Assembly (NCBI GenBank): GCA_016218585.1
Contig: JACRDK010000004.1
Location: 21,347 to 85,346, forward strand
Direction: 5' to 3'
DNA: 64,000 nucleotides
From: Candidatus Doudnabacteria bacterium
GTDB lineage: Bacteria > Patescibacteriota > Doudnabacteria > UBA920
Part shown: positions 1-64,000 of the stretch, one piece after another
Layout: every line of letters starts with the position of its first letter
How positions within the stretch are numbered: position 1 is the first letter of the stretch
Notes under the pieces: generated by a model
What the model saw: the letters and a program-made list of their open reading frames with translations, nothing else
Databases searched by the model: none
Told to the model about the DNA's origin: nothing
Made by a program: the position numbers and the translations under genes

Positions 1-254
1 AATTAAAAAACTGGCTTTGCTGAAAAAAGCTTTTTAAGCCAGAAACGTCTATTCCCGGAATTGGCACGTGGGCCAAAATTCTAGTTATGAATAAAAGACC
101 TAGCACAATTAAAATTTTGTTGCGCAGGTCTTTGGTTTTCCAAATAAGAGTGATTTTGTTCATAATAATCTAATGCGAATTACTAATTATTATGCGAATT
201 ATGCGAAAATTTTATTTTCATTTTTCGCATTTTATTTCGTATTATTCGCATTCG

Positions 255-680
255 TTATTTGACTGTGCCGCCAGCTTTTTCAACCTCTGCTTTAACGGAA
301 GCGGATACAGGCAACATAATATTTAATTTCTTTTTGATTTCACCTTTTAAAATTTTCACTTTCAAAACGCCGGAGTCAACCAAGCCTTTATCTTTTAAGG
401 CTTTTAAATCTACGGTTTCGCCTTCGTTGAAGACGCTGAGTTTGGAAAGGCTCAAAGCTAAAACTTTGTCATTCAAAGACCTAAAACCGCGGGACTTAGG
501 CAGCTGTCTTACGAGCGGTTGGCGGCCACCTTCAAAAGTCACGGGCATTTTGCTGTGACCGGTGCGCTTGGTCTGACCTTTGTTACCGCGAGTGGAATAA
601 GTACCTTTACCGCTACCCAAACCACGACCGACAACTTTGCGGCGGTGAATGGATTTTGATTCTTTTTTAACTGATGTAAT
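255..680 (-). CDS. rplO: 50S ribosomal protein L15; the true start is upstream of the ORF-track TTG and is non-canonical or uncertain
   Basis: Translation GRGxGSGKGTYSTRGNKGQ matches the L15 glycine-rich N-terminus. The conserved RRKVVGRG lies in frame upstream of the track start, with no in-frame ATG before a stop. Confidence 0.85.
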   Translation of the reverse strand: MTSVKKESKSIHRRKVVGRGLGSGKGTYSTRGNKGQTKRTGHSKMPVTFEGGRQPLVRQLPKSRGFRSLNDKVLALSLSKLSVFNEGETVDLKALKDKGLVDSGVLKVKILKGEIKKKLNIMLPVSASVKAEVEKAGGTVK

Positions 681-759
681 TTAAGCATAATCTGGTGAAT
701 TAGTAATTTAGAAAATTAGTGAACTAGTTTTCTAATTCTCTAGTTCTTATTCCTACACT

Positions 760-1269
760 TTACTTACGAAGTAACGCAAGCTTTTCTTTACTCTTCATTT
801 TCTTGAAAGCGGCGAATACTGCCTTAACGTTGTTCACTTTGTTGTTGGAACCCAACATTTTGCAGACAATATTCTTAACACCGGACAATTCCATAACAGA
901 ACGGACAGCGCCACCGGCAATAACTCCGGTACCTGGCTTAGCAGGCTTAAGCATTAAAGAGCTGGATTTGTACTTGATGTTAACTCCGTGCGGAATAGTT
1001 TCATTAACAAGAGGCAAAGTCACCATGTTCTTTTTGGCGGCATTAACAGCTTTGTTTACGCTTTCAGATACGTCGGCTCCTTTTTTCAAACCCATGCCAA
1101 CTTTACCTTTGCGATCACCAATAACAACCAAAGCTCTAAAGCGCATTCTTTTACCACCAGCAACTACGCGAGTAACTCTTTTTACTTCCACGACTTTCTG
1201 GTCGAATTCGCTTCTTTCGCGTTCGCCTTCTCTATTTGAATTCTTTCGTCTTTTTTCCATATTATTCAC
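760..1269 (-). CDS. rpsE: 30S ribosomal protein S5
   Basis: The VVAGGKRMRFRALVVIGDRKGKVGMGLKKG motif and its position between L18 and L15. Confidence 0.9.
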   Translation of the reverse strand: MNNMEKRRKNSNREGERERSEFDQKVVEVKRVTRVVAGGKRMRFRALVVIGDRKGKVGMGLKKGADVSESVNKAVNAAKKNMVTLPLVNETIPHGVNIKYKSSSLMLKPAKPGTGVIAGGAVRSVMELSGVKNIVCKMLGSNNKVNNVKAVFAAFKKMKSKEKLALLRK

Positions 1270-1339
1270 TAATTAACACTGATTATTAAAGGATAGACAC
1301 GGATCTGCGTTAATCCGTTTTCAATCCGTGTTTATTATT
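1270..1339. repeat. Intergenic repeat family R3 (CACGGAT hairpin); second copy at 2480-2569
   Basis: TTAACACTGATT...GACACGGAT.T...GTTAATCCGTTTTC..TCCGTGTTT is shared. Confidence 0.8.
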
Positions 1340-1693
1340 TTAAAACTCGAGCCCGCCTTCTCTAGCACCTTCTGCCAATGCCTTTATTCTACCATGATAT
1401 GCGAATCCGCCGCGATCAAAACTAACCGACTTGATATTTTTGGCCATGGCTTTGCCGGCAACCAACTTGCCTACTTCTTTGGCAATTTCGCTCTTTTTGG
1501 CTTTGGATTCAACTTCCAAGCTGGAAGCTGCGGCCAAAGTTTTGCCAACATTGTCATCAATTACTTGAGCGTAAATATGGCGGTTTGCCTTAAATACAGC
1601 CAAGCGTGGACGCTGGGCGCTGCCGGAAATTCTGCTTCTTACGCGGGTGTGGCGAATAGTTCTTTTTAAATTTTTCTGCTTCTGTCTGTTCAT
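1340..1693 (-). CDS. rplR: 50S ribosomal protein L18; start trimmed to the internal ATG (MNRQKQKN...)
   Basis: [23 protein letters not shown] is the typical L18 sequence; the track ORF is over-extended at its 5' end. Confidence 0.85.
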
Positions 1694-1807
1694 ATAATAT
1701 CGCTGAATGATGCGGAACTTAACGCTGAATGTCGCGGAAAGAACCACAACTTGTTAATTAAATTTCTGCGTACTTCCGCGTTATTTTCCGCGCGTTTCCG
1801 CGTTTAT
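1694..1807. repeat. Intergenic repeat family R1 (GCGGAA/TTCCGCG words), copy 1; copy 2 at 3859-3968 is about 95% identical
   Basis: ATCGCTGAATGATGCGGAACTTAACGC...GCGGAAAGAACCACAACTTGTTAATTAAATTTCTGCGTACTTCCGCGTTAT.TTCCGCG.GTTTCCGCGTT occurs in both rplR/rplF and rplE/rplX spacers. Confidence 0.85.
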
Positions 1808-2479
1808 TTATTTGCCGCCTCCGACTACTTTAACAACTTTACCGGCTTTGCGGATTATTACTTCATCGCTGTATTTAATTCCTTTTCCTTTGTATGGTTC
1901 CGGTTTTTTCAATTCTCTAATTTCAGCCGCAAACTGTCCAACCTGCTGTTTGTCCGGACCGGAAATGGTCATAACATTTTTTTCAATGGCAAAAGTCAGA
2001 TTTTCTGGTACTTGGACAAAAATCGGATGGGAAAAACCTAACTGCAAATCTATAACCATGCCTTTTAACTGTCCCAAGCGGGTCACCGCGTTGGCAAAAG
2101 TTTGAGCCTGTCCGGCTTGGTCTTTCTTTTCGGCGTCAGCCTGTTTAACCTGATAGGCTTTCTTTAACTCTTCGGCTTTCTTAACTTCCATTTTAAAACC
2201 AACACCGTTAAGTTCAAGTTTCTTTTCAAAACCTTTTGTTACGCCGTCTACCAAATTTTGAATCAAAGCGCGGAACAAACCCCAAAGAGCTTTTTCCTTC
2301 TTGTTCTCTTTGTTCTTCACGTCAACCAAAATTTCCTTTTCGCTTATGCTAACTTCCACTTTCGGGTTTAAAGGCAAAACTAAAGTACCCTTCGGACCGG
2401 TTACGGTCAAAGTTAAGTCCTTCTTTTCTGCTTTCACTCCCTGGGGGAGGCTAACTGGTTTTTTTCCGACTCTGCTCAT
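1808..2479 (-). CDS. rplF: 50S ribosomal protein L6 with an internal insertion of about 35-40 aa
   Basis: MSRVGKKPV...LGFSHP signature. The protein is 223 aa against about 178 aa normally; the extra segment is KAEELKKAYQVKQADAEKK... Confidence 0.85.
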   Translation of the reverse strand: MSRVGKKPVSLPQGVKAEKKDLTLTVTGPKGTLVLPLNPKVEVSISEKEILVDVKNKENKKEKALWGLFRALIQNLVDGVTKGFEKKLELNGVGFKMEVKKAEELKKAYQVKQADAEKKDQAGQAQTFANAVTRLGQLKGMVIDLQLGFSHPIFVQVPENLTFAIEKNVMTISGPDKQQVGQFAAEIRELKKPEPYKGKGIKYSDEVIIRKAGKVVKVVGGGK

Positions 2480-2569
2480 AAAATTAATATAAATTGATTA
2501 ACACTGATTTAGAACGGATGGACACGGATATCTCTGTTAATCCGTTTTCTGTCCGTGTTTGTCTGTTTT

Positions 2570-2962
2570 TTACCAAACCTGGCACACTACTTCTCCGCCC
2601 ATGCGGGACTTGCGAGCTTCTTTGTCAGTCATCAGACCTTTGGAGGTAGATACCACTGTAATACCATAACCGCTGTTAGTGCGAGGAAGCTTGTCTGCTG
2701 CTAAGTAAATTCTCTGTCCCGGTTTGCTTACTCTCTGAATTCCGCCAATTACCGCTTCGCCGCTTTCCGAGTATTTCAGAGTTATCTTCAACATTTTGTG
2801 CTTATCGGAGAACTCCTCAACGCCGCTAACGAAACCCTCTTTCAATAAAAGCTTTGCCAAGTTATCTTTGAAATTGGAATAGGGCAAAACCAGCTCGTTT
2901 TTGCGGGCTGCGCTTGCATTGCGAATGCGGGTTAACATGTCGGCGATTGGATCTGTGAACAT
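2570..2962 (-). CDS. rpsH: 30S ribosomal protein S8
   Basis: MFTDPIADMLTRIRNA N-terminus; gene order. Confidence 0.9.
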   Translation of the reverse strand: MFTDPIADMLTRIRNASAARKNELVLPYSNFKDNLAKLLLKEGFVSGVEEFSDKHKMLKITLKYSESGEAVIGGIQRVSKPGQRIYLAADKLPRTNSGYGITVVSTSKGLMTDKEARKSRMGGEVVCQVW

Positions 2963-3061
2963 AATTTTACTAAATACTAATTGTTTACTAATATGCTAAT
3001 CTTGATGAATCGTAAGTGAATTGTGTTATTTTGTAAGCAGAAATTCGTGCTTCGTAAAGTT

Positions 3062-3256
3062 CTACCAACTGGCTTTAACTACTCCGGGTATTTCCCCTTT
3101 GCTGGCTAATTCTCTAAAACAGATTCTGCACATATCAAAATCTCTCATATAACCGGCTTTACGGCCGCACTTCCAACAGCGCCTCACTACCCGAGTCTGG
3201 TATTTAGGATTTGTTCTGCTCCTTAAAGATTTTATGATTTGTGCTTGTGTAGCCAT
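3062..3256 (-). CDS. rpsZ: 30S ribosomal protein S14, zinc-ribbon type Z
   Basis: 64 aa with CWKCGR...CRIC Cys4 motif, between S8 and L5. Confidence 0.9.
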
Positions 3257-3318
3257 ACAAAATTAATTTAAGATACTAATCTACTAATTTATGCTAATGA
3301 TACTAACTCGGCTTTAAT

Positions 3319-3858
3319 TTATTTTTTAAACGGGAAGCCTAATAAAGTTAACAATTCTCTGGCTGGTGCGTCTTTGCCTGCGTTAGTAACAACAGAAATT
3401 TCTAAGCCAAAAACATTTTCTAGCGATTCGGAGGAAATTTCCGGGAAAACCAAGTGTTCTTTCATGCCGAGGTGATAATTACCTCTGCCGTCAAAACCAT
3501 CTTTGTTAATCCCCTGGAAATCGCGCACTCTTGGCAAAGCAACGTTTACCAGTTTATCCAAGAAGCTGTACATGCGGTAACCTCTTAAGGTGCAAACAAT
3601 ACCGACAACCTGGTTTTCTCTGACCTTAAATCCGGCAATGGATTTTCTGGCCTTAGTCTTAACCGGAGCCTGTCCGGTAATTTTCTTAACGTCTTCGACA
3701 TATTGGTCAATCTTCTTTTTGTCGTCCTTAACTTTACCAACACCGACGTTAACAATGACTTTAAGAATTTTCGGCACTTGCATAACATTCTTGTAGCCGA
3801 ATTTTTCTTTTAAAACCGGGACTATCTTCTTATTATATTGTTCCTGTAATCTTTCCAT
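3319..3858 (-). CDS. rplE: 50S ribosomal protein L5
   Basis: MERLQEQYNKKIVPVL...VNVGVG typical L5 sequence. Confidence 0.9.
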   Translation of the reverse strand: MERLQEQYNKKIVPVLKEKFGYKNVMQVPKILKVIVNVGVGKVKDDKKKIDQYVEDVKKITGQAPVKTKARKSIAGFKVRENQVVGIVCTLRGYRMYSFLDKLVNVALPRVRDFQGINKDGFDGRGNYHLGMKEHLVFPEISSESLENVFGLEISVVTNAGKDAPARELLTLLGFPFKK

Positions 3859-3968
3859 AAAATCGCTGAATGATGCGGAACTTAACGCGGACTATCGCGG
3901 AAAGAACCACAACTTGTTAATTAAATTTCTGCGTACTTCCGCGTTATCTTCCGCGTGTTTCCGCGTTG
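3859..3968. repeat. Intergenic repeat family R1, copy 2
   Basis: See copy 1. Confidence 0.85.
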
Positions 3969-4292
3969 TTAAACTGCTTTACCGCTGGTTCTGGCCATTC
4001 TCTGCTTGCTGCCATTTTCCAAAAAAGTAAATCCAACGCGGGATGGGTTGCCGGAATTCGGGTCGAGCAGCATAACTTTAGAAACATGGAGGGCTGCAAA
4101 AAATGTAACTTTCTTTCCTGGCTCGCCGGCTTTTTTAGACTTTTCAAACCTGGTATGGACATTAACGTTTTCCACCATCACCTTGGAGATTTTGGGTAAA
4201 ACTTTAATAACCTTGCCGGTCTTTCCTTTGTCTTTTCCGGAAATGACTTTTACGGTATCGCCTGTCTTAATTTTTAGTCTGTTATTATTCAT
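3969..4292 (-). CDS. rplX: 50S ribosomal protein L24
   Basis: KIKTGDTVKVISGKDKGKTGKV is the KOW motif. Confidence 0.9.
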   Translation of the reverse strand: MNNNRLKIKTGDTVKVISGKDKGKTGKVIKVLPKISKVMVENVNVHTRFEKSKKAGEPGKKVTFFAALHVSKVMLLDPNSGNPSRVGFTFLENGSKQRMARTSGKAV

Positions 4293-4418
4293 ATCTTTAC
4301 TAAATACTAATTGATACTAATATACTAATCATTAAATGTTGGGTAATCTTTGAGAGTAAGAATTCGTATATTCGCCTGCCTGCCGGTAGGCAGGTACAAA
4401 TTCGTACTTCGTAAAGTT
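4293..4418. repeat. Intergenic repeat family R2 (ACTAAT and GAATTCGTA words). Copies also lie at 2963-3061, 3257-3318 (partial), 5378-5483, 5901-6020 and 7373-7482
   Basis: CTTTACTAAATACTAATTGATACTAATATACTAAT...AGTAAGAATTCGTATATTCG[P20]TACAAATTCGTACTTCGTAAAGT. Confidence 0.85.
4375..4394. repeat. 20-bp perfect palindrome P20, CCTGCC(T)ACCGGCAGGCAGG; other copies at 7439-7458, 13399-13418 and 24476-24495
   Basis: Exact copies. Two are inserted into R2 copies (R2 at 5378-5483 lacks it), one is inside the partial tRNA-Leu copy, and one is upstream of tuf. Confidence 0.85.
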
Positions 4419-4811
4419 TTAAATTACTTCTGGTGCCAAGCTGACAATTTTCTTAAATCCATCTTCAAAGGAGCCTTTAGCTTTTTCGCGAATTTCTCTC
4501 GGGATAGGACCGAATATGCGGCTTCCTTTTGGCTCACCTTTTTCTTTATCTACAATCACTCCGGCATTTTCATCAAAGCGTATATAAGATCCGTCTTTTC
4601 TGCGAATTTCTTTGCGCAAGCGAACAATTACCGCATAAACTTTATCACCCTTCTTTAAGGAAGAGTTCGGCGCAACCTGCTTGACGGAGCCGGCAACAAT
4701 GTCGCCGATTCTGGCAAAACGATTGCTGTTTTTTCCGTTGACGGAGAAAACATTGACGATCTTTGCGCCAGTATTGTCTGCTATATTAATCCAGGATCTT
4801 ACTTGTAACAT
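4419..4811 (-). CDS. rplN: 50S ribosomal protein L14
   Basis: MLQVRSWINIADNTGAK N-terminus. Confidence 0.9.
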   Translation of the reverse strand: MLQVRSWINIADNTGAKIVNVFSVNGKNSNRFARIGDIVAGSVKQVAPNSSLKKGDKVYAVIVRLRKEIRRKDGSYIRFDENAGVIVDKEKGEPKGSRIFGPIPREIREKAKGSFEDGFKKIVSLAPEVI

Positions 4812-4919
4812 ATAATTCTTTCGCTAGTGCACGGAGGTTGTAGACTCCGCGGATATCATTGACCAAAGCAATTCCTTTTGATCAGCGCTATCCGTGGAAT
4901 CTGCGTATCCGCGAGATAA

Positions 4920-5162
4920 CTAAATTTTATTAATTACTTTAAACTTCTTATCTTTGCTTATTGGTTTAACCGATTCAATCACCACACGGTCTCCGGTTTT
5001 ATACTCATTCGCTTCATCATGAGCTTTAAAACGCTTGGAAATAGTGTAAGATTTTTTATACTTAGCGTGGCGCTTTCTCATATCTACCTTTACCACCACG
5101 GTTTTGTCCATTTTATCGGACACTATAACACCGGTAAGTTGTTGCTTCTTTGATTGTGTCAT
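4920..5162 (-). CDS. rpsQ: 30S ribosomal protein S17
   Basis: LTGVIVSDKMDKTVVVKV; gene order. Confidence 0.85.
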   Translation of the reverse strand: MTQSKKQQLTGVIVSDKMDKTVVVKVDMRKRHAKYKKSYTISKRFKAHDEANEYKTGDRVVIESVKPISKDKKFKVINKI

Positions 5163-5176
5163 ATACTTGATACCTA

Positions 5177-5377
5177 CTACTTAATGCTTTCAACTTTCTT
5201 CTGATTTAGATAAGTCATTATACGGGCAATGTCTTTTTTAACCGCTCCCAATTCCCGGGGGTTCTTTAACTGATTGAGGCGGATTTTAACCGCTAAATCG
5301 TGAGCTTTAGCGCGCAATTCGAGCAACAAGCTTTTAATTTCACCTTCTGATTTAGTTGTTAATTCCTTAAATTTCAT
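5177..5377 (-). CDS. rpmC: 50S ribosomal protein L29
   Basis: 66 aa, MKFKELTTKSEGEI...LRAK; gene order. Confidence 0.8.
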   Translation of the reverse strand: MKFKELTTKSEGEIKSLLLELRAKAHDLAVKIRLNQLKNPRELGAVKKDIARIMTYLNQKKVESIK

Positions 5378-5483
5378 ATCTTTACTAAATACTTATTGAT
5401 ACTAATATACTAATTTTAATCTAAAAGGTAATTTATGGAAGTAAGAATTCGTATATTCGTACAAATTCGTACTTCATAAAGTT

Positions 5484-5900
5484 TTAACCTTGCTTTTCTT
5501 TAACTAAGAATCTGGATTTTACCGGAAGTTTGTAGCTGGCTAATCTCATAGCTTCCTGGGCCTGCTCTCTGGTCACCCCGTCCATTTCAAATAAAATCTT
5601 GCCTTTTTTTACAACTGAAACAAAGTGGTCAACAGCACCTTTACCGCCACCCATAGGGCTTTCGTTTCCGTGGAGGGTAACCGGTTTGTCGGCAAATACG
5701 CGGATCCAAATTTTACCGCCTCTTTGCACATAGCGAGTCATAGCGCGGCGGGCTGCTTCAATCTGACGAGCGGTAACCCAGCTGCTTTCCATGGCTTTTA
5801 AGGCAAAGGTGCCGAAAGCGATTTGTTCGCCGGCGGAAGCCTGTCCTTTAGTATGACCGCGGTGATGTTTGCGGTGTTTTAACTTTTTCGGGATAAACAT
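5484..5900 (-). CDS. rplP: 50S ribosomal protein L16
   Basis: MFIPKKLKHRKHHRG N-terminus. Confidence 0.9.
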   Translation of the reverse strand: MFIPKKLKHRKHHRGHTKGQASAGEQIAFGTFALKAMESSWVTARQIEAARRAMTRYVQRGGKIWIRVFADKPVTLHGNESPMGGGKGAVDHFVSVVKKGKILFEMDGVTREQAQEAMRLASYKLPVKSRFLVKEKQG

Positions 5901-6020
5901 ATCGGTTAAATTTACTATCTTTACTAACTACTAATCGGTACTAATATACTAATCTGTGATTATTAAATTGGTATATTCGTAAAAATTAGTAGTTAGTAAA
6001 GTAAGAGAATTAATTAACAA

Positions 6021-6704
6021 TTAGGCTTTTTTTGGAGCGTCGGCGATATCTTTTACAAAGGTTTTCTTACTTTCAAATACGTCTCCTTTATAAATCCAGA
6101 TTTTTACTCCGACAGTTCCGTAAGTGGTAAAAGCAGTGCTTCTGGCAAAATCTATATTGGCGCGCAAGGTATGAAGAGGAATTTTACCGGAGGAAAGATG
6201 TTCTGTGCGGGCAATATCAGCCCCGTTCAACCTACCGCCAATTGCTACTTTTGCTCCCTTAGCACCGGCGTTCATCATCTGTTCCAAGGACTGCTTCATC
6301 AGTTTTCTAAAAGCAACGCGCTTTTCCAACTGTTCGGCAATGCCGTTAGCAATAACTTGAGCTTGCAGGTTAACTTCTTTAATATCTTCGATGTTAACTT
6401 TTAATTCCTGCTTAATCCCCAACTTCGCTTTAATCTTTTTCTTAAGCTCTTCAATGCCGGCGCCGCCTTTGCCGATTATTAAACCCGGTTTAGTGGTTTT
6501 AATAATGACAGTAATAGTGCCGTCGTTTAAGCGCTCAATGTCGATTCTAACCAAGCCGGCCTTTTTCAAATGCAATTCCAAATATTCGCGAATTTTTACG
6601 TCTTCAGCCAATTGCTTGGAGTAGTTCGCTTTGGAAAACCATCTGGACTTCCAGGTATCGGTTATCTTCAATCTTAGTGATGTTGGGTTTATCTTATGTC
6701 CCAT
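6021..6704 (-). CDS. rpsC: 30S ribosomal protein S3
   Basis: MGHKINPTSLRLKITDTW N-terminus; KH domain. Confidence 0.9.
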   Translation of the reverse strand: MGHKINPTSLRLKITDTWKSRWFSKANYSKQLAEDVKIREYLELHLKKAGLVRIDIERLNDGTITVIIKTTKPGLIIGKGGAGIEELKKKIKAKLGIKQELKVNIEDIKEVNLQAQVIANGIAEQLEKRVAFRKLMKQSLEQMMNAGAKGAKVAIGGRLNGADIARTEHLSSGKIPLHTLRANIDFARSTAFTTYGTVGVKIWIYKGDVFESKKTFVKDIADAPKKA

Positions 6705-6793
6705 AATTTTAGTTAAAAGTTAATCAGGTTAATCAAGTTTATCAAGTCATTTACTTTGCAACTTTATGAACTTGATAACTTTATAAACTCGTT

Positions 6794-7372
6794 TTATACT
6801 CCGGTTTTTCTGTTAAATAATCTGCGTTTGTTGGCAACTTTGTTCATCTTTACTTCTTCATCAGTCTTGAACACCTGGCTCTTTTTCGGTGCGGCATTTA
6901 CCGGCTTCTTGCTTACTGCGTCTTGCTGGTCAACATTTTCAGGTTTAACTTCTTTGCCTTCAGTTTTCTTTAAGAAGCCAAGCTTGGTTTTGCTGGCTTT
7001 GGCCTTCTTCTTTTCTTCCAGCACAACATTAACGTGGCTCATCTTTCTTCTAATTACGAAAGCGCTGCCGCGGGCTCTGGGGAAATAACGCTTCATTTCT
7101 TTGCCCTGGTCGGCGGTAATGCTTTTTATAAACAAAAACTGAGGATCTAAAGAAAAATTATTCTTGGCATTGGCAATGGCGGACTGAAGTAATTTAATAA
7201 CAATCGGGGCAGCCTTTTTGTTGGCATGCTGGAGCTGGACAATCGCGTCCATCGCATTCATGTTCTTGATTAAATTAGTAACCAAGCGCATTTTTCTTGG
7301 GGCAATATGAATATGCCGGGCTGAAGCCTTAACCAATTTTCCGTTATTCTGTTTAGTTGCTTGCTCTGTCAT
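6794..7372 (-). CDS. rplV: 50S ribosomal protein L22 with a Lys-rich C-terminal extension of about 70 aa
   Basis: ASARHIHIAPRKMRLV core. The protein is 192 aa against about 110 aa normally. Confidence 0.85.
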   Translation of the reverse strand: MTEQATKQNNGKLVKASARHIHIAPRKMRLVTNLIKNMNAMDAIVQLQHANKKAAPIVIKLLQSAIANAKNNFSLDPQFLFIKSITADQGKEMKRYFPRARGSAFVIRRKMSHVNVVLEEKKKAKASKTKLGFLKKTEGKEVKPENVDQQDAVSKKPVNAAPKKSQVFKTDEEVKMNKVANKRRLFNRKTGV

Positions 7373-7482
7373 ATTACTATATTTACTAAATACTAATTTT
7401 AAATGGTTTAAATTTTGGAATAAGAATTCGTATATTCGCCTGCCTGCCGGTAGGCAGGTACAAATTCGTACTTCGTAAAGTG

Positions 7483-7815
7483 TTACTTCTTGCTGTCGTC
7501 TTTGGCGGCGTTAAGCTTGGCCTTTTCGGCTTCGGCTTTGGCTAATTCTTGTTCTTTAGCCATCTTACCACCATGACGGAGGAACTTACGAGTCGGAGAA
7601 AATTCTCCAAGCTTGTGGCCTACCATGTTTTCTGTAACGAATACCGGAACGTGAGTACGGCCGTTATGAACCAGGAAAGTAAAGCCTACAAACTCAGGGG
7701 CAATAGTGCAGGATCTGGACCAAGTTTTAATTTGGGTCTGACCGGCCTTGCCGTTTTGCACTTTCTTTACCACTCTCGGGTCTACGTATGGTCCTTTTTT
7801 TAGTGATCTAGACAT
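7483..7815 (-). CDS. rpsS: 30S ribosomal protein S19 with a C-terminal extension
   Basis: [12 protein letters not shown]...TFLVHNGR. Confidence 0.9.
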
Positions 7816-7900
7816 AAAATCAGTTCTTAAAGTTAATCAAGTTTTAAAGTTTATAAAGTTATGCCGTCCACTTGATGAACTTGATAACTTGATAAGCTTG

Positions 7901-8737
7901 TTACTTACTGCGTCTCTTAATAATCATTTTATTGCTGTATTTCTTCTTGCTTCTGGTCTTAACGCCAAGGGCATGTTTACCCCATGGAGTCTTTGGATAT
8001 TTCATACCAATCGGGTTATGACCTTCACCACCACCATGAGGGTGATCTACCGGGTTCATAACTTTACCGCGAACAGTTGGTCTCCAACCCATCAAGCGCA
8101 TTCTGCCGGCCTTGCCAATACGGACATTCATCCAATCGGAATTAGCTAACTGGCCAACTGTGGCTAAACAGGTTTCTCTGACTCTGCGGATTTCACCGCT
8201 TGGTAATTTAAGCAAAGCATAACCGGCTTCAACTGTCTGCAAGGTGGCATAAGCTCCGGCGCTTCTAGCCATTCTGCCGCCCTGTCCTGGAGTTAACTCA
8301 ATATCATGTATAAAAGTACCAACTGGAATATTTTTAATAGCTAAGCGGTTTCCCGGTAAAATTTCAGCTGTTTCGCCGAACATAACTTTGTCGCCAACTT
8401 TTAAACCCTGGGGGGTTAAAATAAAACGCTTGGCTCCATCATTATAGTGCAATAAGGAAATAAAAGCTGTGCGGGTCGGATCGTATTCAATGGTAACAAC
8501 TTTCGCCGGGATATTCTTTTTATCTTCACGGGAAAAATCCACCAAGCGAACTTTGCGGATAGCGCCGCCGCCCTGATGGCGAACGGTGATTTTTCCGCTG
8601 TTGTTGCGTCCGGCCGGTTTGGCTTTGGAAACTATCAAACCCTTCGGGGTCTTGGAAGTTTTATGCAAAACCGAATAATCGGTCACACTTTGAATGCGCC
8701 TTCCTGCGGATGTTGGTTTGTATAATTTAACGGCCAT
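7901..8737 (-). CDS. rplB: 50S ribosomal protein L2
   Basis: [14 protein letters not shown]...[10 protein letters not shown]. Confidence 0.9.
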
Positions 8738-8840
8738 AGTTAGATTTAAAAAATTAAATAATATTTAAATGATTGGGCATGATTTTAGCAATCTAATTCT
8801 TGTCATTCTTAATTAATCATACCAATCTTGTCAATTACGT

Positions 8841-9197
8841 TTATATTACGTCGGTTAAGCCTTCAATTTTGTCGCCCTTTTTCAAAGTGACAATGGCTTT
8901 TTTAAAAGATGAGGTTCTGCCGCTGCGCTGGCCAAAGTTTCTCTGTTTGCCGCGGTTGATTACCATATTCACCTGCAAAACTTTTACCTTATAAGCATCT
9001 TCAACAGCTTTCTTAACTTCCACTTTGTTTGCGCCCATGCCAACTTTAAACACGTACTTGTTTAGTTTAACTAAGTGGCCGGCTTTCTCGGAAATTCTCG
9101 GGCTTACCAACACGCTAGGAATCCTAATGGCTGGGGCTCCGGCTGTTTCAGTTGCCTTTTCGGCAGTTGTAGTTTTCTTCTTGCTAATAATAGCCAT
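8841..9197 (-). CDS. rplW: 50S ribosomal protein L23 with an N-terminal extension
   Basis: Gene order, with a KYVFKV...core. Confidence 0.75.
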   Translation of the reverse strand: MAIISKKKTTTAEKATETAGAPAIRIPSVLVSPRISEKAGHLVKLNKYVFKVGMGANKVEVKKAVEDAYKVKVLQVNMVINRGKQRNFGQRSGRTSSFKKAIVTLKKGDKIEGLTDVI

Positions 9198-9202
9198 AAA
9201 AA

Positions 9203-9856
9203 TTACTTAACGTTATTCTTCAAATAGGTTTTTTCAATAACCTGCAAGCTGTCCTTTAATACTATCATGCTATCGGCTTTCAAGATATCCAGAAGATTCA
9301 GGCTGCTAGCTAATATTGGAGTGACAAAAGGGAGATTGCGGGAGCTGCGGACTAATTTGTCGTCTTTCTTTGCCATGACCAACAATTGCTTTTTGCCGGA
9401 ATTTTTTACGGCATTCTTTAAGCCGTCTAAAATTTTGGCCATATCTTTGGTCTTTGGATTTTCCATGGAAATCTGATCGACAACTATGAACCGGTTTTCT
9501 TTAGCCTTGTCGGAAAGAGTCATAAACAAAGCCTGAACTTTAGCTTTTTTATTCAACTTTAATTCCCAATTGCGGTTGCTGCGCGGTCCAAAGGTTACTC
9601 CACCATGACGCCAAATCGGGCTGCGGGTGCTGCCAGCTCTAGCTCGGCCGGTACCTTTTTGCTTCCAAGGTTTTTTACCGCCACCAGATACTTCACCGCG
9701 GGTTTTGGTATGAGCAGAACCCTGGCGGGCATTTGACTGTTGGATGCGAACCGCTTCCGCGAGCAAATGAGTTTTAGGCTTAACGTCAAAGATTTTGGAA
9801 TTTAATTCCACATCCCCGACAACTTCCGCTTTTTGGTTGTAAAGATTTACTTTCAT
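9203..9856 (-). CDS. rplD: 50S ribosomal protein L4
   Basis: 217 aa with a Gly/Arg-rich loop (KQKGTGRARAGSTRSPIWRHGG). Confidence 0.85.
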   Translation of the reverse strand: MKVNLYNQKAEVVGDVELNSKIFDVKPKTHLLAEAVRIQQSNARQGSAHTKTRGEVSGGGKKPWKQKGTGRARAGSTRSPIWRHGGVTFGPRSNRNWELKLNKKAKVQALFMTLSDKAKENRFIVVDQISMENPKTKDMAKILDGLKNAVKNSGKKQLLVMAKKDDKLVRSSRNLPFVTPILASSLNLLDILKADSMIVLKDSLQVIEKTYLKNNVK

Positions 9857-9932
9857 AACTTGAGTGAATTAGTGATACACAGATCTAGTGAGTTAGTTAT
9901 CTAATTCTCTAACTCTCTTTTTCTCTAGCTTG

Positions 9933-10598
9933 CTACTTCTTTTTCTTATCGTCTTTTACTTTAGGAATTATTACTAAAGGTTTAACTTTTCCGGTGGAAA
10001 TAACTTTTATAGTTCCATTTCTGTGTCCCGGAACCGCACCCTTTAAAGTAATTAAATTATTTTTAGCATCAACTTCGACAATCTGTAAATTCTTTACTGT
10101 AACCTGCTCAACGCCCATATGTCCGGACATTCTTAGGCCCCTGCGGGTATGCTGAGGAAAACGTTGACCAATGGAACCGACAGAGCGGGGCTTGTTATGA
10201 CCGTGGCTGGCTGGGAAACCGGCGAAACCGTGGCGCTTCATTGCACCGGCGAAACCGCGTCCCTTACTTATGCCAATAACATTAACCACTTCACCCGGAA
10301 CAAAGCTGCTAATTTCCAATTTCTGTCCGCGTTCGTATTTGTCGTTTTCGCCTACGCGAAATTCCGACAAAACGCCAAAAGTACCCAAATCCTTTAGGTG
10401 TCCCTGTAAAGATTTAGATACTTTTTTCTTTTTGTCGATACCGACTTGCACTGCATTATATTTATCTTTGCCACCGGCAGACTTAACCTGGGTAACAACC
10501 ATAGATCCGGCCTTAACAACAGTAACCGGAATTACTTCGCCGGTTGCTTCGTCAAAATACTGAGTCATATTGAGTTTCTTGCCTATCAAAAAGTTCAT
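9933..10598 (-). CDS. rplC: 50S ribosomal protein L3
   Basis: LIGKKLNMTQYFDEATGEVIPVTVV. Confidence 0.9.
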   Translation of the reverse strand: MNFLIGKKLNMTQYFDEATGEVIPVTVVKAGSMVVTQVKSAGGKDKYNAVQVGIDKKKKVSKSLQGHLKDLGTFGVLSEFRVGENDKYERGQKLEISSFVPGEVVNVIGISKGRGFAGAMKRHGFAGFPASHGHNKPRSVGSIGQRFPQHTRRGLRMSGHMGVEQVTVKNLQIVEVDAKNNLITLKGAVPGHRNGTIKVISTGKVKPLVIIPKVKDDKKKK

Positions 10599-10821
10599 AG
10601 TTTGGTAATAAGTTAAAAAAAACGGGCCGATTTGCCCGTAAGTATCAACACGGAATCAATACCATGTTGGTTCTTGCTGGTAAATCGTTGTCCCATTGGT
10701 TGACCCGTTACGACGGGTTTGGCCTATGAGAACTAATTTCCAAATAATTTGATTGTTTTATTTGCGCAATCTACGCCCGCCTGCAACGCATATGCGTAGC
10801 ATTTCGGGCAGGTATCTGCGA

Positions 10822-11145
10822 TTACGACATCTTAATCTCTACATCCACACCGGCCGGAAGATTTAAGTTAGTAAGGGCGTCGATGGTTTTAGGAGTTGCG
10901 GAAACTATATCAATTAATCTTTTATGAACGCGCATTTCAAACTGTTCGCGGCTGTCTTTGTGAACGAAAGTAGAACGAAGTACTGTGTACTTAGTTTTTT
11001 CCGTAGGCAGCGGAATTGGGCCTGAAATAGTCGCCCCGGTCCTTTTGGCCGTGTCAACAATTTGTTTAGAGCTCTGGTCAATAAGCTTATGATCGTAAGC
11101 TCTAATCTTTATACGAATTTTGGGAGCGGCTGGTTGCTTGTCCAT
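10822..11145 (-). CDS. rpsJ: 30S ribosomal protein S10
   Basis: [17 protein letters not shown]. Confidence 0.9.
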
Positions 11146-11376
11146 TTGTTAAGATGCTCTTAACTTGATTAATATGGGCTACAAAACAAGGCTTTTTAAA
11201 GCCCTTGTAGCACTTGCAATATTTTATACGAACCCTGAGATTTTGTCAAATAGCAAATCTGCTCAAAACCTAAATGACCAAATGCCAATTATCCACCCCA
11301 AAACAGCTTAAAAATATGCTTTTACCTCTGTTTTTCACAAATTCCGCTTAATTATAAGCATTTTCAGTAAAAACCA

Positions 11377-11405
11377 TTGACAAAATACTTAAAAAATGCT
11401 ATAAT
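11377..11405 (+). promoter_or_regulatory. Near-perfect sigma70 promoter, TTGACA-17 bp-TATAAT, driving the small ORF at 11443
   Basis: TTGACA at 11377-11382, a 17-nt spacer and TATAAT at 11400-11405. An AAGGAGGG ribosome-binding site lies 8 nt before the ATG. Confidence 0.6.
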
Positions 11406-11442
11406 CTTTGGGTTAAATTTCCTTTAAGGAGGGAGAATAGAA

Positions 11443-11688
11443 ATGACTGTAAGGATAGAGCGACTGGCTGTGAGAATGTCAATTTTCCTCTATGGCATTC
11501 TGAACGCGATTTTCGTGGGCATCGCCTATAAGCCGGCCATGTCCTACACAAAAAGCTCATCGGGAGAGTTGGCAAACCTGCTGACGATGCTTCTGATTGA
11601 AGCCCTTGTGTTGTTCAACCTCGCGATAGCGGCAACAGCCCTACTCATGAGGCTTGAGAAAAAACCTGACGCCACGACTCAAACGTAA
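11443..11688 (+). CDS. Small hydrophobic protein (81 aa, two predicted TM helices), antisense to the ribosomal-protein and tuf genes
   Basis: Consensus promoter, strong ribosome-binding site and two tandem terminators; local GC is higher than the surroundings. Confidence 0.55.
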   Translation: MTVRIERLAVRMSIFLYGILNAIFVGIAYKPAMSYTKSSSGELANLLTMLLIEALVLFNLAIAATALLMRLEKKPDATTQT

Positions 11689-11719
11689 ACAACCCGGGCT
11701 TGCCCGAGATGGCAAGCAG

Positions 11720-11806
11720 ACAGCGCAGACCTTTACCGGCCTGCGCTGTTTTCAATTTCTTAATACAAACTAAAACTCCCCTCGCGAAAGCGGGGGGAGT
11801 TTTTTC
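11720..11806 (+). terminator. Tandem rho-independent terminators
   Basis: CAGCGCAG...CTGCGCTG+TTTT, then CTCCCCTCGCGAAAGCGGGGGGAG+TTTTTT. Confidence 0.6.
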
Positions 11807-11845
11807 TACAAGCTAATTACTACTTACTACTAACTAGTAATTAAG

Positions 11846-13033
11846 CTATTTGATGATTTTAGTAACAACACCAGCGCCTACGGTATGGCCACCTTCGCGA
11901 ATAGCGAATTTGCCTTTTTCTTCCAAAGCGACCGGAGTAATTAATTTCACAACCAACTTTACGGTGTCTCCTGGCATAACCATTTCCTGACCTTCCGGCA
12001 AGGTAACGTCACCAGTAACATCGGTGGTGCGAATATAGAATTGCGGCTTATAACCCTTAAAGAACGGGGTATGGCGTCCGCCTTCTTCTTTGCTCAAAAT
12101 ATATACTTCGGTTTCAAACTCGGTATGAGGAGTAATGGAACCCGGTTTGCACAAAACTTGTCCGCGTTCTACTTCTTCTTTCTTAGTACCGCGGAGCAAA
12201 ATTCCTGCGTTGTCCCCTGCCATACCGCTGTCCAACTGCTTGTTGAACATTTCGATACCGGTAACAACAGTCTTAGTTGTTGGCTTTAAACCAACAATTT
12301 CAATTTCATCGGATAATTTAATTTCACCGCGTTCGATTCTACCGGTAACTACGGTACCGCGTCCTTCAATGGAGAAGATGTCTTCAATCGGCATTAAGAA
12401 CGGTTTGTCGGTTTCGCGCTTCGGATCCGGGATGTAGGTGTCCAAATATTCAACAAGTTTCAAAATGGAACCTTCGCCCATTTCAGAAGTGTCTCCTTCC
12501 AAGGCTTTCAAAGCAGAACCGCGAACAATCGGGGTGTCTTTGCCTGGGAATTCGTATTTGGTCAAAAGGTCGCGAATTTCTTCTTCAACCAATTCCAAAA
12601 GTTCAGCATCCTGAACCATATCGCACTTGTTCATGTAAACAATAATGTAAGGAACACCTACCTGCTTGGCTAACAAAATGTGTTCGCGAGTCTGCGGCAT
12701 AGGACCGTCAGTAGCGGATACAACCAAGATGGCTCCGTCCATTTGAGCAGCACCGGTAATCATGTTCTTGATATAGTCGGCGTGTCCCGGACAGTCAACG
12801 TGGGCGTAGTGGCGCTTAGCGCTTTCATATTCCACGTGAGCAGTGTTAATGGTAATACCACGGGCTTTTTCTTCCGGGGCATTGTCAATGCTGTCGTAGG
12901 CGCGAGCCTTGGCTCCACCAGTTTTAGACAGAACTGTAGTAATAGCAGCAGTAAGGGTGGTTTTGCCGTGGTCAACGTGACCAATGGTACCAACGTTTAC
13001 GTGCGTTTTGCTACGGTCAAATTTGTCTGCCAT
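11846..13033 (-). CDS. tuf: Elongation factor Tu
   Basis: [15 protein letters not shown] and the full-length EF-Tu sequence. Confidence 0.95.
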
Positions 13034-13459
13034 TTGAATTTGCCTTTCTTTCGGAGAATCGGATTGTCGGAGAATCGGAAATAAAGTTTTGGCTTAATTT
13101 TCCGACTTTCTGATTTTTCTGATTTTCCGGGTTGCCCGAGACCCCCTCATCACTAATGCTTATCGATAAGGCATCAGTGCCGAGGGTATCTCTTTCTTTC
13201 CTTACGGAATCCAGGGCATTTGATTAATTAATTTTTACCCGCCTTAAGCTCGAAAGCTTTGGTTAGGGCTAGAACTTATTTTAAAGATATTTTGCCTTGC
13301 TGTCAAACAGCATAATGTGATACTGATATACAAATACATTCGGATGATACTGATAATACCGATTCGCTCTTTGTCAGTTTGTCAGTATCTTTATTAACCC
13401 TGCCTACCGGCAGGCAGGCGTATTATCAGTATTCAAATCTGTATATCTGCATCATAGCT

Positions 13460-13816
13460 CTATAAATCTTCCATATCCATCTTTGGGCCTTCAAAGTCAA
13501 AACTCGGATCTATGACCTCAGCGCGCAAATCCACCCTGGGAAATGCCCGCTCGCTAATTATAACCGGCCCTTTAACCGCCGCCTCGGGAACAGACGGCGC
13601 GGGCGAAACAGGAGCCTCTTCCTGTAATTGCGCATTTAAAATTTCCCTATTTATTTTTTCAACATCCAAAATTTGTTTTTGCAGTTTTCCCAGCAGCAGG
13701 CGCTGATATTCCGCCAGCGGCAAAATTACCAATTGTGTCTCCCCTGTTTCATCAATAACAAAAAACTTGCCTCCATCGGCCTTGGCTAAATTTATAATAT
13801 CCTTTAATGAATTCAT
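13460..13816 (-). CDS. Hypothetical protein; the N-terminus weakly resembles a Phd/YefM-type fold (QLVILPLAEYQRLL)
   Basis: 118-aa ORF; motif similarity only. Confidence 0.35.
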   Translation of the reverse strand: MNSLKDIINLAKADGGKFFVIDETGETQLVILPLAEYQRLLLGKLQKQILDVEKINREILNAQLQEEAPVSPAPSVPEAAVKGPVIISERAFPRVDLRAEVIDPSFDFEGPKMDMEDL

Positions 13817-13951
13817 GATTTTTCTTTCTTAATTTCCCGCCAGGGGCGGGCATTCCCTAATTTCATTCTCATTATACGCCTCTTAGAAAGGCTTTACAAC
13901 TTTCTAAATAATTTGGTATTCTTGGGACTAGAATTTTGCAGGAGGATTGCG

Positions 13952-14320
13952 ATGTTGATTGTTTGTAAGGTGTTTGCTGTTTTGGTTTTTTATCACTCAG
14001 CGTCCTTTATGCATGCTGCCATAAATATGTTAATTTACAGAAACTTACCTAGCAGCGAAAGGAAAACTTCTGGCCCAATAACAAAAGCCTTCCACCTCGG
14101 AATTGCCATTTTGGCAACGACTCTTCTCCCCCCCTCACAAATCACAATACAAGAACTAGCCTTAGCAATTTTGGTTTATGCTGGCACGGCCATCTGGTGT
14201 TTTAACAAGGCAGTGAAGCACGTAAAGGATCAAAAAACGAGAGAGGCAAATGTATTTGGCGGTACTGGGATAGCGTTTATGTCGTTAGTTTTTTTCTTTT
14301 TTGGGTTGTGCTTGGTGTAG
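13952..14320 (+). CDS. Hypothetical membrane protein (about 122 aa, roughly 4 TM helices); start moved to the ATG preceded by AGGAGG
   Basis: gcAGGAGGattgcgATG; a hairpin plus T-run terminator lies at 14353-14400. Confidence 0.5.
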   Translation: MLIVCKVFAVLVFYHSASFMHAAINMLIYRNLPSSERKTSGPITKAFHLGIAILATTLLPPSQITIQELALAILVYAGTAIWCFNKAVKHVKDQKTREANVFGGTGIAFMSLVFFFFGLCLV

Positions 14321-14550
14321 AACCTCCTTACCGCAAAACAAGAACAGCTTTGTGCCGGCGGGTCCGTAAGGACTCCGCCGGCATCATCATTTTTATATTT
14401 TATAAATTGTGCAGATTTGGACGATCGTCAGAATATGTACAAAGATAAAAATGTAAAATACTCTGAAAGCTCTAAATTTAAAACAGGCCAATGCAATCGC
14501 ATTGGCCTGTTTTTATCTGTACTATCTGTTCCCATCCGTAATCCGTGATT

Positions 14551-16671
14551 CTACATACCTTTTCTAACATTGATGCCGGCGCGGGATTCAATAATCTTTT
14601 CCGCTACGTTCTTCGGCACTTCAGCGTAATGGTCAAATTCCATAGTATAGCTGGCTTGACCCTGGGTCATAGAACGCAAGGCTGTGGCGTAACCGAACAT
14701 TTCGGACAACGGCACAAAAGCGTCAATAATCTTTAAGTGCAAGCGGTCAGTCATTTCATTAATCTGAGCGCGTTTGCTGTTTAAGTCTCCGATTACGTCA
14801 CCCATGTTTGTTTCCGGAGTGGTAACTTCAACTTTCATAATCGGTTCCAAAATAATTGGGGTAGCTTTTTTAACAGCATCCTGCAAACCCTTGGAAGCGG
14901 CAATTTTGAAAGCCATTTCCGAGGAGTCAACTTCGTGGTAGCTACCATCGAACACAGCAGCTCTAAAGTCTACCAATGGGTAACCGGCAATAACGCCGTT
15001 TGCGGCAGATTCCTGAATACCTTTGTCGATTGGCTTGATATATTCTTTTGGAATAACACCACCAACAACTTCATCCACGAATTCATAACCCTTGCCGCGC
15101 TCAAGCGGTTCAACGCGAATATAACAATGTCCGTATTGTCCGCGTCCACCAGTCTGGCGAATGTATTTGCTTTCCGCTTCGGCAATCTTCTTAATGGTTT
15201 CCTTGTAAGCTACTTCCGGCTTACCAACGTTAGCTTCCACTTTAAACTCGCGCTTCATGCGGTCAACAATAATTTCCAAGTGCAATTCACCCATACCGGC
15301 AATAATTGTCTGCTGGGTTTCTTCGTTAGTGGAAAGTTTGAAGGTCGGATCTTCTTCAGCCAATTTAGACAAAGCAATGCCCATTTTTTCCTGGTCAGCT
15401 TTGGTCTTCGGTTCAATGGACATGGAAATAACCGTGTCGGCAAACTTGATAGTTTCCAAACGAATCGGCTTTTCTACATCGCACAAAGTATCTCCGGTAA
15501 ATGTTTCTTTTGGTCCCACAAGGGCGCAAATATCTCCGGCAAAAACTTCTTTAACTTCATCGCGCTGGTCGGCACGCATACGGACAATACGTCCAACGCG
15601 TTCTTTGTTGCCGGTGCGGGCGTTAAGAACATAAGAACCGGCTTCCAATTTTCCCGCGTACACGCGGAAGAAACACAAGCGTCCAACGAACGGGTCGGTG
15701 GCAATTTTAAAAGCCAAAGCTGTAAATGGTTCTTCGTCGGAAGGCTTTCTTAAAATTTCCGCATCGGTTTTTAAGTCATGGCCTTTTACCACGCCGCGGT
15801 CAACCGGGGAAGGTAAAAAGTTAACAACGGCGTCAAGAATTTTTTGAACAATAATTCCGCGTCCGTCGCCGCCTAAGACCGGGAAGAATTTTCCGCCCTG
15901 AACGGCTTTGCGAATTGCAACCAAGAATTCATTTTCTGTGAGTTCTTGTCCGCCTAAATATTTTTCCATTAAGGCGTCATCGCTTTCAACTACTTTTTCA
16001 AGCAACTTATGGCGATATTCCTTGGCTTTTTCCAGCATATCGGCCGGCACTTCGCCAACGGTAAACTCTTTGTCGGTAAAATCTTTATAGGTGTAGGACT
16101 TCATATTAATAAGGTCAACTACGCCATTGATATCTTTTTCAAAACCAATCGGCAACTGAATTGGGAAAGCATTCGGGGAAAGGCGCTTATGAATAGAATC
16201 CAAAGACTTATAAAAATCTCCGCCAGTTTGGTTGATTTTGTTAATGAAGCACATGCGAGGCACCTGGTATTTATCGGCCTGGCGCCAAACAGTTTCACTT
16301 TGCGGTTCTACACCCATTTTTCCATCAAAGACAACAACCGCGCCGTCGAGAACGCGCAAACTGCGTTCTACTTCCACGGTAAAGTCCACGTGGCCCGGAG
16401 TGTCAATAATGTTAATTTTGTGCTTAACGTCCCCTGCCAATTTAATAAAGCGGGGGGTCCAGTAGCAGGTAACGGCGGCGGAGGTAATGGTAATACCGCG
16501 CTCGCGTTCCTGTTCCATCCAGTCGGTGGTAGTTTCACCTTCGTGCACCGCGCCAATCTTGTGAATCATACCGGTGTTATACAAAACACCTTCGGTGACG
16601 GTGGTTTTACCGGCATCAATGTGGGCAATAATTCCAATATTGCGGGTTACTTCTATAGGATATTCTCTCAT
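14551..16671 (-). CDS. fusA: Elongation factor G
   Basis: [12 protein letters not shown] and the full 706-aa EF-G sequence. Confidence 0.95.
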
Positions 16672-16864
16672 AAATAAATATTAGATTAGAGATTTAAGAA
16701 TTAAACTTTTATTTTTAATTTTGAAGTTTCCAAAACTTTTGTAACAGTCTATCAAGCTTTTAAAGTTGTAAAGTTTTTCAAGTTTCTACATCCGCTTTAT
16801 GAACTTAACGGACACGGCTAACTTGATAAACTTTACAAACTTGATGAACTTTTAACTCGTCGCT

Positions 16865-17431
16865 TTAGCGGCGGCCAAAACGCGCAAAGTGGGCAAAAGC
16901 TTTGTTGGCTTCAGCCATACGGTGTACATCTTCGCGTTTCTTCATAGCGCCACCGGTCTTGTTGTATGCATCCATAATTTCACCGGCAAGTCTTTGCGCC
17001 ATAGGAGAACCTTTTTTGGCGCGGCAGGCGGCCAATAACCAGCGCATGGCTAAAGTGGTGCGGCGAGGTTCCATAACTTCCATTGGTACCTGATAGTTAG
17101 CACCGCCAATGCGGCGGGATTTTAATTCCATAATTGGGGAAACATTTTTTAAAGCAATATCAAAAACCTGGCGGCCTTCCAACACTGCCGGCTTTTCTTC
17201 TTTTGCCGGTTTTTCTCCGGTTGTTTTAGAAGCCGTTGTGGCTGTAGCCGGGGCGGTTAGAGTAGCGGCTTTTTCGCCGACTATGTCTAATGCATCGTAA
17301 AAAATCTTGCGGGCAACATTCTTCTTGCCGCGTTCCATTAAATAGTTAATGAATTTTGCATATTTAACCGAGCCGTAACGAGGGTCCGGTTCTGGAACGT
17401 GTTTATCGTAACTTCTGGATTTTCTTGGCAT
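16865..17431 (-). CDS. rpsG: 30S ribosomal protein S7 with an Ala/Thr/Lys-rich internal insertion of about 35 aa
   Basis: MPRKSRSYDKHVPEPDPRYGS. The protein is 188 aa against about 156 aa normally. Confidence 0.9.
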   Translation of the reverse strand: MPRKSRSYDKHVPEPDPRYGSVKYAKFINYLMERGKKNVARKIFYDALDIVGEKAATLTAPATATTASKTTGEKPAKEEKPAVLEGRQVFDIALKNVSPIMELKSRRIGGANYQVPMEVMEPRRTTLAMRWLLAACRAKKGSPMAQRLAGEIMDAYNKTGGAMKKREDVHRMAEANKAFAHFARFGRR

Positions 17432-17519
17432 ATGTTTATTCCACTAATTCACGAATTCTCACTAATTTCACGAATACCACTTAGTGTGATTCGTGATGAT
17501 TAGTGAATTCGTGGATAAA
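17432..17519. repeat. Repeat family R6 (CACGAAT words) immediately downstream and upstream of rpsL; second copy at 17934-18019, about 90% identical over about 75 bp
   Basis: CACTAATTTCACGAATA.CACTTAGT.T.ATTCG.GATGATTAGTGAATTCGTGGATAAATTATT occurs on both sides of rpsL. Confidence 0.85.
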
Positions 17520-17933
17520 TTATTTTCTCTTCGTTCCGTATTTAGAACGGCTTCTCTTTCTCCCGTCGACTCCGAGAGTATCTAGCTTTCCGCGAACAAT
17601 GTGATAACGGACACCGGGAAGATCTTTTACACGTCCGCCGCGGATCATTACTACGCTGTGTTCCTGTAAGTTGTGGCCAATACCCGGGATGTAAGCAATA
17701 ACTTCCATTCCGTTGGTAAGTTTGACCTTAGCCACTTTACGCAAAGCCGAGTTCGGCTTTTTAGGCGTTGTGGTATAAACCTTTAAACAGACACCGCGCA
17801 TAAACGGGGCGCCGGTTTTTATGAACAATGTCTTGTTCTTTATCAAGTTCTGCCTGCGCATTAACGCCGGAGACTTGCTTTTGGTTTTAAGAGGGCTTCT
17901 GCCTCTGCGAACCAATTGATTGATTGTTGGCAT
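17520..17933 (-). CDS. rpsL: 30S ribosomal protein S12
   Basis: [12 protein letters not shown]...[10 protein letters not shown]. Confidence 0.95.
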
Positions 17934-18310
17934 TTTTTCTCCACCAATTCTCGAATTAACACTAATTTCACGAATACTACTTAGTATAATTCGCGATGAT
18001 TAGTGAATTCGTGGATAAATTATTTTCTTGAATACTTTAAATAGCCATAAAAAAACTGACAAAAGATGTCAGATCTTTCGCGCTCGCCTGCTTGGTACTC
18101 ATCAGAAACCTTTTGATGTTTCTTCCCTCCCCTCCTAAGGGGAGGGTGAAGGGAGAGGTTGTCTTCCCAAAACTTGCGACTAATAAATAGTGATTCAATC
18201 GCCAATACGCTGATATGCACAGATTGCGCGGATTTCTGCATCCGTGTTATCTGTTGCTATTTGCGTATTTGCGACTGGGCTTCTTATTCAATTAAACACA
18301 TTATACAGAA

Positions 18311-18339
18311 TTGACTTTAATCTGTCAATTTGCTACGAT
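18311..18339 (+). promoter_or_regulatory. Candidate sigma70 promoter (TTGACT-17-TACGAT) upstream of the Cys-rich ORF
   Basis: Spacing and sequence only. Confidence 0.35.
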
Positions 18340-18374
18340 AAAATGTTTTCAGGCTATTTTTAAGGAGGACGATC

Positions 18375-18701
18375 GTGTCTGTTTTTCATTATCAGGGCAT
18401 GAGAGTTGAAGGCGGTACAGAACCTACAATAACCGAAGCCCCTCTCAAACAATGCCCAGGCGGCGAACACTCGTGGACTATGACCAGCTTTGAATGGGTA
18501 CTGGCTAAGTCGGGTATCTTCCACAGCAACTACTTCTGGACAAAGACGTGCCCTTTATGTAGCCACCTGTTCAAACGGTACAGGCGCAAAGAGCTGTACT
18601 ACTGCCTGGTGTGCCACTCCAAAGGCCACATCACGCCGTCCGTTGTGCACGGGCGCTGTGATGACTGCAACACATTCCAAACAAATTTGGCTGAGAGATA
18701 G
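18375..18701 (+). CDS. Cys-rich small protein (108 aa) with two predicted zinc ribbons; GTG start
   Basis: A perfect AGGAGG sits 7 nt upstream of the GTG. Motifs CPGGEH, CPLC, CLVCH and CDDC. About 52% GC against a background of about 38%. Confidence 0.55.
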   Translation: MSVFHYQGMRVEGGTEPTITEAPLKQCPGGEHSWTMTSFEWVLAKSGIFHSNYFWTKTCPLCSHLFKRYRRKELYYCLVCHSKGHITPSVVHGRCDDCNTFQTNLAER

Positions 18702-18711
18702 GAGGAATAGC

Positions 18712-18918
18712 ATGCCGACGATGTCAGAGGTAACTGGTGTAATGGAGATCGCCATATTTTTAGGAGGGCACCTTGGCTCGATGGCCCTCAAGACTGTCAC
18801 AGCCCGAACACCACTTTCTGAAAGGAAAACAACACGCAATCTCAGCTTTGTGATTGCCGTGACAGCGATCTGTTTTTTCGCCCCCATCGCCGCCGCGATT
18901 TACTTTTTGAGAGGCTAG
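18712..18918 (+). CDS. Small membrane protein (68 aa, 2 TM), translationally coupled to the Cys-rich ORF
   Basis: AGGAGGaatagcATG starts 10 nt after the upstream stop; a terminator follows at 18931-18972. Confidence 0.5.
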   Translation: MPTMSEVTGVMEIAIFLGGHLGSMALKTVTARTPLSERKTTRNLSFVIAVTAICFFAPIAAAIYFLRG

Positions 18919-18930
18919 TCCTCTCCTCAC

Positions 18931-18972
18931 CGCCGGCCGCTTCTAACCATCGAAGCGGCCGGTTTTGCTTTT
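18931..18972 (+). terminator. Rho-independent terminator
   Basis: CCGGCCGCTTC...GAAGCGGCCGG followed by TTTT. Confidence 0.6.
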
Positions 18973-19010
18973 CTTAGACATTGACAAATGCTCACAAATT
19001 CAGTAAAGTA

Positions 19011-19241
19011 ATGCCTATGCCAGTTTTAGTACCGCTTGTTGATGAAGTCATCGGCTGTAAGGTTATTGCCATAAACGGCAAAGCCGTATCAGTAAATGGC
19101 GAAATTGCCGTAGAAGGAGGAATGGTCAAAAGATGTTGGGTGGAGAGAGGACACAAGTTCTATAAGTTGCTTGACCCGACAACCCGCTCGGAGTTTCCAA
19201 GCTACTTCCGGGCTTCGGATTTCACTACTGTCGACGGATAA
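19011..19241 (+). CDS. Hypothetical small protein (about 74-76 aa), possibly leaderless
   Basis: TTGACA (18981)-17-TAAAGT lies immediately before the ATG codons at 19011 and 19017; a terminator follows at 19265-19305. Confidence 0.4.
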   Translation: MPMPVLVPLVDEVIGCKVIAINGKAVSVNGEIAVEGGMVKRCWVERGHKFYKLLDPTTRSEFPSYFRASDFTTVDG

Positions 19242-19437
19242 CACCGTTACCCACCCAAACGCAAAAGGGCGCCCCGTCCAATTCGGACGTGTGGCGCTTT
19301 TTTCTTTACCTCTAAATATTTTACTTGTCTAAGACTTTCCAATTTATAAAAAAATAGACAAGCTTTGTACAATGACTATATAGCTACAAATTCCACTCAT
19401 TCACGGCCGTGAATGAGTGGAATTTGTTAAATTAGGC

Positions 19438-20046
19438 CTAAAAAAATGACAAGTTAAATACTTTTCCAAACAGCAAGACAACAGGCATTAGCAAATAACT
19501 TAACCAGCCTAAATATAAAAAAATTAAAACCAAAACAAAACCATACCGCTCTAAGGATAAGATTTTTTCCATCCAGGCATTTGGCGCCAAAGAAGCTAAA
19601 ATTTTGCTGCCATCAAGCGGCGGAATCGGTACAAGGTTAAATGTTCCCAAGACTAGGTTTATTAAAATAGCCTGAAGCAATATTGGATATGAAATTGAAT
19701 TGGTGAGCCCGAGTTTTATTGGAATAACAAACAAAATAGCCAAAGCAAAGTTAGAAAGCGGCCCGGCCAAACTCACCAAAGCCATGCCCAATTTTGGTTT
19801 ACGCAAATTACTAAAATTTACCGGCACCGGTTTGGCAGCGCCAAAAATAATTGGCGAATGAACGGCCAACAGCAGCAAAGGCAACAAAATGCTGCCCATT
19901 GGGTCTATGTGGGGAATTGGATTTAAAGTAATCCTCCCCTCTTCCCTGGCAGTATCGTCACCCAATCTTTCCGCCATTAAACCATGGCTCACTTCGTGAA
20001 CAATAGCGGAAAACAATAAAATTATTAGAATTATTACTATATCCAT
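19438..20046 (-). CDS. M50-family (site-2 protease-like) zinc metalloprotease
   Basis: HEVSHG HExxH motif inside a TM segment; polytopic membrane protein. Confidence 0.7.
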   Translation of the reverse strand: MDIVIILIILLFSAIVHEVSHGLMAERLGDDTAREEGRITLNPIPHIDPMGSILLPLLLLAVHSPIIFGAAKPVPVNFSNLRKPKLGMALVSLAGPLSNFALAILFVIPIKLGLTNSISYPILLQAILINLVLGTFNLVPIPPLDGSKILASLAPNAWMEKILSLERYGFVLVLIFLYLGWLSYLLMPVVLLFGKVFNLSFF

Positions 20047-20229
20047 AAAATCATACTCTCATTTTATCATTCTAACATGCTAACATATTTTACCTCAGAT
20101 AATATTAGTATGTTAATATGCTTAAATGTTAAACTGTATTCCTTCTTGACCATTATAACAAACTGTGTTAATCTATACAAAGTTAGATTTTATATCTTAC
20201 ATCTTATATCATAAATCCTAAATTATTTT

Positions 20230-20403
20230 ATGCCCAGAATGTGCACAGTATGCGGCAAAACTTATTCCCGCACTATAAAACGCTCTCACAGTATGCGCCC
20301 TTCTATTGTTAGACTTTTACCAAATTTACAGTATACGGTAATTGGCGGCAAAAGAGTAAAGGCTTGCACCCGCTGTATTAAGACGAAAAGCAAGAGCAAA
20401 TAG
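20230..20403 (+). CDS. rpmB: 50S ribosomal protein L28 (57 aa); absent from the ORF track because it is under 60 aa
   Basis: Manual translation MPRMCTVCGKTYSRTIKRSHSMRPSIVRLLPNLQY... matches the L28 signature (C.V.GK...SHS...R.F.PNL). Confidence 0.7.
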   Translation: MPRMCTVCGKTYSRTIKRSHSMRPSIVRLLPNLQYTVIGGKRVKACTRCIKTKSKSK

Positions 20404-20410
20404 TTTAAAT

Positions 20411-20447
20411 TAAAATCCTCTCCCGTTTATGGGAGAGGATTTTTTTG
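20411..20447. terminator. Bidirectional rho-independent terminator
   Basis: AAAATCCTCTCCC...GGGAGAGGATTTTTTT. Confidence 0.65.
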
Positions 20448-20451
20448 TTGA

Positions 20452-21486
20452 TTATTTTAAAACAATTTTACTCTCTTTATCTTGCGGCACCAGCTCTATC
20501 CAAATTGGCCCGCGGTTAAAGGCAACCTCCTGGCCGGCTTCGTTATAATAATGAGTGCGGTTATTTTGCTTTTTCCAGGTTCCTATTATTTCTTTGCCAT
20601 CTTGCAGAATTATAGCCTTACCGCCGGAGTCCATATCTATATTTACATGCAATAAGGGGTCTTTAGGCACTGGGGTGACATTTACAATCTGTGCCACCAC
20701 ATTTTTGGCGGTAATTTGTTTTTTTGCCGCCTCATCCATATGGGCTTCAAAATACTGCAAACGTTTATAGCTATTTGTTAGCGCATCGTACTGCCAGCCA
20801 ACTTCATAGCCGGCGCGGGAGAAATCAATATTCAGCTCTTTTGCGGTTGCCATATCTGCCGGTTGATCACTTTTAAATTTCCAAGCGGTATAAATAGCGG
20901 TGTTGGAAAAGTCGTGAAATTTAATTAGTTCGCGCAACTTTTCCACCGAAGTAAAAATATGGTGCGGTTGAGGCTTATAATTATTGCGAGGGAAAAAATC
21001 AAAATTATAATATTCGTTGGCGTCGCTTAAATTTTTAAAATAATTATTTTTCAACTGATTTATAACTTCGTTCGAACCGCCAACGTGGGCAAACAACGCG
21101 CCCCACTCGTCGGCGATTTCCGCAAAATATTCACGCGCGCTCCTAACCGGGCCAATTGCCTTGGCCTGGCTTGACTGGAAAATGGCCAAAAATCTGGTAA
21201 TGCCGCCTTCGGCCAAAGTTTCGTAAACCACATCTGCCGAAGACAAACCGGACTGCGGCCGTGCGTCGGGATGGTTTTCTATAATTACCGCCAAAGGCCT
21301 TGCTGCGGCAAGCTCTTTATTTACAGGCACTCCGTTAATTGCCTCAAGCTTTTCCTCGGCCTGTTGGTTGCCGGCAGCCTGAACATTTTGAGAGCTTTGA
21401 GGGTTTGTTTTTTTACGCCAAAAAACCCCGACCAAAATAGCCGATACTAAAATTAATATCGTAAAAATTAAAACAATTTTTTTCAT
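20452..21486 (-). CDS. Secreted or lipoprotein-like hypothetical protein (DUF3048-like)
   Basis: Signal peptide and TM at the N-terminus; resemblance to YerB-type DUF3048. Confidence 0.45.
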   Translation of the reverse strand: MKKIVLIFTILILVSAILVGVFWRKKTNPQSSQNVQAAGNQQAEEKLEAINGVPVNKELAAARPLAVIIENHPDARPQSGLSSADVVYETLAEGGITRFLAIFQSSQAKAIGPVRSAREYFAEIADEWGALFAHVGGSNEVINQLKNNYFKNLSDANEYYNFDFFPRNNYKPQPHHIFTSVEKLRELIKFHDFSNTAIYTAWKFKSDQPADMATAKELNIDFSRAGYEVGWQYDALTNSYKRLQYFEAHMDEAAKKQITAKNVVAQIVNVTPVPKDPLLHVNIDMDSGGKAIILQDGKEIIGTWKKQNNRTHYYNEAGQEVAFNRGPIWIELVPQDKESKIVLK

Positions 21487-21489
21487 AAT

Positions 21490-21675
21490 TTATATAACTT
21501 CGGCGTCTTCGGCTTCTATGGTCGTATTCGGATGCTCGTAAGCCTGTTCGTGATGCCCGTCGCCGCAATGGCAAACCGTCAGCGGCTGGTGGTACTTAAT
21601 ACAACTTTGATTGTTGCAGGTACCCGGGATTTCCGAATACTCACCGCATCCGCCAGTGCAAATGTAGTGGGTCAT
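21490..21675 (-). CDS. Small Cys/His-rich hypothetical protein
   Basis: CTGGCGEY...CNNQSC...CHCGDGHH. Confidence 0.35.
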   Translation of the reverse strand: MTHYICTGGCGEYSEIPGTCNNQSCIKYHQPLTVCHCGDGHHEQAYEHPNTTIEAEDAEVI

Positions 21676-21683
21676 ATTTTATT

Positions 21684-22151
21684 TTAATTTTTAACTTTTT
21701 CTTTCCAGGACTCTAACTTTGCGCCAATATTTAATACCAGCGCAATCAACACTAAATTTTTAATTATATATTGCCCTTCCATAGTCGGGGTTAAAAATCC
21801 CTGCCAGGTAACCTGGGGCAAAAACAATAAAGGCATAAAGGTCGTCCCCATATGCAAAACAAAAAGCAAAATAGTCAGCCGGTCAAATTTGGAAAACAAA
21901 AATAAAATTCCAATTAACATTTCATACAAACTGAAAAAAATAATAAACTGGTGGAAAGACAAGAATGGCAAAGTTTTTTCCTGCAATTCCATAACCAACG
22001 GATTGGCCGGACTAGTATCTAAAATTTTCAGTATTCCAAACCAAAAATAAACCACAAACAAAGCAAACCGGGCAAAATGAGGGTGAAATTTCCTAAAAAA
22101 GCTAATTAAACTATGGTCAAATTCTTGTAATTTTGTGTTCATATTATGCAT
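21684..22151 (-). CDS. Hypothetical integral membrane protein
   Basis: Four hydrophobic segments. Confidence 0.45.
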   Translation of the reverse strand: MHNMNTKLQEFDHSLISFFRKFHPHFARFALFVVYFWFGILKILDTSPANPLVMELQEKTLPFLSFHQFIIFFSLYEMLIGILFLFSKFDRLTILLFVLHMGTTFMPLLFLPQVTWQGFLTPTMEGQYIIKNLVLIALVLNIGAKLESWKEKVKN

Positions 22152-22301
22152 TATGGATTACCCATATATTATAGCAAATAATTAAACGCGCTACTTAAGG
22201 GGTTTTATTTTTTAGGGATTTCTGCTAAACTATCCAAGAAAGTTAAATGTTTTACAAAAAAATATATTTAACGGGCTGTAGTTAAAATATTTACATCTAC
22301 A

Positions 22302-22375
22302 CGGGATATAGTATAGTGGCAGTACGCGTGCATGGGGTGCATGTAGTCCCGGTTCGATTCCGGGTATCCCGACCA
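22302..22375 (+). tRNA. tRNA-Pro (anticodon GGG)
   Basis: Manual cloverleaf: acceptor CGGGATA/TATCCCG, anticodon loop ATGGGGT, T-loop GTTCGATTC, 3' CCA encoded. Confidence 0.75.
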
Positions 22376-22419
22376 AAAAAAGATTACACTTTAGTGTGGT
22401 CTTTTTTTGTTTGTACAAA

Positions 22420-22900
22420 GTGAAAGCTCGCCGTCCGGGAAGGAACGGCGAGCTTATTGCGTGCAGCTGTTGCTGCGGTTGATGATGAGTCAGCCTTGGG
22501 CTTGCGCCGCGGGCTGGGATTTTCCCTCCGTTGAAAGCGGAGACTGACCATCTCGAGTCAAGAGCGCCTTACACTTGGTGCATTCAAACCCGTGTGGGGT
22601 TTCTGTGTGAACCCGTTCTTGATCGCATTGACAGCAAAACAACATTGCGTCCATTTGCCGCATCTAACGCTCCTAGGCGACTGAAGCCGCTTGTTCGAAC
22701 ATCCTTTGCAAGGTTGATTCCCTCGCTCTGCCGGAACGCTTGGATACCACCAAGCATCTCCAGCAAATCTTAAACGTACCGTGACAATCACGAACGCTGA
22801 CGAAAGTCCGAGCCGCCCTGGCGCAGTGTGGGCAATGCATCGCAGGCAACTCTTTAGAAATAACCTCATCAACCTCCATCTGGAGGCCAAAAATAACAAC
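22420..22900. other. GC-rich (about 55%) region without a credible ORF; candidate structured RNA of unknown class
   Basis: Abrupt composition shift. Overlapping ORFs in several frames translate to R/C/W/P-rich proteins. Many stems. Contains GACGAAAGTCCGAGCC, which resembles RNase P RNA CR-I. Confidence 0.35.
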
Positions 22901-23206
22901 CTGCACTTTTCAATCCCCCTTAACTCTTTAATTCTAACCAACAATACATTTCCGATATAATCAGAAAATAATTGCTATCTAGAATCCCATTTTAAAACCC
23001 TAAAGTTTTTAGCTTTAGGGTTAAGGTGTAAGAAATCTTTTGGTAAAAATCTGTAAACGCCTATTCCCTAAATAACCCTGCCAAAACAATGGCCTTAGTA
23101 AAGACCGGGAGGGTATTAATGGAATTGTGGCGAAAATTCATCATATTGCAATTATATTACAACTTTATGCAAAATCCGTCAAATAGATTTTTCCACAATA
23201 AAAAAA

Positions 23207-23242
23207 TTGGTCAAATTTGGACGATCGTCCAAATTTGACCAA
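23207..23242. repeat. 36-bp perfect palindrome TTGGTCAAATTTGGACGATCGTCCAAATTTGACCAA downstream of parB
   Basis: Exact dyad. The 15-mer ATTTGGACGATCGTC recurs at 14415-14429, and GGACGATCGTG overlaps the ribosome-binding site at 18365. Confidence 0.8.
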
Positions 23243-23257
23243 AATATAATCTTAAAT

Positions 23258-24229
23258 TTAAACAGTTAAATACGGCAAGCCGGAAGCTGACTGTTCCGTG
23301 GCCATTTTGTGAACCAAGTCAGAAAGCTCCTCATCGCTAAAGAACTCAATAGTAATTTTTCCGCCCTGGCCTTGGCGCTGAATTTTCACCTGGGTACCAA
23401 GCTTGCCACGGAGTTCTGTTTCCAGTGCCATTAACTTTGGATCCGGAGCGGCTGAGTCCATTTGCCTCTTGGTGGTAAGCTCGCGAACCTTAGCTTCCAC
23501 TTGGCGGACATTTAAATTCTGTTCCTGCACCATTTTATACATTAACAGCATTTTTTCGGGGTCGAGCAGGCCTAAAATTGCGCGGGCGTGCCCTTCCATA
23601 ATTTTACCTTCAATAACGCCACGCTGAATTTCCGCCGGCAAGTTTAACAAACGCACGGTATTGGCAACTGCCGGACGGCTCTTACCGACCTTCTTAGCTA
23701 CCTGTTCCTGCGTCATATTAAAAGTCTTCATTAGCCTCTCATAGGCTTGAGCTTCTTCAATCGGATTCAATTCCTGGCGCTGAATATTTTCAATAAGAGC
23801 AACTTCCAATTTCGTCTGGTCAACCATTGCGTCTTTAATAATAGCAGGCACCAATTGCATACCGGCTAATTGGGAAGCGCGAAAACGCCTTTCCCCTACC
23901 ACTAATTCATACCCAATTGGGGTTTTAGTAACAACTAACGGCTGAATGACGCCATGTTCTTTTATGGAATCGGCTAATTCTTTTAATGCAGCGGGGTCAA
24001 AAGTTTTTCTTGGCTGAAAAGGGTTTGGGGCAATTTTTGCCACTTCAATTTCCTGAATCTGAGCGTCTGCATAAGACACCCTGCCCTGCTCCGGCGTAAC
24101 CTGAGGCATTGGCACCGGCGGATTTACTATCGCATTTTCGGCAACAGCCACAGGGCTGGCAGAAGTTGGCAGCACTGACCCGTCTAAAGACTGAATTGTG
24201 ATTTTTGGTTGAGAGTTTATTTCGTCCAT
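23258..24229 (-). CDS. parB: Chromosome partitioning protein ParB/Spo0J with an N-terminal extension
   Basis: GVIQPLVV...GERRFRA...HTH region. Confidence 0.85.
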   Translation of the reverse strand: MDEINSQPKITIQSLDGSVLPTSASPVAVAENAIVNPPVPMPQVTPEQGRVSYADAQIQEIEVAKIAPNPFQPRKTFDPAALKELADSIKEHGVIQPLVVTKTPIGYELVVGERRFRASQLAGMQLVPAIIKDAMVDQTKLEVALIENIQRQELNPIEEAQAYERLMKTFNMTQEQVAKKVGKSRPAVANTVRLLNLPAEIQRGVIEGKIMEGHARAILGLLDPEKMLLMYKMVQEQNLNVRQVEAKVRELTTKRQMDSAAPDPKLMALETELRGKLGTQVKIQRQGQGGKITIEFFSDEELSDLVHKMATEQSASGLPYLTV

Positions 24230-24453
24230 AAGTGTATTATTTACTTAAAAAGTCTATCAAATTTATGGCCCTAACGCAAACCTCCTATAACAATTCACTT
24301 TTCTGATGTTTGCCGTAGTCTGCCGATTTATCGGCCATGCAACACGGTTATAGCCTGATAAATCAGGCAACTACGACTACGACACCTTTAGGATACACCC
24401 TTGAGCCTTTACGGGTAATTTCTTTTCTGCTAAAATAAATTAGTTTTCAATTC

Positions 24454-24506
24454 GGCCGAGTGGTGGAATGGCAGACCTGCCTACCGGCAGGCAGGCACAA
24501 ACGACT
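24454..24506 (+). pseudogene. Partial duplicate of the tRNA-Leu 5' half (acceptor, D-arm and 5' anticodon stem), interrupted by the 20-bp palindrome
   Basis: GGCCGAGTGGTGGAATGGCAGAC + CTGCCTACCGGCAGGCAGG + CACAAACGACT are identical to the 5' half of the intact tRNA at 24759. Confidence 0.75.
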
Positions 24507-24520
24507 AATCTGTATAATAT

Positions 24521-24808
24521 ATGTACACAGTTTATGCTATAAGTAGCTTAACTAAGAATTACATATACGTAGGTCTAACAGATAATATTCTCAGGAGATT
24601 TACTCAGCATAATCAAGGCTGGGTAAAAACAACAAGAAGCTATAAACCTTTTAAGCTCTTATATACGGAAAACGTTCCTAACCGTATATCTGCTAGAGCA
24701 AGAGAGAAATACTTAAAGAGCGGCATAGGAAAAGAATTTTTAAAAAGTTTATTGATAAGGCCGAGTGGTGGAATGGCAGACACAAACGACTCAAAATCGT
24801 TCGCTTAA
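24521..24808 (+). CDS. GIY-YIG domain (URI-type) endonuclease, about 80-95 aa; the 3' end runs into the tRNA-Leu gene
   Basis: YTVYAISS...YIYVGLT...RRFTQHNQG...KLLYTE...REKYLKS motifs; TATAAT sits 4 nt before the ATG. Confidence 0.7.
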   Translation: MYTVYAISSLTKNYIYVGLTDNILRRFTQHNQGWVKTTRSYKPFKLLYTENVPNRISARAREKYLKSGIGKEFLKSLLIRPSGGMADTNDSKSFA

Positions 24809-24842
24809 CGGCATGAGGGTTCGACTCCCTCCTCGGCCACCA
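24759..24842 (+). tRNA. tRNA-Leu (anticodon CAA), type II with a long variable arm
   Basis: Acceptor GGCCGAG/CTCGGCC, anticodon loop CTCAAAA, T-arm GAGGGTTCGACTCCCTC, CCA. Confidence 0.8.
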
Positions 24843-24870
24843 AAAAACATCCCTATAACAGGGATGTTTT

Positions 24871-25398
24871 TTAATGGAGAACAATTGGCCAAATCCAACC
24901 CATCGCTACCCAGGCTGCGAGCAATCCCACCAGCCAGCCGGCTAAAATGTCCGAAATATAATGATACCCCAATACAATTCTGGACAGCCCATTAAAAATG
25001 GCAATAATTATTATTACCCCACCAAGCAACGGAAAAAATATAACCAACGGGGCCGCGATTGAAGCAAAACTCGCAGCATGATCAGAAGGAAAAGAATTAT
25101 ATCTCGCGGTGATATTAGAAAACAACCAGGCATTATGAGGCGGCACAAAATTTAACTTTTGGTACGGACGCTGCCTCTTATAAACCAAAAAAACCAGCGG
25201 ATTAATTATAATCCTCGCCAAAACAAAAGACACCAGCAACAAAATAAGTTCTTTATATTTTCCTAAAACTAAAAGATACAATCCGGCGGCGTAAATTAAC
25301 AACAGTGAATAAAGGCCAAAAAATACAACAATACTTTTCAGCATGGAATTTTCTTCCAGCTTTTTATGCCAACTCAAATATGTTTTATTGGATATCAT
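24871..25398 (-). CDS. PAP2-family membrane phosphatase; start uncertain
   Basis: KRQRP, PSDH and SRxxxxxHxxxD motifs. Confidence 0.7.
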   Translation of the reverse strand: MISNKTYLSWHKKLEENSMLKSIVVFFGLYSLLLIYAAGLYLLVLGKYKELILLLVSFVLARIIINPLVFLVYKRQRPYQKLNFVPPHNAWLFSNITARYNSFPSDHAASFASIAAPLVIFFPLLGGVIIIIAIFNGLSRIVLGYHYISDILAGWLVGLLAAWVAMGWIWPIVLH

Positions 25399-26204
25399 TT
25401 TCTTAGGAAGTAAACTGCCAAAATTAATGCGGTTAAAGCTAAGCGGTACCAAACAAAAATCTTAAAACCATGTTTAGACAAATATTGCAACAAATACTTT
25501 ATGGATAAAAATCCAAAAAAAGCGGCGGAAACAAAACCGACAATTAGCTCCTGAGTTGTAACCCCGGTATGAAAGTTTTTAATATTTGCCAAACCGGCCC
25601 CAAAAATTATTGGGATAGACATTAAAAAAGAAAATCTCGCCGCATCTTCGCGCTTAAAACCTAAAAACATTCCTGCAGCCATTGTGCTGCCGCTGCGCGA
25701 AACTCCCGGGATTATCGCCAGCGCTTGTGAAAGACCAACCCACAAAGCATCCATCCATGCAATTCTGTCTAAGTTCTTTTGCTTGGCGCCAACCCAATCC
25801 ACCCACCAAATAATTAGCCCGAAGGAAGACAAAGTTATGGCAATTAACAACGGATTTCTAAAGACGGTCTCTGCTTTTTGTTCAAGCAACTTGCCAATTA
25901 TTGCGCCCGGCACAGAAGCAATAATTAACAGCCAGGCTAATTTTTGGTAGATGTTGTTCTGGAGATTTCTGGTTGATTTAAACAGGCTATGCCAAAAACC
26001 TTTTATTAGCAACCAAACATCGTTTCTAAAATAAACCAAAACCGCCAGGAGCGTTCCCCAGTGGAGCGCAACGTCAAAACCCAAGCCCGGATCATTCCAT
26101 TTAAAAAACCATGGCGCCAAAATTAAATGTGCGGAAGAAGAAATCGGTAAAAATTCCCCGAGTCCCTGAACCAAACCTAAAACTGCTGATTGAAAAATTG
26201 TCAT
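25395..26204 (-). CDS. uppP: Undecaprenyl-diphosphatase
   Basis: GLVQGLGEFLPISSSAHL. Confidence 0.85.
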   Translation of the reverse strand: MTIFQSAVLGLVQGLGEFLPISSSAHLILAPWFFKWNDPGLGFDVALHWGTLLAVLVYFRNDVWLLIKGFWHSLFKSTRNLQNNIYQKLAWLLIIASVPGAIIGKLLEQKAETVFRNPLLIAITLSSFGLIIWWVDWVGAKQKNLDRIAWMDALWVGLSQALAIIPGVSRSGSTMAAGMFLGFKREDAARFSFLMSIPIIFGAGLANIKNFHTGVTTQELIVGFVSAAFFGFLSIKYLLQYLSKHGFKIFVWYRLALTALILAVYFLRK

Positions 26205-26221
26205 GATTTAACTTTTAATTA

Positions 26222-27472
26222 TTATTCCACCCCTGGAACCGGAAAGCGCAAAGCAAATTGTTTTACTTTTTCTTTAATTTCCGTTAGCTTATTTTCATCC
26301 GAACGGTTCATAAGAGCTTCGTCCATTAAGTCGGCCACGGTTTGCATGTCTTTTTCCATGCAGCCACGGGTAGTAACAGCCGGAGTACCAACGCGAATTC
26401 CGGAAGGATCCATTGGTTTTCTTGGGTCAAACGGAATCATATTCTTGTTTATGGATATACCAACATGTTCCAAACATTTTTCCGCTTCTTTTCCGGTAAT
26501 CTGCTTGCTTCCAAATAAATCTACCAACATTAAATGGTTGTCGGTGCCGCCGGAAACTATTCGGTATCCCTTGCCTTGCAAAGCGGTGGCAAGCGCTCGC
26601 GCATTCTTAATAATCTGCGCGGCGTAATTTGTAAATTCCGGTTTTAAGGCTTCTCCATAAGCTATGGCCTTGGCTGCGTTAATGTGATCATGCGGACCGC
26701 CCTGAACTCCCGGAAAGACGGCCTTGTCTATGGCGGAAGCAAATTGTTCTTTACACATAATCATCGCCCCGCGCGGACCTCTTAAAGTTTTATGGGTTGT
26801 GGTAGAAACTACGTCAAAATACGGTACCGGATTTTCTAATTGTTTGCCGGCAATAAGACCGGCCACATGGGCAATATCCGCAAAAGTAAACGCGCCAATT
26901 TTGTCCGCAATGGCTTTAAATCTTTTCCAGTCAAAATCCCTGGAGTAAGCGCTGAACCCCGCCAAGATCATTTTTGGTTTTTCTCTAAGAGCTATTTCTT
27001 CCACTTTATCCATATCTATGACTTCTGTTTCTTTTTCCGCGAAATACGGAATTATGGTATAAAGTTTTCCGCTAAAATTTAAAGGATGGCCATGGGAAAG
27101 ATGCCCGCCTTGGTCCAGGGAAAAACCCAAAACTTTATCGCCGGGGTTTAGCAAACCCATATACACGGCCAAGTTGGCCGGACTGCCGGAAAGAGGCTGG
27201 ACATTAACATGTTCGGCGTTAAATAGCTGTTTGGCGCGCTCTACCGCCAAACTTTCCACTTGGTCAATAATTTCATTTCCCCCGTAATATCTTTTTCCCG
27301 GATAGCCTTCGGAATATTTGTTGGTGAGAGTGGAACCCATTGCTTCAAGCACGGCACGGGAGACATAATTTTCAGAGGCGATTAATTCAATCCCCTCTTT
27401 TTGCCTCTGCTCTTCGCGCTTCATAATTTCATAAACCGCCGGGTCTTCTGTTTGTATTGTTGGATATATCAT
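26222..27472 (-). CDS. glyA: Serine hydroxymethyltransferase
   Basis: Full-length SHMT including the TTTHKTLRGPRG motif. Confidence 0.95.
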   Translation of the reverse strand: MIYPTIQTEDPAVYEIMKREEQRQKEGIELIASENYVSRAVLEAMGSTLTNKYSEGYPGKRYYGGNEIIDQVESLAVERAKQLFNAEHVNVQPLSGSPANLAVYMGLLNPGDKVLGFSLDQGGHLSHGHPLNFSGKLYTIIPYFAEKETEVIDMDKVEEIALREKPKMILAGFSAYSRDFDWKRFKAIADKIGAFTFADIAHVAGLIAGKQLENPVPYFDVVSTTTHKTLRGPRGAMIMCKEQFASAIDKAVFPGVQGGPHDHINAAKAIAYGEALKPEFTNYAAQIIKNARALATALQGKGYRIVSGGTDNHLMLVDLFGSKQITGKEAEKCLEHVGISINKNMIPFDPRKPMDPSGIRVGTPAVTTRGCMEKDMQTVADLMDEALMNRSDENKLTEIKEKVKQFALRFPVPGVE

Positions 27473-27577
27473 TTTGGTAGATTTAGTAATTAGTAAATAG
27501 TGCTAAGTGAATAGTAAATCCAAAACTACCACTGAATAATAAGATATTTAATTTGAAAATGATATTTATTCATTTTG

Positions 27578-28000
27578 TTAAAACTTAATTTCAAAAATAT
27601 TATTTGGCTTTGCTCCATAATCTGAATAACGAATCCAAACTGGAGATACTTTAAAAAATCGGGCTTCCAGCATTTCCGAAAATTTTAACTCAATAGGATT
27701 TTTCTGTATATGATACTTTAAATATGGTAAAAACTCCGTTTTTCCCAATTCCTTTGCCTCACCTTCATACTGAACTGTAATATTATTTTTACCGCCGAAT
27801 GTCAGTGCAACATTTGAATTTTGTTTTAAATCTTCATATTTACGGTAGCTTAATAAGGTTGTAAATATTATCTCTAAATCCCCCGTTTCAGAAAAATCTA
27901 TAACTGCCGATCTTGGCTTGTTCCCATGTAGGTAAGACAAAACAGCCAGATTTTCCTTTTTTAATAACTCTAAAACTTTTTCTTTTTGTTCCTGGTTCAT
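27578..28000 (-). CDS. Hypothetical protein, possibly with a pyridoxamine-5'-phosphate-oxidase-like FMN-binding fold
   Basis: 140 aa; weak pattern only. Confidence 0.35.
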   Translation of the reverse strand: MNQEQKEKVLELLKKENLAVLSYLHGNKPRSAVIDFSETGDLEIIFTTLLSYRKYEDLKQNSNVALTFGGKNNITVQYEGEAKELGKTEFLPYLKYHIQKNPIELKFSEMLEARFFKVSPVWIRYSDYGAKPNNIFEIKF

Positions 28001-28034
28001 TTTCTTAAATCTTATATCCTAAATCTTAAATCTA

Positions 28035-29183
28035 TCAAATGTACATATAAAGCAAACTGTAAATTGCAGCTATTATAAATAATACCACAAAGCTTCCGGT
28101 GAAGCTAAAAAGCAGGGCGCCTATTAAGCAGGCAGACAGTTTGCCAATAGCCAGGCTTTGCTCAAAAAATACGGCATAAGGAACAATATGGGTCGCTTCC
28201 GCTCGCAGATAGGTTAAAGTTGAAAGCGGAATGAACAAAGTTTCTTTTGCCGCCTTTGAGGCAGAGTCAGATGCAAAAGCTGTTACAAAAGTTCCGGAAA
28301 AAATTCTGCCCAGCCAAAAAATTGAAGAAAAGAAAGCGCCTATTTTTACCAAAACTCGTTTGGTGTATTGGTCGGAGATTTTTCCCAAAAATAAAGCAAT
28401 CACCGCTGCCACAAAACTGGATGAAGCGGAAAGAAGACCGGTGTCTTTATAATCTTTTACAACTATAAAAATAAATATCGGCCAAATTGTTAAGACCAAA
28501 AGTTCTTCCCCAAAACCTATATATCCCAAAAATTTTCTTGGGTAATCTTTATACAGCTGCAAAGTGTCTTTAAAACTGTAAATTTTAGGAATAAAAATTT
28601 CTTTGGCCATTAAAAGCGGCACAATGCTTAAACAATAAATTACCGCCGCCAAAAGGAATGCGGAAGACAGCCCCATATACTGCGACAGAATTCCGCCAAT
28701 TAATGGTCCGCCTATTTGTGCAATGCTATTTATGGCGTAAGACATGCCAAATTCCCTACCCATTTGTTCGGTTTGGGAATAGCGGGCAATAACAGAATGA
28801 AAGCCTGGCCAATAAAAAGATTTTTGCAACCCAAACACCACCGCGGCAAGAAAAGCCGCGTTAGGATGGGTTGTAGAGGCAAGCAGAGCTAACCAGTAAA
28901 AAATCTGGAATGGTACCGAAAGGGCAATGCAATGCCTATATCCATAAACACTAGCGAACTTTCCGCCAAAAGGTATAAAAACAATATAGACCGCGTAAAC
29001 CACGGCCATAAACATTAAAACCTTGGGAATGCTAAAATGCAAAACACTAAACAAAAATATCGGCTCAAACAAAGTTATAACCGAGAGCGCAAAGTTGGAA
29101 ATAGCCGAGGAGGCATATAGTTGCCCCATTTCTTTGCGGACATTTTTGCTAAAGTAATGTGGTAGATGGAAATTTAAAAACAC
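28035..29183 (-). CDS. MFS-type transporter
   Basis: About 12 TM helices with typical MFS loops. Confidence 0.6.
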   Translation of the reverse strand: MFLNFHLPHYFSKNVRKEMGQLYASSAISNFALSVITLFEPIFLFSVLHFSIPKVLMFMAVVYAVYIVFIPFGGKFASVYGYRHCIALSVPFQIFYWLALLASTTHPNAAFLAAVVFGLQKSFYWPGFHSVIARYSQTEQMGREFGMSYAINSIAQIGGPLIGGILSQYMGLSSAFLLAAVIYCLSIVPLLMAKEIFIPKIYSFKDTLQLYKDYPRKFLGYIGFGEELLVLTIWPIFIFIVVKDYKDTGLLSASSSFVAAVIALFLGKISDQYTKRVLVKIGAFFSSIFWLGRIFSGTFVTAFASDSASKAAKETLFIPLSTLTYLRAEATHIVPYAVFFEQSLAIGKLSACLIGALLFSFTGSFVVLFIIAAIYSLLYMYI

Positions 29184-29192
29184 GGAGGAAAT

Positions 29193-29852
29193 TTAAGATT
29201 TATGATGTAAGATGTATGATTTGATTTTTCTTTCAGAGATTGGGCCGGCTCGCAAAACAATAGCTTCGCCATTTACAACTTTTATTAATGTAGACGGTTT
29301 ACGCTTAGCAAGCCTGCCGGAGTTTATAATAATATCCGGTTTATATTTGGCTTTTTCAAATTGTTTTAATAACTCTTCCGCGGAATAACATTCTGGCTCG
29401 CCGCTAATATTGGCGCTGGTCGTGGTAATTGGCTGTTTTAAATATTTTGCCAAATCAAGTGCAATATTATTTTTCGGCTGCCTAATCCCCAACTCTCCTG
29501 TGTTTGCCGATAACGCTTTAATATTTTTTCCCCTTAATTCTTGATTCTTAATACTTAATACTAGTGTGATTGGCCCAGGAAAAAACTTTTTTGCCAATTT
29601 TTCCGATAGTTTATCCCAAACAACTATTTTTTTAGACGCGGCTGCTGACGGCGGAATTATTGAAACAGGTTTTTTAAAACTTCGCCCCTTTACGGCAAAA
29701 ACTTTTTTTACCGCCGCTAAATTGCTAACGTCTGCCGCCAAACCATAACAAGTATCCGTTGGGTACGCCACAACCTTCCCCTGCTTTAGCGCGGCAACGC
29801 AGGCGTGAATAATTTTTTGATGATGTTTTTTGTTGTAATCAATAATAACCAT
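29193..29852 (-). CDS. tsaC: L-threonylcarbamoyladenylate synthase (YrdC/Sua5 family)
   Basis: VAYPTDTCYGLAADV. Confidence 0.8.
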   Translation of the reverse strand: MVIIDYNKKHHQKIIHACVAALKQGKVVAYPTDTCYGLAADVSNLAAVKKVFAVKGRSFKKPVSIIPPSAAASKKIVVWDKLSEKLAKKFFPGPITLVLSIKNQELRGKNIKALSANTGELGIRQPKNNIALDLAKYLKQPITTTSANISGEPECYSAEELLKQFEKAKYKPDIIINSGRLAKRKPSTLIKVVNGEAIVLRAGPISERKIKSYILHHKS

Positions 29853-29969
29853 AATATTCAGATTTACGAATAGAACGAATCTACAGATACCTACAGATTC
29901 AAATTGTGTTGCCTTGGAAAATTAACATCTGTAGTTATCTGTAAATCTGTTTTCATCTGTATATCGGAA

Positions 29970-32861
29970 TTATATAACAAGGTTTATTAATCTGTTTGGC
30001 ACAAAAATTACCCGCTTAACGCTTTCTCCGACCAATGCCTGTTTAACTGCGTCCATTGCCATAACCTGAGCTTGCACTGCTTCCTGAGTCGCGCCGGCCG
30101 CAACGGTAAGTTTGGCTTTTACCCTGCCATTAATTTGCACAATTATTTCTACTGACGATTCAATAACCAATGCGGGATCAAAATTTGGCCAACTTAAATA
30201 CTGTAATGAGCCGACTTTCTTTTTTTCAACTTTGCTAACTTTCTCGTTTAATTCTTCCGCTATGTGCGGAGCAAATGGATACAACAAAATCAAGAATGTT
30301 TTAATGGATTCTAAGGTAATAAATTCATCCTTAATCTCATTATGAAATTCCATAAAAGCGGAAATGGAAGTGTTAAAACGGAAATTTTCCAAATCCTCGG
30401 TAATTTTCTTTATTAATTTATTCAACGCCCTCTGCACCTTATCAGTATCTTTTGCCCTTGATTCCTGATTCCTGATTCCTGATTCTTGTTGGTGGGGCGC
30501 TTCCGCAATTTCATTTACCCAGGTCCAAACTCTGTCTAAAAATCTTCTCACCCCAACAACGCCCTGGTCATTCCACGACACCATGGACTCGTGAGGCCCT
30601 AAAAACATTTCGTACATTCTTAGGGTATCGGCTCCATATTTTTTTACAACCTCATCAGGATTTACCACATTGCCCCGGCTCTTGGACATTTTCTCGCCAT
30701 CCGGGCCCAAAACAATTCCGTGCGGATGGCGTTTTTTATACGGTTCAGACACAGTAACCAAACCCTGGTCATACAAAAATAAATTCCAAAACCTGCTGTA
30801 AAGCAAATGCAAGGTTGTGTGCTCCATGCCGCCCAAATATACGTCTACCGGTTGCCAGTACTTTAACTTTTTCATATCGGCAAATTTGGTTTTATTTTTT
30901 GGGTCAGCATAGCGCAGCCAATACCAAGAACTGCCGGCCCATTGCGGCATAGTGTTAGTTTCCCGCCAAGCGGTCTTTTTACATTTTGGGCACTTGGTTT
31001 TTACCCAGCTTTTAATATCGGCCAATGGAGATTCTCCGTTGCCCGTTGGTTCATATTTTTTTACATTCGGCAGCTTTACCGGCAAATCCTTTTCCGGAAC
31101 CGGCACAATACCGCAATCTTCACAATGAATTAACGGAATTGGCTCGCCCCAATATCTTTGCCTGCTAAAAACCCAATCGCGCAGTTTATATTGAACGGTT
31201 AACTTGCCAAACTCCCCGCCCATTTTTGTTATTGCTTCTTCTGTTTTAAGTCCGTCAAATTTTTCAGAATTAATTACCACTCCGCTTTCCACCAGGGCTT
31301 TTGGCCCCGTCTTATACAAATCCCAAAAATGTTTAAACACCGCGCCCTTAATAAAAGCGGCCACGGATTTTTCACTTACCCAAACCGGTTTATGTTTGGC
31401 CAGTTCTTCTCCCACAACTTCTGTTTTATCTTCGTTTACCAAATCAAACACAAAACCTTTAAAATAAGCGTGGCGATTTTCTTTTTTTAACAAATGGTAA
31501 AACTTTTCATGCGCTTGCCCAAGTTCCGCAACAAGTTTTATATTTTTATAGCCGGTTTCTTCCGCCACTTCTCTCTGGCAGGCAACAATGTAATCTTCGC
31601 CTTTTTCCACCCCGCCGGTTACAAAAGTTTTCCAGGCTTCAGAAACCTGCCACTGCAAGCACAAAAATTCATTGGTTTTTGGATTGCGAACCAAACAAAC
31701 CACCGCATTTCTAGGAACGAACGGTAATTCAGGCTTGGGAGGTTCGTCTTTAGAAACAAACTCCGGAGCCACAACCTGGACTATTGGCAATTTAAATTTT
31801 GTTGCAAATTCAAAATCGCGAACATCGTGCGCCGGCACGGCCATAATTGCTCCCGTTCCATAATGGCCAAGAACATAGTCTGCCACCCACACCGGAATTT
31901 CCTGTTTGGTTGCTGGGTTAATTGCCTTAATTCCTTTTAACTCAACTCCGGTTTTTTCTTTTCCTTCGGCCGTGCGGTCCATTTCCGCCTTCTCTTTTGC
32001 CTTAGCAATATACTTTGCGACCTCGTCGTAATTCTTGATTCTTGATTCTTGATTCTTAATTAAAGGGTGCTCCGGCGCCACCACCATATAACTCGCGCCA
32101 AAAATAGTATCCGGTCGGGTGGTGAAAACCTCAATTGGAAATTGGAAATTGGAAATTGGAAATTTAATAATCGCTCCCGTGCTCTTTCCAATCCAATTCT
32201 CCTGTTGCAGCTTTACCGCTTCAGGCCATTCGGGCAAATTTTTTAATCCTTCCAATAATTTTTCCGCGTAAGCGGTTATGCGCAAATACCACTGCCGCAG
32301 CTCTTTCTTTTCCACGATAGTGCCGCAGCGTTCGCATTTGCCGTCTATTACTTCCTCGTTAGCCAATCCGGTTTTGTCTTTTGGACACCAATTAATCAAG
32401 CCGGTAGCTTCATAAGCCAACCCTTTTTTGTAAAATTGCAAAAACAGCCACTGCGTCCATTTATAATATTCCGGGTCGGTAGTGTTTATTTCCCTGCTCC
32501 AATCAAAACTCAAACCCCAACTTTGAATTTGTTTCTTGGCGTTGGCAACATTTTTTTTGGTAGTAATGGAAGGATGCACGCCCATTTTTATGGCATAGTT
32601 TTCCGCAGGCAGACCAAAAGCATCCCAACCAATTGGAAACATAGTCTCAAAACCTTTTAACCTGTTAAATCTGCTGTAAACATCGCCCGCCACATAAGGG
32701 CGCAAATGCCCCATATGCAAACCTGCGCCGGACGGATAAGGAAATTCAACCAACACAAACTTTTTTGGTTTTTTGGCCGACTCTTTGGCGATAAAAGTTT
32801 TATTTTTTGCCCAAAATGCTTGCCACTTGCCTTCTATTTTTTTATGGTCGTACTTTTGCAT
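29970..32861 (-). CDS. leuS: Leucyl-tRNA synthetase
   Basis: HMGH, KMSKS and the CP1 domain; 963 aa. Confidence 0.95.
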   Translation of the reverse strand: MQKYDHKKIEGKWQAFWAKNKTFIAKESAKKPKKFVLVEFPYPSGAGLHMGHLRPYVAGDVYSRFNRLKGFETMFPIGWDAFGLPAENYAIKMGVHPSITTKKNVANAKKQIQSWGLSFDWSREINTTDPEYYKWTQWLFLQFYKKGLAYEATGLINWCPKDKTGLANEEVIDGKCERCGTIVEKKELRQWYLRITAYAEKLLEGLKNLPEWPEAVKLQQENWIGKSTGAIIKFPISNFQFPIEVFTTRPDTIFGASYMVVAPEHPLIKNQESRIKNYDEVAKYIAKAKEKAEMDRTAEGKEKTGVELKGIKAINPATKQEIPVWVADYVLGHYGTGAIMAVPAHDVRDFEFATKFKLPIVQVVAPEFVSKDEPPKPELPFVPRNAVVCLVRNPKTNEFLCLQWQVSEAWKTFVTGGVEKGEDYIVACQREVAEETGYKNIKLVAELGQAHEKFYHLLKKENRHAYFKGFVFDLVNEDKTEVVGEELAKHKPVWVSEKSVAAFIKGAVFKHFWDLYKTGPKALVESGVVINSEKFDGLKTEEAITKMGGEFGKLTVQYKLRDWVFSRQRYWGEPIPLIHCEDCGIVPVPEKDLPVKLPNVKKYEPTGNGESPLADIKSWVKTKCPKCKKTAWRETNTMPQWAGSSWYWLRYADPKNKTKFADMKKLKYWQPVDVYLGGMEHTTLHLLYSRFWNLFLYDQGLVTVSEPYKKRHPHGIVLGPDGEKMSKSRGNVVNPDEVVKKYGADTLRMYEMFLGPHESMVSWNDQGVVGVRRFLDRVWTWVNEIAEAPHQQESGIRNQESRAKDTDKVQRALNKLIKKITEDLENFRFNTSISAFMEFHNEIKDEFITLESIKTFLILLYPFAPHIAEELNEKVSKVEKKKVGSLQYLSWPNFDPALVIESSVEIIVQINGRVKAKLTVAAGATQEAVQAQVMAMDAVKQALVGESVKRVIFVPNRLINLVI

Positions 32862-32897
32862 AGGTTTATTATTAATCGTAGTCTGCCGATTTATCGG

Positions 32898-33311
32898 CTA
32901 TTCGTAAAACTTTTTAAATTCCACAATTTCCTGAGTTGGATTTTTTAAAATGTATTCCCTAATCTTATTCAAAGCATTTTCGTTTCTAATAATATGCTCA
33001 TAATAATTTGGCTGCCAGATAAACTCTTCCAGCGCATGCGATACTTTTGCCTTAAACCTCCTAACAATCTCACCTAATTTTAACGTTGACGATTTTAGGA
33101 CAAAGATAATATGGACATGGTTCGGCATAATAACATAGAGATCTAGTTCTAACCCTTCGGTCTTACTCACCAAATCTCTTAGTTCACGTTCAACTTCTTT
33201 TTCTTTATCTTTAAAATAATTTAATCTTAAATCGGTAACTATGGTCACAAAATAATAACCGTTTGACCCATAATCATATTGCTTAAGTCTAATGTGTTTT
33301 AAATTCCTCAT
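32898..33311 (-). mobile_element. tnpA: IS200/IS605-family Y1 (HUH) transposase TnpA or RAYT-like, with flanking hairpins
   Basis: YYFVTIVT...PNHVHIIF motif. A hairpin CGTAGTCTGCCGATTTATCGGC lies at 32877-32898, and GCCGATGAATCGGC at 33325-33340. Confidence 0.75.
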
Positions 33312-33351
33312 ACCATGAAGAAGCTTAAGTCAAAGCCGATGAATCGGCGAA

Positions 33352-34194
33352 CTACAATCTAAACAAATGTCTGGCGTTATCCGTAGTAATTTCTTCAATT
33401 TCTGATATTGATAATTTCTTAATTTCAGCAACTTTTTCCGCAACATATTTTACGAAACTTGGTTCATTTCTTTTTCCCCGATTTGGTATGGGTGTTAAGT
33501 ATGGGCAATCGGTCTCAAGCAAAATTTTATCTAGCGGAGCTAGCTTTACCAGCTCTGCCATATTTCCAGTTTTATCAAAAGTAATTATGCCGTTAAAAGA
33601 CACATAAGCCCCGAGTTCCAAAAACTTTTTAAAATACTCCGGGGTATGAGTATAGCTATGAATTTCAAAGCGCATCTCGCTAACTTTTTCTTCCTCAAAG
33701 ACTTTCAGCATATCTTCATAAAGCTCGTCGCTTCCTTTTTCGGGACGGCTATGAACGACCAAAACTTTATCATGCTCTTTGGCAAACCTAATTTGTTTTT
33801 TAAAAACTTCAATCTGTTTTTGTTTGATTTCTTTGTGTAAAGTTTTGTCTTCTGGTAAGCGGTAATAATCTAAGCCGCATTCCCCAATTCCCACAACTTT
33901 GGGATTTTTTACGAGCTCGGAATACAAATCTGCGTCAAAATTTTCTTCCCTGCTTTTAAAATGGGTTTCTTCTTCATCCACGTACTGCGAATGTGTGTGT
34001 TCGGGGTGCACGCCAATTACCGCATAGACTCCCTCATTAAATTCGCTAGCCAATTCCACCGCCTGCCTGGAGGTATCTATTTGGCTGCCAACATTTATTA
34101 TCCAAGTTCCATTATCTAAAGCCCGCTGCAAAGTTTCCTTAGCATCGTCTTTAAATGAATGAAAATTTACATGCGCATGGGTATCTATTAACAT
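33352..34194 (-). CDS. tatD: TatD-family metal-dependent hydrolase or DNase
   Basis: MLIDTHAHVNF. Confidence 0.8.
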   Translation of the reverse strand: MLIDTHAHVNFHSFKDDAKETLQRALDNGTWIINVGSQIDTSRQAVELASEFNEGVYAVIGVHPEHTHSQYVDEEETHFKSREENFDADLYSELVKNPKVVGIGECGLDYYRLPEDKTLHKEIKQKQIEVFKKQIRFAKEHDKVLVVHSRPEKGSDELYEDMLKVFEEEKVSEMRFEIHSYTHTPEYFKKFLELGAYVSFNGIITFDKTGNMAELVKLAPLDKILLETDCPYLTPIPNRGKRNEPSFVKYVAEKVAEIKKLSISEIEEITTDNARHLFRL

Positions 34195-34195
34195 A

Positions 34196-34858
34196 CTAAG
34201 GCAACTCTTTGGTTTTATTTAAATCGAATATATATATTTTTCCGGTTCTGGGATCGTAGGACATATTGTGTGGTTTAGTATCCCAATATTTAATTCCTAA
34301 AATATTCTGGATATTTTTAATTCTTTCCAATAACTTAAGTTCTTGTTCGGTAGGCTGTTTGCCTTTTTCTTTAATGTCTTCGAGGTATGCCAGGGTGCTT
34401 TCAAAATTCGGATCCCATTTTGAAACAAAATATTTATAATTAGTACCGTCATAACCCAAAACATATTCAACAATTTCCACATTTTCCACCCCGGCCAATA
34501 ATTTTTTGGCTTCTCGGGTGTCATACAACTCGCTCACACCGCCCCCGGTTTCATAATTTAAAGCAGCGGGAATTCTTTTTACAAAAAAAGAATTTTCAGG
34601 TATGTCTAATTTATAATAAAATGCCTCTTCGTCTTTCCATTTTTCCGACCCCAGATGCCCTTTTGCAGTCACAGTATAATCGCCATCGGAGACAATGGCA
34701 TTTTCCCGATCTTGAGCATCAGCTAGATCAAATAATTTAACCGCTTTCCTAATTTTACTTCTTTCCAATAGCGCCTCGCCTTCCGGTGTATAAACCAAAT
34801 CGTTCATAGAAAATTCAACTGAAGTAAGGTTGTCTGGATGATTTGTTTTTAAGGCCAT
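34196..34858 (-). CDS. Hypothetical protein
   Basis: ORF only. Confidence 0.4.
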   Translation of the reverse strand: MALKTNHPDNLTSVEFSMNDLVYTPEGEALLERSKIRKAVKLFDLADAQDRENAIVSDGDYTVTAKGHLGSEKWKDEEAFYYKLDIPENSFFVKRIPAALNYETGGGVSELYDTREAKKLLAGVENVEIVEYVLGYDGTNYKYFVSKWDPNFESTLAYLEDIKEKGKQPTEQELKLLERIKNIQNILGIKYWDTKPHNMSYDPRTGKIYIFDLNKTKELP

Positions 34859-34892
34859 AAAATAAATTTACAATTTTTTCGAAATATAATAT

Positions 34893-36422
34893 CTAAATTC
34901 TTGGAAATAATCTTGGAATGTTCCCCGATGTTAAATCTTTTAACGCTAAAAGTATTTGCCCTGCTGTATTAGGAAGAAACGGCTTTAAGCTCTGTGCAAT
35001 ACCTTCTAACTCACTAAGCAAAAACTCGATGTCCTTTTTTGCCGCGGCTTCATCAACCTTAATTTTTTTAAATGGCTCTTCTTTTTGAATATACTGGTCG
35101 CAAGCTTGGATTTTTTTCCAAACTTCGTCCGTTGCTTTGGCTAATTCATAATGATTCAGCAACTCGTTTCCCTGATTCATAATTCTTAACTCATACTTCG
35201 TGATTCCCGCATTAACCGCCATTTTCAAAATTCTGCTGGTTAAATTTCCAATTCCATTAGCAAGTCCGGCGTTATAGGTTTCCACAAAATGTTCCCAGGT
35301 GTAATCCCCGTCTTCAAAGGTTGGAATTTCCCGCAACAAATAATAGCGCAAGGCATCAGTTGCCTGCTCTTTCGTTAAGCCCAAACTTTCCAGCTTGGCC
35401 AAAATTTCATATGGGTCGGCAACATTGCCGAGAGACTTGGACATTTTTTGCCCGCCGCTGGTAATAAACCCATGAATTATTATTTGTTTGGAGTTTGTCA
35501 ATCCAGCTGACATTAACATCGCCTGCCACATTGCCGATTGTTGGCGAAGGTTGTCTTTTCCGGCAATTTGTACCCCGGGCCAGAATTCAGCAAATAGGAA
35601 GTCGGAAGTCGGAAGTCGGTTCGAGTCCGATCCTCCGGTTATCCGGTTATCCGATTTTTCCGATTCAGGCCAACCCAAAGTGGAAATATAGTTAATGAGC
35701 GCATCAAACCACACATACATTACATGAGCTTCGTCTCCGGGCACCGGAACCCCCCAGGACATTTTTTCTTTTAAACGCGATACGCTAAAATCTTCCAGGC
35801 CTTTTTTCACAAATTCTTTTATTTCATTAAACCGAAAATCGGGAATAACAAAGTCCGGTTGTTTTTCGTATAAATCTAACAACTGTTGCTGGTACTTAGA
35901 CCAACGAAAAAAATAATTTTCTTCTTCTCTTATTTCCAACTCTAAATTGGGATGAAGCGGGCATTTGCCGTCTACCAATTCACTTTCGGTTTTTTCCAGC
36001 TCACAACCAACGCAATATTTAATTTTATAATTCTTTTTATAAATATCGCCGTTCTTCTCGCATCTCTTCCAAAATTCCTGGGCCGCGGCAATATGATTTG
36101 CATCTGTAGTTCTAACAAAATGAATGTCCGGGCTAATACCCAAAGCAGGCATAAGTTGTTTAAATTTTTCGGCATATTCGTCTACATAAGCCTGAACATC
36201 CTGTTTTTTACTTTCTGCTTTCTGAAAGATTTTTTGTCCGTGTTCATCTGTTCCCGTATTAAAAAACACCTCTTGTCCTAAAATTTCTTTATGATATCTC
36301 GCGATTACGTCGGCTTGAACCATTTCTAAAGCAAACCCTAAATGAGGGTCAGAATTAACATAAGGCAACGTTGTTGTAATGTAAAACTTATTTTTGTTCA
36401 TAATCGTATAAAACTCTCGCAA
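34893..36422 (-). CDS. metG: Methionyl-tRNA synthetase with an in-frame insertion of about 20 aa made of tandem short repeats
   Basis: KMSKS and the LGWPE...FWP region. The insertion SEKSDNRITGGSDSNRLPTSD is encoded by GGAAGTCGG x3 and CCGGTTATC x2 (35595-35665). Confidence 0.9.
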   Translation of the reverse strand: MREFYTIMNKNKFYITTTLPYVNSDPHLGFALEMVQADVIARYHKEILGQEVFFNTGTDEHGQKIFQKAESKKQDVQAYVDEYAEKFKQLMPALGISPDIHFVRTTDANHIAAAQEFWKRCEKNGDIYKKNYKIKYCVGCELEKTESELVDGKCPLHPNLELEIREEENYFFRWSKYQQQLLDLYEKQPDFVIPDFRFNEIKEFVKKGLEDFSVSRLKEKMSWGVPVPGDEAHVMYVWFDALINYISTLGWPESEKSDNRITGGSDSNRLPTSDFLFAEFWPGVQIAGKDNLRQQSAMWQAMLMSAGLTNSKQIIIHGFITSGGQKMSKSLGNVADPYEILAKLESLGLTKEQATDALRYYLLREIPTFEDGDYTWEHFVETYNAGLANGIGNLTSRILKMAVNAGITKYELRIMNQGNELLNHYELAKATDEVWKKIQACDQYIQKEEPFKKIKVDEAAAKKDIEFLLSELEGIAQSLKPFLPNTAGQILLALKDLTSGNIPRLFPRI

Positions 36423-36432
36423 TTACAATAAA

Positions 36433-36456
36433 AAAGGCTACTTTTAGCCTTTTAAT
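36433..36456 (-). terminator. Rho-independent terminator for the transporter gene
   Basis: AAGGCTA...TAGCCTT with a T-run on the minus strand. Confidence 0.5.
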
Positions 36457-36485
36457 TATAGCGTTTTATTGGGTTTTTAACAAAT

Positions 36486-37499
36486 TTAGGAGTTAGTTGC
36501 GGTTTTCGCCGCCCAAAATTCATTTACTATAACCGTTATGGCGCTTACCAAAGGCACTGCAATAAGCAAACCGACTACTCCGGCGAGTTTAAAACCAATT
36601 AAGACCGCAAGCAAAACCGCCAAAGGCGAGGTGCCAACGGTTTTTTCCATAACCTTAGGAACCAGAATATAACCTTCTGTTTTTTGAATCAACAAATATA
36701 ATACGCCAACGGCAAAAGCCAGGGGCGGGTTTTGAATAAATGCCACGAACATGGCCGGTACTGCGGACAAAAATGGTCCAATATAAGGAATTACTTCCAA
36801 CATGCCGGCTATAATCGCCAAAACAAAAGCATACTTAATTCCTAAAATAGACAAGCCTACCCAAGTTAAAACAAAAATAGAAACGCTCAAAATTAACTGG
36901 CCCAAAATCCATAAACCCATTTTCTTTTGAATTTTTTCAATTATTCCCAAAGTGAATTCATGGTGGCGTTCCGGCAACAGAGTTCCAACGAATTTTTTCA
37001 TCCCCTGTTCTTCAGCAACAAGATAAAAAGAAATAACCAACACGCTAACAAAAGACAATAAGCCGTTAAATACGCCAAAAGTTTGGCTTAAAACATTACT
37101 GCCAGGTTCCGGACTAGAAACCGCGCTCTTTATAAAGTCGGAAACATCTACGTTGCCCAAACCAAAACTCGACAATCTTTCCTGCAAACTGGTTAAATAC
37201 TGTGGCAGATTAACTTTTAAAATTCCAAACTGCGAAACTACAGGCGGAATAGCCAAAAAAATAATCAGCCCAATAAGTCCAAAAAATAACAAATACGTAA
37301 CTAAAACGCTAACCGCTCTGGGCACTCTTTTTTCATTAAAGTAGTCAACCATTGGTTCCATTGCCGAAGCCAAAATTAAAGACAGCAGTAAAATTAAAAT
37401 AACGTCGCGAGTCACCCACAAAAATGCCAAGGCAAGCACGACAAAAACAACTTTTAAAATAACTTTGGTTGAATTTTCTAAATCAGCGTACTTCATCAA
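36486..37499 (-). CDS. AI-2E family (UPF0118/PerM) transporter
   Basis: 337 aa, 8 TM, typical family topology. Confidence 0.65.
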   Translation of the reverse strand: MMKYADLENSTKVILKVVFVVLALAFLWVTRDVILILLLSLILASAMEPMVDYFNEKRVPRAVSVLVTYLLFFGLIGLIIFLAIPPVVSQFGILKVNLPQYLTSLQERLSSFGLGNVDVSDFIKSAVSSPEPGSNVLSQTFGVFNGLLSFVSVLVISFYLVAEEQGMKKFVGTLLPERHHEFTLGIIEKIQKKMGLWILGQLILSVSIFVLTWVGLSILGIKYAFVLAIIAGMLEVIPYIGPFLSAVPAMFVAFIQNPPLAFAVGVLYLLIQKTEGYILVPKVMEKTVGTSPLAVLLAVLIGFKLAGVVGLLIAVPLVSAITVIVNEFWAAKTATNS

Positions 37500-37585
37500 A
37501 ATAATGCGAAATTAAGGAAACAATGCTAATTATGCGAAAACACATTTACATAAATTTTAACACAATGAAAAGCAAAAATCCACCT

Positions 37586-37813
37586 CTATAACAGAGATGG
37601 ATCTTCGGCAGGGGCAGTTTCTAATTCTTTTTTGGCCGCGGCAATCTTTTCATCAATAACTTTTAAGCCTTCCAGACAATAAGCTTTAATTTGTTCGCGC
37701 AGAAAATCGGTAAGGCCTTCGTTTTCCAGGTCTCGGATTAAAATATCTTTAATTGTTGGATCCAGCGGAGAAGCTTGGATTAAATGAATAATGTTTTGAA
37801 TTTTATCGTCCAT
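37586..37813 (-). CDS. Hypothetical small protein (75 aa); start trimmed to MDDKIQN
   Basis: The upstream small ORF's stop overlaps the extended frame. Confidence 0.35.
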   Translation of the reverse strand: MDDKIQNIIHLIQASPLDPTIKDILIRDLENEGLTDFLREQIKAYCLEGLKVIDEKIAAAKKELETAPAEDPSLL

Positions 37814-37817
37814 AGTT

Positions 37818-37994
37818 TTATTTCCCCACTGCTTGTAATAAAGCATTCAGGCTTTTTTGATATTCTAATAATTTTTCCATACTAACACCTTCCATCGCTT
37901 TTTCATCTAAACGATACTGCGCGTCAACAGCTACGCCAATCTTTGGGTCAATCAAACCTCTGCGTTCCACACCAGCCTCCATATTGTTAGACAT
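37818..37994 (-). CDS. Hypothetical small protein (58 aa), not in the ORF track
   Basis: Manual translation MSNNMEAGVERRGLIDPKIGVAVDAQYRLDEK.... Confidence 0.3.
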   Translation of the reverse strand: MSNNMEAGVERRGLIDPKIGVAVDAQYRLDEKAMEGVSMEKLLEYQKSLNALLQAVGK

Positions 37995-38012
37995 AAATGT
38001 CCCTTTCGATTT

Positions 38013-38888
38013 TTATTTCTTGAGTTTATCCCTCAAGGCTTTTAAGATTTTAATATCTGTTTCAACTTTATCATGCTCGGTTTCCAAAATCAAGGGCACG
38101 GCTTCGCCAGATTTATGATTTAAGATAGAAGATTTAAGATTTGACTGCAAAGACTGCAAAAAAATACCAAAGCCCTTCTTTCCTATTAAACCTTCGTTAA
38201 TATGCTCGTGCCTGTCTTTGCGGCTGGCTAATTCCACCTTGGAGTCGTTTATATGGCTCATTTTCAGCCATTTTAAGCCGATTGCTTTATCAAATTGCTT
38301 TATCCAATCCCCTTTTCTTACGTCGTACCCGGAAGCAAAAGCATGCTGGGTATCAAAACATACCCCGCCAAAACCAGGATGTTTAACCAGCGGCGCCATA
38401 AGCTCTGTTACTTCTTCAAAAGTATCGCCCAAAACCTCGCCCGCGCCGGCGGCGATTTCAATTAACAGCTGGGCTGAGCCTTTATACCCGTCCAAAACTT
38501 TTTTTAAGCCTTCCTGAGCCTGTTTTATGGCCTTTAGCTTGCCCTGGTCTTTGCCGCTGCCGGTATGGAACATTACATATTGCCCGCCAAGCAAGCTGGT
38601 GCGATCAAGCTCTCCCCGCACAATGGAAATTGAACCATGAAAGGTCTGCGGCTTGCCGCTGCCAAAATTTATGTAATAAGGGCAGTGAACAACAAACTCA
38701 CTTAATTTATGCTTTTGCATCTCATCTTTAAATTTTTCAATTACCTCGCCATTTAATTCCGGCGCGGGTCCGCCCTGTGGGCTTCTGGTAAAAATCTGGA
38801 AAGTCTCGCACCCCAAAGCCGCCGCACGTTCCGGCGCGTTCCAAACTCCCCCGGCAATAGAAACATGGCAGCCTATTTTAAAATTCAT
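38013..38888 (-). CDS. nfo: Endonuclease IV (AP endonuclease family 2)
   Basis: MNFKIGCHVSIAGG...; start trimmed to match the family N-terminus. Confidence 0.8.
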   Translation of the reverse strand: MNFKIGCHVSIAGGVWNAPERAAALGCETFQIFTRSPQGGPAPELNGEVIEKFKDEMQKHKLSEFVVHCPYYINFGSGKPQTFHGSISIVRGELDRTSLLGGQYVMFHTGSGKDQGKLKAIKQAQEGLKKVLDGYKGSAQLLIEIAAGAGEVLGDTFEEVTELMAPLVKHPGFGGVCFDTQHAFASGYDVRKGDWIKQFDKAIGLKWLKMSHINDSKVELASRKDRHEHINEGLIGKKGFGIFLQSLQSNLKSSILNHKSGEAVPLILETEHDKVETDIKILKALRDKLKK

Positions 38889-39433
38889 TTTGTTTTGAGC
38901 CATTGGTTAATTTTATCTTGAGCTTCCAAATAACAAAGCGACGCCCAATTGGCAGGATCTTTCTGGCCTTCCTGTAAGGCTTCCAGCATATCCCGCCATT
39001 CAACTTTTTCAATTTCTCCGTCGTTAAATTTTATGTCGGACTTTTTTCCGTCAAATACATAAGCGTACAGCCAGGAAACATGCTTAAAGTTTGGATTCTT
39101 TCTGGTATCTAAAAAATACAAATCTGCGGACGAAACCTTAAGCCCTATTTCTTCATCTAATTCATCTACCGCATTTTGCGCCGGGGTTTGCGAATATTTT
39201 ACGTGTCCGCCAAAAGCCATTTGCCAGCGTCCAGGATTTTGGTTTAACTTTTCACTGCGTTTGGAACATAAAATCCGGCCTTCCGGATTAACCACATAAA
39301 TTCCCGTGGTCAAATGCCAAAATTTTAACGGCTGCTCGTGAACCTCCGCCCTGGTTTTTCCCACGGTGATTTTGCCATTTTCATCACAGCATTGCAATAT
39401 TTCATTTTCCGGTTCCGGGGAAACATAATCCAT
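38885..39433 (-). CDS. NUDIX hydrolase
   Basis: GGHVKYSQTPAQNAVDELDEEIG matches the Nudix box. Confidence 0.7.
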   Translation of the reverse strand: MDYVSPEPENEILQCCDENGKITVGKTRAEVHEQPLKFWHLTTGIYVVNPEGRILCSKRSEKLNQNPGRWQMAFGGHVKYSQTPAQNAVDELDEEIGLKVSSADLYFLDTRKNPNFKHVSWLYAYVFDGKKSDIKFNDGEIEKVEWRDMLEALQEGQKDPANWASLCYLEAQDKINQWLKTK

Positions 39434-39443
39434 AAACTAAAAA

Positions 39444-40712
39444 TTAAATTTTTAACAATGATTTAAAAACTTTTTCATCTTTATATGGGCCAATAATTGC
39501 CAAAGTCATTTTCTTTTTATTAAATAGCTCCTTAGCCAATTTTTGGATATCGTCGGCGGTTACCGCGTCAATTTTCTTTAAGGCTTCTTTTGGCGTTAAA
39601 ACTTTTGGATAAAAAGCCTGCCGCTCCAAAAACCAATCAAGCCGAACCTGGTTGTCTTCCAGAGCCAATGCGGTTTTGCCTTTAATATATTCTTTTGCTT
39701 TATTTAACTCTTCTTTACCAACTTTGGTCTTTGCGGCAAATTCCAACACTTGCAAAATAGTTTGTATAGCTTCTTCTATTTTCTCCACTCTCACACCCGC
39801 GTTTACCGAAAAATTTCCGGCGTCTTGGTACGCGCCGCCGCTAGCCCTTACATAATACGCCAGCCCGCGCTTTTCACGAACCTCCATAAATAATCGGCCG
39901 GACATGCCGCCGGAAAGAACTGCGGAAAGAACCGACTGAACGGCAAGGCGCTTATCACTATAAGGCAAGCCCTTAAAGCCAAAGGCCAAATGAGCTTGTT
40001 CTGTTTCCTTAAATTGTAAATTCAATCGGGAAGCATTTTGTCCATCTTTAACTTTTTGCCAACCGCCGGCTTTGGCTTTTGGATACTTTAACCAATGTTT
40101 GGCAATTAGCGAATTTAATTTCTTCTGATCATATTTTCCGGAAATTCCCAAAATCATATTGGTTGTTTGGTAATGCCGATTCATATAATCTTTAAACATT
40201 TCCGGCGTAAACTTGGTGACAATCTCTTTTGTTCCCGCAATATCCCGGCCTAAAGGATCCTGCGGCCACATTGCGCTTTCTAAAATATTATCTATTTCGT
40301 ACATTGGCGCGTCTTTGTACATATTTATTTCTTCTACAATAACGCCTTTCTCTTTTTCCAATTCCACCGCATCCAAAAGGGGCTGCTGAATCATATCGGT
40401 AAGCACTTCAAAAATAAGCGGCAAATGTTGCGAGGCCGCCTTAATGTAGAACTGGGTATGTTCCTTGCCGGTATTAGCGTTCATTTCCCCGCCAATGGAA
40501 TCCACCAGGGTGGAAATTGCCAAAGCTGTCGGGTATTTTTTGGTTCCTTTAAACAAAAAATGTTCCAAAAAATGGGAAATGCCATTTTCTTTTTCCGTTT
40601 CGCTTCTGGAGCCGGTCTTAATAAAAAAATCCACCACCACGCTTTCCGCGTCGGTGGAAGGAACCTGAATTATGGTTAAACCGTTTTTTAAAACTTGTTT
40701 GGTATATTTCAT
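39444..40712 (-). CDS. M16-family (insulinase-like) zinc peptidase
   Basis: HFLEHFLFKGT is the inverted HxxEH zinc motif. Confidence 0.8.
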   Translation of the reverse strand: MKYTKQVLKNGLTIIQVPSTDAESVVVDFFIKTGSRSETEKENGISHFLEHFLFKGTKKYPTALAISTLVDSIGGEMNANTGKEHTQFYIKAASQHLPLIFEVLTDMIQQPLLDAVELEKEKGVIVEEINMYKDAPMYEIDNILESAMWPQDPLGRDIAGTKEIVTKFTPEMFKDYMNRHYQTTNMILGISGKYDQKKLNSLIAKHWLKYPKAKAGGWQKVKDGQNASRLNLQFKETEQAHLAFGFKGLPYSDKRLAVQSVLSAVLSGGMSGRLFMEVREKRGLAYYVRASGGAYQDAGNFSVNAGVRVEKIEEAIQTILQVLEFAAKTKVGKEELNKAKEYIKGKTALALEDNQVRLDWFLERQAFYPKVLTPKEALKKIDAVTADDIQKLAKELFNKKKMTLAIIGPYKDEKVFKSLLKI

Positions 40713-40718
40713 AGCACT

Positions 40719-41270
40719 TTAAAATTCCTCGCTAGATAATAGGCTCATTAATTTTTCATAATCATCTAGTTGACTGGAGTATCGTTTACAGTCGGACTCC
40801 AAGTCTTCTTTTGTTAACTTTAATCCTCCAAAAACATCGGGACTGTTAATTGCTTCTTTTATCATACCAACTTCGGTAATGACAGAATTCGGCAAGTAGG
40901 TCATAATTTCTGACTCCTTTATATGCCCCAGGGCCCAATCCATAAATTCTTGTCGCTGGACTGCAATTTCTTTATGCCTAGTTTCAGGTTCTTCAAATAA
41001 CTTTTTCTGTTTAATAAGTTCTAGTCGCAACTCTTGTTTTTTTGCGTTCTCCGACTCAACCATTTTGTCAAAAAGTTCATTTATTGGCTCAACCTTTTCT
41101 TTTTTAATATTTGCTGCCTTGGCTCTTATTTTTTCAGCGACACTTTTATACTGCGCTTCCAAGCTGGCTGCCCGCTGGCTTAAAGCGTCTAATGTCGATA
41201 AATATTCCCTTAATTCTGGCTTTTGTACTTCGGGCTCTTGTATGCGGCCTCTTGATTCTGTCCCGATCAT
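40719..41270 (-). CDS. Hypothetical coiled-coil protein
   Basis: ORF only. Confidence 0.4.
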   Translation of the reverse strand: MIGTESRGRIQEPEVQKPELREYLSTLDALSQRAASLEAQYKSVAEKIRAKAANIKKEKVEPINELFDKMVESENAKKQELRLELIKQKKLFEEPETRHKEIAVQRQEFMDWALGHIKESEIMTYLPNSVITEVGMIKEAINSPDVFGGLKLTKEDLESDCKRYSSQLDDYEKLMSLLSSEEF

Positions 41271-42349
41271 ATAATATTGTCTTTTAATTTTGTGGGAACA
41301 TTAATAAACTTTTCAACGTTTCCTTGCTTTAAATATACCAAATCTTCAATTCTTATGCCACCACAGCTTGGCAAATAAACCCCCGGCTCAATGCTAAAAA
41401 CCATATTATTTTGCATTATACTTTTAGATTTGGGCGATATATTTGGCAATTCGTGAATTTCCAAACCTGTCCCATGCCCTAAGGAATGAATAAAGTACTT
41501 ATCTAAATCTTTCTCCGCTAAAACTTTTACAGACAAGTCGTAAACTTTATCAGCCAAAGTCCCGGATTTTGTAAAATTAATCGCCTGATTATAAGCTTCC
41601 TCGACTTGATTATAAGCATCGGCTAATTTGGCGGGAGCTGTCTTTAAAAAAACAGTCCTGGTAAAATCACTGCAATAATTTTTATACTTAAAACCGAAGT
41701 CCAAAATTATTGACTCTCCGGTCTTAAGTTTTTTCTTTGATGGTACATGATGAGGAATGGCAGCATTGGCTCCGCTGGCAACTATTGCCGGAAAACTAAC
41801 GTCTTCGGCTCCTAGTTTTAAACCGGCTGATTCAATAAACTTTGCCAAGCCCTCTTCCGTCATCCCCGGTTTTTTTATTTCTTTTCTTACCAGTTTAAAC
41901 ACAGCCTCCACAATTTGCATGGACTTTTTTACCAACGCAATTTCCATGGGCTCTTTAATTACCCGCATCTGATCTACCGGGCTTAGCTCCGGCTTGACTT
42001 CAATCTTTAATCCTAAATCTTTAAGCTTACTTTTTATATACTCGCCTTCTCCGTAATTAAAACCCCATTCTAAATCCAGACGTTTTTGTTTTTTTAAATA
42101 TTTGCCGATATTTTTCAAGCTGTCAGAATTTTTGATCCAATGCATAGCTTCGAGCCCGCTGCCAAAACCGACCACATCCGTGTTAGTCCGTCCTTTATCC
42201 GCGTTTTTCCGTCTTGGGCTCACCAACAAATATTCTTCAGCGCGTATATCAAAAGACCGGCCAGTTAAATAAAACAGGTTCTCTTTCTTTTTTATTAAAA
42301 TAGGATTCTGAATTTTCGCCTGGAGTATTTTTAGGCGCGATGTATTCAT
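41267..42349 (-). CDS. pepP: M24-family Xaa-Pro aminopeptidase
   Basis: HSLGHGTGLEIHE pita-bread motif. Confidence 0.8.
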   Translation of the reverse strand: MNTSRLKILQAKIQNPILIKKKENLFYLTGRSFDIRAEEYLLVSPRRKNADKGRTNTDVVGFGSGLEAMHWIKNSDSLKNIGKYLKKQKRLDLEWGFNYGEGEYIKSKLKDLGLKIEVKPELSPVDQMRVIKEPMEIALVKKSMQIVEAVFKLVRKEIKKPGMTEEGLAKFIESAGLKLGAEDVSFPAIVASGANAAIPHHVPSKKKLKTGESIILDFGFKYKNYCSDFTRTVFLKTAPAKLADAYNQVEEAYNQAINFTKSGTLADKVYDLSVKVLAEKDLDKYFIHSLGHGTGLEIHELPNISPKSKSIMQNNMVFSIEPGVYLPSCGGIRIEDLVYLKQGNVEKFINVPTKLKDNII

Positions 42350-42795
42350 TATTTATTTTCCCTCCCCTGATTAAGGGGAGGGATTAAGGGAGAGGTTGGC
42401 TTAAATATTTTGCTTTATTATTTCCAACACCCCATTAATATTTTTATCTATATCATTATTCCAAAACCTTAAAACTTTATAACCTTGCTTAGAAGCGAAA
42501 TCTTGTTTTAGAATATCATACTGGTTAATATGTAACTCACTATGCTGGCTGCCATCAAGTTCAATAAGAAGCATTTTTCCTCTACAACTGAAGTCAAAAA
42601 TATATTGTCCGATTTGGACTTGCCGTTTAAATTTTAAATTGCAAAACCGTCCGGCACGCAAGTATTGCCATAATTTTGTTTCCCAAGGGTTGTGAGTTTT
42701 TCGAAGTACGCGAGAATTGGTTAAATAAGGTTCGGGGATAATTCTTTTCATACAACCTCTCCCCTGCCCCTCTCCTTAGAAGGAGAGGGAATTAC
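42350..42795. mobile_element. DUF559 endonuclease gene bracketed by inverted hairpin repeats (CCCTCCCCT..AAGGGGAGGG..AGGGAGAGGTTG)
   Basis: Left repeat at 42351-42400. The right end at 42752-42795 starts with CAACCTCTCCC, the reverse complement of GGGAGAGGTTG. A solo copy of the repeat lies at 18112-18170. Confidence 0.5.
42401..42751 (-). CDS. DUF559 / Vsr-like PD-(D/E)xK endonuclease domain protein
   Basis: IFDFSC...LIELDGSQH...YKVLRFWNNDI. Confidence 0.7.
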   Translation of the reverse strand: MKRIIPEPYLTNSRVLRKTHNPWETKLWQYLRAGRFCNLKFKRQVQIGQYIFDFSCRGKMLLIELDGSQHSELHINQYDILKQDFASKQGYKVLRFWNNDIDKNINGVLEIIKQNI

Positions 42796-44108
42796 TGCAA
42801 TGATTTTTTAATATAATCCGCCAATTCGCTAATTTTTATTCTTGGCTGTTCTTTTGTGTCGCGGTTGCGCACAGTGACACAGTCGTCTTTTTCTACGGTG
42901 TCAAAATCCACTGTTACGCAAAACGGCGTACCAATTTCGTCCTGGCTGTAGTATCTTTTTCCCACGTTGCCGCGATCATCCCAGGCAACGTTAAAATGTT
43001 TTTGTAAATCTTTGTAAACTTCTCTGGCTTTGCCAACCAGCTGTTCTTTATTTTTAAGCAATGGGAATACAGCAACAGTATAAGGAGCCAATTTTGCCGG
43101 TAAGTGTAAAATTATATTTTCCGGGTTGCTGTCGTCGTAAGCTTCACAAAGCACCGCCAATACGCTGCGGTCAACTCCCCAGGTCGGTTCTATGCAATGA
43201 GGAATAAATTTTTCGCCGGATTGCGGGTCAGTATAACGAATATCCTGTTTTGAGCTTTCCATGTGATTTTTCAAATCAAAGTCCGTTCGGTAAGCCAAAC
43301 CGTAAAGTTCGCTAACGCCAAAAGGAAAATGGTATTCAAAATCTATAGTGCGCTTGCTGTAATGTGCCAATTCATCTTTAGGAACTTCCAACTCGTGGAC
43401 GTGTTCCCATTTTAAACCTAAAACTTCTGTCATCCAGGCTTTCATTTCTCCGCGCCACATTTCAAAAACATTATTCCAATCTTCATCGTTTTGCGGGGGC
43501 TTAATAAAATATTCAATTTCCATTTGTTCAAACTCGCGGGTGCGGAAAATAAAATTTCCCGGGGTTATTTCATTGCGAAAAGCCTTGCCCTGCTGGGCAA
43601 TGCCAAACGGGAGCTGTTTTCTGGAAGTATCTAAAACGTTTTTAAAATCCACAAACATCGCCTGCGCGGTTTCCGGCCTAAAATAAGCAACATTTGCCTG
43701 CTCCTGCGCCGGACCAATGTATGTTTGGAACATTAAATTAAACATCTTGGCCTCGGAAAACTCCTTGCCGCCGCAACCTTCACACTTCTCCGGCAGCTTG
43801 TCCTGGCGGTATCTCATATGGCATTTTTTGCACTCCACCAAGGGATCGGAAAAATTCTGCAAATGTCCGCTCGCCTGCCAAACTTTTGGGTTCATTATTA
43901 AAGCCGCGTCTATGCCTACCATATCATCGCGCTGTTTAACAAACCTGCTCCACCAAGCCTGCTTAATATTATTTTTTAATTCCACACCCAAAGGACCATA
44001 GTCCCATGAGTTAGCCATGCCGCCATAAATTTCACTGCCGGGAAATACAAACCCGCGGCGCTTACAAAGTGAAACTATTTTATCCATCAAATCATTTTTT
44101 TCAGCCAT
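42792..44108 (-). CDS. glyQS: Glycyl-tRNA synthetase (alpha2 type)
   Basis: FVFPGSEIYGGMANSWDYGPLG. Confidence 0.9.
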   Translation of the reverse strand: MAEKNDLMDKIVSLCKRRGFVFPGSEIYGGMANSWDYGPLGVELKNNIKQAWWSRFVKQRDDMVGIDAALIMNPKVWQASGHLQNFSDPLVECKKCHMRYRQDKLPEKCEGCGGKEFSEAKMFNLMFQTYIGPAQEQANVAYFRPETAQAMFVDFKNVLDTSRKQLPFGIAQQGKAFRNEITPGNFIFRTREFEQMEIEYFIKPPQNDEDWNNVFEMWRGEMKAWMTEVLGLKWEHVHELEVPKDELAHYSKRTIDFEYHFPFGVSELYGLAYRTDFDLKNHMESSKQDIRYTDPQSGEKFIPHCIEPTWGVDRSVLAVLCEAYDDSNPENIILHLPAKLAPYTVAVFPLLKNKEQLVGKAREVYKDLQKHFNVAWDDRGNVGKRYYSQDEIGTPFCVTVDFDTVEKDDCVTVRNRDTKEQPRIKISELADYIKKSLQ

Positions 44109-44312
44109 AAATCTACAAAATTAAAAATTAATCTGACACTACAGAAACCTACAGAACCTAAACTTTATAAACGCTTAAATAATGAAATTCTGTGAGTTTC
44201 TGTAGTGTTCCTCGCCGGTTTATTCTGAAGTATTATACCAAAACCGCCATATTTTGGCTAATTACTAAAACAGCCACTTTGTCAGTGACTGTTTTAGATT
44301 TATAGTTTCTAG

Positions 44313-47294
44313 TTACTGTGGCGATCCGCCTTCGTTGAGTTTGCTGGCTCTATTAAATATTCCCAAAGTTGAACTTCCGGTAAAACTATTTACGCCGTCG
44401 CCCGTTGCTGTCGACAAGCAGAAAATATTAGCACCAGAATTCGAATTCGCGTAATACGAAGCCCAAATATTATAATATCCATTATCTAAGGCTGAAATTC
44501 CTGTAGCATAAGGAATTGCCGCGCCGGTGGTTGTGCCAACGGTGCCATTTTGAATGTCAAAATATACCCAGCTGCCGCAAGTGGAAATAAAGGACAATGC
44601 GGCCCAAGTTCTGCCGTTTGGTTTTACTTCCGCTGAAACTGTATAGAGCGCTTGGCTTTTTACGTAACTGCCCAAAGCATAATTTACCCGGTGAATTAAG
44701 TTCTGCGTATTTTCCATAAATGAGTTTGCGGTTCTTGTTCCTACGCCTTGCACCGCCCAGGTGCCTTGGGTCATATCTACATTTGCGGTTGAAGGGAATA
44801 ATTGCGCAATTGTTGCGGGAGTAGTATTTAACTCCTGGCTTAACACTGTCCTGACTGTTGGCAAAGAATAATATGTTGTGGTTGCAATAACATATTTAAA
44901 ATTCTGTCCGAGATAGCTGTTATAATCGGCGCTAAAATTGGCAACGCTAACTCCGCCTAAGCTATAAATTGTTTGCGTGCCGTCGTTAACTGTTGGGGAA
45001 TTCCAGGTATTGCCGCGAGAGCTCAAAGAAGAGCCCGTGCCGGACATTGTAATTCCGCCAATTAACGTTGAACTGGCAATTGTTAACGCTGCGTTAGTTC
45101 CGCTTAAATACGCGGCGGTTCCGGTTCCGGTTAGAGTAACGTTGCTCATGCTAATAATCTCCCCTGTTGTATTAGTTCCGGCCAGAGCTCTGCCTCCATT
45201 TGTCATTTGGCAGCTAGAATTAGAAATGGTTGTGGTGCCAACTCCTGCCTGGAAACAAGCAGTGCTCGAAGAGTCCGCGGGAGAATTGGTGATTGTGGTA
45301 TTTTTAATTATAAAGTTGGAAACTTCATTAGCCGCCGGACCTCTCATATTATCTGAGGTTAAATTATCAACTGTAACGGTGCCGAAAGTGTCGGGCGTTC
45401 CACCGGTATGGGAAATAAAAGAAGAGGCGCCTGCCACATAAGTGGTTGAATCATTATAAGCGGTACTATTCCTAACTTCGCCGCTGCCGCCGTTGGCAAA
45501 GAACGAACCCGGGTGCAATACGTACATGCCATAGCCGCCATTATGAGCCACGGAGTCAGTAACCAAAGAGCCGTCTGAAAAATAATATTGATGGCTATAA
45601 CTTTCTTCCGATAAACAATTGGAAATATATGCGTTAGTAAAGGCGCGGATTGAACCGTCGTTTGCCTGAACTCTTCTAGCATGAAGGCCAATATACCTGG
45701 TGCCATCTTTGGAACTGTCTACCGCTCTGGCTCTTGCCGTATATTCATACTGACTGCCGTTTGAAGAAGGATTCCCGGTTGTTGCGTGCACATAAATTGT
45801 CGGCGAAGTTGTACTAGCGTTGCCAATATAAAAACTTCCGGCTATAGAATCACAACTTGAAGTTGACGTCTGCATAGAAAGACGGGATCCATTTTCAAAA
45901 ACCCAAATTTGGTTAGGGTTGGCGTTATCAGATGGCAAAACCGCTTTATAGCAATTGGTTGTCCCGGCAGTAAGGCTCCAGGCAGACGAAGAAATAATGT
46001 CAGAGGCATCAACCAATGGCTTAGCTCCGGATCCATAAGATTGAACGGTCATGTTATCTCTGGGAACTGTAAGAGTTTCTCTCCAGGCAGAGTCGGTAAC
46101 CAAATTCCATGTATTAAGAGGCGCGGAGGCATCTACAGTTTGCAGGCGGGAAATTGTTTTTACAGCCTGCGCCGGAGATAACCCGGAGTTGCTGTCATTG
46201 CCGTTAACGGAATCTACATAATAAGTTGGCGTAGGGTTTGTATAATCTGCCGAGGTTACCGTATTACTGCTTGCGTCAGTGGATTTAATATGAAAATGGT
46301 AGGCGGTTGTGGTTGCTAATCCGGTTAAAACCAGCGAATGGGAAGTTACCATCGATGCAGACGAAGTTGAAAATCCATACGAAGTTGTTGTTCCATATTC
46401 AATTAACGAATTAGATAATTCGTCGGTAGTCCAGGTTATTTGTAAACTGGTTGCTGTTGGCGTACTGGTAGCAACCGAAGAGATTACCGGCGCGGTTGTA
46501 TCTGGCGTAGAGCCGGAAGACCCTCCGGAAGATGAGCCGCCTCCCCCGCCACCACTGGCATAACCGCCGCTGTAAGTAGGCGGGGGGTTATTATTTCCGG
46601 TTGTATTATTGGAAGATGAACCATTATTGGCTACGGTGGTTCTGGTTTCCACCACTCCGCCAACAGGCAAAGCTAAATCTGCTTCATTAGCAGGGACCAC
46701 TGTTTTAAAATCATTATCTATATGCCATGCATTATAGACGTCCAAAGAAGGATAAGGATAGAGTGTTCCGTTATTTATCCAATAAATCGTGCCGTTGCTT
46801 AAAATATCAACTCCGTTTAAATGAGCGGATGATGAATCGAAAATATTAGAACCTTTTGGCAGCAGCTGTTCTTCCGGATTAGTTACCAAAAGTACGGACG
46901 TAAATCTAAAGCCGAGCCCAAGAAAAACTTCTGCGGAAGTAAAAGCGCGGCGCGTGCCATCGGACACCAAATAAACGGTTTTATCTTCGGCAGATTTAAT
47001 TAAAGCTCCGTTATTTGGAAGCAAAAGACTTCCCTGCGGCAAGCTTAAATCTTCGGCCGTTGCCGCGGCTGCATCCTTAAATTCAAAACCATAGGAAAAT
47101 AAAATTCCGGGACTGGTTACTCCTTGCAGCGTATTGTTTTGGATTAAATAAAATGTTCCGTTGTTATTTATAAGCCTTATTGGATTTGATTTTGGAAAAG
47201 TTAGCGTCTCCCCCATAACTCGCATAGGAAAAGGAGTAAAAATAAAAATCGCTGTAATTATCAAATAAAAAAAAGACCGCTTTAAAATATCCAT
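44313..47294 (-). CDS. Large secreted surface protein: signal peptide, Gly/Ser-rich linker, Fn3-like domain, beta-helix-like repeats
   Basis: Signal peptide; GGGGGGSSSGGSSGS linker; ITWTTDE...EYGTTTSYG Fn3-like segment; NxT/S-rich repeats. Confidence 0.6.
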   Translation of the reverse strand: MDILKRSFFYLIITAIFIFTPFPMRVMGETLTFPKSNPIRLINNNGTFYLIQNNTLQGVTSPGILFSYGFEFKDAAAATAEDLSLPQGSLLLPNNGALIKSAEDKTVYLVSDGTRRAFTSAEVFLGLGFRFTSVLLVTNPEEQLLPKGSNIFDSSSAHLNGVDILSNGTIYWINNGTLYPYPSLDVYNAWHIDNDFKTVVPANEADLALPVGGVVETRTTVANNGSSSNNTTGNNNPPPTYSGGYASGGGGGGSSSGGSSGSTPDTTAPVISSVATSTPTATSLQITWTTDELSNSLIEYGTTTSYGFSTSSASMVTSHSLVLTGLATTTAYHFHIKSTDASSNTVTSADYTNPTPTYYVDSVNGNDSNSGLSPAQAVKTISRLQTVDASAPLNTWNLVTDSAWRETLTVPRDNMTVQSYGSGAKPLVDASDIISSSAWSLTAGTTNCYKAVLPSDNANPNQIWVFENGSRLSMQTSTSSCDSIAGSFYIGNASTTSPTIYVHATTGNPSSNGSQYEYTARARAVDSSKDGTRYIGLHARRVQANDGSIRAFTNAYISNCLSEESYSHQYYFSDGSLVTDSVAHNGGYGMYVLHPGSFFANGGSGEVRNSTAYNDSTTYVAGASSFISHTGGTPDTFGTVTVDNLTSDNMRGPAANEVSNFIIKNTTITNSPADSSSTACFQAGVGTTTISNSSCQMTNGGRALAGTNTTGEIISMSNVTLTGTGTAAYLSGTNAALTIASSTLIGGITMSGTGSSLSSRGNTWNSPTVNDGTQTIYSLGGVSVANFSADYNSYLGQNFKYVIATTTYYSLPTVRTVLSQELNTTPATIAQLFPSTANVDMTQGTWAVQGVGTRTANSFMENTQNLIHRVNYALGSYVKSQALYTVSAEVKPNGRTWAALSFISTCGSWVYFDIQNGTVGTTTGAAIPYATGISALDNGYYNIWASYYANSNSGANIFCLSTATGDGVNSFTGSSTLGIFNRASKLNEGGSPQ

Positions 47295-47432
47295 TATAAA
47301 TAACGTTTAATTTTTTTGTCTATTGGGACTAAAAGTGCCCTCGAGATTTAGTAATTATGTGTGCTTTAATCATAAATAATAAAAACTTTAATGTCAAAAA
47401 AACTCAAGGGAAATCCCTTGAGTTTTTATAAT

Positions 47433-48680
47433 TTAAATTTTTGGTTCGGTGTAATCTTTGTAATCTCTAACCATATCTTCAAAATAATCATAACTAATTG
47501 CGGTGCGAATTTTTTTCATCAGATTTAAATAGAAACGCAAATTATGCATTGTTGCCAGGCGAATGGCCAGAGGCTCGCCTGTGGCGAACAAATGTCGCAA
47601 ATAACTGCGCGTATGGTTTAAACACAAATAACAATCACAGGTGTTATCTATTGTTGTAAAATCTTCTTTATATTTTTCCAAACGAATATCTATAGTAGAA
47701 TAACCTTCCTTTTTTGTGTCATCCCGGCCTTCGAGCCGGGATCCAGGATTCACTGCACTGGATTCCGGATACCCCTCGGATGCACTTGGGCTTCCGGAAT
47801 GACAAACAGCCGAAACATACAAACGCCCATGTCGTGCTTCGCGGGTAGGAATAACACAATCAAAAGTATCGCAGCCTCTGCTGGCGGCCTGAACTATATC
47901 AAATGGAGTTCCAACGCCCAAAAGATGCTTTGGTGAATTTTCCGGCAAATGGGGAATTGCGGCCTCAACTGCTTTCATCATTTCCTCGTGCGGCTCCCCT
48001 ACTGCCACGCCGCCAATGGCAAAAGCTTCAAAACCAAGAGCCACCATATCTTTGGCGGATTGTTCTCGCAAATCCGGGAATGAAGCGCCCTGAACTATGC
48101 CCCAAAGTTTTTGTCCGGGGTTTATAGGGTCGCCGTCTATAATTATTTTTTGATATTCTCTAATTGCCCGCTCGGCCCAGCGCTTGGTAAGCGCAATGGA
48201 TTCCTTGCTTCGTTCATACTCAAAAGGATAGCCGGGAAAATCGTCTAAAATTAGCGCAATGTCGCTTCCTAAATTCGCCTGAATGTCTACCGACTTTTCC
48301 GGAGACAAAATTTCTGTTTTGCCGTCCAAGTCAAACTGAAACACCACGCCGCCTTCCCCTACTTTTCTCATTTTGGCCAAAGAGAAAACTTGAAATCCTC
48401 CCGAGTCCGTAAAAATCGGCCCTTTCCAATTCATAAATTCGTGCAAGCCGCCGGCTTTATAAATAAGGCCGTCTCCCGGCCTTTGCCAGAGATGGTAGGT
48501 ATTGGCTAAAATAATATCCGCACCCCAGAATTTTAATTCTTCGGAAGTTATTGATTTTACCGCACCCTTTGTGCCAATTGGCAAAAACGCCGGAGTTTGA
48601 ATATCTCCGTGAGCGGTATGAATAACACCCGTTCTAGCGCGAGAGCCGGGATCGGATTTTAAAATTTCAAAATATGGCAT
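47433..48680 (-). CDS. tgt: Queuine tRNA-ribosyltransferase with an in-frame GC-rich palindromic insertion of about 40 aa
   Basis: Zinc site CxCxxC...H. The insertion VSAVCHSGSPSASEGYPESSAVNPGSRLEGRDDTKKEGYS is encoded at 47706-47830 and contains the hairpin TCCCGGCcttcgaGCCGGGA. Confidence 0.85.
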   Translation of the reverse strand: MPYFEILKSDPGSRARTGVIHTAHGDIQTPAFLPIGTKGAVKSITSEELKFWGADIILANTYHLWQRPGDGLIYKAGGLHEFMNWKGPIFTDSGGFQVFSLAKMRKVGEGGVVFQFDLDGKTEILSPEKSVDIQANLGSDIALILDDFPGYPFEYERSKESIALTKRWAERAIREYQKIIIDGDPINPGQKLWGIVQGASFPDLREQSAKDMVALGFEAFAIGGVAVGEPHEEMMKAVEAAIPHLPENSPKHLLGVGTPFDIVQAASRGCDTFDCVIPTREARHGRLYVSAVCHSGSPSASEGYPESSAVNPGSRLEGRDDTKKEGYSTIDIRLEKYKEDFTTIDNTCDCYLCLNHTRSYLRHLFATGEPLAIRLATMHNLRFYLNLMKKIRTAISYDYFEDMVRDYKDYTEPKI

Positions 48681-48758
48681 TGGCTAAATTATAACTGATT
48701 TATCTGAAAGTATAAAGCAAAAAACCGAACTAATTTAGAACGGTTTTTGCTAATAATT

Positions 48759-49097
48759 TTATTGAACTTTTTTATTCTTTTCCTTTTCTAAATCAGCTGA
48801 CAAATCATCCAGAAAATTTTTCAATGGCTTATCGGTATTACTTAGATTGCTTGATAATCCTTTAAAAAAATCTGCTATGCTTTTTGCAACTTCTGCCGCT
48901 TTTTCTGGACTTAAATTTCCAAATCCTTTTATGATTTCGATAATCGCCGCTTGACTCCCATAATCCAATCCCTTAAAAGAACTCTCCAAACTTCCTACCC
49001 AGCCCCTAGCTTCAGCCGGGACTTTGACTCCACTAAGTTCATTTAACTTACGAGAGGAACTAGAAATTCTGCCTTGTGAATTTTCTAATGAGTTCAT
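48759..49097 (-). CDS. Hypothetical protein
   Basis: ORF only. Confidence 0.35.
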   Translation of the reverse strand: MNSLENSQGRISSSSRKLNELSGVKVPAEARGWVGSLESSFKGLDYGSQAAIIEIIKGFGNLSPEKAAEVAKSIADFFKGLSSNLSNTDKPLKNFLDDLSADLEKEKNKKVQ

Positions 49098-49111
49098 ATT
49101 TTTATAATTAT

Positions 49112-51406
49112 TTATCTGTCAAAGTTTCTTCTTGGGGGGCGGGAGCCGCCGTGGCCGCCGCGGTTGCCACCCATTGGTCGGCGCGGACGGTCAAAACCGT
49201 GATCACCGCCTCCTTGAGCGAGTTGCTCAGGAGTAGCTGCTGCTGCAAACGGCTTATGGGTTAAATTAATTCTCCCTTGGTCGTCTATTTCGCTTACCTG
49301 AACCTTTAATGTGTCGCCAATCTTTACAACATCTTCTACTTTGTTCACGCGATAATTGGCTAACTGGGAAATATGGACAAGTCCGTCTTTGCCCGGCAAG
49401 ACTTCCACAAAAGCGCCAAAATCCATAATGCGAACAACTTTGCCTTCGTAAATTTCTCCCGGCTCAACTTCTTTAACAATATTTTGAATCCATTCCACTG
49501 CTTTCTTGGCGCTTTCGGCATCGGTAGAAGTTACCATAACCAAACCGTCGTCTTCAATATCAATTTTAACACCCGGGCAGTTGGCAATAATTTCGTTAAT
49601 GGTTTTACCGCCGCTGCCAATAACTTCGCGGATTTTATCAGGCTTGATTTTGAATGAAGTAATGCGAGGAGCATACGGAGACAAATCTGCGCGCGGAGCG
49701 GAAATAGCTTCTTTCATTTTGCTTATAATATGGGTACGGGCAGGTTTGGCTTGTTCTAAAGCTTTAGCCAAAATATCCGCACTCAAACCTTTTAGCTTCA
49801 TATCTAACTGCAAAGCGGTTACGCCGTCTTCGCTGCCGGTAACTTTAAAGTCCATATGTCCGTTAAAATCTTCTATTCCGGCAATGTCGGTTAAAACTTT
49901 AAAATTATTCGGGTTTTGTTCATCCATAACCAAACCCATGGCGCATCCGCCAATAATATGTTTTATAGGCACACCGGCATCCATTAAGGCCAGAGTTGAG
50001 CCGCAAGTGGAAGCCATAGAGGTTGAGCCATTGGAAGACATAATTTCAGAAACCAAGCGCATAGTGTAAGGGAATGCTTCCTGTTCCGGCAAAACTACTT
50101 CTACCGCGCGCTCAGCGAGCATACCGTGGCCAATTTCTCTGCGGCCAGGTCCGCGCAAAGGCGCAACTTCGCCAACAGAATATCCCGGCATATTGTAATG
50201 ATGAATATAGCGCTTGGTGCGGCCTTCAGTTGGATCTTCCATGCCGTCCAAAGTCTGTTCGTCACCTTTGCTGCCTAAAGTTACTACTGTAAGAGCTTGT
50301 GTTTCTCCGCGAGTAAACAAAGCGCTGCCGTGAGTTCTCGGCAATATTCCAACTTCGCAGGAAATTGGGCGAGTTTCGTTAAGAGCGCGCCCGTCCACGC
50401 GGCGTTCTTTTTCCAAAATTTGCTTTTGCTGATATTTCTTTAAAATTTTGTCTATAGATTTTGCAACTTCTTTTTCAATATTAACGCCTTCAATTTCGCC
50501 CAATGCGGCCATAGTTGCGGCAACAATTTCTTTAGACAAAGCGCTGACATTGGCTTCGCGGTCTTCCTTGCTTTTTACATACAAAGCCGCGTCTATTTTG
50601 TCGTCGGTCAATAATTCTTTAACTTTGGCAAAAACCTGTTCATTCGGTTTTATAATAATCGGTTCGGCTTTGGCTTTGCCAATTTGTTTGGCAAAATCCA
50701 GCTGGCATTTAACCAAAGTTCCTAAGAAGGGTTGCGCAAATTTAATTCCCTCTACAATTTCCGCTTCAGAAACCAGCTTAGCGCCCATTTCCACCATAAT
50801 AATGTGTTCGCCGGTACCACAGACAATTAAATCCATTGTGGAAGTTTCTTGCTGTTCGTGGGTTGGATTGATAATATATTTACCGTCAATTTTTCCAACT
50901 CTAACTCCGGCTACCGGACCGTCAAACGGCACTTCGGAAATAGCCAAAGCCATAGAGGCGGCGTTTACCGCGAGCATATCAGGTTCATTTTCTCCATCAA
51001 TGGAAAGAACCATGGCGGTTACCTGCACGTCGTTGCGCATGCCATCAGGAAACAACGGCCTTAAAGTTCGGTCAATAACGCGGCCCTTTAAAATTGCGTC
51101 ATCTGTTGCTCTGCCTTCGCGCTTAATCCAGCGGGAGCCTTTAATTTTTCCTGCCGCGTAAAGTCTTTCTTCGTAGTCAAGCAACAGTGGAAAAAAATCT
51201 ATTCCTTCCCTGGCTTTGTCATTCATAATTGTGGTTGCCAAAACAACCGTATCCCCTACGCGGGCTAATACGGCTCCACTGGCCTGACCGGCTAATTTGC
51301 CGGTTTCAAATACAAAATCAACTTCGCCGATTTTGCACGAAATCTTTTTGGATTCCATTTGGTTATCCTTTTGTTTCAAGAGACTGGCAAATTGACGATT
51401 CCCCAT
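49112..51406 (-). CDS. pnp: Polynucleotide phosphorylase with a Gly/Arg-rich C-terminal tail
   Basis: Two RNase PH domains, KH and S1 domains; tail GGGDHGFDRPRRPMGGNRGGHGGSRPPRRNFDR. Confidence 0.95.
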   Translation of the reverse strand: MGNRQFASLLKQKDNQMESKKISCKIGEVDFVFETGKLAGQASGAVLARVGDTVVLATTIMNDKAREGIDFFPLLLDYEERLYAAGKIKGSRWIKREGRATDDAILKGRVIDRTLRPLFPDGMRNDVQVTAMVLSIDGENEPDMLAVNAASMALAISEVPFDGPVAGVRVGKIDGKYIINPTHEQQETSTMDLIVCGTGEHIIMVEMGAKLVSEAEIVEGIKFAQPFLGTLVKCQLDFAKQIGKAKAEPIIIKPNEQVFAKVKELLTDDKIDAALYVKSKEDREANVSALSKEIVAATMAALGEIEGVNIEKEVAKSIDKILKKYQQKQILEKERRVDGRALNETRPISCEVGILPRTHGSALFTRGETQALTVVTLGSKGDEQTLDGMEDPTEGRTKRYIHHYNMPGYSVGEVAPLRGPGRREIGHGMLAERAVEVVLPEQEAFPYTMRLVSEIMSSNGSTSMASTCGSTLALMDAGVPIKHIIGGCAMGLVMDEQNPNNFKVLTDIAGIEDFNGHMDFKVTGSEDGVTALQLDMKLKGLSADILAKALEQAKPARTHIISKMKEAISAPRADLSPYAPRITSFKIKPDKIREVIGSGGKTINEIIANCPGVKIDIEDDGLVMVTSTDAESAKKAVEWIQNIVKEVEPGEIYEGKVVRIMDFGAFVEVLPGKDGLVHISQLANYRVNKVEDVVKIGDTLKVQVSEIDDQGRINLTHKPFAAAATPEQLAQGGGDHGFDRPRRPMGGNRGGHGGSRPPRRNFDR

Positions 51407-51459
51407 AGCTCTTAAGGCTATAAGTCTTCGCTATATCTGCCAACCTTTTGAAAACTTAA

Positions 51460-51873
51460 TTATTTTTTACTGCTTAAAACTTCCCTAATTTTACCTAAAA
51501 TTTCGTCCGGTGTAAAGTAGGCTTTTACCATATAACCGTCGACTTTTAGAGCCTGGGTTTTTAAAATATCTTCGTTGCTCCAAAGATTGCTTAGCACGAT
51601 TATTGGCAATGAAGCTAACTTTTTGTCTTTGCTGCCGCGGATTTTTGCCAAAACCTGAAAACCGTCCATCTCCGGCATCATTAAATCAAGCAACATTAAA
51701 TCAGGAGCGGACTCCTCGCACATTTCCACGGCACGAAGGCCATTTTCTGCATGGCGAACGTCATAACCGCTCGCAGTTAGCTTATGGCTTACAATTTCCG
51801 CCATCGCCGCGTCATCTTCAGCAACAATAATATTTATTTTTGTTTGAGCCATATATAATAAAAAATTTCCCAT
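51460..51873 (-). CDS. Stand-alone response-regulator receiver (CheY-like) domain
   Basis: IVAEDD...LMLLDLMMP...K receiver motifs; 137 aa with no output domain. Confidence 0.8.
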   Translation of the reverse strand: MGNFLLYMAQTKINIIVAEDDAAMAEIVSHKLTASGYDVRHAENGLRAVEMCEESAPDLMLLDLMMPEMDGFQVLAKIRGSKDKKLASLPIIVLSNLWSNEDILKTQALKVDGYMVKAYFTPDEILGKIREVLSSKK

Positions 51874-51907
51874 AATTATTATAACATAAATAGTATTTTC
51901 GCTTAAA

Positions 51908-51920
51908 TTGTGGTATAATA
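51908..51920 (+). promoter_or_regulatory. Extended -10 promoter element (TGGTATAAT) for the 51.9-58.4 kb operon
   Basis: TGnTATAAT about 30 nt upstream of the first start codon. Confidence 0.4.
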
Positions 51921-51949
51921 TTTAATATTATTTAATATTTACTTATATT

Positions 51950-53008
51950 TTGGCAAAACAAAAAAATAATAAAAATTCTGACCAATTTGAACTTAAGGAA
52001 TTCGACGGACACCGCCTAGTCTCTTTCATTTACGACCCCAAAACTAATCTGGAAGGTTTTATCGCAATTCACCGAGGAGACCCGGCTTTTGGCGCTACTA
52101 GAATTTGTTCATACCAAAATAGAACTGAGGCATTACGCGATGCGCTCAGGCTCTCCAAATTAATGTCGTACAAAGCAGCAATGGCTGGTTTGAAATATGG
52201 CGGAGCAAAATCAGTAATTATTCTTCCGAAGCAAAGTCAAAACAAAAATAACCTGCTTAAAGCCTATGCAAAAAAAGTTAATTTGCTTGGCGGACATTTT
52301 ATTACCGGTGCGGACGTTGGCATTTCTGCGGATGATGTTAAATTAATGCGGCAATCCAGTCCTTATTTTATCGGCGTTAATGTTGACCCGGTAAAATATA
52401 CAGCTTTAGGAATTTTTTACGCTTTAGAAGAATCTTTGAAAGAGATTTTTGGCGACAAAAGCTTGAGCAACAGGAGTTTCGCCATTCAGGGAGCGGGAAA
52501 AATTGGCACAGCCTTTCTAAAACATCTGTATGGGAAAACAAAAACTATTTATATTGCGGACAGCAACTTACAAAAGCTAAAAGAAGTTAAAAAAGCTTTT
52601 CCTAAAGTAATTATTACCAGCGTCGAAGACATATTTAAACAAAAAGTGGACGTGCTATCCCCTTGCGCTATGGGGCATGTTTTAAACTCCGAAACCATAA
52701 AACAAATAAGAGCGCCTTTAATTGTAGGCGGCGCAAATAACCAACTTGCAAGCCCTGAAATTGGCAATACCTTGTTTAAACAAGGTATCTTATACGCCCC
52801 CGATTATATTGTTAACGGAGGCGGAATGATTTCTGTTGTATCTGAATACGAAAATTCTAAAATAAATGACTCGAAAATAATAAAAAAACTGGATATTATT
52901 CCTCAGACTCTCGGCAAGGTCATAAAAAAAAGTTTACAACAAAAACTTGCAACCAATATTGTAGCCGATAGAATGGCTGAAAAAATATTCAACAATTTAA
53001 ATATTTAA
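51950..53008 (+). CDS. Glu/Leu/Phe/Val dehydrogenase-family amino-acid dehydrogenase (352 aa, Leu/Val/Phe-DH size); TTG start
   Basis: GFIAIHRGDPAFGATR and the KYGGAKSVI lysine motif; Rossmann fold GAGKIG. Confidence 0.75.
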   Translation: MAKQKNNKNSDQFELKEFDGHRLVSFIYDPKTNLEGFIAIHRGDPAFGATRICSYQNRTEALRDALRLSKLMSYKAAMAGLKYGGAKSVIILPKQSQNKNNLLKAYAKKVNLLGGHFITGADVGISADDVKLMRQSSPYFIGVNVDPVKYTALGIFYALEESLKEIFGDKSLSNRSFAIQGAGKIGTAFLKHLYGKTKTIYIADSNLQKLKEVKKAFPKVIITSVEDIFKQKVDVLSPCAMGHVLNSETIKQIRAPLIVGGANNQLASPEIGNTLFKQGILYAPDYIVNGGGMISVVSEYENSKINDSKIIKKLDIIPQTLGKVIKKSLQQKLATNIVADRMAEKIFNNLNI

Positions 53009-54507
53009 TGCCCACCCCGACGCCAAAACAAATTTTAAAAGATCTTAAATCCAAACAAGAAAACTACTGGCTAAAAAGAGGGGAAAATATGGCGCTCAAG
53101 CTTTTTAAGCAAATGGCAGCCAGAGTTCCCGCCTATAAAGACTTTTTAAAAAAACAAAAAATTAACCCGGATAAAATTAAATCGGGCGCAGATTTTTCTT
53201 CTGTCCCTGTAACTTCAAAAGACACTTACCTGCGCCGCTATCCGCTGGAACAACTTTGTTGGGATGGAAAATTTTCAAGCAAGCAGTGGGTAATTGCCGC
53301 TACATCGGGCTCAACCGGTGAACCATTTTATTTTCCAAGAACTTCAGAGCAAGACCGGCAATATGCATTATTAGCAGAGCTTTACTTAAAAACAAATTTT
53401 CAGATTGATAAAAAATCAACTCTTTATATAAATGCTTTTGCTTTAGGGATATGGATTGGCGGTTTGTTTACTTACCAGGCAATAAAATTAATTGCGGATA
53501 CGGGACAGTACCACTTAAGCATTATTAACCCAGGTTTAAATAAAAATGAAATTTTAAATGCGGTTAAAAAATTTGGCGGAAAATTCGACCAAATAATTAT
53601 TGGCGGCTACCCTCCATTTGTAAAAGAAGTTCTTGATGAGGGTGTTGAAAAAAAGATAAACTGGAAAAAAAATAATTTGAAATTCGTTTTTTCTGCTGAG
53701 TCATTCACTGAAAATTTTCGGGATTATATTTTAAATCTAGCCGGAGCTTCTAATCCTTATTTATCTACCCTAAACCATTACGGCACTGTTGATCAAGGAA
53801 CTCTCGCCTACGAAACGCCAATCAGCGTTTTAATTAGACGGCTCGAAGTTGAAGGGGGGCTAAAAAGCAAACCAATTTTTAGTGATTCTATGACTCAGCC
53901 AACATTAGCTCAATATTTACCTGAGATGTTTTATTTTCAAGAAGAAAGAGGGCGCCTAATTTGTTCCTCACAGAGCGGGATTCCATTATTTCGATATGAC
54001 CTGAAAGATAAAGGAGGCATAATACATTTTGAAAAAATGACAGAGCTTTTCTCAGAAAATGGCGTTGATTTAAAAAAAGAGTGTATAAATAAAAAAATTT
54101 CTGAAACGGTTTGGAAACTTCCCTTTGTTTATGTTTATGAAAGAAGTGATATGGTGGTTAGCTGGTATGGCGCCAATATTTACCCGCAGCATATCAAAGA
54201 ATCACTCCTTTTAACAGAACAGTCCGGCAAACTTACCGGCAAGTTCAGCTCCGTATTAGAGAGAGATAAAAACCACAATCCTTTTTTACACGTCAACATT
54301 GAACTTAAAAAAAATGTTCAACCCACGGCAAATCTTTCTAATTTACTAACAGCATCTTTAGTCAGAACTCTTTTAGAAAAAAATTCAGAATTTCGAAACA
54401 ACTACTCTACCCTGCCTAAAAAAAATACCCCAAAAATTACCCTTTGGCCTTATAAGAGCTCGCCTTACTTCAAAGGCGGAGGAAAACAAAAATGGACAAT
54501 AAAATAA
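53008..54507 (+). CDS. PaaK / coenzyme-F390-synthetase-like adenylate-forming ligase (ANL superfamily, COG1541-like)
   Basis: ATSGSTGEPFYFPRT P-loop analogue, YGTVDQG and RYDLKDKGG motifs; its start overlaps the upstream stop (TAATG). Confidence 0.6.
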   Translation: MPTPTPKQILKDLKSKQENYWLKRGENMALKLFKQMAARVPAYKDFLKKQKINPDKIKSGADFSSVPVTSKDTYLRRYPLEQLCWDGKFSSKQWVIAATSGSTGEPFYFPRTSEQDRQYALLAELYLKTNFQIDKKSTLYINAFALGIWIGGLFTYQAIKLIADTGQYHLSIINPGLNKNEILNAVKKFGGKFDQIIIGGYPPFVKEVLDEGVEKKINWKKNNLKFVFSAESFTENFRDYILNLAGASNPYLSTLNHYGTVDQGTLAYETPISVLIRRLEVEGGLKSKPIFSDSMTQPTLAQYLPEMFYFQEERGRLICSSQSGIPLFRYDLKDKGGIIHFEKMTELFSENGVDLKKECINKKISETVWKLPFVYVYERSDMVVSWYGANIYPQHIKESLLLTEQSGKLTGKFSSVLERDKNHNPFLHVNIELKKNVQPTANLSNLLTASLVRTLLEKNSEFRNNYSTLPKKNTPKITLWPYKSSPYFKGGGKQKWTIK

Positions 54508-54516
54508 ACAGACAAA

Positions 54517-55650
54517 ATGAAAAAAAATATTACAACAACTGAAGACCGCGAACTGTGGCAGCCAATCCACATAAAAAATATTGAGAATTGGCAAAAAACT
54601 CTTGCTAAATTAAACCAACCTTCAGGTGGTGTGACTTTTGTTAATGAGGCAGAAACGCAGCTAGAGGAGCTTTACCAATTGCGCAACCCAAAAACCAGAT
54701 TTTTGCAGGATTACAAAAAAGAGTCTGACGAATTCAAATTCAAAAACATTCACAAGACTGAATGGTTTTATTTTCCGTGGCTAAAAAAAATGGTTTTATT
54801 TCTGAAAGAAGACATGCATACTGAACTTCGGACAGGAAGAAACAGAAACTTAATTACCAGTCAGGAACAAAAAAAATTCTATAACAGCCATATTACGATT
54901 TTGGGAATGAGCGTTGGCAGCCACGTAGCGCTCACTATTGCTTTGACGGGCGGAGGAAAATTCCTCACTCTTGCAGATCCGGATAAAATTTCCGGATCCA
55001 ACATTAATAGAATTCGCACAGGTTTTTATAACCTTGGGTTAAATAAAACCAAAGCCGTCGCCAGACAAATTTTTGAAATTAATCCTTATTCTAAAATAAA
55101 AATCTATCCTGAAGGCGTTAACGAAAAAAATCTTCATTCATTATTAAACAATAAAATAGACTTATTAATTGAAGAAACCGATTATCCTTATCTAAAAATT
55201 AAAATTAGGGAAATGGTAAGGCCTCTTGGCATACCGGTTATAATGGCCGCAGATAACGGAGATGGCGTGATTGCAGATATTGAAAGATATGATAAAAACA
55301 AAAAACTTCAAATCCTGCATGGACTTTTAGGATCCATGACCTCGGAAGAGTTTAAATTAATCCCCCCTCGCAATCTGCCTAAAATTATGGCTAAAATTGC
55401 GGGCGCAAAACTTTCCAGCGTAAGGATGATTGAATCTGTTATGGAAGTTGGCAATACTTTATATTCCTGGCCGCAACTCGGAAGTGCTGCAACTTTATGC
55501 GGTTCAGTCTTGGCAAATATTGGCAGAAAAATACTGTTAGGCCAACCATTAAAAAGCGGGAGATACGATATTAATATTGACGGTTTTTTCGGCGAGGAAA
55601 AAAATAAAAAACGCAAGGCCGTGTTATTAAAAAAATTAGGTGTAGAATGA
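54517..55650 (+). CDS. E1-like ThiF/MoeB/MccB-family adenylyltransferase with an N-terminal extension of about 115 aa
   Basis: ILGMSVGSHVALTIALTGGGKFLTLADPDKISGSNINR nucleotide-binding motif; IDLLIEETDYPY; the N-terminal domain has no ThiF counterpart. Confidence 0.65.
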   Translation: MKKNITTTEDRELWQPIHIKNIENWQKTLAKLNQPSGGVTFVNEAETQLEELYQLRNPKTRFLQDYKKESDEFKFKNIHKTEWFYFPWLKKMVLFLKEDMHTELRTGRNRNLITSQEQKKFYNSHITILGMSVGSHVALTIALTGGGKFLTLADPDKISGSNINRIRTGFYNLGLNKTKAVARQIFEINPYSKIKIYPEGVNEKNLHSLLNNKIDLLIEETDYPYLKIKIREMVRPLGIPVIMAADNGDGVIADIERYDKNKKLQILHGLLGSMTSEEFKLIPPRNLPKIMAKIAGAKLSSVRMIESVMEVGNTLYSWPQLGSAATLCGSVLANIGRKILLGQPLKSGRYDINIDGFFGEEKNKKRKAVLLKKLGVE

Positions 55651-56702
55651 TTGAAAAAATAACAAAAATACTTACTGAGGCAAATTTTGCTCCATCAGGT
55701 GACAACTGCCAGCCATGGAAGTTTAAAATAACCCCTAACGGATTACTATTATTCAACTTACCCGAAAAAGATAAGTCGGTATATAATTTTAATCAAAAGG
55801 CTGCTTATATCTCGCATGGCGCATTTATAGAAAATATTAAAATTGCCGCCCTTGCACATGGTTTAAAAACCACTATAAATTTATTTCCAGACATAAAAAA
55901 CCCAGACCTCGTAGCCGAGCTTGATTTTTCGCCATCAAATGGAGAAATCGATAATTTGTATGAATTCATAGAAAAAAGACACACCAACAGAAAACCATAC
56001 CTAGCAAAGCCAATCAGTGAAAATCAACTTTCGGAACTACTAAACTTAAAAGTTGATTCTTTCGACGGGAAAATTGTAATGGTTACAGCGCGTGAACATA
56101 TAAAAACTTTAGCGCAACTATTAAGTATTAATGAGAAGATAGTATTACAAAACAAAAAACTGCACCAATTCTTGTTCGGCAATATTAGTTGGGGCCAGGA
56201 AGGCTTACAAAAAAATGACAAAATGTTCATAAAAACTCTGGAGATGAATCCGTTACAACAGTTCGTCTTCAAATTATGTTCCTCCTGGAAAATAATGAAT
56301 TTTTTTGACAAATTTGGGTTGGCAAAATTTATCTCCAAAGAGAATTCTAAAATATACTCTAACTCGGGTGCAATTGGAGCAATAATAACTTCAAAAAACT
56401 CCAAAACTGATTTTGTGCAGGGTGGCAGACTACTGCAACGAACTTGGCTATTAGCCACCTCCATGGGATTATCATTACAGCCACTTGCCGGCATGGCTCT
56501 ACTTAATCAGATATTGGTTGCGGGGCAAAGGCAAGCACTTTCGCCAGAACACGCTATGGAAATCGAGGATTCAATAAAACACATATCAACTTTGATTAAT
56601 TCCGGCGACGAAAATATAATCTTTATGTTCCGAGTCGGCGAATCATCCGCGCCTTCTGCCGTTACCCCGCGGCTTCCAGTTGAAGAAATACTCTCCAAAT
56701 AA
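55647..56702 (+). CDS. Nitroreductase-fold (two-lobed, SagB/McbC-like) FMN oxidoreductase
   Basis: APSGDNCQPWKF motif; 351 aa double-domain arrangement; ATGA overlap with the upstream gene. Confidence 0.6.
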   Translation: MIEKITKILTEANFAPSGDNCQPWKFKITPNGLLLFNLPEKDKSVYNFNQKAAYISHGAFIENIKIAALAHGLKTTINLFPDIKNPDLVAELDFSPSNGEIDNLYEFIEKRHTNRKPYLAKPISENQLSELLNLKVDSFDGKIVMVTAREHIKTLAQLLSINEKIVLQNKKLHQFLFGNISWGQEGLQKNDKMFIKTLEMNPLQQFVFKLCSSWKIMNFFDKFGLAKFISKENSKIYSNSGAIGAIITSKNSKTDFVQGGRLLQRTWLLATSMGLSLQPLAGMALLNQILVAGQRQALSPEHAMEIEDSIKHISTLINSGDENIIFMFRVGESSAPSAVTPRLPVEEILSK

Positions 56703-56704
56703 AA

Positions 56705-58375
56705 ATGACAAACTTACTCACAAATTTAGGACTTCTTTCAGTCGGCATAGCAACCGCCGCAAATATTTTATTGGGGCTAGTAGTTTATTTGAGCAACAAG
56801 AAAAGCCAAACAAATAACTATTTTTTCTTATTTACATTTATCAGTTCAATTTGGGGAATATTTAATTTTTTACTTTATCAATTTCAAGATACCATAATTA
56901 TTTTATGGTTTATTCGCCTTGTAATGTTTTGTGCTATTTGGCAAGCCTATTCATTTTTCTTATTAACCTACGTTTATCCCGAAGAACAAAAAGACCTCCC
57001 TGTCATTACAAAAAAATATCTTATTTGGATAGTAATTATAACCTCAATTATCACACTTACTCCCATTATGTACTCTTCGGTAATCCCTCCAAAAAGTATT
57101 GGACAGGTTGCTGAAGCTGTTCCTGGGCCTGGAGTTTTAATATTTGCGATTGTTGCAATTGGCCTTGTTATAGTGAGCATTATTCAATTAATAAAAAGGC
57201 ATAAAAAGATTGCTCCAACTCAACGGACGCAGCTCAACCTGCTTTTTGCGGGCACTGCGATGACCTTCCTGTTAATAATTACCTTTAACTTTATTGCACC
57301 AAACTTCTTTCAAAATTATAATTACATACCCTTAGGATCAGTTTTTGTCTTCCCGTTTATAATTTTTACGGCTTATGCAATCTTAAAACACCACCTATTC
57401 AACGCAAAAGTAATTTCAACTGAAATCGCAACTTTTTTGCTTTTAGTTGCCAGCCTTGTTGAAATTGTTTTGTCTAAAACTTCATTTGAAATTACCCTGC
57501 GGTTCGTGATTTTTCTGATTTTGCTCGCTATAAGTACTGTTCTACTTAGAAGTGTAAGAAAAGAAGTTGAGCAGCGGGAGCAGTTGGAAATTTTGACCAA
57601 AGAATTAGAAAATGCAAACGAGAAATTAAAAGCTTTGGACAAAGCCAGGGCGGAATTTATTACTATTGCTTCCCACCAGCTGCGCACGCCGCCGGCGACA
57701 ATTAAATGGTATTTAAGCTCGGTCTTAGATGGCGACTACGGAAAAGTGCCAAAAGAGTTAAAAGATATTTTAGAAAAAACTAATCGCACCAACAACTCTT
57801 TAATTTCATTAGTTGATGACATGCTAAATGTCTCACGCATAGAGCGCGGCAAAATGGAATTTTTATTTCAGGAATCTAACCTGCTTGAGCTAGCCAAAAC
57901 CACCTTTGAACAACTTGAGCCAATAGCTAAAGAAAAAGGCCTCAAGCTCACTTTCAAATATCTTCCAAAAACCAAATTCCCCAAACTTATGGCAGACAAG
58001 GAAAAAGTCCGCCAGGTTATGAATAATTTAATAGATAACGCTATAAAATATACCAAACAAGGCTCCGTGGCTGTCATGCTGTCGGCCGATAATCAAGAAA
58101 TTAAATTTAGCGTTACCGATTCCGGCAAAGGCATAACCCCGGAAGAAAAAGAAAGCATCTTTGAAAAGTTCTCCCGCGGCAAAGAATCTGTTAAACAAAG
58201 CGCGGGACTAGGACTAGGCTTGTACGTTGCCAAAATTATTATTGCCCAGCACAAAGGCAAAATTTGGGCGGAGAGCCCCGGAGACGGTATGGGTTCTTCT
58301 TTTATCTTTACCTTGCCAATTAATAATGAATTAAAAGAAACGACATTGGTGGATTTAGCAAAAAACCAAGGTTAA
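56705..58375 (+). CDS. Sensor histidine kinase with an N-terminal polytopic (7-8 TM) domain
   Basis: H-box SHQLRTP, N-box NLIDNAIKYT, G1 DSGKGI, G2 GLGLGLY; starts 3 nt after the nitroreductase stop. Confidence 0.85.
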   Translation: MTNLLTNLGLLSVGIATAANILLGLVVYLSNKKSQTNNYFFLFTFISSIWGIFNFLLYQFQDTIIILWFIRLVMFCAIWQAYSFFLLTYVYPEEQKDLPVITKKYLIWIVIITSIITLTPIMYSSVIPPKSIGQVAEAVPGPGVLIFAIVAIGLVIVSIIQLIKRHKKIAPTQRTQLNLLFAGTAMTFLLIITFNFIAPNFFQNYNYIPLGSVFVFPFIIFTAYAILKHHLFNAKVISTEIATFLLLVASLVEIVLSKTSFEITLRFVIFLILLAISTVLLRSVRKEVEQREQLEILTKELENANEKLKALDKARAEFITIASHQLRTPPATIKWYLSSVLDGDYGKVPKELKDILEKTNRTNNSLISLVDDMLNVSRIERGKMEFLFQESNLLELAKTTFEQLEPIAKEKGLKLTFKYLPKTKFPKLMADKEKVRQVMNNLIDNAIKYTKQGSVAVMLSADNQEIKFSVTDSGKGITPEEKESIFEKFSRGKESVKQSAGLGLGLYVAKIIIAQHKGKIWAESPGDGMGSSFIFTLPINNELKETTLVDLAKNQG

Positions 58376-58389
58376 GTTTATAACAAAAA

Positions 58390-58421
58390 TCCCGCTCCGG
58401 TTTCTCGAGCGGGATTTTTTT
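58390..58421 (+). terminator. Rho-independent terminator closing the operon
   Basis: TCCCGCTC...GAGCGGGA followed by TTTTTTT. Confidence 0.7.
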
Positions 58422-58459
58422 ATTGTCTAATAACTATTCACTATTGCCTATTTACTATA

Positions 58460-58864
58460 TTACTTTTTCATACTGCCAAGCATCTCTTCTTCAAAGTGAA
58501 GCAAAAAAGGCAACGGATCAGGCGTGCTGCCAAATAATATATGGTCAACGCTGCTGCGCTGTCCCCTGTCTTTTTGGCTTTCTACGCCTTTCTTTTGAAA
58601 CCACTGGCGCCAATTTACGCTGAAATCTTTGTAAGTTTGGCTGTTCTCGCCGCCAAATCTTTCAAAAATAATATCGTACTTAGTTTTGTCGCAAATGTTA
58701 ATAAATTCACTTTTTTCATCAAGGCTTAAGAATCCATTTTTTTGTAGCGAATTCTTAATCTTCTGAATTGCCGGATTAATGTAAACCGCCTGACAAATTT
58801 CTCTGCCTAACTGCGTCCACAGCTTATCAAACTCTTCAAAATCAAAATTACCATTTTGGGTCAT
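58460..58864 (-). CDS. Hypothetical protein
   Basis: ORF only. Confidence 0.35.
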   Translation of the reverse strand: MTQNGNFDFEEFDKLWTQLGREICQAVYINPAIQKIKNSLQKNGFLSLDEKSEFINICDKTKYDIIFERFGGENSQTYKDFSVNWRQWFQKKGVESQKDRGQRSSVDHILFGSTPDPLPFLLHFEEEMLGSMKK

Positions 58865-58884
58865 GGTTTTTGTATTAATTTAAG

Positions 58885-59184
58885 TTATTCAGCTTTTTCG
58901 GCTACTTTCAATTTGAGCTTTTCAGCGATTTTTTCAAAGCGCTTTTGATCCTCATTTTTCAAGAATCTCAAAAGTCTTCTGCGATTGCCAACCATTTTTA
59001 ACAAACCTCTTCTGGAATGGTTGTCTTTGCGGTGAACTTTCAAGTGTTCGGAAACCTGTTCAATTTCCTTGGTCAAAATGGCAATTTGGACTTCCGGGCT
59101 TCCGGTGTCGTCCTTGTGCACTTGAAACTTTTTAATAATGGCGTTCTTCTCTTTTGCGCTTAACATGTTGTTGTCCTTCTGCAC
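58885..59184 (-). CDS. rpsO: 30S ribosomal protein S15
   Basis: [12 protein letters not shown]...[19 protein letters not shown]. Confidence 0.9.
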
Positions 59185-59261
59185 GTAACCAGTAGATTGC
59201 CTAAAATCTTTATTAACTGATTCGTGGATTAAAATTATTGCTTTTATTATACCTTAAATCG

Positions 59262-60122
59262 CTAATTTTGTAAATATGCCTTTTTGGCCCCGGACACCAA
59301 GTATTTAACAAACTCTCGGGCCACATTAAACTTAGTCAGCGCTTCAAAAGACTGGAGACCCGGAAACCGGTTCACTTCCAAAATATACAGCTTGCCGTTG
59401 CTTTCCAAAATGTCGGTTTTAGCCAGCTCGCGGCCTAAAATTTTTGCTGCTTTTTGAGCCAGACTGACCGCCTCAGCCAGCATATGGTCTCCTGCGGTGG
59501 TTGAAATATTAAGCACCTGATAATTTTTAAAATCCGGCCTTTTGGTTTTTTTATTAATAGCAAACTTTAAAATAACCGGCAGGGCTTTATAGCCTGCGGT
59601 TATAACTTTATATTCATATTCCGCGTTTACAAACTCCTGAAGCATTAGCTCGCTTTCCGGGTAAGCGCCGGGCAAGGAGCCTCCGGATTTTACCAAAAAT
59701 ACATTTTTGCCCTTAAACCCATAAATCCATTTGGCAATAAATATATCCTGTTTTAAAAATTCGGATTGCATGCTAAATAGCTCGGTTTTTGGAATGGGTA
59801 AACTATTTGCGAAAAGCACCCTATAGTCATCCCATTTGCCGCCGCCTAACAAACCATCTGCAATTACCTCATCCACAACTCTTTTGCCCCTGTTTTTAAA
59901 TTTCTTGGCCAAAGAAATAACATCTTTCAAATATTTAGGGCTTCTTTGCACATAAGGATTCCTAATATAAAGAACGTCATACTCGCCAGGTTCAATAATA
60001 AAGTTTTTTTCTGCCAGTTCAACAATTGGCATTACAACAAACTCACAATTTAAATTGCCGGCTTCGGCAAACAACCGCTTAGAAGCATAAGTTTCTGATG
60101 AAGATATGGCAAGAATTCTCAT
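59262..60122 (-). CDS. ATP-grasp fold ligase (RimK / glutathione-synthetase-like)
   Basis: KLYILEVNRFPGL C-terminal ATP-grasp motif; 286 aa. Confidence 0.55.
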   Translation of the reverse strand: MRILAISSSETYASKRLFAEAGNLNCEFVVMPIVELAEKNFIIEPGEYDVLYIRNPYVQRSPKYLKDVISLAKKFKNRGKRVVDEVIADGLLGGGKWDDYRVLFANSLPIPKTELFSMQSEFLKQDIFIAKWIYGFKGKNVFLVKSGGSLPGAYPESELMLQEFVNAEYEYKVITAGYKALPVILKFAINKKTKRPDFKNYQVLNISTTAGDHMLAEAVSLAQKAAKILGRELAKTDILESNGKLYILEVNRFPGLQSFEALTKFNVAREFVKYLVSGAKKAYLQN

Positions 60123-60158
60123 ATCTTTGATTCTACGCTAAAACCTGCTATACTGACA

Positions 60159-60255
60159 ATGTCGCATAATGCATTTATGAGCCATGCAAAAAAGACGTGG
60201 TCGTAATATGTCCTGTGGGCATTGTGGATAAACTATGATGTCGCATAATGCATTT
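60159..60255 (+). promoter_or_regulatory. Two 18-bp direct repeats, ATGTCGCATAATGCATTT, 79 bp apart upstream of the xer gene; the second resembles a dif-like site
   Basis: GTCGCATAA + TGCATT + TTAAATTA compared with E. coli dif GTGCGCATAA + TGTATA + TTATGTTAAAT. Confidence 0.4.
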
Positions 60256-60273
60256 TAAATTACCAAAAAGTTT

Positions 60274-61329
60274 ATGGCCGAAATTAAAACAAAACTAGAC
60301 TCCCCTCTTTACCGTTATATAACGGAGTTTTTGGAATTCTGTGAAATTGGTAAAAACCAGAGCCGCAACACTATTGCCGCTTATTACCGCTACCTAAATA
60401 AATTTTTAAACTTTGCCATTCCTTTGGGAGTAAAAGATCCAAAAGATATTGATTTGGAAATCATTAAAAAGTACCGCCTCTATTTAAACAGGCTGCAGGA
60501 TGATAAAGGCAACACTCTAAAACTGGTTACCCAAAACTATCATTTAATAGCTTTGCGGGCTTTCTTGAAATACTTGGCGAAGCAGGACGTAAAAACCCTT
60601 TCTCCGGAAAAAATTGAACTTCCAAAAAACCCTCAAAGACAAGTTGAGTTCCTGGAAAAAGAGGAATTGGAAAGGCTGTTTCAGGCTGTGGCCAATGAAA
60701 AAGATGAATTACAGCGACTGCGCGACTCAGCTATTTTACATACTCTCTTTTCCACCGGACTGCGGGTATCCGAACTTGCTTCCCTAAAAATAGAAAGCAT
60801 TAACTTAGACCGAAGGGAATTTACCGTACGCGGCAAAGGCAGTAAACTTCGCCTGGTATTTTTGTCGGACGAAGCGGCGGAAACAATAAAGAAATATTTG
60901 GCTAAACGAAAAGATAACAGCAAGGCGCTGTTTGTCGGACACTCGGAAATAGGCCAATCATCCCCTGCCGCCAAAACCCCAGGCAAAGGTGAAAAGCTTA
61001 CAGCGGAACAAAAAAAAGTAGAAAAAGAAATTGCCAGCCAGGGCTTTAGCAAAAATGGGGACAAAAATACCAATAGAGCCAGCGGTTTAACAGTCAGGCA
61101 AATCCAAAGAATAATAAAAAAATATTGCCGCGTGGCGGGAATAATAAAAAAAGTTACTCCACACACTCTTCGCCATAGCTTTGCCACAGACCTGCTGCAA
61201 AACGGGGCAGATATCCGCTCAGTGCAAACCCTGCTCGGGCACGCCTCAATAACCACTACCCAAATTTACACGCACATTACCAACCAAGGCCTGCGTGATA
61301 TTCATAAAAAATTCCACGATAAAAAATAA
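60274..61329 (+). CDS. xerC: Tyrosine site-specific recombinase (XerC/XerD family) with an internal insertion of about 50 aa
   Basis: R..HxxR...Y catalytic box: TPHTLRHSFATDLLQNGADIRSVQTLLGHASITTTQIYTH. Confidence 0.8.
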   Translation: MAEIKTKLDSPLYRYITEFLEFCEIGKNQSRNTIAAYYRYLNKFLNFAIPLGVKDPKDIDLEIIKKYRLYLNRLQDDKGNTLKLVTQNYHLIALRAFLKYLAKQDVKTLSPEKIELPKNPQRQVEFLEKEELERLFQAVANEKDELQRLRDSAILHTLFSTGLRVSELASLKIESINLDRREFTVRGKGSKLRLVFLSDEAAETIKKYLAKRKDNSKALFVGHSEIGQSSPAAKTPGKGEKLTAEQKKVEKEIASQGFSKNGDKNTNRASGLTVRQIQRIIKKYCRVAGIIKKVTPHTLRHSFATDLLQNGADIRSVQTLLGHASITTTQIYTHITNQGLRDIHKKFHDKK

Positions 61330-61339
61330 ACGCAAACAA

Positions 61340-61906
61340 ATGCCTACTGAAAACAATTATGAATACCAACCTCCTGAAATAAGGGCACCAGTTTCAGAAA
61401 TTGAAATGCAAAATGGACTAGCCTATTATCAAGAGCACAAAAAACAACTTGCAGTTGCAGCGGCTGTTACCAGCAACAATGCCAATTCTTGGAGAGATAA
61501 ACCTTTTAAAGTTGGTTGTGCCTTGCTGACAATTGGCGAAAACACCCCAGAAGGAGAATATGTTGTATTTAATGCGTACAACTTCAAACCGGAACCAGGC
61601 GATGTTAAGGGCTGGAAAAAAAGATGTGCTGAAAGAAATGCAGTTCAGGATGCTTTAGAGCGTAAGACAAGGGCTATTATTTCAATTACCACTTCTAGCA
61701 CTGAAACCCATACTGGAGACCCAACCAAAGCTCATGACGCCCTTCACCCATGCTTAGAATGCCGGCAGATGTTTAGAGACTTACTTAAGAACGGGGTTTT
61801 AAAAAATGAAAGCATTATTTGCAACGCCAATCATACAGATCCTAAAAACATCGTTATGGAAGAACGGACTGTCGGGGAACTGCTAGAGCTATACAAAGAT
61901 GACTAA
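61340..61906 (+). CDS. Cytidine/deoxycytidylate deaminase-fold protein (Cdd-like, CAE...PCxxC)
   Basis: CAERNAVQ and PCLECRQ zinc-binding motifs; start trimmed to the ATG after the xer stop. Confidence 0.6.
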   Translation: MPTENNYEYQPPEIRAPVSEIEMQNGLAYYQEHKKQLAVAAAVTSNNANSWRDKPFKVGCALLTIGENTPEGEYVVFNAYNFKPEPGDVKGWKKRCAERNAVQDALERKTRAIISITTSSTETHTGDPTKAHDALHPCLECRQMFRDLLKNGVLKNESIICNANHTDPKNIVMEERTVGELLELYKDD

Positions 61907-62004
61907 ACTAAAAAGACCTTTATGTTTCCATAAAGGTCTTTTTATAATTCTGATTTCGACATTTTCCCTTAACTCTTAATTCTTAATACTATCTACCAAC
62001 TCCG

Positions 62005-62190
62005 TCACACATACCACTTATACTCGCTCATTGAACGCATTGCTTCTTCCATATCTACCTGGTACTCTGACTGCCCTTCCTTGCTGTATTCGGTAAGCGG
62101 CAACTCGCAGTGCGGACAAACCCCCGGGTTTTGTTTACTAAACCCGCAGACGTCGCACATATACATATAAAAGTTTTGCATATAAATCAC
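62005..62190 (-). CDS. Small zinc-ribbon protein
   Basis: CDVCGF...CPHCE. Confidence 0.4.
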   Translation of the reverse strand: MIYMQNFYMYMCDVCGFSKQNPGVCPHCELPLTEYSKEGQSEYQVDMEEAMRSMSEYKWYV

Positions 62191-62475
62191 CTCCCTCGTT
62201 GTGATTTAATTTTTTAAATTGTTTTTTGATTTTATGGCTTTTTCCCTCCTTATCTATGGTTTAACTCTTTTTAAAAAGGAAGTCAATTGTTTAAAATCCG
62301 ATTTGCTCACATTGATGATAAAAAAAATATTTTACCTCTAACAAAAGGCAAAAAAATAGACCTGGGTAAGGCTAAAAAGATGCTGTAATTAACCGCTTAA
62401 GCACTGTTTGTCCACTTATTTTGAACCACTTGAAAAATATCAACATTTATGATATAGTTTAGCAAGTTCTAATGT

Positions 62476-62552
62476 GGTCGCGTAGCTCAGTTGGATAGAG
62501 CGTCAGCTTGCGGAGCTGAAGGTCGCAGGTTCGACTCCTGCCGCGATCACCA
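62476..62552 (+). tRNA. tRNA-Arg (anticodon GCG as read; an unusual isoacceptor)
   Basis: Acceptor GGTCGCG/CGCGATC, D-arm GCTCAGTTGGATAGAGC, anticodon loop TTGCGGA, T-arm GCAGGTTCGACTCCTGC, CCA. Confidence 0.65.
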
Positions 62553-62657
62553 TAACTAAATTTAATCTTTTCTTTCAAAGTATAAATACCGCACCTTTTA
62601 AAGCAGAACTATCTTACACTCAAAGTCTAAAGGATAGCGTCCCGCGGCTTCTGATTT

Positions 62658-62732
62658 GGTCTCGTAGCTCAATGGATAGAGCCGCAGCCTTCTAAGCTGC
62701 TGATGCAGGTCCGATTCCTGCCGAGGCCACCA
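62658..62732 (+). tRNA. tRNA-Arg (anticodon TCT)
   Basis: Acceptor GGTCTCG/CGAGGCC, anticodon loop CTTCTAA, CCA encoded. Confidence 0.7.
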
Positions 62733-62786
62733 GAAGCGGCGGGATTCAGTTCCTGATCTGCTAACCAAAAAATATTTTCCAATTTG

Positions 62787-62822
62787 AAAAACCTCTCCCG
62801 ATATTTGGGAGAGGTTTTTTTG
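62787..62822. terminator. Bidirectional rho-independent terminator
   Basis: AAAAACCTCTCCC...GGGAGAGGTTTTTTT. Confidence 0.65.
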
Positions 62823-62824
62823 TT

Positions 62825-63808
62825 TTAAACTTTGGCTGCGAAATATTTTTTATTCAACTTTACCGCGTAATACCCTACTCCCATAATTGCCAAACCGGCC
62901 AGCACCAGTGCCAGCGGCCAGCCGAGGCCTGAACTAAAATACTCAGCGGTAAGTTTTAATATATAACCAATTAAGAACAAGGAACCAAATACCAAGAATG
63001 ACTTGCTCTTAACATAAACGCTTAAGAATATTACCCCGAAGACTAACAGCGGAAATATTAATTCCCAAAAGGCATTCTGCTCCGGCGACCAGCCGCCAAG
63101 GGCCATTGCCGAACCCAAAAAAGTTAAAATACCAAAGCCAAATAAAGTTCCAGTAAGTGCTTTAAAACTTGTAGGTTTCAAATAATAGCCAATTAAGACC
63201 CAGGAAAAGCCTTCAACCAGAAAACGATACTCCCAAATTTTTCCAGTATCAGTACTTAACAAGTTCTGCCCAACAACCATATTCACCAAAAAATGAAACA
63301 ATCCGGTAGCAAAAATTATCCCAAAAAATAATAGTATAGTTTGTCGGAAAAACCAAAGAGAGCCAAAAAATACACCTGTTAGAATCAAATAAATCAGAAC
63401 CTGAAGGCTGTCTGCGCTAATATCCATACCTGCTTCCTTAAAAGCAACATTCACGCCCAAAGGCGCTAAACAACCGGCTATTAAGAAAAACGCTTGTGAG
63501 ATCTTTTTTAAATTCTCATAGCGGTATAACAACCCTCCCACTACAAAAGCGGCAATCCCGCTTCCCAGAGTTAACAACACTCGAACAACCGAGGAAAAAT
63601 TATCCCAGTTTTGATACGCCAGCACGCAAATCCCCAAAAAAACTATACCGCCGCCAATGTAGTACAAAATCTCCGAAAGGCTTAAGTTATGTTTAACAAC
63701 ATCGCTTTCCGCACCCTGCCCGGCAATTGCTGCCATTATTTCTTCCCTGCTAATTTGCCCAGATGCTGCCAACTGTTTTAGCTCGGACAAAACTTGTTGC
63801 TTATCCAT
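62825..63808 (-). CDS. Hypothetical polytopic membrane protein
   Basis: 327 aa, about 9 TM. Confidence 0.45.
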   Translation of the reverse strand: MDKQQVLSELKQLAASGQISREEIMAAIAGQGAESDVVKHNLSLSEILYYIGGGIVFLGICVLAYQNWDNFSSVVRVLLTLGSGIAAFVVGGLLYRYENLKKISQAFFLIAGCLAPLGVNVAFKEAGMDISADSLQVLIYLILTGVFFGSLWFFRQTILLFFGIIFATGLFHFLVNMVVGQNLLSTDTGKIWEYRFLVEGFSWVLIGYYLKPTSFKALTGTLFGFGILTFLGSAMALGGWSPEQNAFWELIFPLLVFGVIFLSVYVKSKSFLVFGSLFLIGYILKLTAEYFSSGLGWPLALVLAGLAIMGVGYYAVKLNKKYFAAKV

Positions 63809-64000
63809 ATAAATTCTCCCTATATTAAATCTTTCTAATCCTTAAATTTTAAATCTTTTAATTAACTTACTCCACCCAGCCCAAAAACTGGATGCCGTAA
63901 TAATCATTTGAAGTTATTTTCATATTCAATTTTTTGCTGCGATTATGACCCTTTATAAACCAACTGTTATAATCATTGCTATTGGACCCAAACAAAAAAT

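Follow-up and report, generated by a model that had tools for sequence, protein, structure and literature searches.

Why do the ribosomal protein genes of this Candidatus Doudnabacteria bacterium, one of a group of tiny uncultured cells, stand apart from each other where such genes normally leave no gaps, with a repetitive spacer between most neighbours in the S10-spc cluster, and what are these spacers? According to the gene map of the window (the whole analysed stretch of 64,000 nucleotides), the genes of the cluster are all on the minus strand in the order S10-L3-L4-L23-L2-S19-L22-S3-L16-L29-S17-L14-L24-L5-S14-S8-L6-L18-S5-L15-secY, and L30 is absent from it. From L3 to secY, spacers of 62-126 nt are found at 17 of the 19 junctions, and the claim of an earlier note on this DNA that every junction carries a spacer is thus true of nearly all of them but fails for L4>L23 (5 nt) and L29>S17 (14 nt). 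The repeat spacers lie within one transcription unit that lacks internal promoters and terminators: strong promoters are present only at 18328, 13306 and 11249, none of them in the S10-spc interior, where one weak promoter-like match in the L23>L2 spacer is the sole exception. The 17 spacers are the following, with folding z-scores from dinucleotide shuffles:

164..254, minus strand: L15>secY spacer, 91 nt; singleton family, ATGCGAA x3 / TTCGCAT x3, hairpin, z = -3.25
687..759, minus strand: S5>L15 spacer, 73 nt; R4, words GAGAATTAG / CTAATTCAC, weak fold, z = -1.06
1261..1339, minus strand: L18>S5 spacer, 79 nt; R3, ACGGAT / ATCCGT words, z = -3.76
1694..1807, minus strand: L6>L18 spacer, 114 nt; R1, CGCGGAA x3 / TTCCGCG x3, z = -2.88
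2480..2569, minus strand: S8>L6 spacer, 90 nt; R3, z = -2.75
2963..3061, minus strand: S14>S8 spacer, 99 nt; R2, degraded copy, fold not significant, z = -0.60
3257..3318, minus strand: L5>S14 spacer, 62 nt; TTAGTA words only, no hairpin, z = -0.55
3859..3968, minus strand: L24>L5 spacer, 110 nt; R1, z = -4.61
4293..4418, minus strand: L14>L24 spacer, 126 nt; R2 with nested 20-nt GC palindrome CCTGCCTACCGGCAGGCAGG, z = -3.91
4812..4919, minus strand: S17>L14 spacer, 108 nt; singleton, GC-richer hairpin, CGCGGAT / CACGGAT words, z = -3.50
5378..5483, minus strand: L16>L29 spacer, 106 nt; R2, z = -2.95
5901..6020, minus strand: S3>L16 spacer, 120 nt; R2, TACTAA / TTAGTA subtype, near-perfect long hairpin, z = -6.96
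6705..6793, minus strand: L22>S3 spacer, 89 nt; R5, AAGTT / AACTT words, z = -2.56
7373..7482, minus strand: S19>L22 spacer, 110 nt; R2 with nested GC palindrome, z = -3.28
7816..7900, minus strand: L2>S19 spacer, 85 nt; R5, z = -2.35
8738..8840, minus strand: L23>L2 spacer, 103 nt; 'TTGACAAG' family, weak fold, z = -1.14
9857..9932, minus strand: L3>L4 spacer, 76 nt; R4, folds no better than shuffles, z = +0.23

The families R1 to R5 had already been proposed in the earlier note, and sequence matches between the copies bear out both the grouping and its positions: R1 matches at 95% (1694-1804 and 3857-3967), R2 has five copies (90% between 4340-4421 and 7404-7485), and R3, R4 and R5 match at 79% over 73 nt, 77% over 53 nt and 77% over 74 nt, respectively, with 16740-16857 also related to R5. 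The L23>L2 spacer represents a sixth family, 'TTGACAAG', with 16 members in 7 genomes including the window, the S17>L14 and L15>secY spacers are singletons of the common design, and the L5>S14 spacer looks, by inspection, like the 3' half of R2. Altogether the spacers are non-coding copies of at least eight families, 60-125 nt long, and the alternative that they encode conserved micro-ORFs was rejected. An element opens with 2-4 tandem words of 6-10 nt, which after an apex return as reverse complements, and closes with an A/T-rich tail of about 10 nt whose end lies about 0-4 nt before the next start codon; the dominant tandem period is 7 nt. The spacers account for 3.5% of the window, and family words are enriched 5-25 times within them. 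In R2 the word change is compensatory, with subfamilies (TACGAA)n/(TTCGTA)n and (TACTAA)n/(TTAGTA)n, and the L16>L29 spacer is a hybrid with TACGAA words in the 5' arm and TTAGTA words in the 3' arm. Nearly all copies have the same orientation (265 pairs agree and 6 are opposed): the arm rich in purines comes first, and the G-poor arm adjoins the ATG; purines amount to 58% in the 5' half versus 46% in the 3' half and G to 19% versus 12%, an asymmetry that persists with one representative per family.

The same design occurs elsewhere in the window, also at non-ribosomal genes:

16672..16864, minus strand: S7>EF-G spacer; holds an R5-related hairpin at about 16740-16857, z = -4.8 with mononucleotide shuffles
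17432..17519, minus strand: S12>S7 spacer; CACGAAT / ATTCGTG family, 89% match to 17932-18028, z = -6.32
17934..18025, minus strand: CACGAAT family, second copy; 5' leader, immediately before the S12 start codon, z = -5.09
29853..29969, minus strand: LeuRS>Sua5 spacer, non-ribosomal junction; same word/inverted-word design, ACAGAT x4 / ATCTGT x3, z = -4.07
about 44109..44210, minus strand: leader just upstream of a class II aminoacyl-tRNA synthetase gene; ACAGAA / TTCTGTAG words, same design, by inspection
about 20047..20145, minus strand: leader just upstream of an M50 peptidase gene; TAACAT / ATGTTA words, same design, by inspection

The copy in the S12 leader is not preceded by a stop codon, and the promoter is at 18328-18300. 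One further spacer was considered as a family member and rejected:

10599..10821, minus strand: S10>L3 spacer, 223 nt; conserved structured leader with an intrinsic terminator

Its terminator stem (10639-10622) leads into a run of T, the 5' end of the spacer has a separate hairpin of its own, formed locally, and 9 of 20 pairs are compensatory; the leader has no Rfam match. A stem with a U-run is present in this leader alone and in none of the repeat spacers, which lends no support to the suggestion that the spacers are attenuators.

That each family combines a short word with its reverse complement is correct, and the hairpin folding expected from this applies to most spacers, 12 of 17 having z <= -2.3 with dinucleotide shuffles, but not to R4 and some R2 copies; the five without a significant fold are S5>L15, S14>S8, L5>S14, L23>L2 and L3>L4, and for the 'TTGACAAG' family no consensus structure was found. 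In a larger set, 207 of 257 spacers form one hairpin covering at least 60% of the spacer; in the median, its stem begins 3 nt past the stop codon and leaves 10 nt to the ATG. Folding is slightly better for the antisense than for the mRNA strand (177 versus 99, p = 6e-8), and the mRNA strand has fewer G-U pairs (495 versus 755), so that the spacers show no G-U signature favouring it; start codons are no more accessible than with shuffled spacers (0.529 versus 0.511, p = 0.06). Shine-Dalgarno sequences are indeed absent from 24 of 25 cluster genes, as had been noted, but also from 37 of 41 other genes of the window, and this is a trait of the whole genome rather than of the spacers.

The regularity of the pattern, which is all that speaks for an assembly, chimeric or engineered artefact, had led the earlier note to consider an artificial origin. 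We give this practically no chance: a Logan assembly made independently matches at 100% identity over 3063 bp with five spacers, and breaks inside two R2 copies as expected of repeats, and the comparison with related CPR genomes that the note had suggested revealed the same architecture and families in about 15 Candidatus Doudnabacteria genomes, which are environmental and come from unrelated studies and sites. The artefact is thereby refuted. Junctions of at least 55 nt account for 17 of 19 in the window, for 12-18 of 16-19 in the close relatives L002, L004, L005, L009, L032, L034, L035 and L037, and for none in L008, L020, L022, L023 and L036. Deeper relatives have abutting genes at these junctions, and across 40 outgroups the per-genome medians of junction length have themselves a median of 18 nt. 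Ancestrally the genes abutted, and the filled junctions are derived in one Candidatus Doudnabacteria subclade.

The families are common to these genomes, but homologous pairs between genomes, among 334 spacers, are mostly at different junctions (290 versus 42 at the same junction), so the spacers are dispersed, mobile repeats. R2 is represented by 25 members, spread over 10 genomes and 12 junctions; the L16>L29 spacer of the window is 88% identical to the L14>L24 spacer of L002, and its L2>S19 spacer (R5) 86% to the S17>L14 spacer of that genome. More than 20 genomes leave the L29>S17 junction empty, and the others carry different families there. R2-like copies in relatives adjoin genes resembling NusA, RuvB, rfb, UvrA/B and aminoacyl-tRNA synthetases, and an ABC-transporter operon in L207 carries such repeats, too. 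The proposal of a REP/MITE-like invasion has therefore gained support from related genomes and metagenome contigs, where the same families occupy non-orthologous and non-ribosomal junctions. The repeats might instead have arisen in place, by slippage of short words and intrastrand template switching that copies arm to arm, and have spread between junctions where ribosomal protein genes, with their similar A-rich ends and starts, offer microhomology for copying. All words of an arm share the same variant and both arms change together, which would suit such a local origin, as would the tandem period of 7 and the hybrid element; also, no target-site duplication could be defined for the spacer repeats and no transposase with matching ends was found. 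We nevertheless regard it as improbable, as families are 85-93% identical at different junctions between genomes with nearly saturated synonymous sites, adjoin unrelated non-ribosomal genes, and are barely clustered along the operon (5.78 versus 6.43 junction steps for same-family copies, p = 0.04).

Purifying selection acts on the copies once they are resident. At four-fold sites the identity to the nearest relatives is 0.39-0.53, whereas orthologous spacers reach 92-93%, above the flanking coding DNA (92% and 93% to L032 for L22>S3 and L3>L4; the S5>L15 spacer is 88-92% identical to L032 copies). Copies that are so much more conserved than synonymous sites (up to 93% versus about 50%) are constrained and not junk. 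Across 30 same-junction pairs, an estimate biased towards pairs that BLAST still detects, the mean identity of 0.76 equals that of the flanking ribosomal protein coding DNA. Maintenance of the hairpin alone is insufficient to explain the constraint, because the R4 and 'TTGACAAG' families are 82-93% conserved though they fold no better than shuffles. This conservation without a significant RNA fold would fit words that are putative binding sites on double-stranded DNA, with the hairpin potential as a by-product of sites in two orientations, bound by a nucleoid- or topoisomerase-type protein that eases supercoiling in a heavily transcribed operon, or favoured as uptake-signal-like words by natural transformation. 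Conservation is higher in the arms than in the apex, the enrichment of the spacers falls between the most conserved and most transcribed genes, and there are precedents, as REP/BIME elements bind gyrase and DNA uptake sequences in inverted pairs are known. But at least eight unrelated words in one genome misfit one receptor or one binding protein, and neither the strictly uniform orientation nor the placement directly against the ATG has a rationale at the DNA level, which is why we consider this reading very improbable.

On balance we think it probable, though far from certain, that mobile non-coding hairpin repeats filled the junctions, and that their fold-back keeps stop and start codons coupled and thus makes them tolerable in an essential operon. 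The repeats would have inserted into the short gap of a few bases that separates a stop codon from the following start, and into some 5' leaders; our best guess for the copying is a Y1/RAYT-like, strand-specific transposition of single-stranded DNA. Most copies are predicted to fold back in the mRNA, keeping stop and next start within a few nucleotides of each other at the base of the stem, so that termination-reinitiation coupling may survive the insertion in an organism that does not use Shine-Dalgarno sequences. Insertions would then be tolerated in the essential operon, and later mutations in them selected against. A point against this is that, by our own inspection, about 19 of 25 junctions are filled in the translation cluster of the window versus about 4 of 38 elsewhere, a difference in density that neutral insertion does not explain.

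This strong enrichment would be expected if the host had selected the spacers as mRNA punctuation, with the hairpin and A/U-rich tail as a putative processing or stability module. The long transcript would be divided into units by an endonuclease, either RNase III acting in the stem or RNase E/Y/J acting in the tail, the hairpin at the 3' end of a unit would block 3'-5' exonucleases such as PNPase, which is encoded in the window, and units would begin a few bases before the AUG, suiting an organism without Shine-Dalgarno sequences; the repeats would spread through their usefulness, most in the most highly expressed operon. Conservation above the neutral rate and sometimes above flanking coding DNA agrees with this, as do the constant orientation with a G-poor, T-rich tail adjoining the ATG and the copies directly before the ATG in 5' leaders of first genes. 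There are also precedents in ERIC and Correia repeats, which change mRNA stability (Delihas 2011, PMC3184786), and in plastid intercistronic expression elements (PMC2230500). Nevertheless, the families swap junctions and differ in sequence, so that no single sequence-specific factor fits, 5 of the 17 spacers lack a significant hairpin, the G-U signature of the mRNA strand is absent, and many related genomes manage without spacers. Punctuation thus appears rather unlikely to us, and insertion of mobile repeats remains our preferred reading.

How do the spacers compare with known systems? The early mRNA of phage T7 has intercistronic RNase III sites and, like the cluster described here, a stem-loop between nearly every cistron, but those sites are unique, fixed and non-mobile with cleavage shown, whereas the spacers are interchangeable repeat families for which cleavage is putative. 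The same likeness and differences hold for plastid intercistronic expression elements (PMC2230500). Like ERIC and Correia MITEs, the spacers are imperfect palindromes over their whole length (about 100-150 bp in the MITEs), co-transcribed, often inside operons and located differently in related strains, and the ability of these MITEs to change mRNA fate can be added as a likeness (PMC3184786). In ERIC and Correia elements the terminal inverted repeats are defined, the TA target is duplicated and both orientations occur, whereas for the spacers no duplication was found and orientation is 265:6; also, the spacer arms are built of heptamer-scale words, and one operon is nearly saturated. The short tandemly repeated repetitive (STRR) heptamers of cyanobacteria, reportedly described by Mazel et al. 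in 1990, are likewise said to be intergenic tandem 7-nt units with several unrelated heptamer families per genome, but to form longer one-directional arrays, whereas the 2-4 words of a spacer always have an inverted counterpart about 20-40 nt away, and the unit sits exactly between stop and start codon. For the hairpin elements of sponge mitochondria we know of no word architecture or orientation rule. These are also families of small repeats that repeatedly invade the intergenic gaps of a very compact genome (PMC2800124), but an organellar one, whereas the spacers belong to a free-living (episymbiotic) bacterium.

REPINs, which are hairpin-forming REP doublets with RAYT transposases (Bertels and Rainey 2011, PMC3116915, PMC3337134), resemble the spacers as non-coding extragenic hairpin-forming repeats of about 50-110 nt with several families per genome, which persist in a lineage and change position while their sequence is conserved over long times. 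As in REPIN systems, the window has a single-copy RAYT with flanking inverted REPs, its only transposase-like gene, and the relative L202 has true REPINs at intercistronic junctions. However, the REP flanking the RAYT (GCCGATNNATCGGC) differs from the spacer repeats and is absent from the spacers, the families are far more numerous than the single RAYT seen, the spacer arms consist of direct words in tandem instead of small palindromes, and there is no shared GTAG-type tetranucleotide. Also unlike REPINs, the spacer repeats sit in an essential ribosomal operon, and Pseudomonas repeats leave 'repeat deserts' around essential genes (PMC3184786). Conserved mobile repeats inside a ribosomal operon are thus unusual, as such repeats normally avoid essential genes.

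All genes in this region of the window lie on the minus strand, in the order S12, S7, EF-G, a 118-aa ORF, EF-Tu and then S10-L3-L4-L23-L2-S19-L22-S3-L16-L29-S17-L14-L24-L5-S14-S8-L6-L18-S5-L15-secY, with L30 missing from the cluster. Of all bacterial gene arrays, S10-spc is the most conserved one, and the tightness of its junctions is considered to secure equal ribosomal-protein output via translational coupling. Here, 17 of the 19 junctions from L3 to secY contain 62-126 nt of non-coding DNA. The claim of the earlier note that every junction has a spacer thus stands with the exception of L4>L23, the junction between L4 and L23 (5 nt), and L29>S17 (14 nt), and its coordinates and spacer families R1 to R5 hold in spacer comparisons within the window and across genomes. 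The same kind of sequence is found in S12>S7 (88 nt), in S7>EF-G (193 nt) and in the leader before S12. Within the window, family members are restricted to 164-18025, and the spacers, at 3.5% of the window, are enriched 5-25 times in the family words (tandem units of 6-10 nt); of the 38 remaining co-directional junctions and leaders, only about 4 show the design on inspection, for example at 29853-29969. The R1 copies are 95% identical over 111 nt, and two of the five R2 copies are 90% identical over 82 nt. There are also long gaps at 11146-11845, 13034-13459 and 13817-14550. The 118-aa ORF (13460-13816, minus strand), which has no Pfam match, is the sole ORF in the 1.5 kb between EF-G and EF-Tu, the distance from EF-Tu to S10 is 700 nt, and Rfam matches at 11695-11871 are sub-threshold and not significant.

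The spacer finding is real. An artificial or assembly origin, which had been raised in view of the regularity, is contradicted by a contig independently assembled from SRR12113407 that is 100% identical to window positions 4388-7450 and spans five spacers, and by about 15 relatives with long spacers. The independent contig ends inside two R2 copies, as in repeat-broken assemblies. That the spacer repeats break assemblies inside ribosomal operons, as seen at Logan contig ends, bears on the absence of ribosomal genes that is reported for metagenome-assembled genomes (PMC9723686).

A search with the S3 protein gave 37 related loci, the records of which are labelled Candidatus Doudnabacteria, Saccharibacteria or Patescibacteria, and junction lengths were measured at every junction in 80 loci. 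Long spacers are present at most junctions in the window and in about 15 relatives (for example 17/17 in locus L009, 18/19 in L035, 16/18 in L034 and 17/19 in L004), intermediate genomes have 2-8 long-spacer junctions, and no junction of this kind occurs in loci L008, L020, L022, L023 and L036, where the median junction length is 4-29 nt. As the counts are graded across relatives and the outgroup junctions are tight, the long spacers are a derived, graded trait of one subclade, and the repeats are lineage markers. When 334 spacers were compared all against all, 290 inter-genome pairs were from different junctions and 42 from the same junction, and 170 pairs were within a genome. R2 has 25 members in 10 genomes and at 12 junctions. 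Close relatives often have unrelated families at one and the same junction; across genomes, at least 8 different word families occur at L24>L5, and more than 20 genomes have an empty L29>S17, where the remainder have differing families. The repeats are thus dispersed and mobile, and the REP/MITE-like invasion that the earlier note had listed among the possibilities is supported, as the families are common to many genomes and sit mostly at different junctions. The spacers are best explained by several families of small, word-built hairpin repeats that invaded the stop-start junctions of one lineage and were then kept under purifying selection.

A metagenome scan with an R2 15-mer returned 120 loci, 107 of them chance matches and 13 real R2-like elements, and 12 of these 13 lie between non-ribosomal genes. 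Judged by N-terminal sequence, the neighbours resemble NusA, RuvB, rfb, UvrA/UvrB, aminoacyl-tRNA synthetases and guaB/purA, and the orientation is ambiguous in these 13 loci because the subfamily is a near-perfect palindrome. Spacers of this kind also occur in an ABC-transporter operon on a further Patescibacteria contig. Phages as vehicles were dismissed, as two arm patterns had no match in the viral contigs searched, and so was local hopping along the operon, which was only marginal (p = 0.04). Another kind of repeat, with CCTCTCCC / GGGGAGGG words, occurs in the window at 42350-42400, 42752-42791 and about 18100 and flanks a DUF559 endonuclease-like gene there, and in the related loci L004 and L012 such repeats fill ribosomal junctions as elements of 140-245 nt.

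The elements consist of tandem words, an apex, and then the reverse-complement words with an A/T-rich tail by the ATG. The arrays comprise 2-4 units and are in every case paired with an inverted set, and the symmetry extends over the whole length (e.g. CTTTAC...GTAAAG at the R2 ends). A period of 7 is commonest (50 of 114 strongly periodic arms), then 8, 9, 10 and 14. An ACTGCAG apex is common to six families, and subfamilies such as (TACGAA)n/(TTCGTA)n and (TACTAA)n/(TTAGTA)n are distinguished by a change in every word of both arms, with the R2 of the window being a hybrid that has one mismatch per word. On the upstream side the element is flanked by the stop codon and 0-8 nt, on the downstream side by 0-4 nt and the ATG, and copies are also found in leaders of first genes, immediately 5' of the ATG. 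The orientation is nearly fixed (265 same-orientation versus 6 opposite pairs). Purines prevail in the 5' half, whereas the 3' half is poor in G and rich in T, and this base composition is also seen with one representative per family. Identity is 0.75-0.84 in the arms and 0.60-0.63 at the apex. The first tenth of the element is junction-specific, with an identity of 0.74 in same-junction versus 0.55 in different-junction pairs, whereas the last tenth is not (0.71 versus 0.69), which indicates that a remnant of the old junction remains on the stop-codon side and that the tail on the ATG side is the element's own. Nested within two R2 copies, at matching sites (about 4381-4400 and 7445-7464), is a GC-rich 20-nt palindrome, CCTGCCTACCGGCAGGCAGG; a near-identical copy lies free in an intergenic region at about 24490, and in S8>L6 of the related locus L002 this R2 position is occupied by a larger nested version. 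Repeats thus lie inside repeats. The R5 3' arm at 7816-7860 (minus strand) contains, just upstream of the S19 start, the string TTAACTTTAAGAA, which equals the T7 gene-10 'epsilon' translational enhancer, probably by coincidence.

Transcript hairpins, predicted in the earlier note from each word and its reverse complement, are supported for 12 of the 17 spacers, which fold significantly relative to dinucleotide-preserving shuffles (z -2.35 to -6.96), and not for the other five, namely both R4 copies (S5>L15 and L3>L4), S14>S8, L5>S14 and L23>L2. A single hairpin covers at least 60% of the spacer in 207 of 257 native as compared to 141 of 257 shuffled sequences, with median distances of 3 nt from the stop codon to the stem and of 10 nt from the stem to the ATG. 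Strong sigma-70-type promoters are present only upstream of S12, EF-Tu and S10, and no terminators were found in the repeat spacers, which are therefore expected to be co-transcribed with the genes. Inside S10-spc there is one weak promoter match (8834-8805), which is why internal promoters were rejected as a general role. The suggested attenuator role fails for the repeat spacers, as none has a G+C-rich stem with a U run, and conserved micro-ORFs can be discounted, as the longest complete spacer ORFs have 0-27 codons and differ within a family (0 versus 6 codons in R1). Of the cluster genes, 24 of 25 indeed show no Shine-Dalgarno pairing, and neither do 37 of 41 other genes; this is a trait of the genome and not specific to spacers. 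An 'insulation' of the start site by the hairpin is not supported, as the start codon has an unpaired probability of 0.529 with native and 0.511 with shuffled spacers (p = 0.06). In the whole window, only 4 tRNAs reach the Rfam gathering score.

On the transcribed strand from S10 to secY, the only clear U run follows the stem 10639-10622, and this is an intrinsic terminator positioned after the core of a leader in S10>L3:

10599-10821, minus strand, conserved structured leader in the S10>L3 spacer, core GTGAATTAGTTCT-stem-AGAAAACGATTTAC

The core is found in 13 Doudnabacteria, several of them otherwise tight-junctioned, and compensatory changes affect 9 of 20 predicted pairs (13 genomes). Rfam has no match to 10599-10821 at E <= 1. 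The leader, which is distinct from the repeat spacers, is a candidate for a new ribosomal-protein attenuator. At the other end of the cluster, the start of rplO (L15; about 650-686, minus strand) is out of frame, as 1 nt is missing in a Pro codon relative to all relatives (AATCCAAAA to AATCAAAA). A -1 slip at A_AAA_AAG, 6 nt upstream of the deletion, would restore the full-length protein with two residues changed; a 'programmed frameshift' was nevertheless rejected, since the slippery heptamer is the ancestral coding for Leu-Lys-Lys and the real lesion is the 1-nt deletion 6 nt downstream. A sequencing error, a pseudogene or frameshifting are all possible. Elsewhere in the window, the leucyl-tRNA synthetase (29970-32861, minus strand) has a NUDIX hydrolase domain inserted after the editing domain (aa 383-500).

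The window and its nearest relatives agree at only 39-53% of four-fold degenerate sites in ribosomal-protein genes, yet the identity of spacers to those of relatives reaches 82-93%. The orthologous spacers of the window and the related locus L032 are 93% (L3>L4) and 92% (L22>S3) identical, forming islands above the flanking coding DNA, and they are more alike than are paralogues within one genome, which argues for descent with slow change at these two junctions rather than for recent re-insertion. In 30 same-junction, same-family pairs, a set biased to BLAST-recognisable pairs, spacers and adjacent coding DNA have the same identity, 0.76. The spacers may be only tolerated, or they may serve as mRNA punctuation in the form of a processing or stability module. 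If they are tolerated, the fold would hold the stop and start codons adjacent, so that translational coupling survives, and a self-folding insert can then be invisible to coupling that works without Shine-Dalgarno sequences. Pairing alone does not explain the constraint, as R4 and the 'TTGACAAG' family (the spacer family of L23>L2) are conserved without a significant fold, and RNAalifold found no consensus RNA structure for the latter. There is also no RNA-specific signature, since folding is slightly better for the antisense than for the mRNA strand and G-U pairs are fewer on the latter, a trend opposite to the one for which G-U pairs had been considered as evidence of selection on the mRNA fold.

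As to the mechanism of spread, 40 ORFs outside the ribosomal cluster, which are nearly all the ORFs there with at least 90 aa, were scanned with Pfam, and only one Xer-like tyrosine recombinase and a Y1 transposase (RAYT) were detected; the window yielded no DDE transposase and no insertion sequence or transposase that, by having the ends of the spacers, could be their parent. The relevant features are:

32898-33311, minus strand, RAYT, 137 aa, single-copy (NCBIfam NF047646, 77.4 bits, below the 80-bit cut-off)
32885-32898 and 33335-33348, inverted REPs GTAG-N3-GCCGATNNATCGGC flanking the RAYT

The RAYT has the motifs HVH and YYEH and 1076 homologues at E below 1e-10, many from Patescibacteria and in differing gene neighbourhoods; a protein identical to it is on record from a Candidatus Doudnabacteria MAG. 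Its REP matches three times in the window (the third at 24322-24335) and in none of the spacers, and a link of the RAYT to the spacers is thus unproven and was not adopted, even though true REP doublets do occur at operon junctions of the related locus L202 (1705-1765 and 7188-7253). A strand-specific mechanism acting on single-stranded DNA would yield four of the features seen here, namely the fixed orientation, the element-borne 3' end at the ATG, the better antisense hairpin and the lack of a definable target-site duplication. No such duplication could be defined, and no genome pair was close enough to compare an empty with a filled site. Upstream of the gene for the Xer-like recombinase, the divergent intergenic region 60123-60273 contains AAATGCATTATGCGACAT twice as a direct repeat, which may be an operator.

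The elements could even be a new class of portable intercistronic modules rather than tolerated parasites, each a heptamer-word hairpin with an A/U tail that is inserted directly 5' of start codons by a strand-specific, Y1/RAYT-like single-stranded-DNA mechanism and is retained by the host for setting re-initiation or processing of Shine-Dalgarno-less cistrons. We regard this as unlikely, though it is hinted at by resident copies that are as conserved as ribosomal-protein coding DNA even when unfolded, by the element-borne 3' tail with the leftover of the old junction at the stop-codon side, by the near-fixed orientation, and by the antisense strand being the better hairpin. If it were true, the lineage would rely on domesticated mobile DNA for its ribosomal-protein stoichiometry. 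In any case, a CPR lineage with reduced genomes has nearly all S10-spc junctions filled with interchangeable repeats that are conserved about as well as genes, and if the repeats are used, mobile DNA has become part of ribosome biogenesis control.

A full-text search of one literature library found no paper on these spacer repeats, which is no proof of novelty. REP units are imperfect palindromes of 20-40 nt with a conserved 5' tetranucleotide (GTAG type), and two inverted units form a REPIN. Like REP/REPIN-RAYT systems, the spacers are extragenic, multi-copy, and persistent in the lineage with changing positions, but their arms are tandem direct words (period 7-10) that are not themselves palindromes, the families share no end motif, and the RAYT of the window is not flanked by spacer repeats. 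ERIC and Correia elements duplicate TA as their target site. The spacers share with such MITEs the terminal inverted repeats, here as whole-length symmetry, but differ in their nearly fixed orientation and in that no parent element was found within the window. STRRs are tandem arrays of a 7-nt unit in cyanobacterial intergenic DNA, and although 7 is also the commonest period here, the spacer arrays are short and always paired with an inverted set. Integron attC sites, which have RYYYAAC and GTTRRRY core sites at their ends and lie between mobile gene cassettes, were rejected, as inspection revealed no such cores at the element ends and the gene order is fixed across all genomes. With their mismatches to REPINs, ERIC-type MITEs and STRRs, the spacers are a new variant of intergenic repeat. 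Elsewhere, essential regions are 'repeat deserts' for small repeats (PMC3184786), and it is the saturation of the most conserved essential operon for which the spacers, besides differing from these three classes, are notable.

Follow-up and report, generated by a model that had tools for sequence, protein, structure and literature searches.

A 20-nt sequence that occurs four times in the window, the whole 64-kb stretch of DNA analysed here, belongs to a family of discrete 20-nt units, whose members have entered unrelated DNA by many independent insertions in many phyla. The family is tightly and selectively associated with one family of GIY-YIG nuclease genes at tRNA genes. Outside the window its commonest allele is the perfect palindrome CCTGCCTGCCGGCAGGCAGG, hereafter P, and the window's 20-mer is a variant of it that we call A8. 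Our best explanation, which we regard as an even call, is that the 20-mer is the A8 allele of a cross-phylum family of non-autonomous mobile hairpins, and that P is the cis partner of the GIY-YIG nucleases. Since P encodes nothing, it is not autonomous.

The window is part of a bacterial chromosome with about 40% G+C. The str, S10 and spc ribosomal operons lie on its minus strand (S12, S7, EF-G, EF-Tu, S10 ... S19, L22, L16, S17, L14 and L24), and the spacers between its genes are unusually long (~100 nt) and built of short repeated words. The 20-mer CCTGCCTACCGGCAGGCAGG is present at the four places given by a sequence-only reading of this DNA (Table 1), against a chance expectation of 0.00 in 100 shuffles, and no additional copy was found in the 64-kb window with up to three mismatches allowed. 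That reading described the 20-mer as a perfect palindrome, which needs correction: two of its positions do not match its reverse complement (18/20, centre TACCGGCA), so that it is a near-palindrome. As single-stranded DNA, it is predicted by folding to form a 7-bp stem with a 6-nt loop (-6.1 kcal/mol).

Table 1 Copies of the 20-mer in the window, the sequences that they interrupt and neighbouring genes
Feature	Position	Strand	Context
P copy 1 (A8)	4375-4394	-	In R2 spacer copy 4262-4421; 24 nt past the rplN (L14) stop
P-free R2 spacer copy (empty site)	5445-5472	-	GAATTCGTATATTCG directly abuts TACAAATTCGTAC; junction 5459/5460
P copy 2 (A8)	7439-7458	-	In R2 spacer copy 7352-7485; 24 nt past the rpsS (S19) stop
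tuf	11846-13033		
P copy 3 (A8)	13399-13418	+	Spacer with the 118-aa ORF on one side and tuf on the other
Unannotated 118-aa ORF	13460-13816		Downstream of fusA
Truncated tRNA-Leu copy, part 1	24454-24475	+	tRNA positions 1-22, GGCCGAGTGGTGGAATGGCAGA
P copy 4 (A8)	24476-24495	+	Within the truncated tRNA-Leu copy, after the D-arm; the GIY-YIG start codon follows 25 nt downstream
Truncated tRNA-Leu copy, part 2	24496-24506	+	tRNA positions 23-33, CACAAACGACT; last base U33, just before the anticodon
Small GIY-YIG nuclease gene	24521-24808	+	Conserved 78-aa domain at 24521-24754
Intact tRNA-Leu(CAA), functional copy	24759-24842	+	First 33 nt duplicated upstream at 24454-24506

Two of the four copies interrupt a repeated spacer, R2. 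In both, the 20-mer separates GAATTCGTATATTCG from TACAAATTCGTAC, and a third R2 copy has the same flanks joined, with a difference of exactly 20 nt, as had been noticed from the sequence. The two filled R2 copies may stem from one insertion that was followed by duplication of the spacer; the window would thus record three to four insertion events. In the truncated tRNA-Leu copy, the 20-mer separates GGCAGA from CACAAACGACT, and these flanks are contiguous in the intact tRNA-Leu(CAA) gene, again as first described. The insertion point is a recurrent one, which we call site B (GG[C/T]AGA^C), and an independent Logan assembly contig (SRR12113407) carries the identical filled site. The claim that each copy sits inside another element is borne out for these three copies; the copy at 13399 lies in a word-repeat spacer (fusA/ORF to tuf), of which no empty paralogue was found. 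Exact-protein look-ups with the window's GIY-YIG protein and L14, made in search of empty sites in close relatives, returned the same sample only, and S19 gave no record.

The 20-mer is not specific to this genome. A scan of GTDB, with one genome per species and the pattern CCTGCCTRCCGGYAGGCAGG, found the P family in at least 120 species genomes from more than 10 phyla, with unrelated flanks and with filled/empty pairs in unrelated genomes. Among the matches listed, carriers from the CPR include Saccharibacteria, Parcubacteria, WWE3, Uhrbacteria, Doudnabacteria and others. The other carriers listed belong to Bacteroidota, Omnitrophota, Planctomycetota, Nitrospirota, Chloroflexota, Ignavibacteria, Bdellovibrionota, Thermodesulfobacteriota and uncultured gamma- and deltaproteobacteria. 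Cultured carriers are Winogradskyella echinorum, Flagellimonas yonaguniensis, Olivibacter oleidegradans, Longitalea luteola, Flavivirga and Thermobacterium salinum, and one further carrier is a single-cell genome. P also occurs in ~45 viral contigs; L140/L253 and L167 are the only two viral loci with P in which the window's GIY-YIG family was found. A full-text search of the literature for the 20-mer, its cores and the themes of GIY-YIG with tRNA, palindrome or REP yielded no description of such an element.

The alleles of P are heritable and breed true within genomes. Among the matches listed, 127 sites comprise 80 copies of the perfect palindrome, 46 of A8 and one double variant. All copies are A8 in the window (4/4), in L113 (3/3), in L148/149 (3/3), in RPRQ01 (3/3), in L090 and in L156; there are also all-P genomes and a few mixed ones. 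Metagenome-assembled genomes are numerous among the matches, which could raise the suspicion of a sequencing, adapter or assembly origin. We give such an artefact a negligible probability: P turns up in cultured isolates as well as in a single-cell genome, with many laboratories as their source, it is reproduced by an independent assembly, it recurs at homologous positions of homologous cassettes, and it is more conserved than neighbouring coding sequence and depleted in ORFs, as described below.

Comparison of filled and empty sites in other genomes gave the same clean difference. Two filled loci (L141 and L158) and an empty one (L130) are 96-97% identical over 70 nt and differ by exactly the 20-mer, and intragenomic pairs of filled and empty sites were found for L030, L033, L148/L149 and the L150/L162 repeat family. 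No target duplication was detected in the filled/empty pairs of the window and of other genomes; the junction is ambiguous by 1 nt at most, where C follows. A search of viral contigs with the 18-mer core returned 60 sites, 57 of which have C...G flanks, so the unit is 20 nt long. An 18- or 19-nt unit, or a target-site duplication, was rejected on these flanks and on the pairs, which are exact at 20 nt.

P also inserts into itself. In all the nested copies that were read (L020, L026 and L065), the insertion lies 1 nt off the centre of the older copy and splits it into parts of 9 and 11 nt, and the older host copy is often more diverged. P makes up a tiny fraction of a genome, so this self-nesting implies that its own dyad is a very strongly preferred target. 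Exact filled/empty pairs, the lack of target duplications, self-nesting and heritable alleles together bear out the original idea of a tiny palindromic inserted element.

At A8-oriented sites, C or A precedes the element in 92% of cases; the base after it is C in 76% of cases and T in 21%. The dinucleotide CG comes directly after the element at 29% of sites, compared with a background of 6.4%. The target amounts to only [A/C]^C, which is weak beside the fixed tetra- or pentanucleotide of IS200/IS605 elements. P sites lie in long ORFs in 25-40% of cases, against 74-89% for random positions, a depletion expected if selection removes 20-nt insertions that shift the reading frame. MITEs were considered as well; P has no target-site duplication, and the analysis found no parent IS. 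A general preference for hairpin loops as targets was also considered and rejected: perfect stems of at least 6 bp flank 11.9% of the junctions against a background of ~5-6%, and DNA folding places 14-19% of them in loops against 12%. For solo P sites, the preference for predicted hairpin loops is at most 1.5-2-fold. Structure-directed targeting is thus not general, and we keep it for tRNA-derived targets only.

The association with the GIY-YIG gene was assessed on an unbiased set of 80 metagenome loci, chosen by protein similarity to the window's 78-aa GIY-YIG domain alone; at least 565 relatives were confirmed. To these loci were added the window and four genome loci in which P was known beforehand, and together they supplied the 88 GIY-YIG ORFs analysed. 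A 20-mer was counted as P-like if it had at most four mismatches over its length and lay at most 150 nt upstream or 130 nt downstream of the ORF. By this measure, 74 of the 88 ORFs (84%) have a P-like 20-mer beside them, 43 of them exact and 12 with one mismatch, and in 156 kb of the same loci no P-like 20-mer was found more than 600 nt from any GIY-YIG ORF. The tie to the nearby GIY-YIG nuclease that the sequence-only reading had raised is therefore real as a physical association, and we infer that this nuclease is the mobilising enzyme. For the DUF559 nuclease that had been named beside it, no link was found: such a domain is absent from those ORFs near the copies that were scanned.

Clustering of the ORFs of 120 loci revealed no other recurrent gene near P, but GIY-YIG and housekeeping genes only; a transposase or a RAYT as the linked gene was rejected, as no such family is among these clusters. 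Most P copies are solo: a GIY-YIG gene lies beside only 5-7 of the 127 pattern-selected genomic P sites, leaving ~95% without one. The GIY-YIG family is absent from PLSDB plasmids. In Rhizobium phages, the GIY-YIG homologues are only 44% identical and have no P nearby, so the association belongs to the window's GIY-YIG subfamily.

The window's GIY-YIG protein matches Pfam PF01541 over residues 1-67 with 59.4 bits (cutoff 22.6, E = 4e-16). Its ORF (95 codons), which lacks a stop codon of its own, reads on into the intact tRNA-Leu. Six residues, Y5, Y16, G18, R26, H30 and E62, are invariant among six divergent members and conserved also across the 88 members; Y5, Y16, R26, H30 and E62 are presumably the catalytic residues, by analogy with I-TevI and Slx1. 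Profile matches to solved structures were obtained for 1zg2 (1.6e-10), 1ywl (5.9e-10), SLX1 chains (8e-6 to 6e-4) and I-TevI (9e-4). The closest solved relatives are the UPF0213 proteins BH0048 and EF2693, followed by the SLX1 structure-specific endonucleases, ahead of I-TevI. The Slx1/UPF0213 branch is known for cutting branched and hairpin DNA. By sequence, the nuclease appears to be a minimal GIY-YIG enzyme of Slx1/UPF0213 type and not a typical sequence-specific homing enzyme. Its conserved part is ~78 aa long with no auxiliary domain in the 88 members, and prokaryotic Slx1-like proteins have been described as the minimal stand-alone form (PMC1564403). For a specificity of 20 bp, a domain of 78 aa that lacks a DNA-binding module is small, which counts against the reading that the nuclease acts on P.

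The GIY-YIG genes sit in small cassettes. Of 85 ORFs, 52 precede or overlap an intact tRNA gene and the others are at contig ends; the tRNA is nearly always tRNA-Leu, with any of five anticodons. Among the pattern-selected loci, several P copies lie 20-70 nt upstream of small GIY-YIG ORFs, which neighbour tRNA-Leu, -Lys, -Arg or -Met genes or lie inside an hsdS gene. Overall, the GIY-YIG genes are located at tRNA-Leu, -Lys, -Arg, -Met and -Asn genes and at hsdS, and ordinary tRNA genes are without a cassette. Two classes of cassette are mirror images of each other. In class 1, a truncated 5' tRNA copy with P is followed by the GIY-YIG gene and the intact tRNA; in class 2, the intact tRNA with its terminator is followed by the GIY-YIG gene and a 3' or full tRNA copy with P. 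P is confined to the non-functional tRNA copy in both classes, and it occupies the 5' UTR or the 3' UTR position of the GIY-YIG gene, depending on the class.

Within the tRNA copy, P recurs in the D-loop (GGCGGAA^TTGGTAGAC), at the end of the D-arm (GGTAGA^CGCGC elsewhere, corresponding to GGCAGA^CACAA in the window), in the anticodon loop, in the T-loop or at the T-stem boundary, and in the variable arm. Each of these positions is a loop or a junction of the cloverleaf, and at site A, P is found in both orientations. A fixed distance from P to the end of the duplicate, as for I-TevI-like cutting at a set distance, was considered and rejected, as the distances range from 5 to ~37 nt. In young cassettes, whose tRNA duplicate is still perfect, P is already present in 23 of 25 and is thus not a late arrival.

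A lineage outside tRNA genes carries the same pairing. In hsdS, an in-frame insertion has placed the GIY-YIG domain in the conserved 'GELVP' region, P (19-20/20) lies exactly at the left junction of the GIY-YIG block, and the spacer after P has diverged. An earlier survey reported a recent insertion of a GIY-YIG domain of Slx1-like type in an HsdR protein (PMC1564403). P abutting host sequence at the left edge of the block would suit a different history, in which each solo P is the footprint of a GIY-YIG cassette with a terminal P that was inserted and later deleted. Recombination between the duplicated tRNA segments would then leave a full-length tRNA with P only, and three loci have a full-length tRNA carrying P alone (L175, L211 and L154). 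We nevertheless consider this history very unlikely, because cassettes are found almost exclusively at tRNA genes while solo copies lie in arbitrary intergenic DNA, no cassette remnant is present where P is nested inside P, and the exact 20-nt differences would demand perfectly precise deletions without flanking repeats.

P is strongly conserved within the cassettes. Its mean pairwise identity among 63 non-redundant cassettes is 0.93, compared with 0.69 at codon positions 1+2 and 0.42 at position 3 of the adjacent gene, so P must be either selected or continually renewed. A neutral 20-mer would be unrecognisable at such divergence, which argues that P is functionally constrained in the cassette. 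The idea of P as a passive passenger in a neutral sink was rejected, as its conservation is far above neutral and it is already there in young cassettes.

Members of the family share, as their conserved form, a 6-bp stem (positions 1-6/11-16) with a T[G/A]CC tetraloop and a 4-nt tail; the loop and the tail vary among variants and the stem is kept. Hairpins of the family have predicted stabilities of -6 to -8 kcal/mol, and DNA folding of variant V2 gives two registers that are energetically ambiguous. At the pair of positions 5 and 12, C.G was counted 825 times, T.A 27 times against 6 each for T.G and C.A, and A.T 4 times against 4 and 4. Variants V2 and V4, and likewise V3 and V5 with A at position 5 and T at position 12, retain the 6-bp stem by compensatory change. 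These sequence counts are suggestive of a strand-specific hairpin with a tail as the selected structure, with about two independent lineages behind the compensatory pair. The perfect palindrome may be the special case in which both strands form the same structure. V2 (CCTGTCTGCCGACAGGCAGG) and V4 (CCTGTCTACCGACAGGTAGA) accompany the GIY-YIG clade with 'REKYWKSG...EKL', and the variant type tracks the clade. Linkage within a co-inherited cassette could be an alternative cause of both the P-GIY association and this correlation of allele and clade.

A stable hairpin whose stem is kept by compensatory change would also be expected of a host motif, that is, a beneficial RNA hairpin (for termination, stabilisation or processing) or a site bound by a protein, which would owe its spread to selection, horizontal transfer and gene conversion and not to transposition. 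The position of the two R2 copies shortly after stop codons in highly expressed ribosomal operons is in line with this. We find such a motif very improbable as the whole explanation, since selection alone creates neither unrelated flanks with exact 20-nt filled/empty pairs nor self-nesting. Moreover, the orientation to transcription is not fixed: A8 is sense at three sites and antisense at one in the window, and site A has P either way. The window's hairpins lack one part of an intrinsic terminator: the hairpin is there, and no T-run follows it, the following sequences being CGAATATACG, CGTATTATCA or CACAAACGAC. Rfam covariance models place only tRNAs above threshold in the window, and P is not covered by any of them, even at E<=1 around 24200-24900.

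Returning to P as a mobile hairpin with a nuclease partner, we propose the following model. The nuclease would recognise the P hairpin and cut both P and its targets, and host functions would join the ends. The genes of the ~80-aa single-domain nucleases of Slx1/UPF0213 type reside in small cassettes by tRNA genes, mostly tRNA-Leu; each cassette repeats a portion of the tRNA, which leaves one functional copy, and P is found in the other, dispensable one. As a structure-specific enzyme, the nuclease would recognise the hairpin in single-stranded or extruded DNA and cut at the hairpin base and at targets. Excision or copying would release the 20-nt unit, and repair or ligation by the host would join it to DNA elsewhere, leaving no target duplication. 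Preferred targets would be [A/C]^C(G), including P's own centre and the loop positions of tRNA-gene DNA, and insertions would survive in non-essential DNA only, namely intergenic spacers and redundant tRNA fragments. Within the cassette, selection would keep P as the nuclease's site, and P may in addition disrupt the direct repeats, whose homology would lead to deletion of the cassette if it were left intact. The window holds a single cassette (24454-24842) with A8, and its three solo copies are the same allele. A more far-reaching version is that P joins the 78-aa GIY-YIG protein in a bacterial mobile system of a new class, in which the nuclease excises and re-inserts or copies the hairpin and its gene spreads across phyla via tRNA-Leu genes, with a duplication that repairs the tRNA; this we put forward as possible but doubtful. 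GIY-YIG enzymes hydrolyse DNA, and we know of none that catalyses strand transfer.

The excess of solo copies could alternatively mean that P is moved by another enzyme or host pathway, such as an unlinked HUH/Y1 transposase or the repair of hairpin-prone DNA, and that the cassettes retain a beneficial copy. The benefit might be that P splits the direct tRNA repeat and thereby prevents loss of the cassette, or that it acts as an operator or as an RNA-stabilising hairpin for the nuclease gene. Besides the ~95% of pattern-selected sites without a GIY-YIG gene nearby and the viral contigs that have P without the gene, this would account for the UTR positions of P and for the redundant repeat always being interrupted by it; the hairpin-plus-tail form and the insertion polarity also resemble single-strand elements of IS200/IS605 type. 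We judge this reading, the main rival, unlikely. No other recurrent gene family emerged near P in the 120 loci, and the partner of a 20-mer with one sequence in all these phyla has to be as widespread and conserved as the 20-mer itself; the GIY-YIG family is the only such partner seen. P is also found at the junction of the GIY-YIG block in the hsdS lineage, and variant hairpins track the GIY-YIG clades.

Among known systems, P and its nuclease would, by analogy, work most like REP/RAYT, as a palindromic satellite with a dedicated nuclease-type gene. Like REP and REPIN sequences, P is a dispersed, short, extragenic, non-autonomous palindromic hairpin with alleles kept within a genome, and like RAYT, the dedicated single-copy nuclease-type gene is itself flanked by the repeat. 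However, the partner of P is a GIY-YIG protein of Slx1/UPF0213 type and not a HUH Y1 transposase, and its gene lies nested at a tRNA gene, together with a duplicate of that tRNA; no RAYT-like HUH Y1 family emerged among the ORFs of the 120 loci. P is a single 20-nt unit, whereas REP is 35 nt long and REPIN is a doublet. In addition, P is identical across phyla rather than species-specific, and its copy number is usually low. With the IS200/IS605 elements IS608 and ISDra2, P shares the lack of target duplication, hairpin-defined ends, a strand polarity of insertion beside a short target motif and a hairpin with a tail. It differs from them in having one hairpin instead of two subterminal ones, a weak [A/C]^C(G) target and a partner of another enzyme class, and no TnpA/HUH gene was found near P.

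Free-standing GIY-YIG homing genes, such as T4 SegB in a tRNA cluster and I-TevI, also lie in or next to conserved genes (here tRNA and hsdS) and apparently spread horizontally. The DNA site beside the gene, which the enzyme may bind, recalls the operator binding by which I-TevI represses itself. In contrast to homing enzymes, the nuclease associated with P consists of the 78-aa catalytic domain only, without the DNA-binding domains that give specificity. A partial duplication restores the tRNA, and the gene is accompanied by a conserved 20-nt palindrome that also spreads alone, neither of which is like a homing gene. Yeast mitochondrial GC clusters and Neurospora PstI palindromes resemble P as small G+C-rich palindromes that insert cleanly into A+T-richer spacers and into each other, lie near tRNA and rRNA genes and show filled/empty polymorphisms. 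They are organellar, lineage-specific and generally longer or with target-site features, whereas P is bacterial and cross-phylum; we know of no dedicated nuclease partner for them. P is like MITEs and Rickettsia palindromic elements in being a non-autonomous insertion tolerated in spacers and occasionally in genes, but MITEs are 50-500 bp long, with IS-derived terminal inverted repeats and target duplications, and P is 20 bp long without duplication.

Even without the nuclease as the mover, a 20-mer that is identical across phyla, inserts cleanly and outconserves adjacent coding sequence needs an explanation. If the link to the nuclease is true, P would be the smallest mobile DNA unit described (20 nt), constant across more than 10 phyla, and GIY-YIG would join the HUH, DDE and serine/tyrosine enzymes as a catalyst of prokaryotic transposition. 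It would also explain the truncated tRNA fragments that confuse tRNA annotation, and would provide a defined 20-bp substrate for a minimal structure-specific nuclease and possibly a compact tool for DNA-hairpin recognition. For the family itself, it would give a function to the widespread small genes annotated as 'GIY-YIG nuclease family protein' (UPF0213/Slx1-like) that lie beside tRNA genes.

The genes of the str, S10 and spc ribosomal operons (window positions 1-18100) lie apart from one another, with spacers of about 100-160 nt between them, which are composed of short recurring words, among them ATTAGTA, TACGAA and GTGAATTAGT, and which include several repeat families. Such long word-repeat spacers are unusual for ribosomal operons, which are normally compact. 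Elsewhere, the 20-nt palindromic hairpin element P also tends toward word-repeat spacers of this kind. The str operon contains an unexpected insertion, a 118-aa ORF between fusA and tuf, for which comparison with Pfam and NCBIfam returned no match. A 40-nt palindrome, AAATTGGTCAAATTTGGACGATCGTCCAAATTTGACCAAA, is found directly downstream of parB, with a similar copy downstream of fusA; it is a candidate protein-binding site and may be parS-like.

Beside tRNA-Leu, the small GIY-YIG nuclease ORF of the window lacks its own stop codon. The tRNA starts exactly where the conserved GIY-YIG domain ends, and translation of the ORF would extend about 50 nt inside the tRNA gene. An ORF/tRNA overlap of this sort (-41 to -47 nt) is common to many related GIY-YIG cassettes. 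Directly upstream of the truncated tRNA-Leu copy that is split by P, we also observed the further small hairpins CTGCCGATTTATCGGC and GCCTGATAAATCAGGC together with recurring ACTACGAC words, none of which is P-like.

P and the GIY-YIG domain also occur together inside a protein-coding gene. In two loci, L089 and L255, both form an in-frame insertion that follows the conserved GELVP motif in the S subunit of a type I restriction system, where the translation of P reads PACRQAG or PAGRQAG.

Features of the window and of the compared loci (L-numbers)
Feature	Locus	Coordinates	Strand	Remark
Spacer repeat pair	window	1694-1804, 3857-3967		95% identical
Spacer repeat copies	window	4262-4421, 5347-5483, 7352-7485
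Spacer repeat pair	window	17432-17528, 17932-18028
118-aa ORF	window	13460-13816	-	adjoins P copy 3
40-nt palindrome	window	23204-23243
Copy of 40-nt palindrome	window	14404-14443		80% similar
Hairpins and words	window	24300-24375
GIY-YIG ORF	window	24521-24808	+
tRNA-Leu	window	24759-24842
P + GIY-YIG in S subunit	L089	3861-4160
P + GIY-YIG in S subunit	L255	2556-2860
Full-length tRNA genes (Met, Leu), P sole interruption	L154	2239-2330
	L175	1130-1240
	L211	2740-2850
Truncated tRNA copies with P, directly upstream of intact tRNAs	L021	4018-4225
	L044	3616-3787
Tandem P-like array	L170	3905-4160

P is further found in tRNA sequences of other loci. In L021 and L044, the GIY-YIG ORF is absent between the truncated copy and the intact tRNA, and in L021 a tRNA-Met seems to have been inserted into another tRNA and to have split it. 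These cassettes may have lost the gene, or else the duplications have another origin. In three full-length tRNA genes, the position of P is the variable loop, the D-loop or the end of the D-arm. The L154 contig shows no second, intact copy, and its interrupted tRNA may be dead or may somehow tolerate P.

On the viral contig IMGVR_UViG_3300037242_000417 (29.5 kb; L150, L159 and L162), we found at least seven P copies, several of them within copies of a different short repeat, other copies of which are free of P; no GIY-YIG gene of the window's family was detected on this P-rich replicon. A second viral contig, IMGVR_UViG_3300025106_000007 (L170), carries at least ten tandem copies of the 21-nt unit CCATGCCTACCGGCAGGCAGG, a P-like 20-mer plus one base, and this array has expanded in minisatellite fashion.

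Follow-up and report, generated by a model that had tools for sequence, protein, structure and literature searches.

In the Candidatus Doudnabacteria genome analyzed here, an environmental MAG of the CPR, a small gene for a predicted 81-amino-acid (aa) membrane protein lies between rpsJ and tuf, antisense to both. It is probably a strain-specific accessory gene that was acquired horizontally, is transcribed autonomously in the manner of a moron, and sits in a hot spot flanked by core genes. Within the Doudnabacteria clade, the tuf-rpsJ spacer forms a hot spot at which genes turn over. All coordinates given here refer to the window, the whole 64,000-nucleotide (64-kb) stretch of DNA that was analyzed. 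Its minus strand carries rpsL (17,520-17,933), rpsG (16,865-17,431), fusA (14,551-16,671), a 118-aa gene (13,460-13,816), tuf, encoding EF-Tu (11,846-13,033), and rpsJ (10,822-11,145), which is followed by the S10/spc ribosomal genes. The antisense position between rpsJ and tuf, as described in the earlier note on this DNA, was confirmed. The tuf-rpsJ gap measures 700 bp in the window and is no longer than 321 bp in 49 of the 52 bacterial genomes that have both genes on one locus.

Exact-protein look-ups supplied relatives whose EF-Tu is 93-95% identical. L081, the sister of the window in a neighbor-joining tree of tuf, has an S10 protein identical to that of the window and a tuf gene with 90.8% nucleotide identity. 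Its tuf-rpsJ spacer is empty (313 bp), with both flanks homologous to those of the window, and the spacers of L087 (391 bp) and L091 (325 bp) are empty as well, so that the uninterrupted junction, which the earlier note proposed to look for in other strains, does exist. Among 11 clade junctions, these three are empty and eight hold differing, mutually unrelated open reading frames (ORFs), many of them antisense and secreted or membrane-bound. This cargo comprises a 160-aa ORF in L083 (minus strand), a 109-aa ORF in the partial locus L084 (plus), ORFs of 103 aa (plus) and 67 aa (minus) in L085, ORFs of 98 and 183 aa in L086 (minus), a doubtful 132-aa ORF in L088 (plus), ORFs of 168-184 aa in L089 and L090 (minus), and a 207-aa TPR protein with a 109-aa ORF in L001 (minus). 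None of these resembles the 81-aa protein, and the only likeness among them is a shared signal peptide. The relatives thus do not carry the gene, and the same arrangement as an ordinary conserved gene, named beforehand as a possible refutation, was not encountered. The filled and empty states differ even within the sister pairs L085/L087 and L088/L091. The promoters of antisense cargo genes match the consensus at 12 of 12 positions in L085 and at 11 of 12 in L083 and L089, and several antisense cargo genes have a third-position GC content (GC3) above that of the host core genes and encode a signal peptide or a transmembrane (TM) segment.

Three of these loci share a further arrangement. In L083 (5,236-5,974), L086 (5,475-6,274), and L089 (5,050-5,825), the promoter of the antisense gene stands back-to-back with the rpsJ promoter, and a long inverted repeat in the 5' region of the antisense gene covers its start codon. 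The encoded proteins begin with a signal peptide of the form M[TP]NKL...LCAQQ or ...ASCGTQ and show no relation in their mature parts. Together, these features suggest that a conserved head for expression and export is joined to a variable cargo.

The limits of the insert were determined by blastn and by MAFFT alignment of the junctions, according to which 11,304-11,767 (plus strand) is specific to the window and is represented by 84 bp in L081. The left boundary is formed by the ancestral promoter and leader of rpsJ (S10 operon; 11,146-11,303, minus), a segment that all relatives retain and that shares 85.5% identity with L081 across 159 bp; the rpsJ promoter itself (TTGACA-17-TAAAAT, 11,249-11,221, minus) matches the consensus at 11 of 12 positions. 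Because the homology of 11,304-11,399 to L081 is weak, with some similarity reaching the -35 region (11,375-11,399), the minimal insert is placed at about 11,400-11,767. The insert would hold the promoter (at least its -10 element), the Shine-Dalgarno (SD) sequence, the ORF, an extra hairpin, and one terminator, and GC content is 0.48 over 11,400-11,766 versus 0.32 over 11,146-11,399. Around the insert, a search for target-site duplications and terminal repeats returned short repeats at chance level, and the tuf-rpsJ site is marked neither by an integrase or tRNA gene nor by flanking repeats, whether direct or inverted. Within the rpsJ leader (11,146-11,220, minus), which is conserved among the relatives, a hairpin with a U run (11,205-11,188) followed by GTTTTG may function as an attenuator of the S10-leader kind; Rfam gave no match for the leader. 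The divergent promoters of the cassette and rpsJ have 10 nt in common, TTGACAAAAT (11,377-11,386 and 11,240-11,249), comprising the -35 element plus 4 nt. At 10 nt, this identity is too short to serve as an argument for a duplication.

The expression signals of the cassette are strong. What had been described as a near-consensus promoter (TTGACA-17-TATAAT, 11,377-11,405, plus) matches the sigma-70 consensus at all 12 positions and has an extended -10 TG; transcription would start near 11,412. Only one other exact 12/12 site occurs in the 64 kb, and it is the promoter of the rpsL operon. Sites with at most one mismatch number six, versus 0.44 expected (none of 100 shuffles reached six), and four of them lie upstream of rpsL, tuf, rpsJ, and the 81-aa ORF. 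Because near-consensus sites are enriched and placed in this way, the sigma-70 consensus is meaningful in this genome. The SD sequence AAGGAGGG (11,426-11,433, plus) stands 9 nt upstream of the ATG at 11,443, and its duplex with the anti-SD, at -11.6 kcal/mol, is stronger than those of 98% of 52 resident genes (mean, -1.6 kcal/mol). The resident genes mostly have no SD sequence, and rpsJ and tuf have essentially none.

At the 3' end, a GC-rich hairpin with no U tract (GCTTGCC-6-GGCAAGC, 11,698-11,717, plus; -12.0 kcal/mol) lies just past the stop codon. It is followed by T1 (11,720-11,762, plus), a unidirectional intrinsic terminator that lies within the insert and belongs to the cassette. The T1 stem (11,720-11,749, -20.1 kcal/mol) has arms of 12 nt, of which the minimum free energy fold pairs 10 outer positions, and is followed by TTTTCAATTTCTT. 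T2 (11,772-11,809, both strands) has a 14-bp stem (11,772-11,803, -25.4 kcal/mol) followed by TTTTTT on the plus strand; on the minus strand it also folds and is followed by TTTT, directly downstream of tuf. A homologous hairpin stands directly 3' of tuf in L081, L087, L089, and L091. Because it folds on both strands and its position is conserved in relatives, T2 is resident DNA outside the insert, a bidirectional terminator shared with tuf. The two structures had been taken for tandem terminators of a self-contained unit. Both do fold strongly (z = -7.5 for the terminator region), but the cassette is not fully self-contained, since T2 belongs to tuf. T1 and T2 were both found by folding, a simple terminator scan having missed them.

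The ORF itself (11,443-11,688, plus), an ORFan, was assessed by its SD sequence, GC3, codon score, and hydrophobicity. The NCBI annotation has a 70-aa version starting at M12 ("hypothetical protein HY918_00370"). The 81-aa start is preferred because the position of the SD sequence supports the ATG at 11,443, and the gene caller of the Logan assembly likewise called 81 aa. GC content at the three codon positions is 0.48, 0.40, and 0.62, an excess at the third position that was reached in 0.5% of permutations (p = 0.005), and the GC3 of 35 resident genes is 0.40 ± 0.04 with a maximum of 0.47. The annotated frame has the top codon score of the six and beats 95% of off-frame chunks from real genes. 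Its score of 0.00 versus 0.35 ± 0.14 nevertheless lies below every in-frame 81-codon chunk of 35 long resident genes. Because GC3 is far outside the resident range, this low score is read as foreign codon usage, which leaves room for a non-coding reading. Taken together, the SD sequence, the GC3 periodicity, the best frame, and TM-length blocks with basic flanks favor coding, and the gene looks foreign by its GC3, codon usage, and SD strength. The higher GC content that had been noted before is correct but modest (0.49 versus a window mean of 0.41, within the top 6.6% of 246-bp windows only), the sharp signal being GC3.

The ribosome-binding site and an 81-aa ORF with two TM helices, both part of the original description, are present. 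Two Kyte-Doolittle peaks exceed 1.6 (about residues 8-28 and 43-69), TM1 is placed at about residues 13-29 and TM2 at about residues 43-69, and the segregation of hydrophobic residues was reached by 94 of 20,000 residue shuffles (p ~0.005). AlphaFold models helices at residues 2-29 and 40-72 with a mean pLDDT of 73. The prediction is thus a helical hairpin within the cytoplasmic membrane, and, because both tails are basic, its N and C termini probably both lie inside.

Searches for relatives of this protein were empty throughout. A word-indexed search of 5.8 billion clusters matched the protein to itself only, and HMMER against 1.84 billion representatives returned itself and one spurious eukaryote-like repeat protein. 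Scans of JGI metagenome contigs and IMG/VR gave no match, nor did tblastn against phages (INPHARED) and plasmids (PLSDB). In Pfam, PHROGs, NCBIfam, and PADLOC nothing rose above threshold, the best sub-threshold families being DUF2301 (15.8 bits, cut-off 25) and phrog_3189 (E = 0.05). When all retrieved loci and the remainder of the window were searched with tblastn and blastn, the identical Logan contig alone was recovered, and exact-sequence look-ups of the S12 protein of the window and of the 70-aa annotated form returned no record. Foldseek comparison of the AlphaFold model with BFVD and PDB gave no match with E < 0.8, which is expected, the model being no more than a helical hairpin. In Rfam, searched with gathering and E-value thresholds, there were sub-threshold matches only, driven by the terminator hairpins. 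The earlier note would have given up its reading if there were no conservation anywhere and the region were AT-normal: conservation was indeed not found, but the region is not AT-normal. As a new gene for a small membrane protein that belongs to no family it is credible, and it is known from a single population, represented by one MAG and one run.

Several other explanations were weighed against horizontal acquisition of a protein-coding gene. Textbook signals can look designed and MAGs can be chimeric, so that an assembly chimera, contamination, or a synthetic insert might be suspected. However, an independent Logan assembly of run SRR12113407 contains a 2,908-bp contig that is 100% identical to 9,137-12,044 and spans L4-L3-S10, the cassette, and the 3' end of tuf. 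The flanks are moreover collinear with those of relatives, equally strong signals accompany antisense junction genes of environmental relatives (e.g., the L085 promoter), and no plasmid or vector match was found. Such an artefact is hardly credible, and the earlier suggestion of an engineered insert can be dropped for an environmental MAG whose sequence is reproduced in this way. The cassette could also have long been resident in the lineage and have been lost by deletion from L081 and other relatives; presence and absence alone give no direction of change, and the weak similarity to L081 over the -35 region would suit this reading. Yet the GC3, codon usage, and SD strength of the gene differ from those of resident genes, an orthologue was found in 0 of 10 relatives and nowhere among 15 billion proteins, and the empty junctions belong to three separate branches. 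Such a loss is therefore unlikely, and composition together with the three scattered empty junctions points to insertion rather than loss in L081. About equally unlikely is a functional or spurious non-coding RNA of ~350 nt in which the ORF is incidental. The unconserved protein, the codon score under that of all resident in-frame chunks, and the highly structured 3' end would agree with it. Against it stand an SD sequence among the strongest in the window, placed 9 nt before an ATG that opens an 81-codon frame, the GC3 periodicity and TM-length hydrophobic blocks (p = 0.005 and ~0.005), and the fact that no Rfam family came near its gathering score.

The toxin-like peptide proposed in the earlier note deserves separate consideration. 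In this reading, the product would be a toxin that depolarizes or permeabilizes the membrane, as a type I or type V toxin-antitoxin, abortive-infection, or holin-like effector does, and an antitoxin or regulator that has escaped notice would restrain it. A small hydrophobic two-TM product with basic tails, an accessory and variable locus, a possible dual start at M1 and M12, and the presence of HicA, GIY-YIG, and DUF559 selfish genes in the neighboring fusA-tuf slot of relatives are all compatible with this. However, a sequence scan of the cassette revealed no antisense RNA and no promoter-like site on the minus strand within 11,400-11,800, and a second ORF or partner gene is absent. The 5' untranslated region (5'UTR) contains no occluding fold, its folding being no better than that of shuffles (z = -0.18). 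Judged as a type I toxin-antitoxin system, the cassette therefore has neither the promoter of an antisense sRNA nor a translation-blocking mRNA fold; judged as a class II holin, it has the two TM segments and the small size, but its surroundings are not those of a phage and include no endolysin or lysis cassette. Typical type I toxins are shorter than 81 aa and two TM segments. No PADLOC, Pfam, or PHROG match supports a toxin, and a consensus promoter with a consensus SD sequence implies constitutive high expression, which would be intolerable for an uncontrolled toxin. A toxin is thus quite improbable, slightly more so than the RNA or the lost resident gene, and a constitutive role in the envelope or in exclusion is more likely.

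Horizontal acquisition into a core-flanked hot spot would have the following course. The gene would have landed past the tuf terminator and short of the rpsJ promoter, in spacer DNA that is not transcribed. Because no mobile-element signature is present, we infer that it entered through double homologous recombination within the two flanks, which are highly conserved. The consensus sigma-70 promoter and consensus SD sequence would then drive a monocistronic unit of ~340-390 nt, presumably at a high constitutive level. T1 would end the transcript, with the bidirectional tuf terminator T2 as a back-up, and the terminators would prevent antisense transcripts from running into tuf and read-through of tuf from reaching the cassette. 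The helical hairpin would insert into the cytoplasmic membrane with both ends inside, as modeled. There it could act as a constitutive envelope factor that protects or modifies the membrane, by analogy with the inner-membrane exclusion and immunity proteins of phage morons; this function, suggested by size, topology, and architecture, is put forward tentatively.

The similar islets reported before at 13.9 kb and at 18.3-19.3 kb are real. At 13.9 kb, an antisense ORF of 122 aa with four hydrophobic segments (13,952-14,320, probable start ATG 13,952) is preceded by the SD sequence AGGAGG (13,940-13,945, six nt upstream of the ATG, ΔG -10.3) and followed by a terminator-like hairpin at about 14,355-14,385. 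The stretch from fusA to the 118-aa gene (13,901-14,550) measures ~650 bp versus ~90 bp in L081 and is thus an insertion relative to L081. The islet at 18.3-19.3 kb holds a Cys-rich 108-aa ORF, a 68-aa two-TM ORF, and a 76-aa ORF, with promoters and terminators present. The 108-aa and 68-aa ORFs resemble the 81-aa gene in their strong SD sequences and GC3 (0.61 and 0.56), and no homologues of their proteins (W108 and W68) were found. Counting the 81-aa ORF, four of the five antisense islet ORFs (81, 122, 108, and 68 aa) have an SD sequence at -10 to -11.6 kcal/mol; the fifth, the 76-aa ORF (19,011-19,241), has none. The promoter of the 76-aa ORF (TTGACA-17-TAAAGT; 18,981-19,241 region) ends 5-6 nt before an ATG at 19,017, and its mRNA may be leaderless. 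In the region 18,300-18,339, the rpsL promoter (-35 at 18,328-18,323 and -10 at 18,305-18,300, minus) overlaps the promoter of the 108-aa gene (TTGACT at 18,311-18,316, 17 nt, TACGAT at 18,334-18,339, plus), and RNA polymerase occupancy of the two could be mutually exclusive.

The 118-aa ORF between fusA and tuf was also considered as an islet and was rejected, as it has the operon orientation and is conserved in all relatives. Its protein is 54-76% identical across 10 of 10 relatives, belongs to no Pfam family, and has conserved motifs at the N terminus (LINLAKADGGKFFVIDE) and C terminus (DLRAEVIDPSFDFEGPK). The gene would seem to belong to the str operon and to be specific to the clade. In relatives, the fusA-tuf slot contains genes of the selfish-element type (L083, 2,005-2,355; L087, 1,848-2,072; L088, 2,916-3,206), namely a DUF559 endonuclease-like gene, a HicA toxin beside a DUF7387 gene, and a GIY-YIG nuclease, as well as variable lipoproteins. 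Because of this cargo, the fusA-tuf junction is likewise regarded as a turnover site.

Transcriptionally, the stretch from the tuf terminator to the rpsJ promoter is neutral ground, and the two genes on either side are among the most conserved in bacteria. Genomes of CPR/Patescibacteria are small, and their lineage-specific genes are mostly unannotated. The locus offers a clean and bounded example of gene gain in this group, in which single foreign ORFan units with strong signals of their own settle in neutral spacers and turn over between near-identical relatives, amid the most conserved and most highly expressed operons. The 81-aa gene is a modest finding in itself, and the hot-spot pattern provides a handle on how CPR bacteria acquire small membrane and secreted proteins. 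A bolder and rather doubtful idea is that the str/S10 spacers (fusA-tuf, tuf-rpsJ, and upstream of rpsL) serve as dedicated high-expression slots for swapped, lineage-specific secreted or membrane ORFans, the 81-aa protein being one effector family. If so, the cargo of the slots would be a fast-evolving repertoire for surface, host-interaction, or anti-phage functions of an episymbiotic CPR bacterium, the slot promoters would often be consensus and divergent to those of the ribosomal operons, and the 81-aa effector family would be a previously unseen one. Should the cargo, which is mostly membrane or secreted proteins, serve in host attachment or in resistance to phages, the tuf-rpsJ spacer would also offer an easy, PCR-addressable marker of strain-level adaptive variation.

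Among known systems, phage morons come close. [quoted passage not shown] The cassette likewise has its own promoter and terminator, a GC content unlike that of its neighbors, a small membrane product predicted from its ORF, and a site flanked by two genes that lie side by side in related genomes. Unlike a moron, it lies in a cellular chromosome between ribosomal operons and not in a phage or prophage, and its protein resembles no phage protein in sequence or fold, which leaves exclusion as an analogy. The moron-like label of the earlier note thus holds for the architecture; the phage or plasmid origin attached to it does not, given the ribosomal-operon flanks and the lack of matches in PHROG, IMG/VR, INPHARED, and PLSDB. 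Hok, TisB, GhoT, class II holins, and T4 Imm, the last with ~83 aa and two TM segments, are comparable in size class and hydrophobic helical-hairpin topology. In contrast to such small membrane toxins and holins, the cassette comes with no antitoxin RNA or protein, lysis cassette, or homology, and its signals point to constitutive expression.

As for the site, hot spots of horizontal transfer that are free of mobile genetic elements, flanked by core genes, and maintained by recombination at the flanks have been described (Oliveira et al. 2017, PMC5635113). The tuf-rpsJ junction resembles them in its persistent core-gene borders, fast turnover, absence of an integrase, tRNA, or repeat, and conserved flanks suited to double homologous recombination. 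It differs in that one or two ORFs are held at a time, within 0.3-1.6 kb, and that these are almost entirely ORFans. In E. coli K-12, the same junction (tufA-rpsJ) also holds accessory genes (chiA, bfd, bfr, and gsp), and a Sodalis locus has a tuf-rpsJ gap of 2.3 kb. However, the genes of the E. coli K-12 block are annotated, occupy 16.9 kb, and remain constant across the species, whereas the Doudnabacteria junction studied here holds a single 81-aa ORFan and its cargo varies between close relatives. The cassette is therefore not a new kind of system; it is an accessory ORFan within a hot spot bordered by core genes.

Follow-up and report, generated by a model that had tools for sequence, protein, structure and literature searches.

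A segment of about 1 kb upstream of rpsL in a metagenome-assembled genome of Candidatus Doudnabacteria stands out by its GC content and by the strong signals around its small genes, and it raises the questions of (i) whether these genes are genuine, (ii) whether they form a foreign islet or belong to this position in the lineage, and (iii) what their products may do. The segment was analysed within the 64,000-nucleotide stretch of DNA in which it lies, hereafter the window, and in comparison with the corresponding loci of relatives. The first-pass annotation of the window had described an islet of three genes (here A, B, and C) and had considered it a possible horizontally acquired module and a candidate novel system.

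Composition and Integrity of the Segment

The GC content of positions 18300-19305 was 48.7% compared with 40.7% for the 64-kb window (1006-nt windows, standard deviation 3.1%), which is the top 1-kb value of the 64 kb and one reached by 0.08% of the windows. The segment was rightly called a GC-rich islet, whereas the figure of 38% given with it for the genome was slightly low. At the gene level GC was 51.1% for A, 50.7% for B, and 47.2% for C (41.2 ± 3.4% for 42 reference genes), and the corresponding GC3 values were 0.615, 0.565, and 0.481 (0.407 ± 0.045 for the same reference genes), those of A and B lying 3.5-4.6 standard deviations above the reference mean. The codon-adaptation scores of A (-0.02), B (-0.18), and C (+0.02) were unlike the +0.105 of the ribosomal and elongation-factor genes. 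The idea that the three genes are built for high expression is therefore unsupported by codon bias, as is high expression as the source of their high GC3. The suspected deviation was thus found in both GC3 and GC, and codon usage was unlike that of the ribosomal-protein set. An assembly chimera was ruled out because the independent Logan contig L081, which is identical to window positions 17999-19364, joins the islet to both of its conserved flanks. Reads of this population come from SRR12113407.

Genes and Expression Signals

All three genes are located on the + strand and run opposite to the neighbouring genes. A candidate promoter for A and B, already proposed in the first-pass annotation, was located at 18311..18339 on the + strand (TTGACT, 17 nt, TGcTACGAT, that is, TACGAT with a preceding TG). 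Its -35 element sits in the spacer of a perfect sigma-70-type promoter that faces rpsL on the - strand at 18300..18328 (TTGACA 18328..18323, 17 nt, TATAAT 18305..18300; 12 of 12 matches), forming the palindrome TTGACT-N6-TGTCAA, and the two promoters therefore overlap.

Gene A (18375..18701, + strand) begins with the GTG at 18375, 6 nt downstream of a perfect AGGAGG Shine-Dalgarno (SD) sequence (18363..18368, + strand), and encodes 108 aa (pI 8.5), as originally described. Four Cys pairs had been attributed to the protein and only three CxxC were found, namely CPLC59, CLVC77, and CDDC95 in the arrangement CPLC-x14-CLVC-x14-CDDC, together with C27-x3-H31 and the further motif H92-x2-C95-x2-C98. 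At least three CxxC occurred in none of 1369 random stop-free 108-codon sequences of equal composition, and A is predicted to be a small soluble zinc-ribbon protein.

The SD sequence of gene B, again AGGAGG (18700..18705, + strand), overlaps the stop codon of A (TAG, 18699-18701) and lies 6 nt ahead of the ATG at 18712, an overlap that suggests translational coupling of the two genes in line with the earlier description. Gene B (18712..18918, + strand) encodes a hydrophobic protein of 68 aa (pI 9.8), which we predict to be a small membrane protein. The claim of two transmembrane segments was sustained for the strong segment at residues ~44-66, which passed the Kyte-Doolittle threshold of 1.6 used for scoring, and not for the weaker one at residues 7-26 on the other side of a basic loop, which averaged ~1.46 in a hand calculation. 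Downstream of B follows the expected strong intrinsic terminator (18932..18973, + strand) with a 12-bp stem of which nine pairs are GC (18932-18963) and a T-run (-25.4 kcal/mol, z = -6.7).

Gene C (19017..19241, + strand) encodes 74 aa, or 76 aa when started at 19011. Its promoter at 18981..19009 on the + strand (TTGACA, 17 nt, TAAAGT) directly abuts two ATG codons, as had been noticed before, with 1 nt to the ATG at 19011 and 7 nt to that at 19017. Because this consensus-like promoter ends 7 nt ahead of the ATG, and with no SD sequence in between, C is probably expressed from a leaderless or nearly leaderless mRNA, which agrees with the initial prediction. The layout is nothing exceptional in this genome, ~5 of the window's 59 core genes having a similar one. 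A second intrinsic terminator, likewise anticipated, closes the unit (19263..19304, + strand) with a two-part GC-rich stem followed by T6 (19263-19298 plus T6: -23.6 kcal/mol, z = -3.9).

The gene structure proposed at first was borne out: A and B form an SD-led bicistronic unit that has a promoter and a terminator to itself, and the small gene C follows separately. The promoters, SD sites, and terminators of a three-gene islet upstream of rpsL are all present, the transcript starts, transcript ends, and translation starts being predictions throughout. Nothing was found to indicate that the three genes work jointly, and their description as one system was not upheld. For each of A, B, and C the proposed frame was the best of six by amino-acid log-odds, a coding signal by which all three are apparently genuine genes; since A and B have no homologues, their coding status is drawn entirely from signals and motifs. 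In the NCBI annotation C alone is called between S12 and the M50-family gene (74 aa, MBI5529949.1) and A and B are missing, and the Logan gene caller chose an antisense 110-aa ORF (18555-18887) over A and B.

Strong SD sequences are rare in the window, where a GGAGG or longer core precedes ~1 of the 59 core genes, and the full AGGAGG precedes A, B, and two other small genes on the + strand. Four AGGAGG on the + strand fall inside 758 nt, out of 18 on both strands of the 64 kb, which is more than chance would give. In about half of the Parcubacteria the anti-SD motif is absent from the 16S rRNA (PMC9297842). The small genes with their perfect SD sequences contrast sharply with the SD-poor core, which is relevant to the mode of translation initiation in these organisms.

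Similarity Searches

The products had been called unrecognisable, and A, B, and C indeed matched no described family: scans with Pfam, NCBIfam, PHROGs, and PADLOC gave no match for any of them, and searches of phage and plasmid collections also found nothing. For A, an exhaustive HMMER search against 1.84 billion representative proteins returned zero matches, and word-indexed protein searches and tblastn-type scans of viral contigs and of metagenome contigs returned none, a search of metagenomes for homologous gene pairs having been suggested in the first-pass annotation. The 142-aa alternative frame that contains B had no match in a word-indexed protein search, no paralogues of A or B were found within the window, and neither gene was found in the 24 related loci searched. 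With C as query, a word-indexed protein search recovered C itself alone, and a tblastn-type scan of viral contigs recovered nothing. Searches of PDB sequences with A, with C, and with the profile of the C family (see below) gave nothing below E = 0.06.

Single-sequence AlphaFold models, which had been suggested as a check on the islet proteins, were poor for both A (pLDDT 37.5) and C (pLDDT 56). C is predicted to be a small all-beta protein, and a Foldseek search with its poor model returned non-significant SH3-like or Tudor-like barrels (best E = 0.23), at most a hint of such a fold.

A Variable Slot in Related Doudnabacteria

Homology to relatives with an S12 protein 95-96% identical to the one encoded here ends at ~18335 and restarts at ~19323. 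The slot between these points is bounded on one side by the promoter region common to the rpsL side and on the other by the end of the convergent M50-family (site-2 protease) gene. Its conserved left border is the rpsL-facing promoter (18300..18328), which is kept in the loci L001, L002, and L083-L104. The conserved right border (19323..19437) matches the sequences of L083, L084, L085, and L088; it contains an inverted repeat (CTTGTCTA at 19324-19331 and TAGACAAG at 19355-19362) and, directly downstream of the M50-family gene, a perfect 42-nt palindrome (19386-19427).

Within these borders the relatives carry different small genes on the opposite strand in the layout seen here, i.e., a promoter interleaved with the rpsL-side promoter and then a gene led by a strong SD sequence (AAGGAGG, GGGAGG, or AGGAGG, 4-8 nt ahead of the start of the first slot gene). 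The arrangement TTGACA-N6-TGTCAA is also present in L084, L088, L093, L100, and L101. The slot holds one 90-aa gene in L083/L085, an 82-aa Cys-rich gene and an 83-aa gene in L084/L088, a 90-aa gene and an 86-aa gene in L086, one 95-aa gene in L098, and other SD-led genes in L093, L094, L095, L090/L091, and L100-L103. L098 and L099 are identical as far as the ATG and unrelated beyond it. The first slot genes of L090 and L091 differ by six synonymous and three non-synonymous codons, and GC3 was 0.42-0.62 in every slot gene of every relative. Scans of the relatives' slot proteins with Pfam and PADLOC gave no match. Cys knuckles were seen in several of these proteins (FCPFCG, TCPFC, YCLFCG, YCHICG). 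The similarity of A to the L090 slot protein was weak, and its pairwise E-values with other Cys-knuckle slot proteins (0.002-0.018) are not significant at the database level; with no phmmer match of A among the relatives, its kinship to these proteins is unproven.

The relatives also carry a cassette with a promoter 7-10 nt ahead of the ATG. The C promoter aligned as a homolog of their sequence TTGACAtctttttSCAAAwCCTGTAAATT, and the leaderless-type layout is kept in L083, L084, L086, L098, and L099 with 10 nt from the -10 element to the ATG. An HMM built from five relatives, with C left out, ranked the ORF of C first among 657 window ORFs (E = 0.0015; next 1.2), and phmmer aligned C with the L098 protein at 39% identity over 41 aa (E = 9e-4 among 2512 ORFs), the similarity spanning the C-terminal half of C only and the statistics being modest. 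The family itself is connected by a chain of similarities (L098-L084, 8e-21; L084-L083, 3e-6; L083-L086, 2e-36). A direct link between C and the 90-aa proteins, drawn by eye, was rejected as pairwise not significant and holds solely via L098 and L084. Judged from its sequence, C is a member of a small family in the slot of five relatives, with matching position, orientation, promoter, and flanks, and since this family is resident there C is considered native.

Our main reading, to which we assign a probability of roughly 0.55, is that positions 18336-19322 are this genome's filling of a position-conserved, variable small-gene slot in Candidatus Doudnabacteria. The slot itself is best read as a place of exchangeable, strongly signalled small-protein cassettes, and the supposed one-off foreign islet becomes a recurring slot with a conserved position and a clear layout.

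Origin of the Segment

The alternative that the whole 1-kb segment was recently acquired by horizontal transfer from a donor of higher GC content that uses SD sequences (for instance a phage, a plasmid, or the host bacterium) would account for the highest-GC kilobase of the window with its atypical GC3, for codon usage that differs from the ribosomal-protein set, for the perfect SD sites of A and B within an SD-poor genome, for the absence of A and B from all relatives searched, and for an orientation opposite to the neighbouring genes. It is nevertheless unlikely. In five relatives, homologs of C sit in this slot and are preceded by the same promoter, and the GC3 excess and SD use are common to the relatives' slot genes and to the window's other small cassettes. 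An integrase, a transposase, and flanking direct repeats were all not found at the islet, and no search, whether of the 1.84 billion representative proteins or of the metagenome, viral, phage, and plasmid collections, gave a donor-like match. Since all slot genes of the relatives are GC3-rich, the composition characterises this class of genes and does not point to recent import, and in this lineage gene transfer cannot be read reliably from GC-richness alone. The claim of a horizontally acquired module thus fails for the segment as a whole, and recent gain or very fast divergence is left as a candidate reading for A-B only.

Alternative Readings of A and B

It is decidedly doubtful that A and B constitute a conflict module, whether as a toxin-antitoxin pair, in which a zinc-ribbon protein would accompany a small membrane toxin, or as a Cys-rich bacteriocin-like peptide and its small membrane immunity protein, next to which C would be a separate accessory gene. 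Both genes are small and tightly coupled, B is hydrophobic, and A has Gly-Gly at residues 13-14; moreover, the slot shows allele-like replacement among relatives with 80-95% identical core proteins, a pattern typical of loci under diversifying selection. However, no toxin, antitoxin, bacteriocin, or defence model was matched (Pfam, NCBIfam, PHROG, PADLOC), the N-terminus of A departs from the consensus of double-glycine leaders, the scan of ten large window ORFs showed housekeeping genes and no C39/ABC match, and no B-like second gene was found in the other relatives.

We give little credence to the reading that A and B are not genes and that the region is a transcribed spacer or non-coding RNA with a functional promoter and terminators, for example one balancing the divergent rpsL-side promoter, with the ORFs as by-products of high GC. 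Several long overlapping ORFs do occur on both strands here and in the relatives' slots, A and B were uncalled by NCBI and passed over for an antisense ORF by the other gene caller, and they have no homologue on which conservation could be assessed. Against this, two consecutive ORFs each have a perfect AGGAGG 6 nt ahead of the start, with the stop of A overlapping the SD of B, A has three evenly spaced CxxC, and of the six frames the proposed one scores best for both genes. The relatives' slot genes show protein-level conservation and a synonymous excess, and neutral spacer of this genome is AT-rich (22-40% GC). The transcripts fold slightly above shuffled sequences (z = -2.1 and -1.65, due in part to the terminators) and have no Rfam match; with such modest z-scores a structured-RNA islet was rejected.

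Hardly any credence is left for the originally proposed membrane-anchored zinc-finger regulator or anti-sigma pair, which would fit a Cys/His-rich A followed by a small membrane protein, as there is no sigma-factor gene in or beside the unit (the neighbours are rpsL and the M50-family gene), no sigma-70 region was matched in A, B, or C, A has H-x2-C-x2-C and three CxxC and not H-x3-C-x2-C, A has no membrane segment, and no Pfam anti-sigma model was matched.

Proposed Working of the Slot and Implications

With the slot read as a place of exchangeable cassettes, the polymerase would load in either direction on the interleaved promoters, and transcribe to the left a conserved structured RNA and then rpsL and to the right A-B. 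A and B would each be translated from the perfect AGGAGG 6 nt ahead of the start, possibly in a coupled manner, and the strong hairpin would close the A-B unit. The second promoter would then produce the C mRNA, which the second hairpin would close. Recombination at the conserved promoter and terminator modules may exchange the cassettes; C would represent the family long resident in the slot, and A-B would either have been gained in this lineage or be diverging there very fast. Our best guess, held with low confidence, is that the slot products are strain-specific accessory small proteins with a regulatory or a conflict/immunity role.

A more far-reaching proposal, which we put forward only tentatively and regard as rather unlikely, is that the slot is an integrase-free expression platform in which exchangeable cassettes are coupled through the interleaved promoters to rpsL and the leader RNA of the str operon, and in which the cassettes, alone among the genes seen, use a strong SD or a leaderless start. 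If this were true, strain-specific small proteins would be under another initiation regime than the SD-poor core, depending for instance on the availability of the 16S 3' tail, and the slot would report or tune the state of the ribosome.

Genomes of the candidate phyla radiation (CPR) are rich in unannotated small genes, and the public annotation lacks two of the three genes described here. For cataloguing the slot across Doudnabacteria, the conserved leader RNA and the M50-family gene provide anchors at its two sides, and the motif AGATCTGACATCTTTTGTCAG together with the M50-family gene can serve for its extraction.

Comparison with Known Systems

The haloarchaeal C(P)XCG zinc-finger micro-proteins, e.g., Brz of Halobacterium and HVO_0758 of Haloferax, often have their genes in intergenic gaps and escape annotation, and some of them regulate neighbouring genes (PMC2253796, PMC10716476, PMC11241148). 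Like them, A is a stand-alone protein with paired CxxC/CPxC knuckles as its sole recognisable feature, whereas it is bacterial, has 108 aa compared with fewer than 70 aa, and carries three knuckles plus a Cys/His pair. None of its knuckles (CPLCS, CLVCH, CDDCN) has the following G of C(P)XCG, and the likeness is one of resemblance only. The A-B unit recalls ZAS/ECF sigma pairs in placing a small Cys/His-rich protein beside a membrane protein, and differs from them by its lack of a sigma gene, of the H-x3-C-x2-C motif, and of any family match. It is similar to type II toxin-antitoxin systems in the coupled two-gene layout only, with no toxin or antitoxin domain matched. C resembles genes with leaderless mRNAs in that the -10 element ends 7 nt ahead of the ATG and no SD sequence is present, the transcript start being predicted.

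Bidirectional bacterial promoters have a pseudo-symmetrical region from which transcription is divergent and the two orientations are mutually exclusive (bioRxiv 10.1101/2020.01.31.928960; PMC12825309). The predicted slot promoters are likewise divergent and symmetrical. Their symmetry lies between the -35 hexamers (TTGACA-N6-TGTCAA), with the -10 elements ~30 bp and the predicted starts ~53 bp apart, and the described class reportedly has overlapping -10 elements.

As a replacement-type variable islet between conserved core genes, the pneumococcal blp bacteriocin-immunity region offers a further comparison. The slot differs from it in having only ~0.4-1 kb and one to three genes and no transporter, regulator, or mobility gene; like the blp region it has conserved flanks, differing small genes between them, and junctions at conserved regulatory modules, as seen in L098 and L099.

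Layout of the islet

The islet, a GC-rich interval beside rpsL at window positions 18300-19305, carries three small open reading frames (ORFs) on the plus strand, designated A, B and C. Its GC content of 48.7%, compared with 40.7% for the whole window, is the highest among all 1006-nt windows of the 64 kb and is attained by 0.08% of them; the first-pass annotation was therefore right in calling it GC-rich (about 50%), but its background of 38% was slightly too low.

The A-B unit begins with a promoter-like site (TTGACT-17-TACGAT with TG upstream, 18311-18339) and a perfect AGGAGG Shine-Dalgarno (SD) sequence (18363-18368) located 6 nt before the GTG start codon of A (18375, 108 codons). The stop codon of A (TAG) overlaps a second AGGAGG (18700-18705), again 6 nt from the start codon of B (ATG 18712, 68 codons), and a hairpin with a 12-bp GC-rich stem and a T-run follows at 18932-18973 (-25.4 kcal/mol, folding z-score -6.7). 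In the second unit the promoter-like site TTGACA-17-TAAAGT (18981-19009) directly abuts ORF C, which starts at ATG 19011 (76 codons) or ATG 19017 (74 codons) and is followed by a hairpin with T6 (19263-19304, z = -3.9). The promoter and SD sequence before the GTG-start ORF, the coupled second ORF, the terminators after both units and the promoter abutting the third ORF had all been described from the sequence alone, and this earlier observation is confirmed with minor corrections.

The slot in related genomes

The islet was compared with loci around S12 proteins 95-96% identical to the S12 of the window. DNA similarity extends from rpsL to ~18335 and, after a gap, resumes at ~19323 toward a convergent M50-family gene (site-2 protease type); the gap, hereafter the slot, holds differing small genes in each genome on the strand opposite rpsL. 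These are one 90-aa gene in L083/L085, an 82-aa Cys-rich gene and an 83-aa gene in L084/L088, a 90-aa and an 86-aa gene in L086, one 95-aa gene in L098, and other genes in L090/L091, L093, L094, L095 and L100-L103. No homolog of A or B was found among the slot proteins of the relatives, which matched no Pfam or PADLOC model, each fell into a cluster of just one or two sequences and were annotated as hypothetical proteins at best. In more distant Patescibacteria the M50-family gene lies immediately upstream of rpsL.

The layout of the slot is kept across the relatives while the genes differ. On the left the slot is bounded by a perfect TTGACA-17-TATAAT reading toward rpsL (18328..18300), and the spacer of this site contains the -35 element of the opposite-strand promoter, giving TTGACA-N6-TGTCAA. 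The first opposite-strand gene is always preceded by AAGGAGG, GGGAGG or AGGAGG at 4-8 nt. The second module, TTGACAtctttttSCAAAwCCTGTAAATT with an ATG 10 nt further on, precedes genes of 83 to 95 aa and is alignable with the TTGACA-17-TAAAGT promoter of the window. L098 and L099 match exactly across this promoter as far as the ATG, whereas their ORFs beyond it are unrelated, which points to cassette replacement at module boundaries. The cassettes of relatives are separated by a repeated ~60-nt element (GCACTGCACGCCCAATCGGCGACAGA...GGAGGGCTCTTTTTTT; L084 3768-4740, L086 861-1850, L083 4117-4720), which resembles a two-level terminator; the leaderless-type promoter comes directly after it.

Same-strand insertions occupy the slot site in L002, L089/L092 and L103. 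These insertions (L002 2890-6000, L089/L092 ~4010-4590, L103 750-1100) consist either of a 221-aa ORF, read as a putative CBS-type protein, and a 638-aa ORF with a metalloprotease-like HEHGH motif, or of a DUF559 endonuclease-like gene. Small opposite-strand ORFs of 60-145 aa, none with a Pfam match, also occur in the rpsG-fusA gaps and after fusA in L083-L104, and since the str/tuf cluster thus has such ORFs in further gaps, the rpsL slot may be one of several.

Gene C and its family

C is identical to MBI5529949.1 from a Candidatus Doudnabacteria MAG and, because S12 and the M50-family protein are numbered ...948 and ...950, it is the only NCBI annotation in the rpsL-M50 gap. A profile built from the proteins of five relatives, with C left out, ranked the C ORF first among the 657 six-frame ORFs of the window (E-value 0.0015; runner-up 1.2). 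C shares 39% identity over 41 residues with the L098 protein (E = 9e-4 among 2512 ORFs), which is in turn chained to L084 (8e-21), L084 to L083 (3e-6) and L083 to L086 (2e-36); profile iteration added no members. The N-terminus of C is shorter than in the other members. A word-indexed protein search returned only C itself, and a single-sequence AlphaFold model (all-beta, pLDDT 56) gave no significant structural match. C is read as a member of a predicted resident family of the slot.

Coding status and features of A and B

A contains CPLC-x14-CLVC-x14-CDDC together with C27-x3-H31, i.e., three Cys pairs and not the four first counted. Of the two transmembrane segments ascribed to B, one is clearly hydrophobic and the other weaker. 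The products had been called unrecognizable, and indeed neither A, B nor C matched models from Pfam, NCBIfam, PHROG or PADLOC. No relative of A was found among 1.84 billion representative proteins, nor did it match anything in the word-indexed protein search, metagenome contigs, viral contigs or phage records; B, queried within a 142-aa alternative frame, had no protein match, and the DNA of the whole islet matched no phage or plasmid record.

Neither A nor B was called by NCBI, and the Logan gene caller reported an antisense 110-aa ORF instead. The promoter and terminator share the strand of the A-B ORFs, both of which have a perfect AGGAGG at the same 6-nt spacing before their first start codons, and of 1369 random stop-free ORFs none had three evenly spaced CxxC motifs as A does. 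By amino acid composition the frames of A and B were the best of six, that of A by a small margin, in a test that chose the true frame in 142/142 native segments. The first slot genes of L090 and L091 differ by six synonymous and three non-synonymous codons; this excess would lend indirect support to slot genes, and hence A and B, being coding. A [Y/F/T]C-x-x-C knuckle is present in five of ten first-position slot proteins, including A, which has weak pairwise similarity to the first slot protein of L090 (E = 0.002-0.018); none of the similarities between knuckle proteins stays significant after correction for database size.

Translation initiation signals and other small cassettes

Among 59 core genes of the window a GGAGG core was found before one and a 4-nt fragment before seven more, and an anti-SD motif has been detected in just 48% of Parcubacteria (PMC9297842). 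Full AGGAGG with proper spacing precedes A, B and two other small plus-strand membrane-protein genes, in the ribosomal cluster (11443-11688 and 13952-14320); window-wide it marks small, mainly unannotated genes, core genes nearly always having no SD. Promoter-like sites that end 3-8 nt short of the start codon precede about 5/59 core genes, so leaderless layouts, as predicted for C, are not exceptional in this window.

The first of these genes lies in a self-contained opposite-strand cassette between tuf and rpsJ (11379-11800, plus strand) with a perfect TTGACA-17-TATAAT, AAGGAGG and, as read from the sequence, two terminator-like hairpins; it encodes an 81-aa two-segment membrane protein (GC 0.50, third-position GC (GC3) 0.62), of which NCBI has a 70-aa version (MBI5529943.1). 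The second, within 13940-14395 (plus strand, opposite fusA), has AGGAGG 6 nt before ATG 13952, encodes a 122-aa multi-segment membrane protein and is followed by a GC-rich hairpin and T-run. Two small CxxC proteins are encoded as a GC-rich (0.52-0.54) bicistronic pair adjoining tRNA-Pro on the minus strand (22425-22925): a 77-aa protein (22673-22906, CPHC...CWRC, AAGGGGG upstream) and a 57-aa protein (22490-22663, CCQC...CTKC). As in A-B, the stop codon of its first gene overlaps the SD of the second (TAGGAG), and a terminator-like hairpin lies 3' of the pair. The 77-aa protein is weakly similar to the first slot gene product of L084 (E = 0.087). Elsewhere on the minus strand, the editing domain of leucyl-tRNA synthetase (29970-32861) is immediately followed by a NUDIX domain (residues 383-500).

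Predicted conserved RNA upstream of rpsL

The rpsL-strand promoter (18328..18300) leads into a predicted conserved RNA on the minus strand (18293-18045; ~136-293 nt), the 3' end of which is the invariant hairpin CTGACATCTTTTGTCAG with a T-run. The 21-nt end motif was exact in 19/19 fetched loci covering the region and in 0/85 other fetched loci and, where positions were compared, lies 120-150 nt upstream of rpsL. Across eleven distinct homologs, 136-293 nt long, blocks such as ACAGGUUUC and AGUACC are conserved, two hairpin sites are variable, and two long-range helices show compensatory changes. The RNA has no match in Rfam and could represent a new leader/attenuator of the str operon or a new small RNA.

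A direct repeat of 97 nt, its copies 89% identical, lies immediately upstream of rpsG (17432-17528) and rpsL (17932-18028). It contains many CACGAAT/ATTCGTG inverted motifs, has similar counterparts in the loci of relatives and could serve both genes as a regulatory leader. Several minus-strand ribosomal-protein genes (upstream of 2962, 4292 and 7372) have the motif ATTAGTATTTAGTAAA immediately 5' of them.

Interpretation of the islet

The best-supported reading is a slot of fixed position and variable content for strongly signaled small-protein cassettes, with C as the resident family and A-B as an orphan occupant. A toxin-antitoxin or bacteriocin-immunity module is possible, but the searches gave no positive evidence for it. 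Horizontal acquisition had been proposed as one reading. GC and GC3 are indeed elevated, but so they are in the slot genes of all relatives, the C family included (GC3 0.42-0.62 at a locus GC of 0.40-0.48), and no mobility gene or flanking repeat was found at the islet. The other small cassettes of the window have the same bias, which differs from that of the ribosomal-protein set. Being common to all slot genes, the composition is typical of a particular class of small genes and is no proof of recent import; A-B may be a lineage-specific gain.

The suggested membrane-anchored zinc-finger regulator or anti-sigma pair is disfavored, as A-B lacks the defining features of anti-sigma systems. An assembly chimera is ruled out because a single 1366-nt contig of the independent Logan assembly of SRR12113407, identical to window 17999-19364, spans the islet and both conserved flanks.

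The adjoining Logan contig begins at 19394, and the contig ends fall at the 97-nt repeat and at a perfect 42-nt palindrome (19386-19427, -29.8 kcal/mol, z = -9.4). The latter lies directly after the M50-family gene, is kept in relatives, marks the break between the two contigs and has an arm similar to a motif found at 17438-17453, within the rpsG copy of the leader repeat.

Among described systems the closest analogues of A in the slot are the haloarchaeal CxxC/CPxC zinc-finger micro-proteins (PMC11241148, PMC10716476, PMC2253796), which A resembles without being a member of their group.
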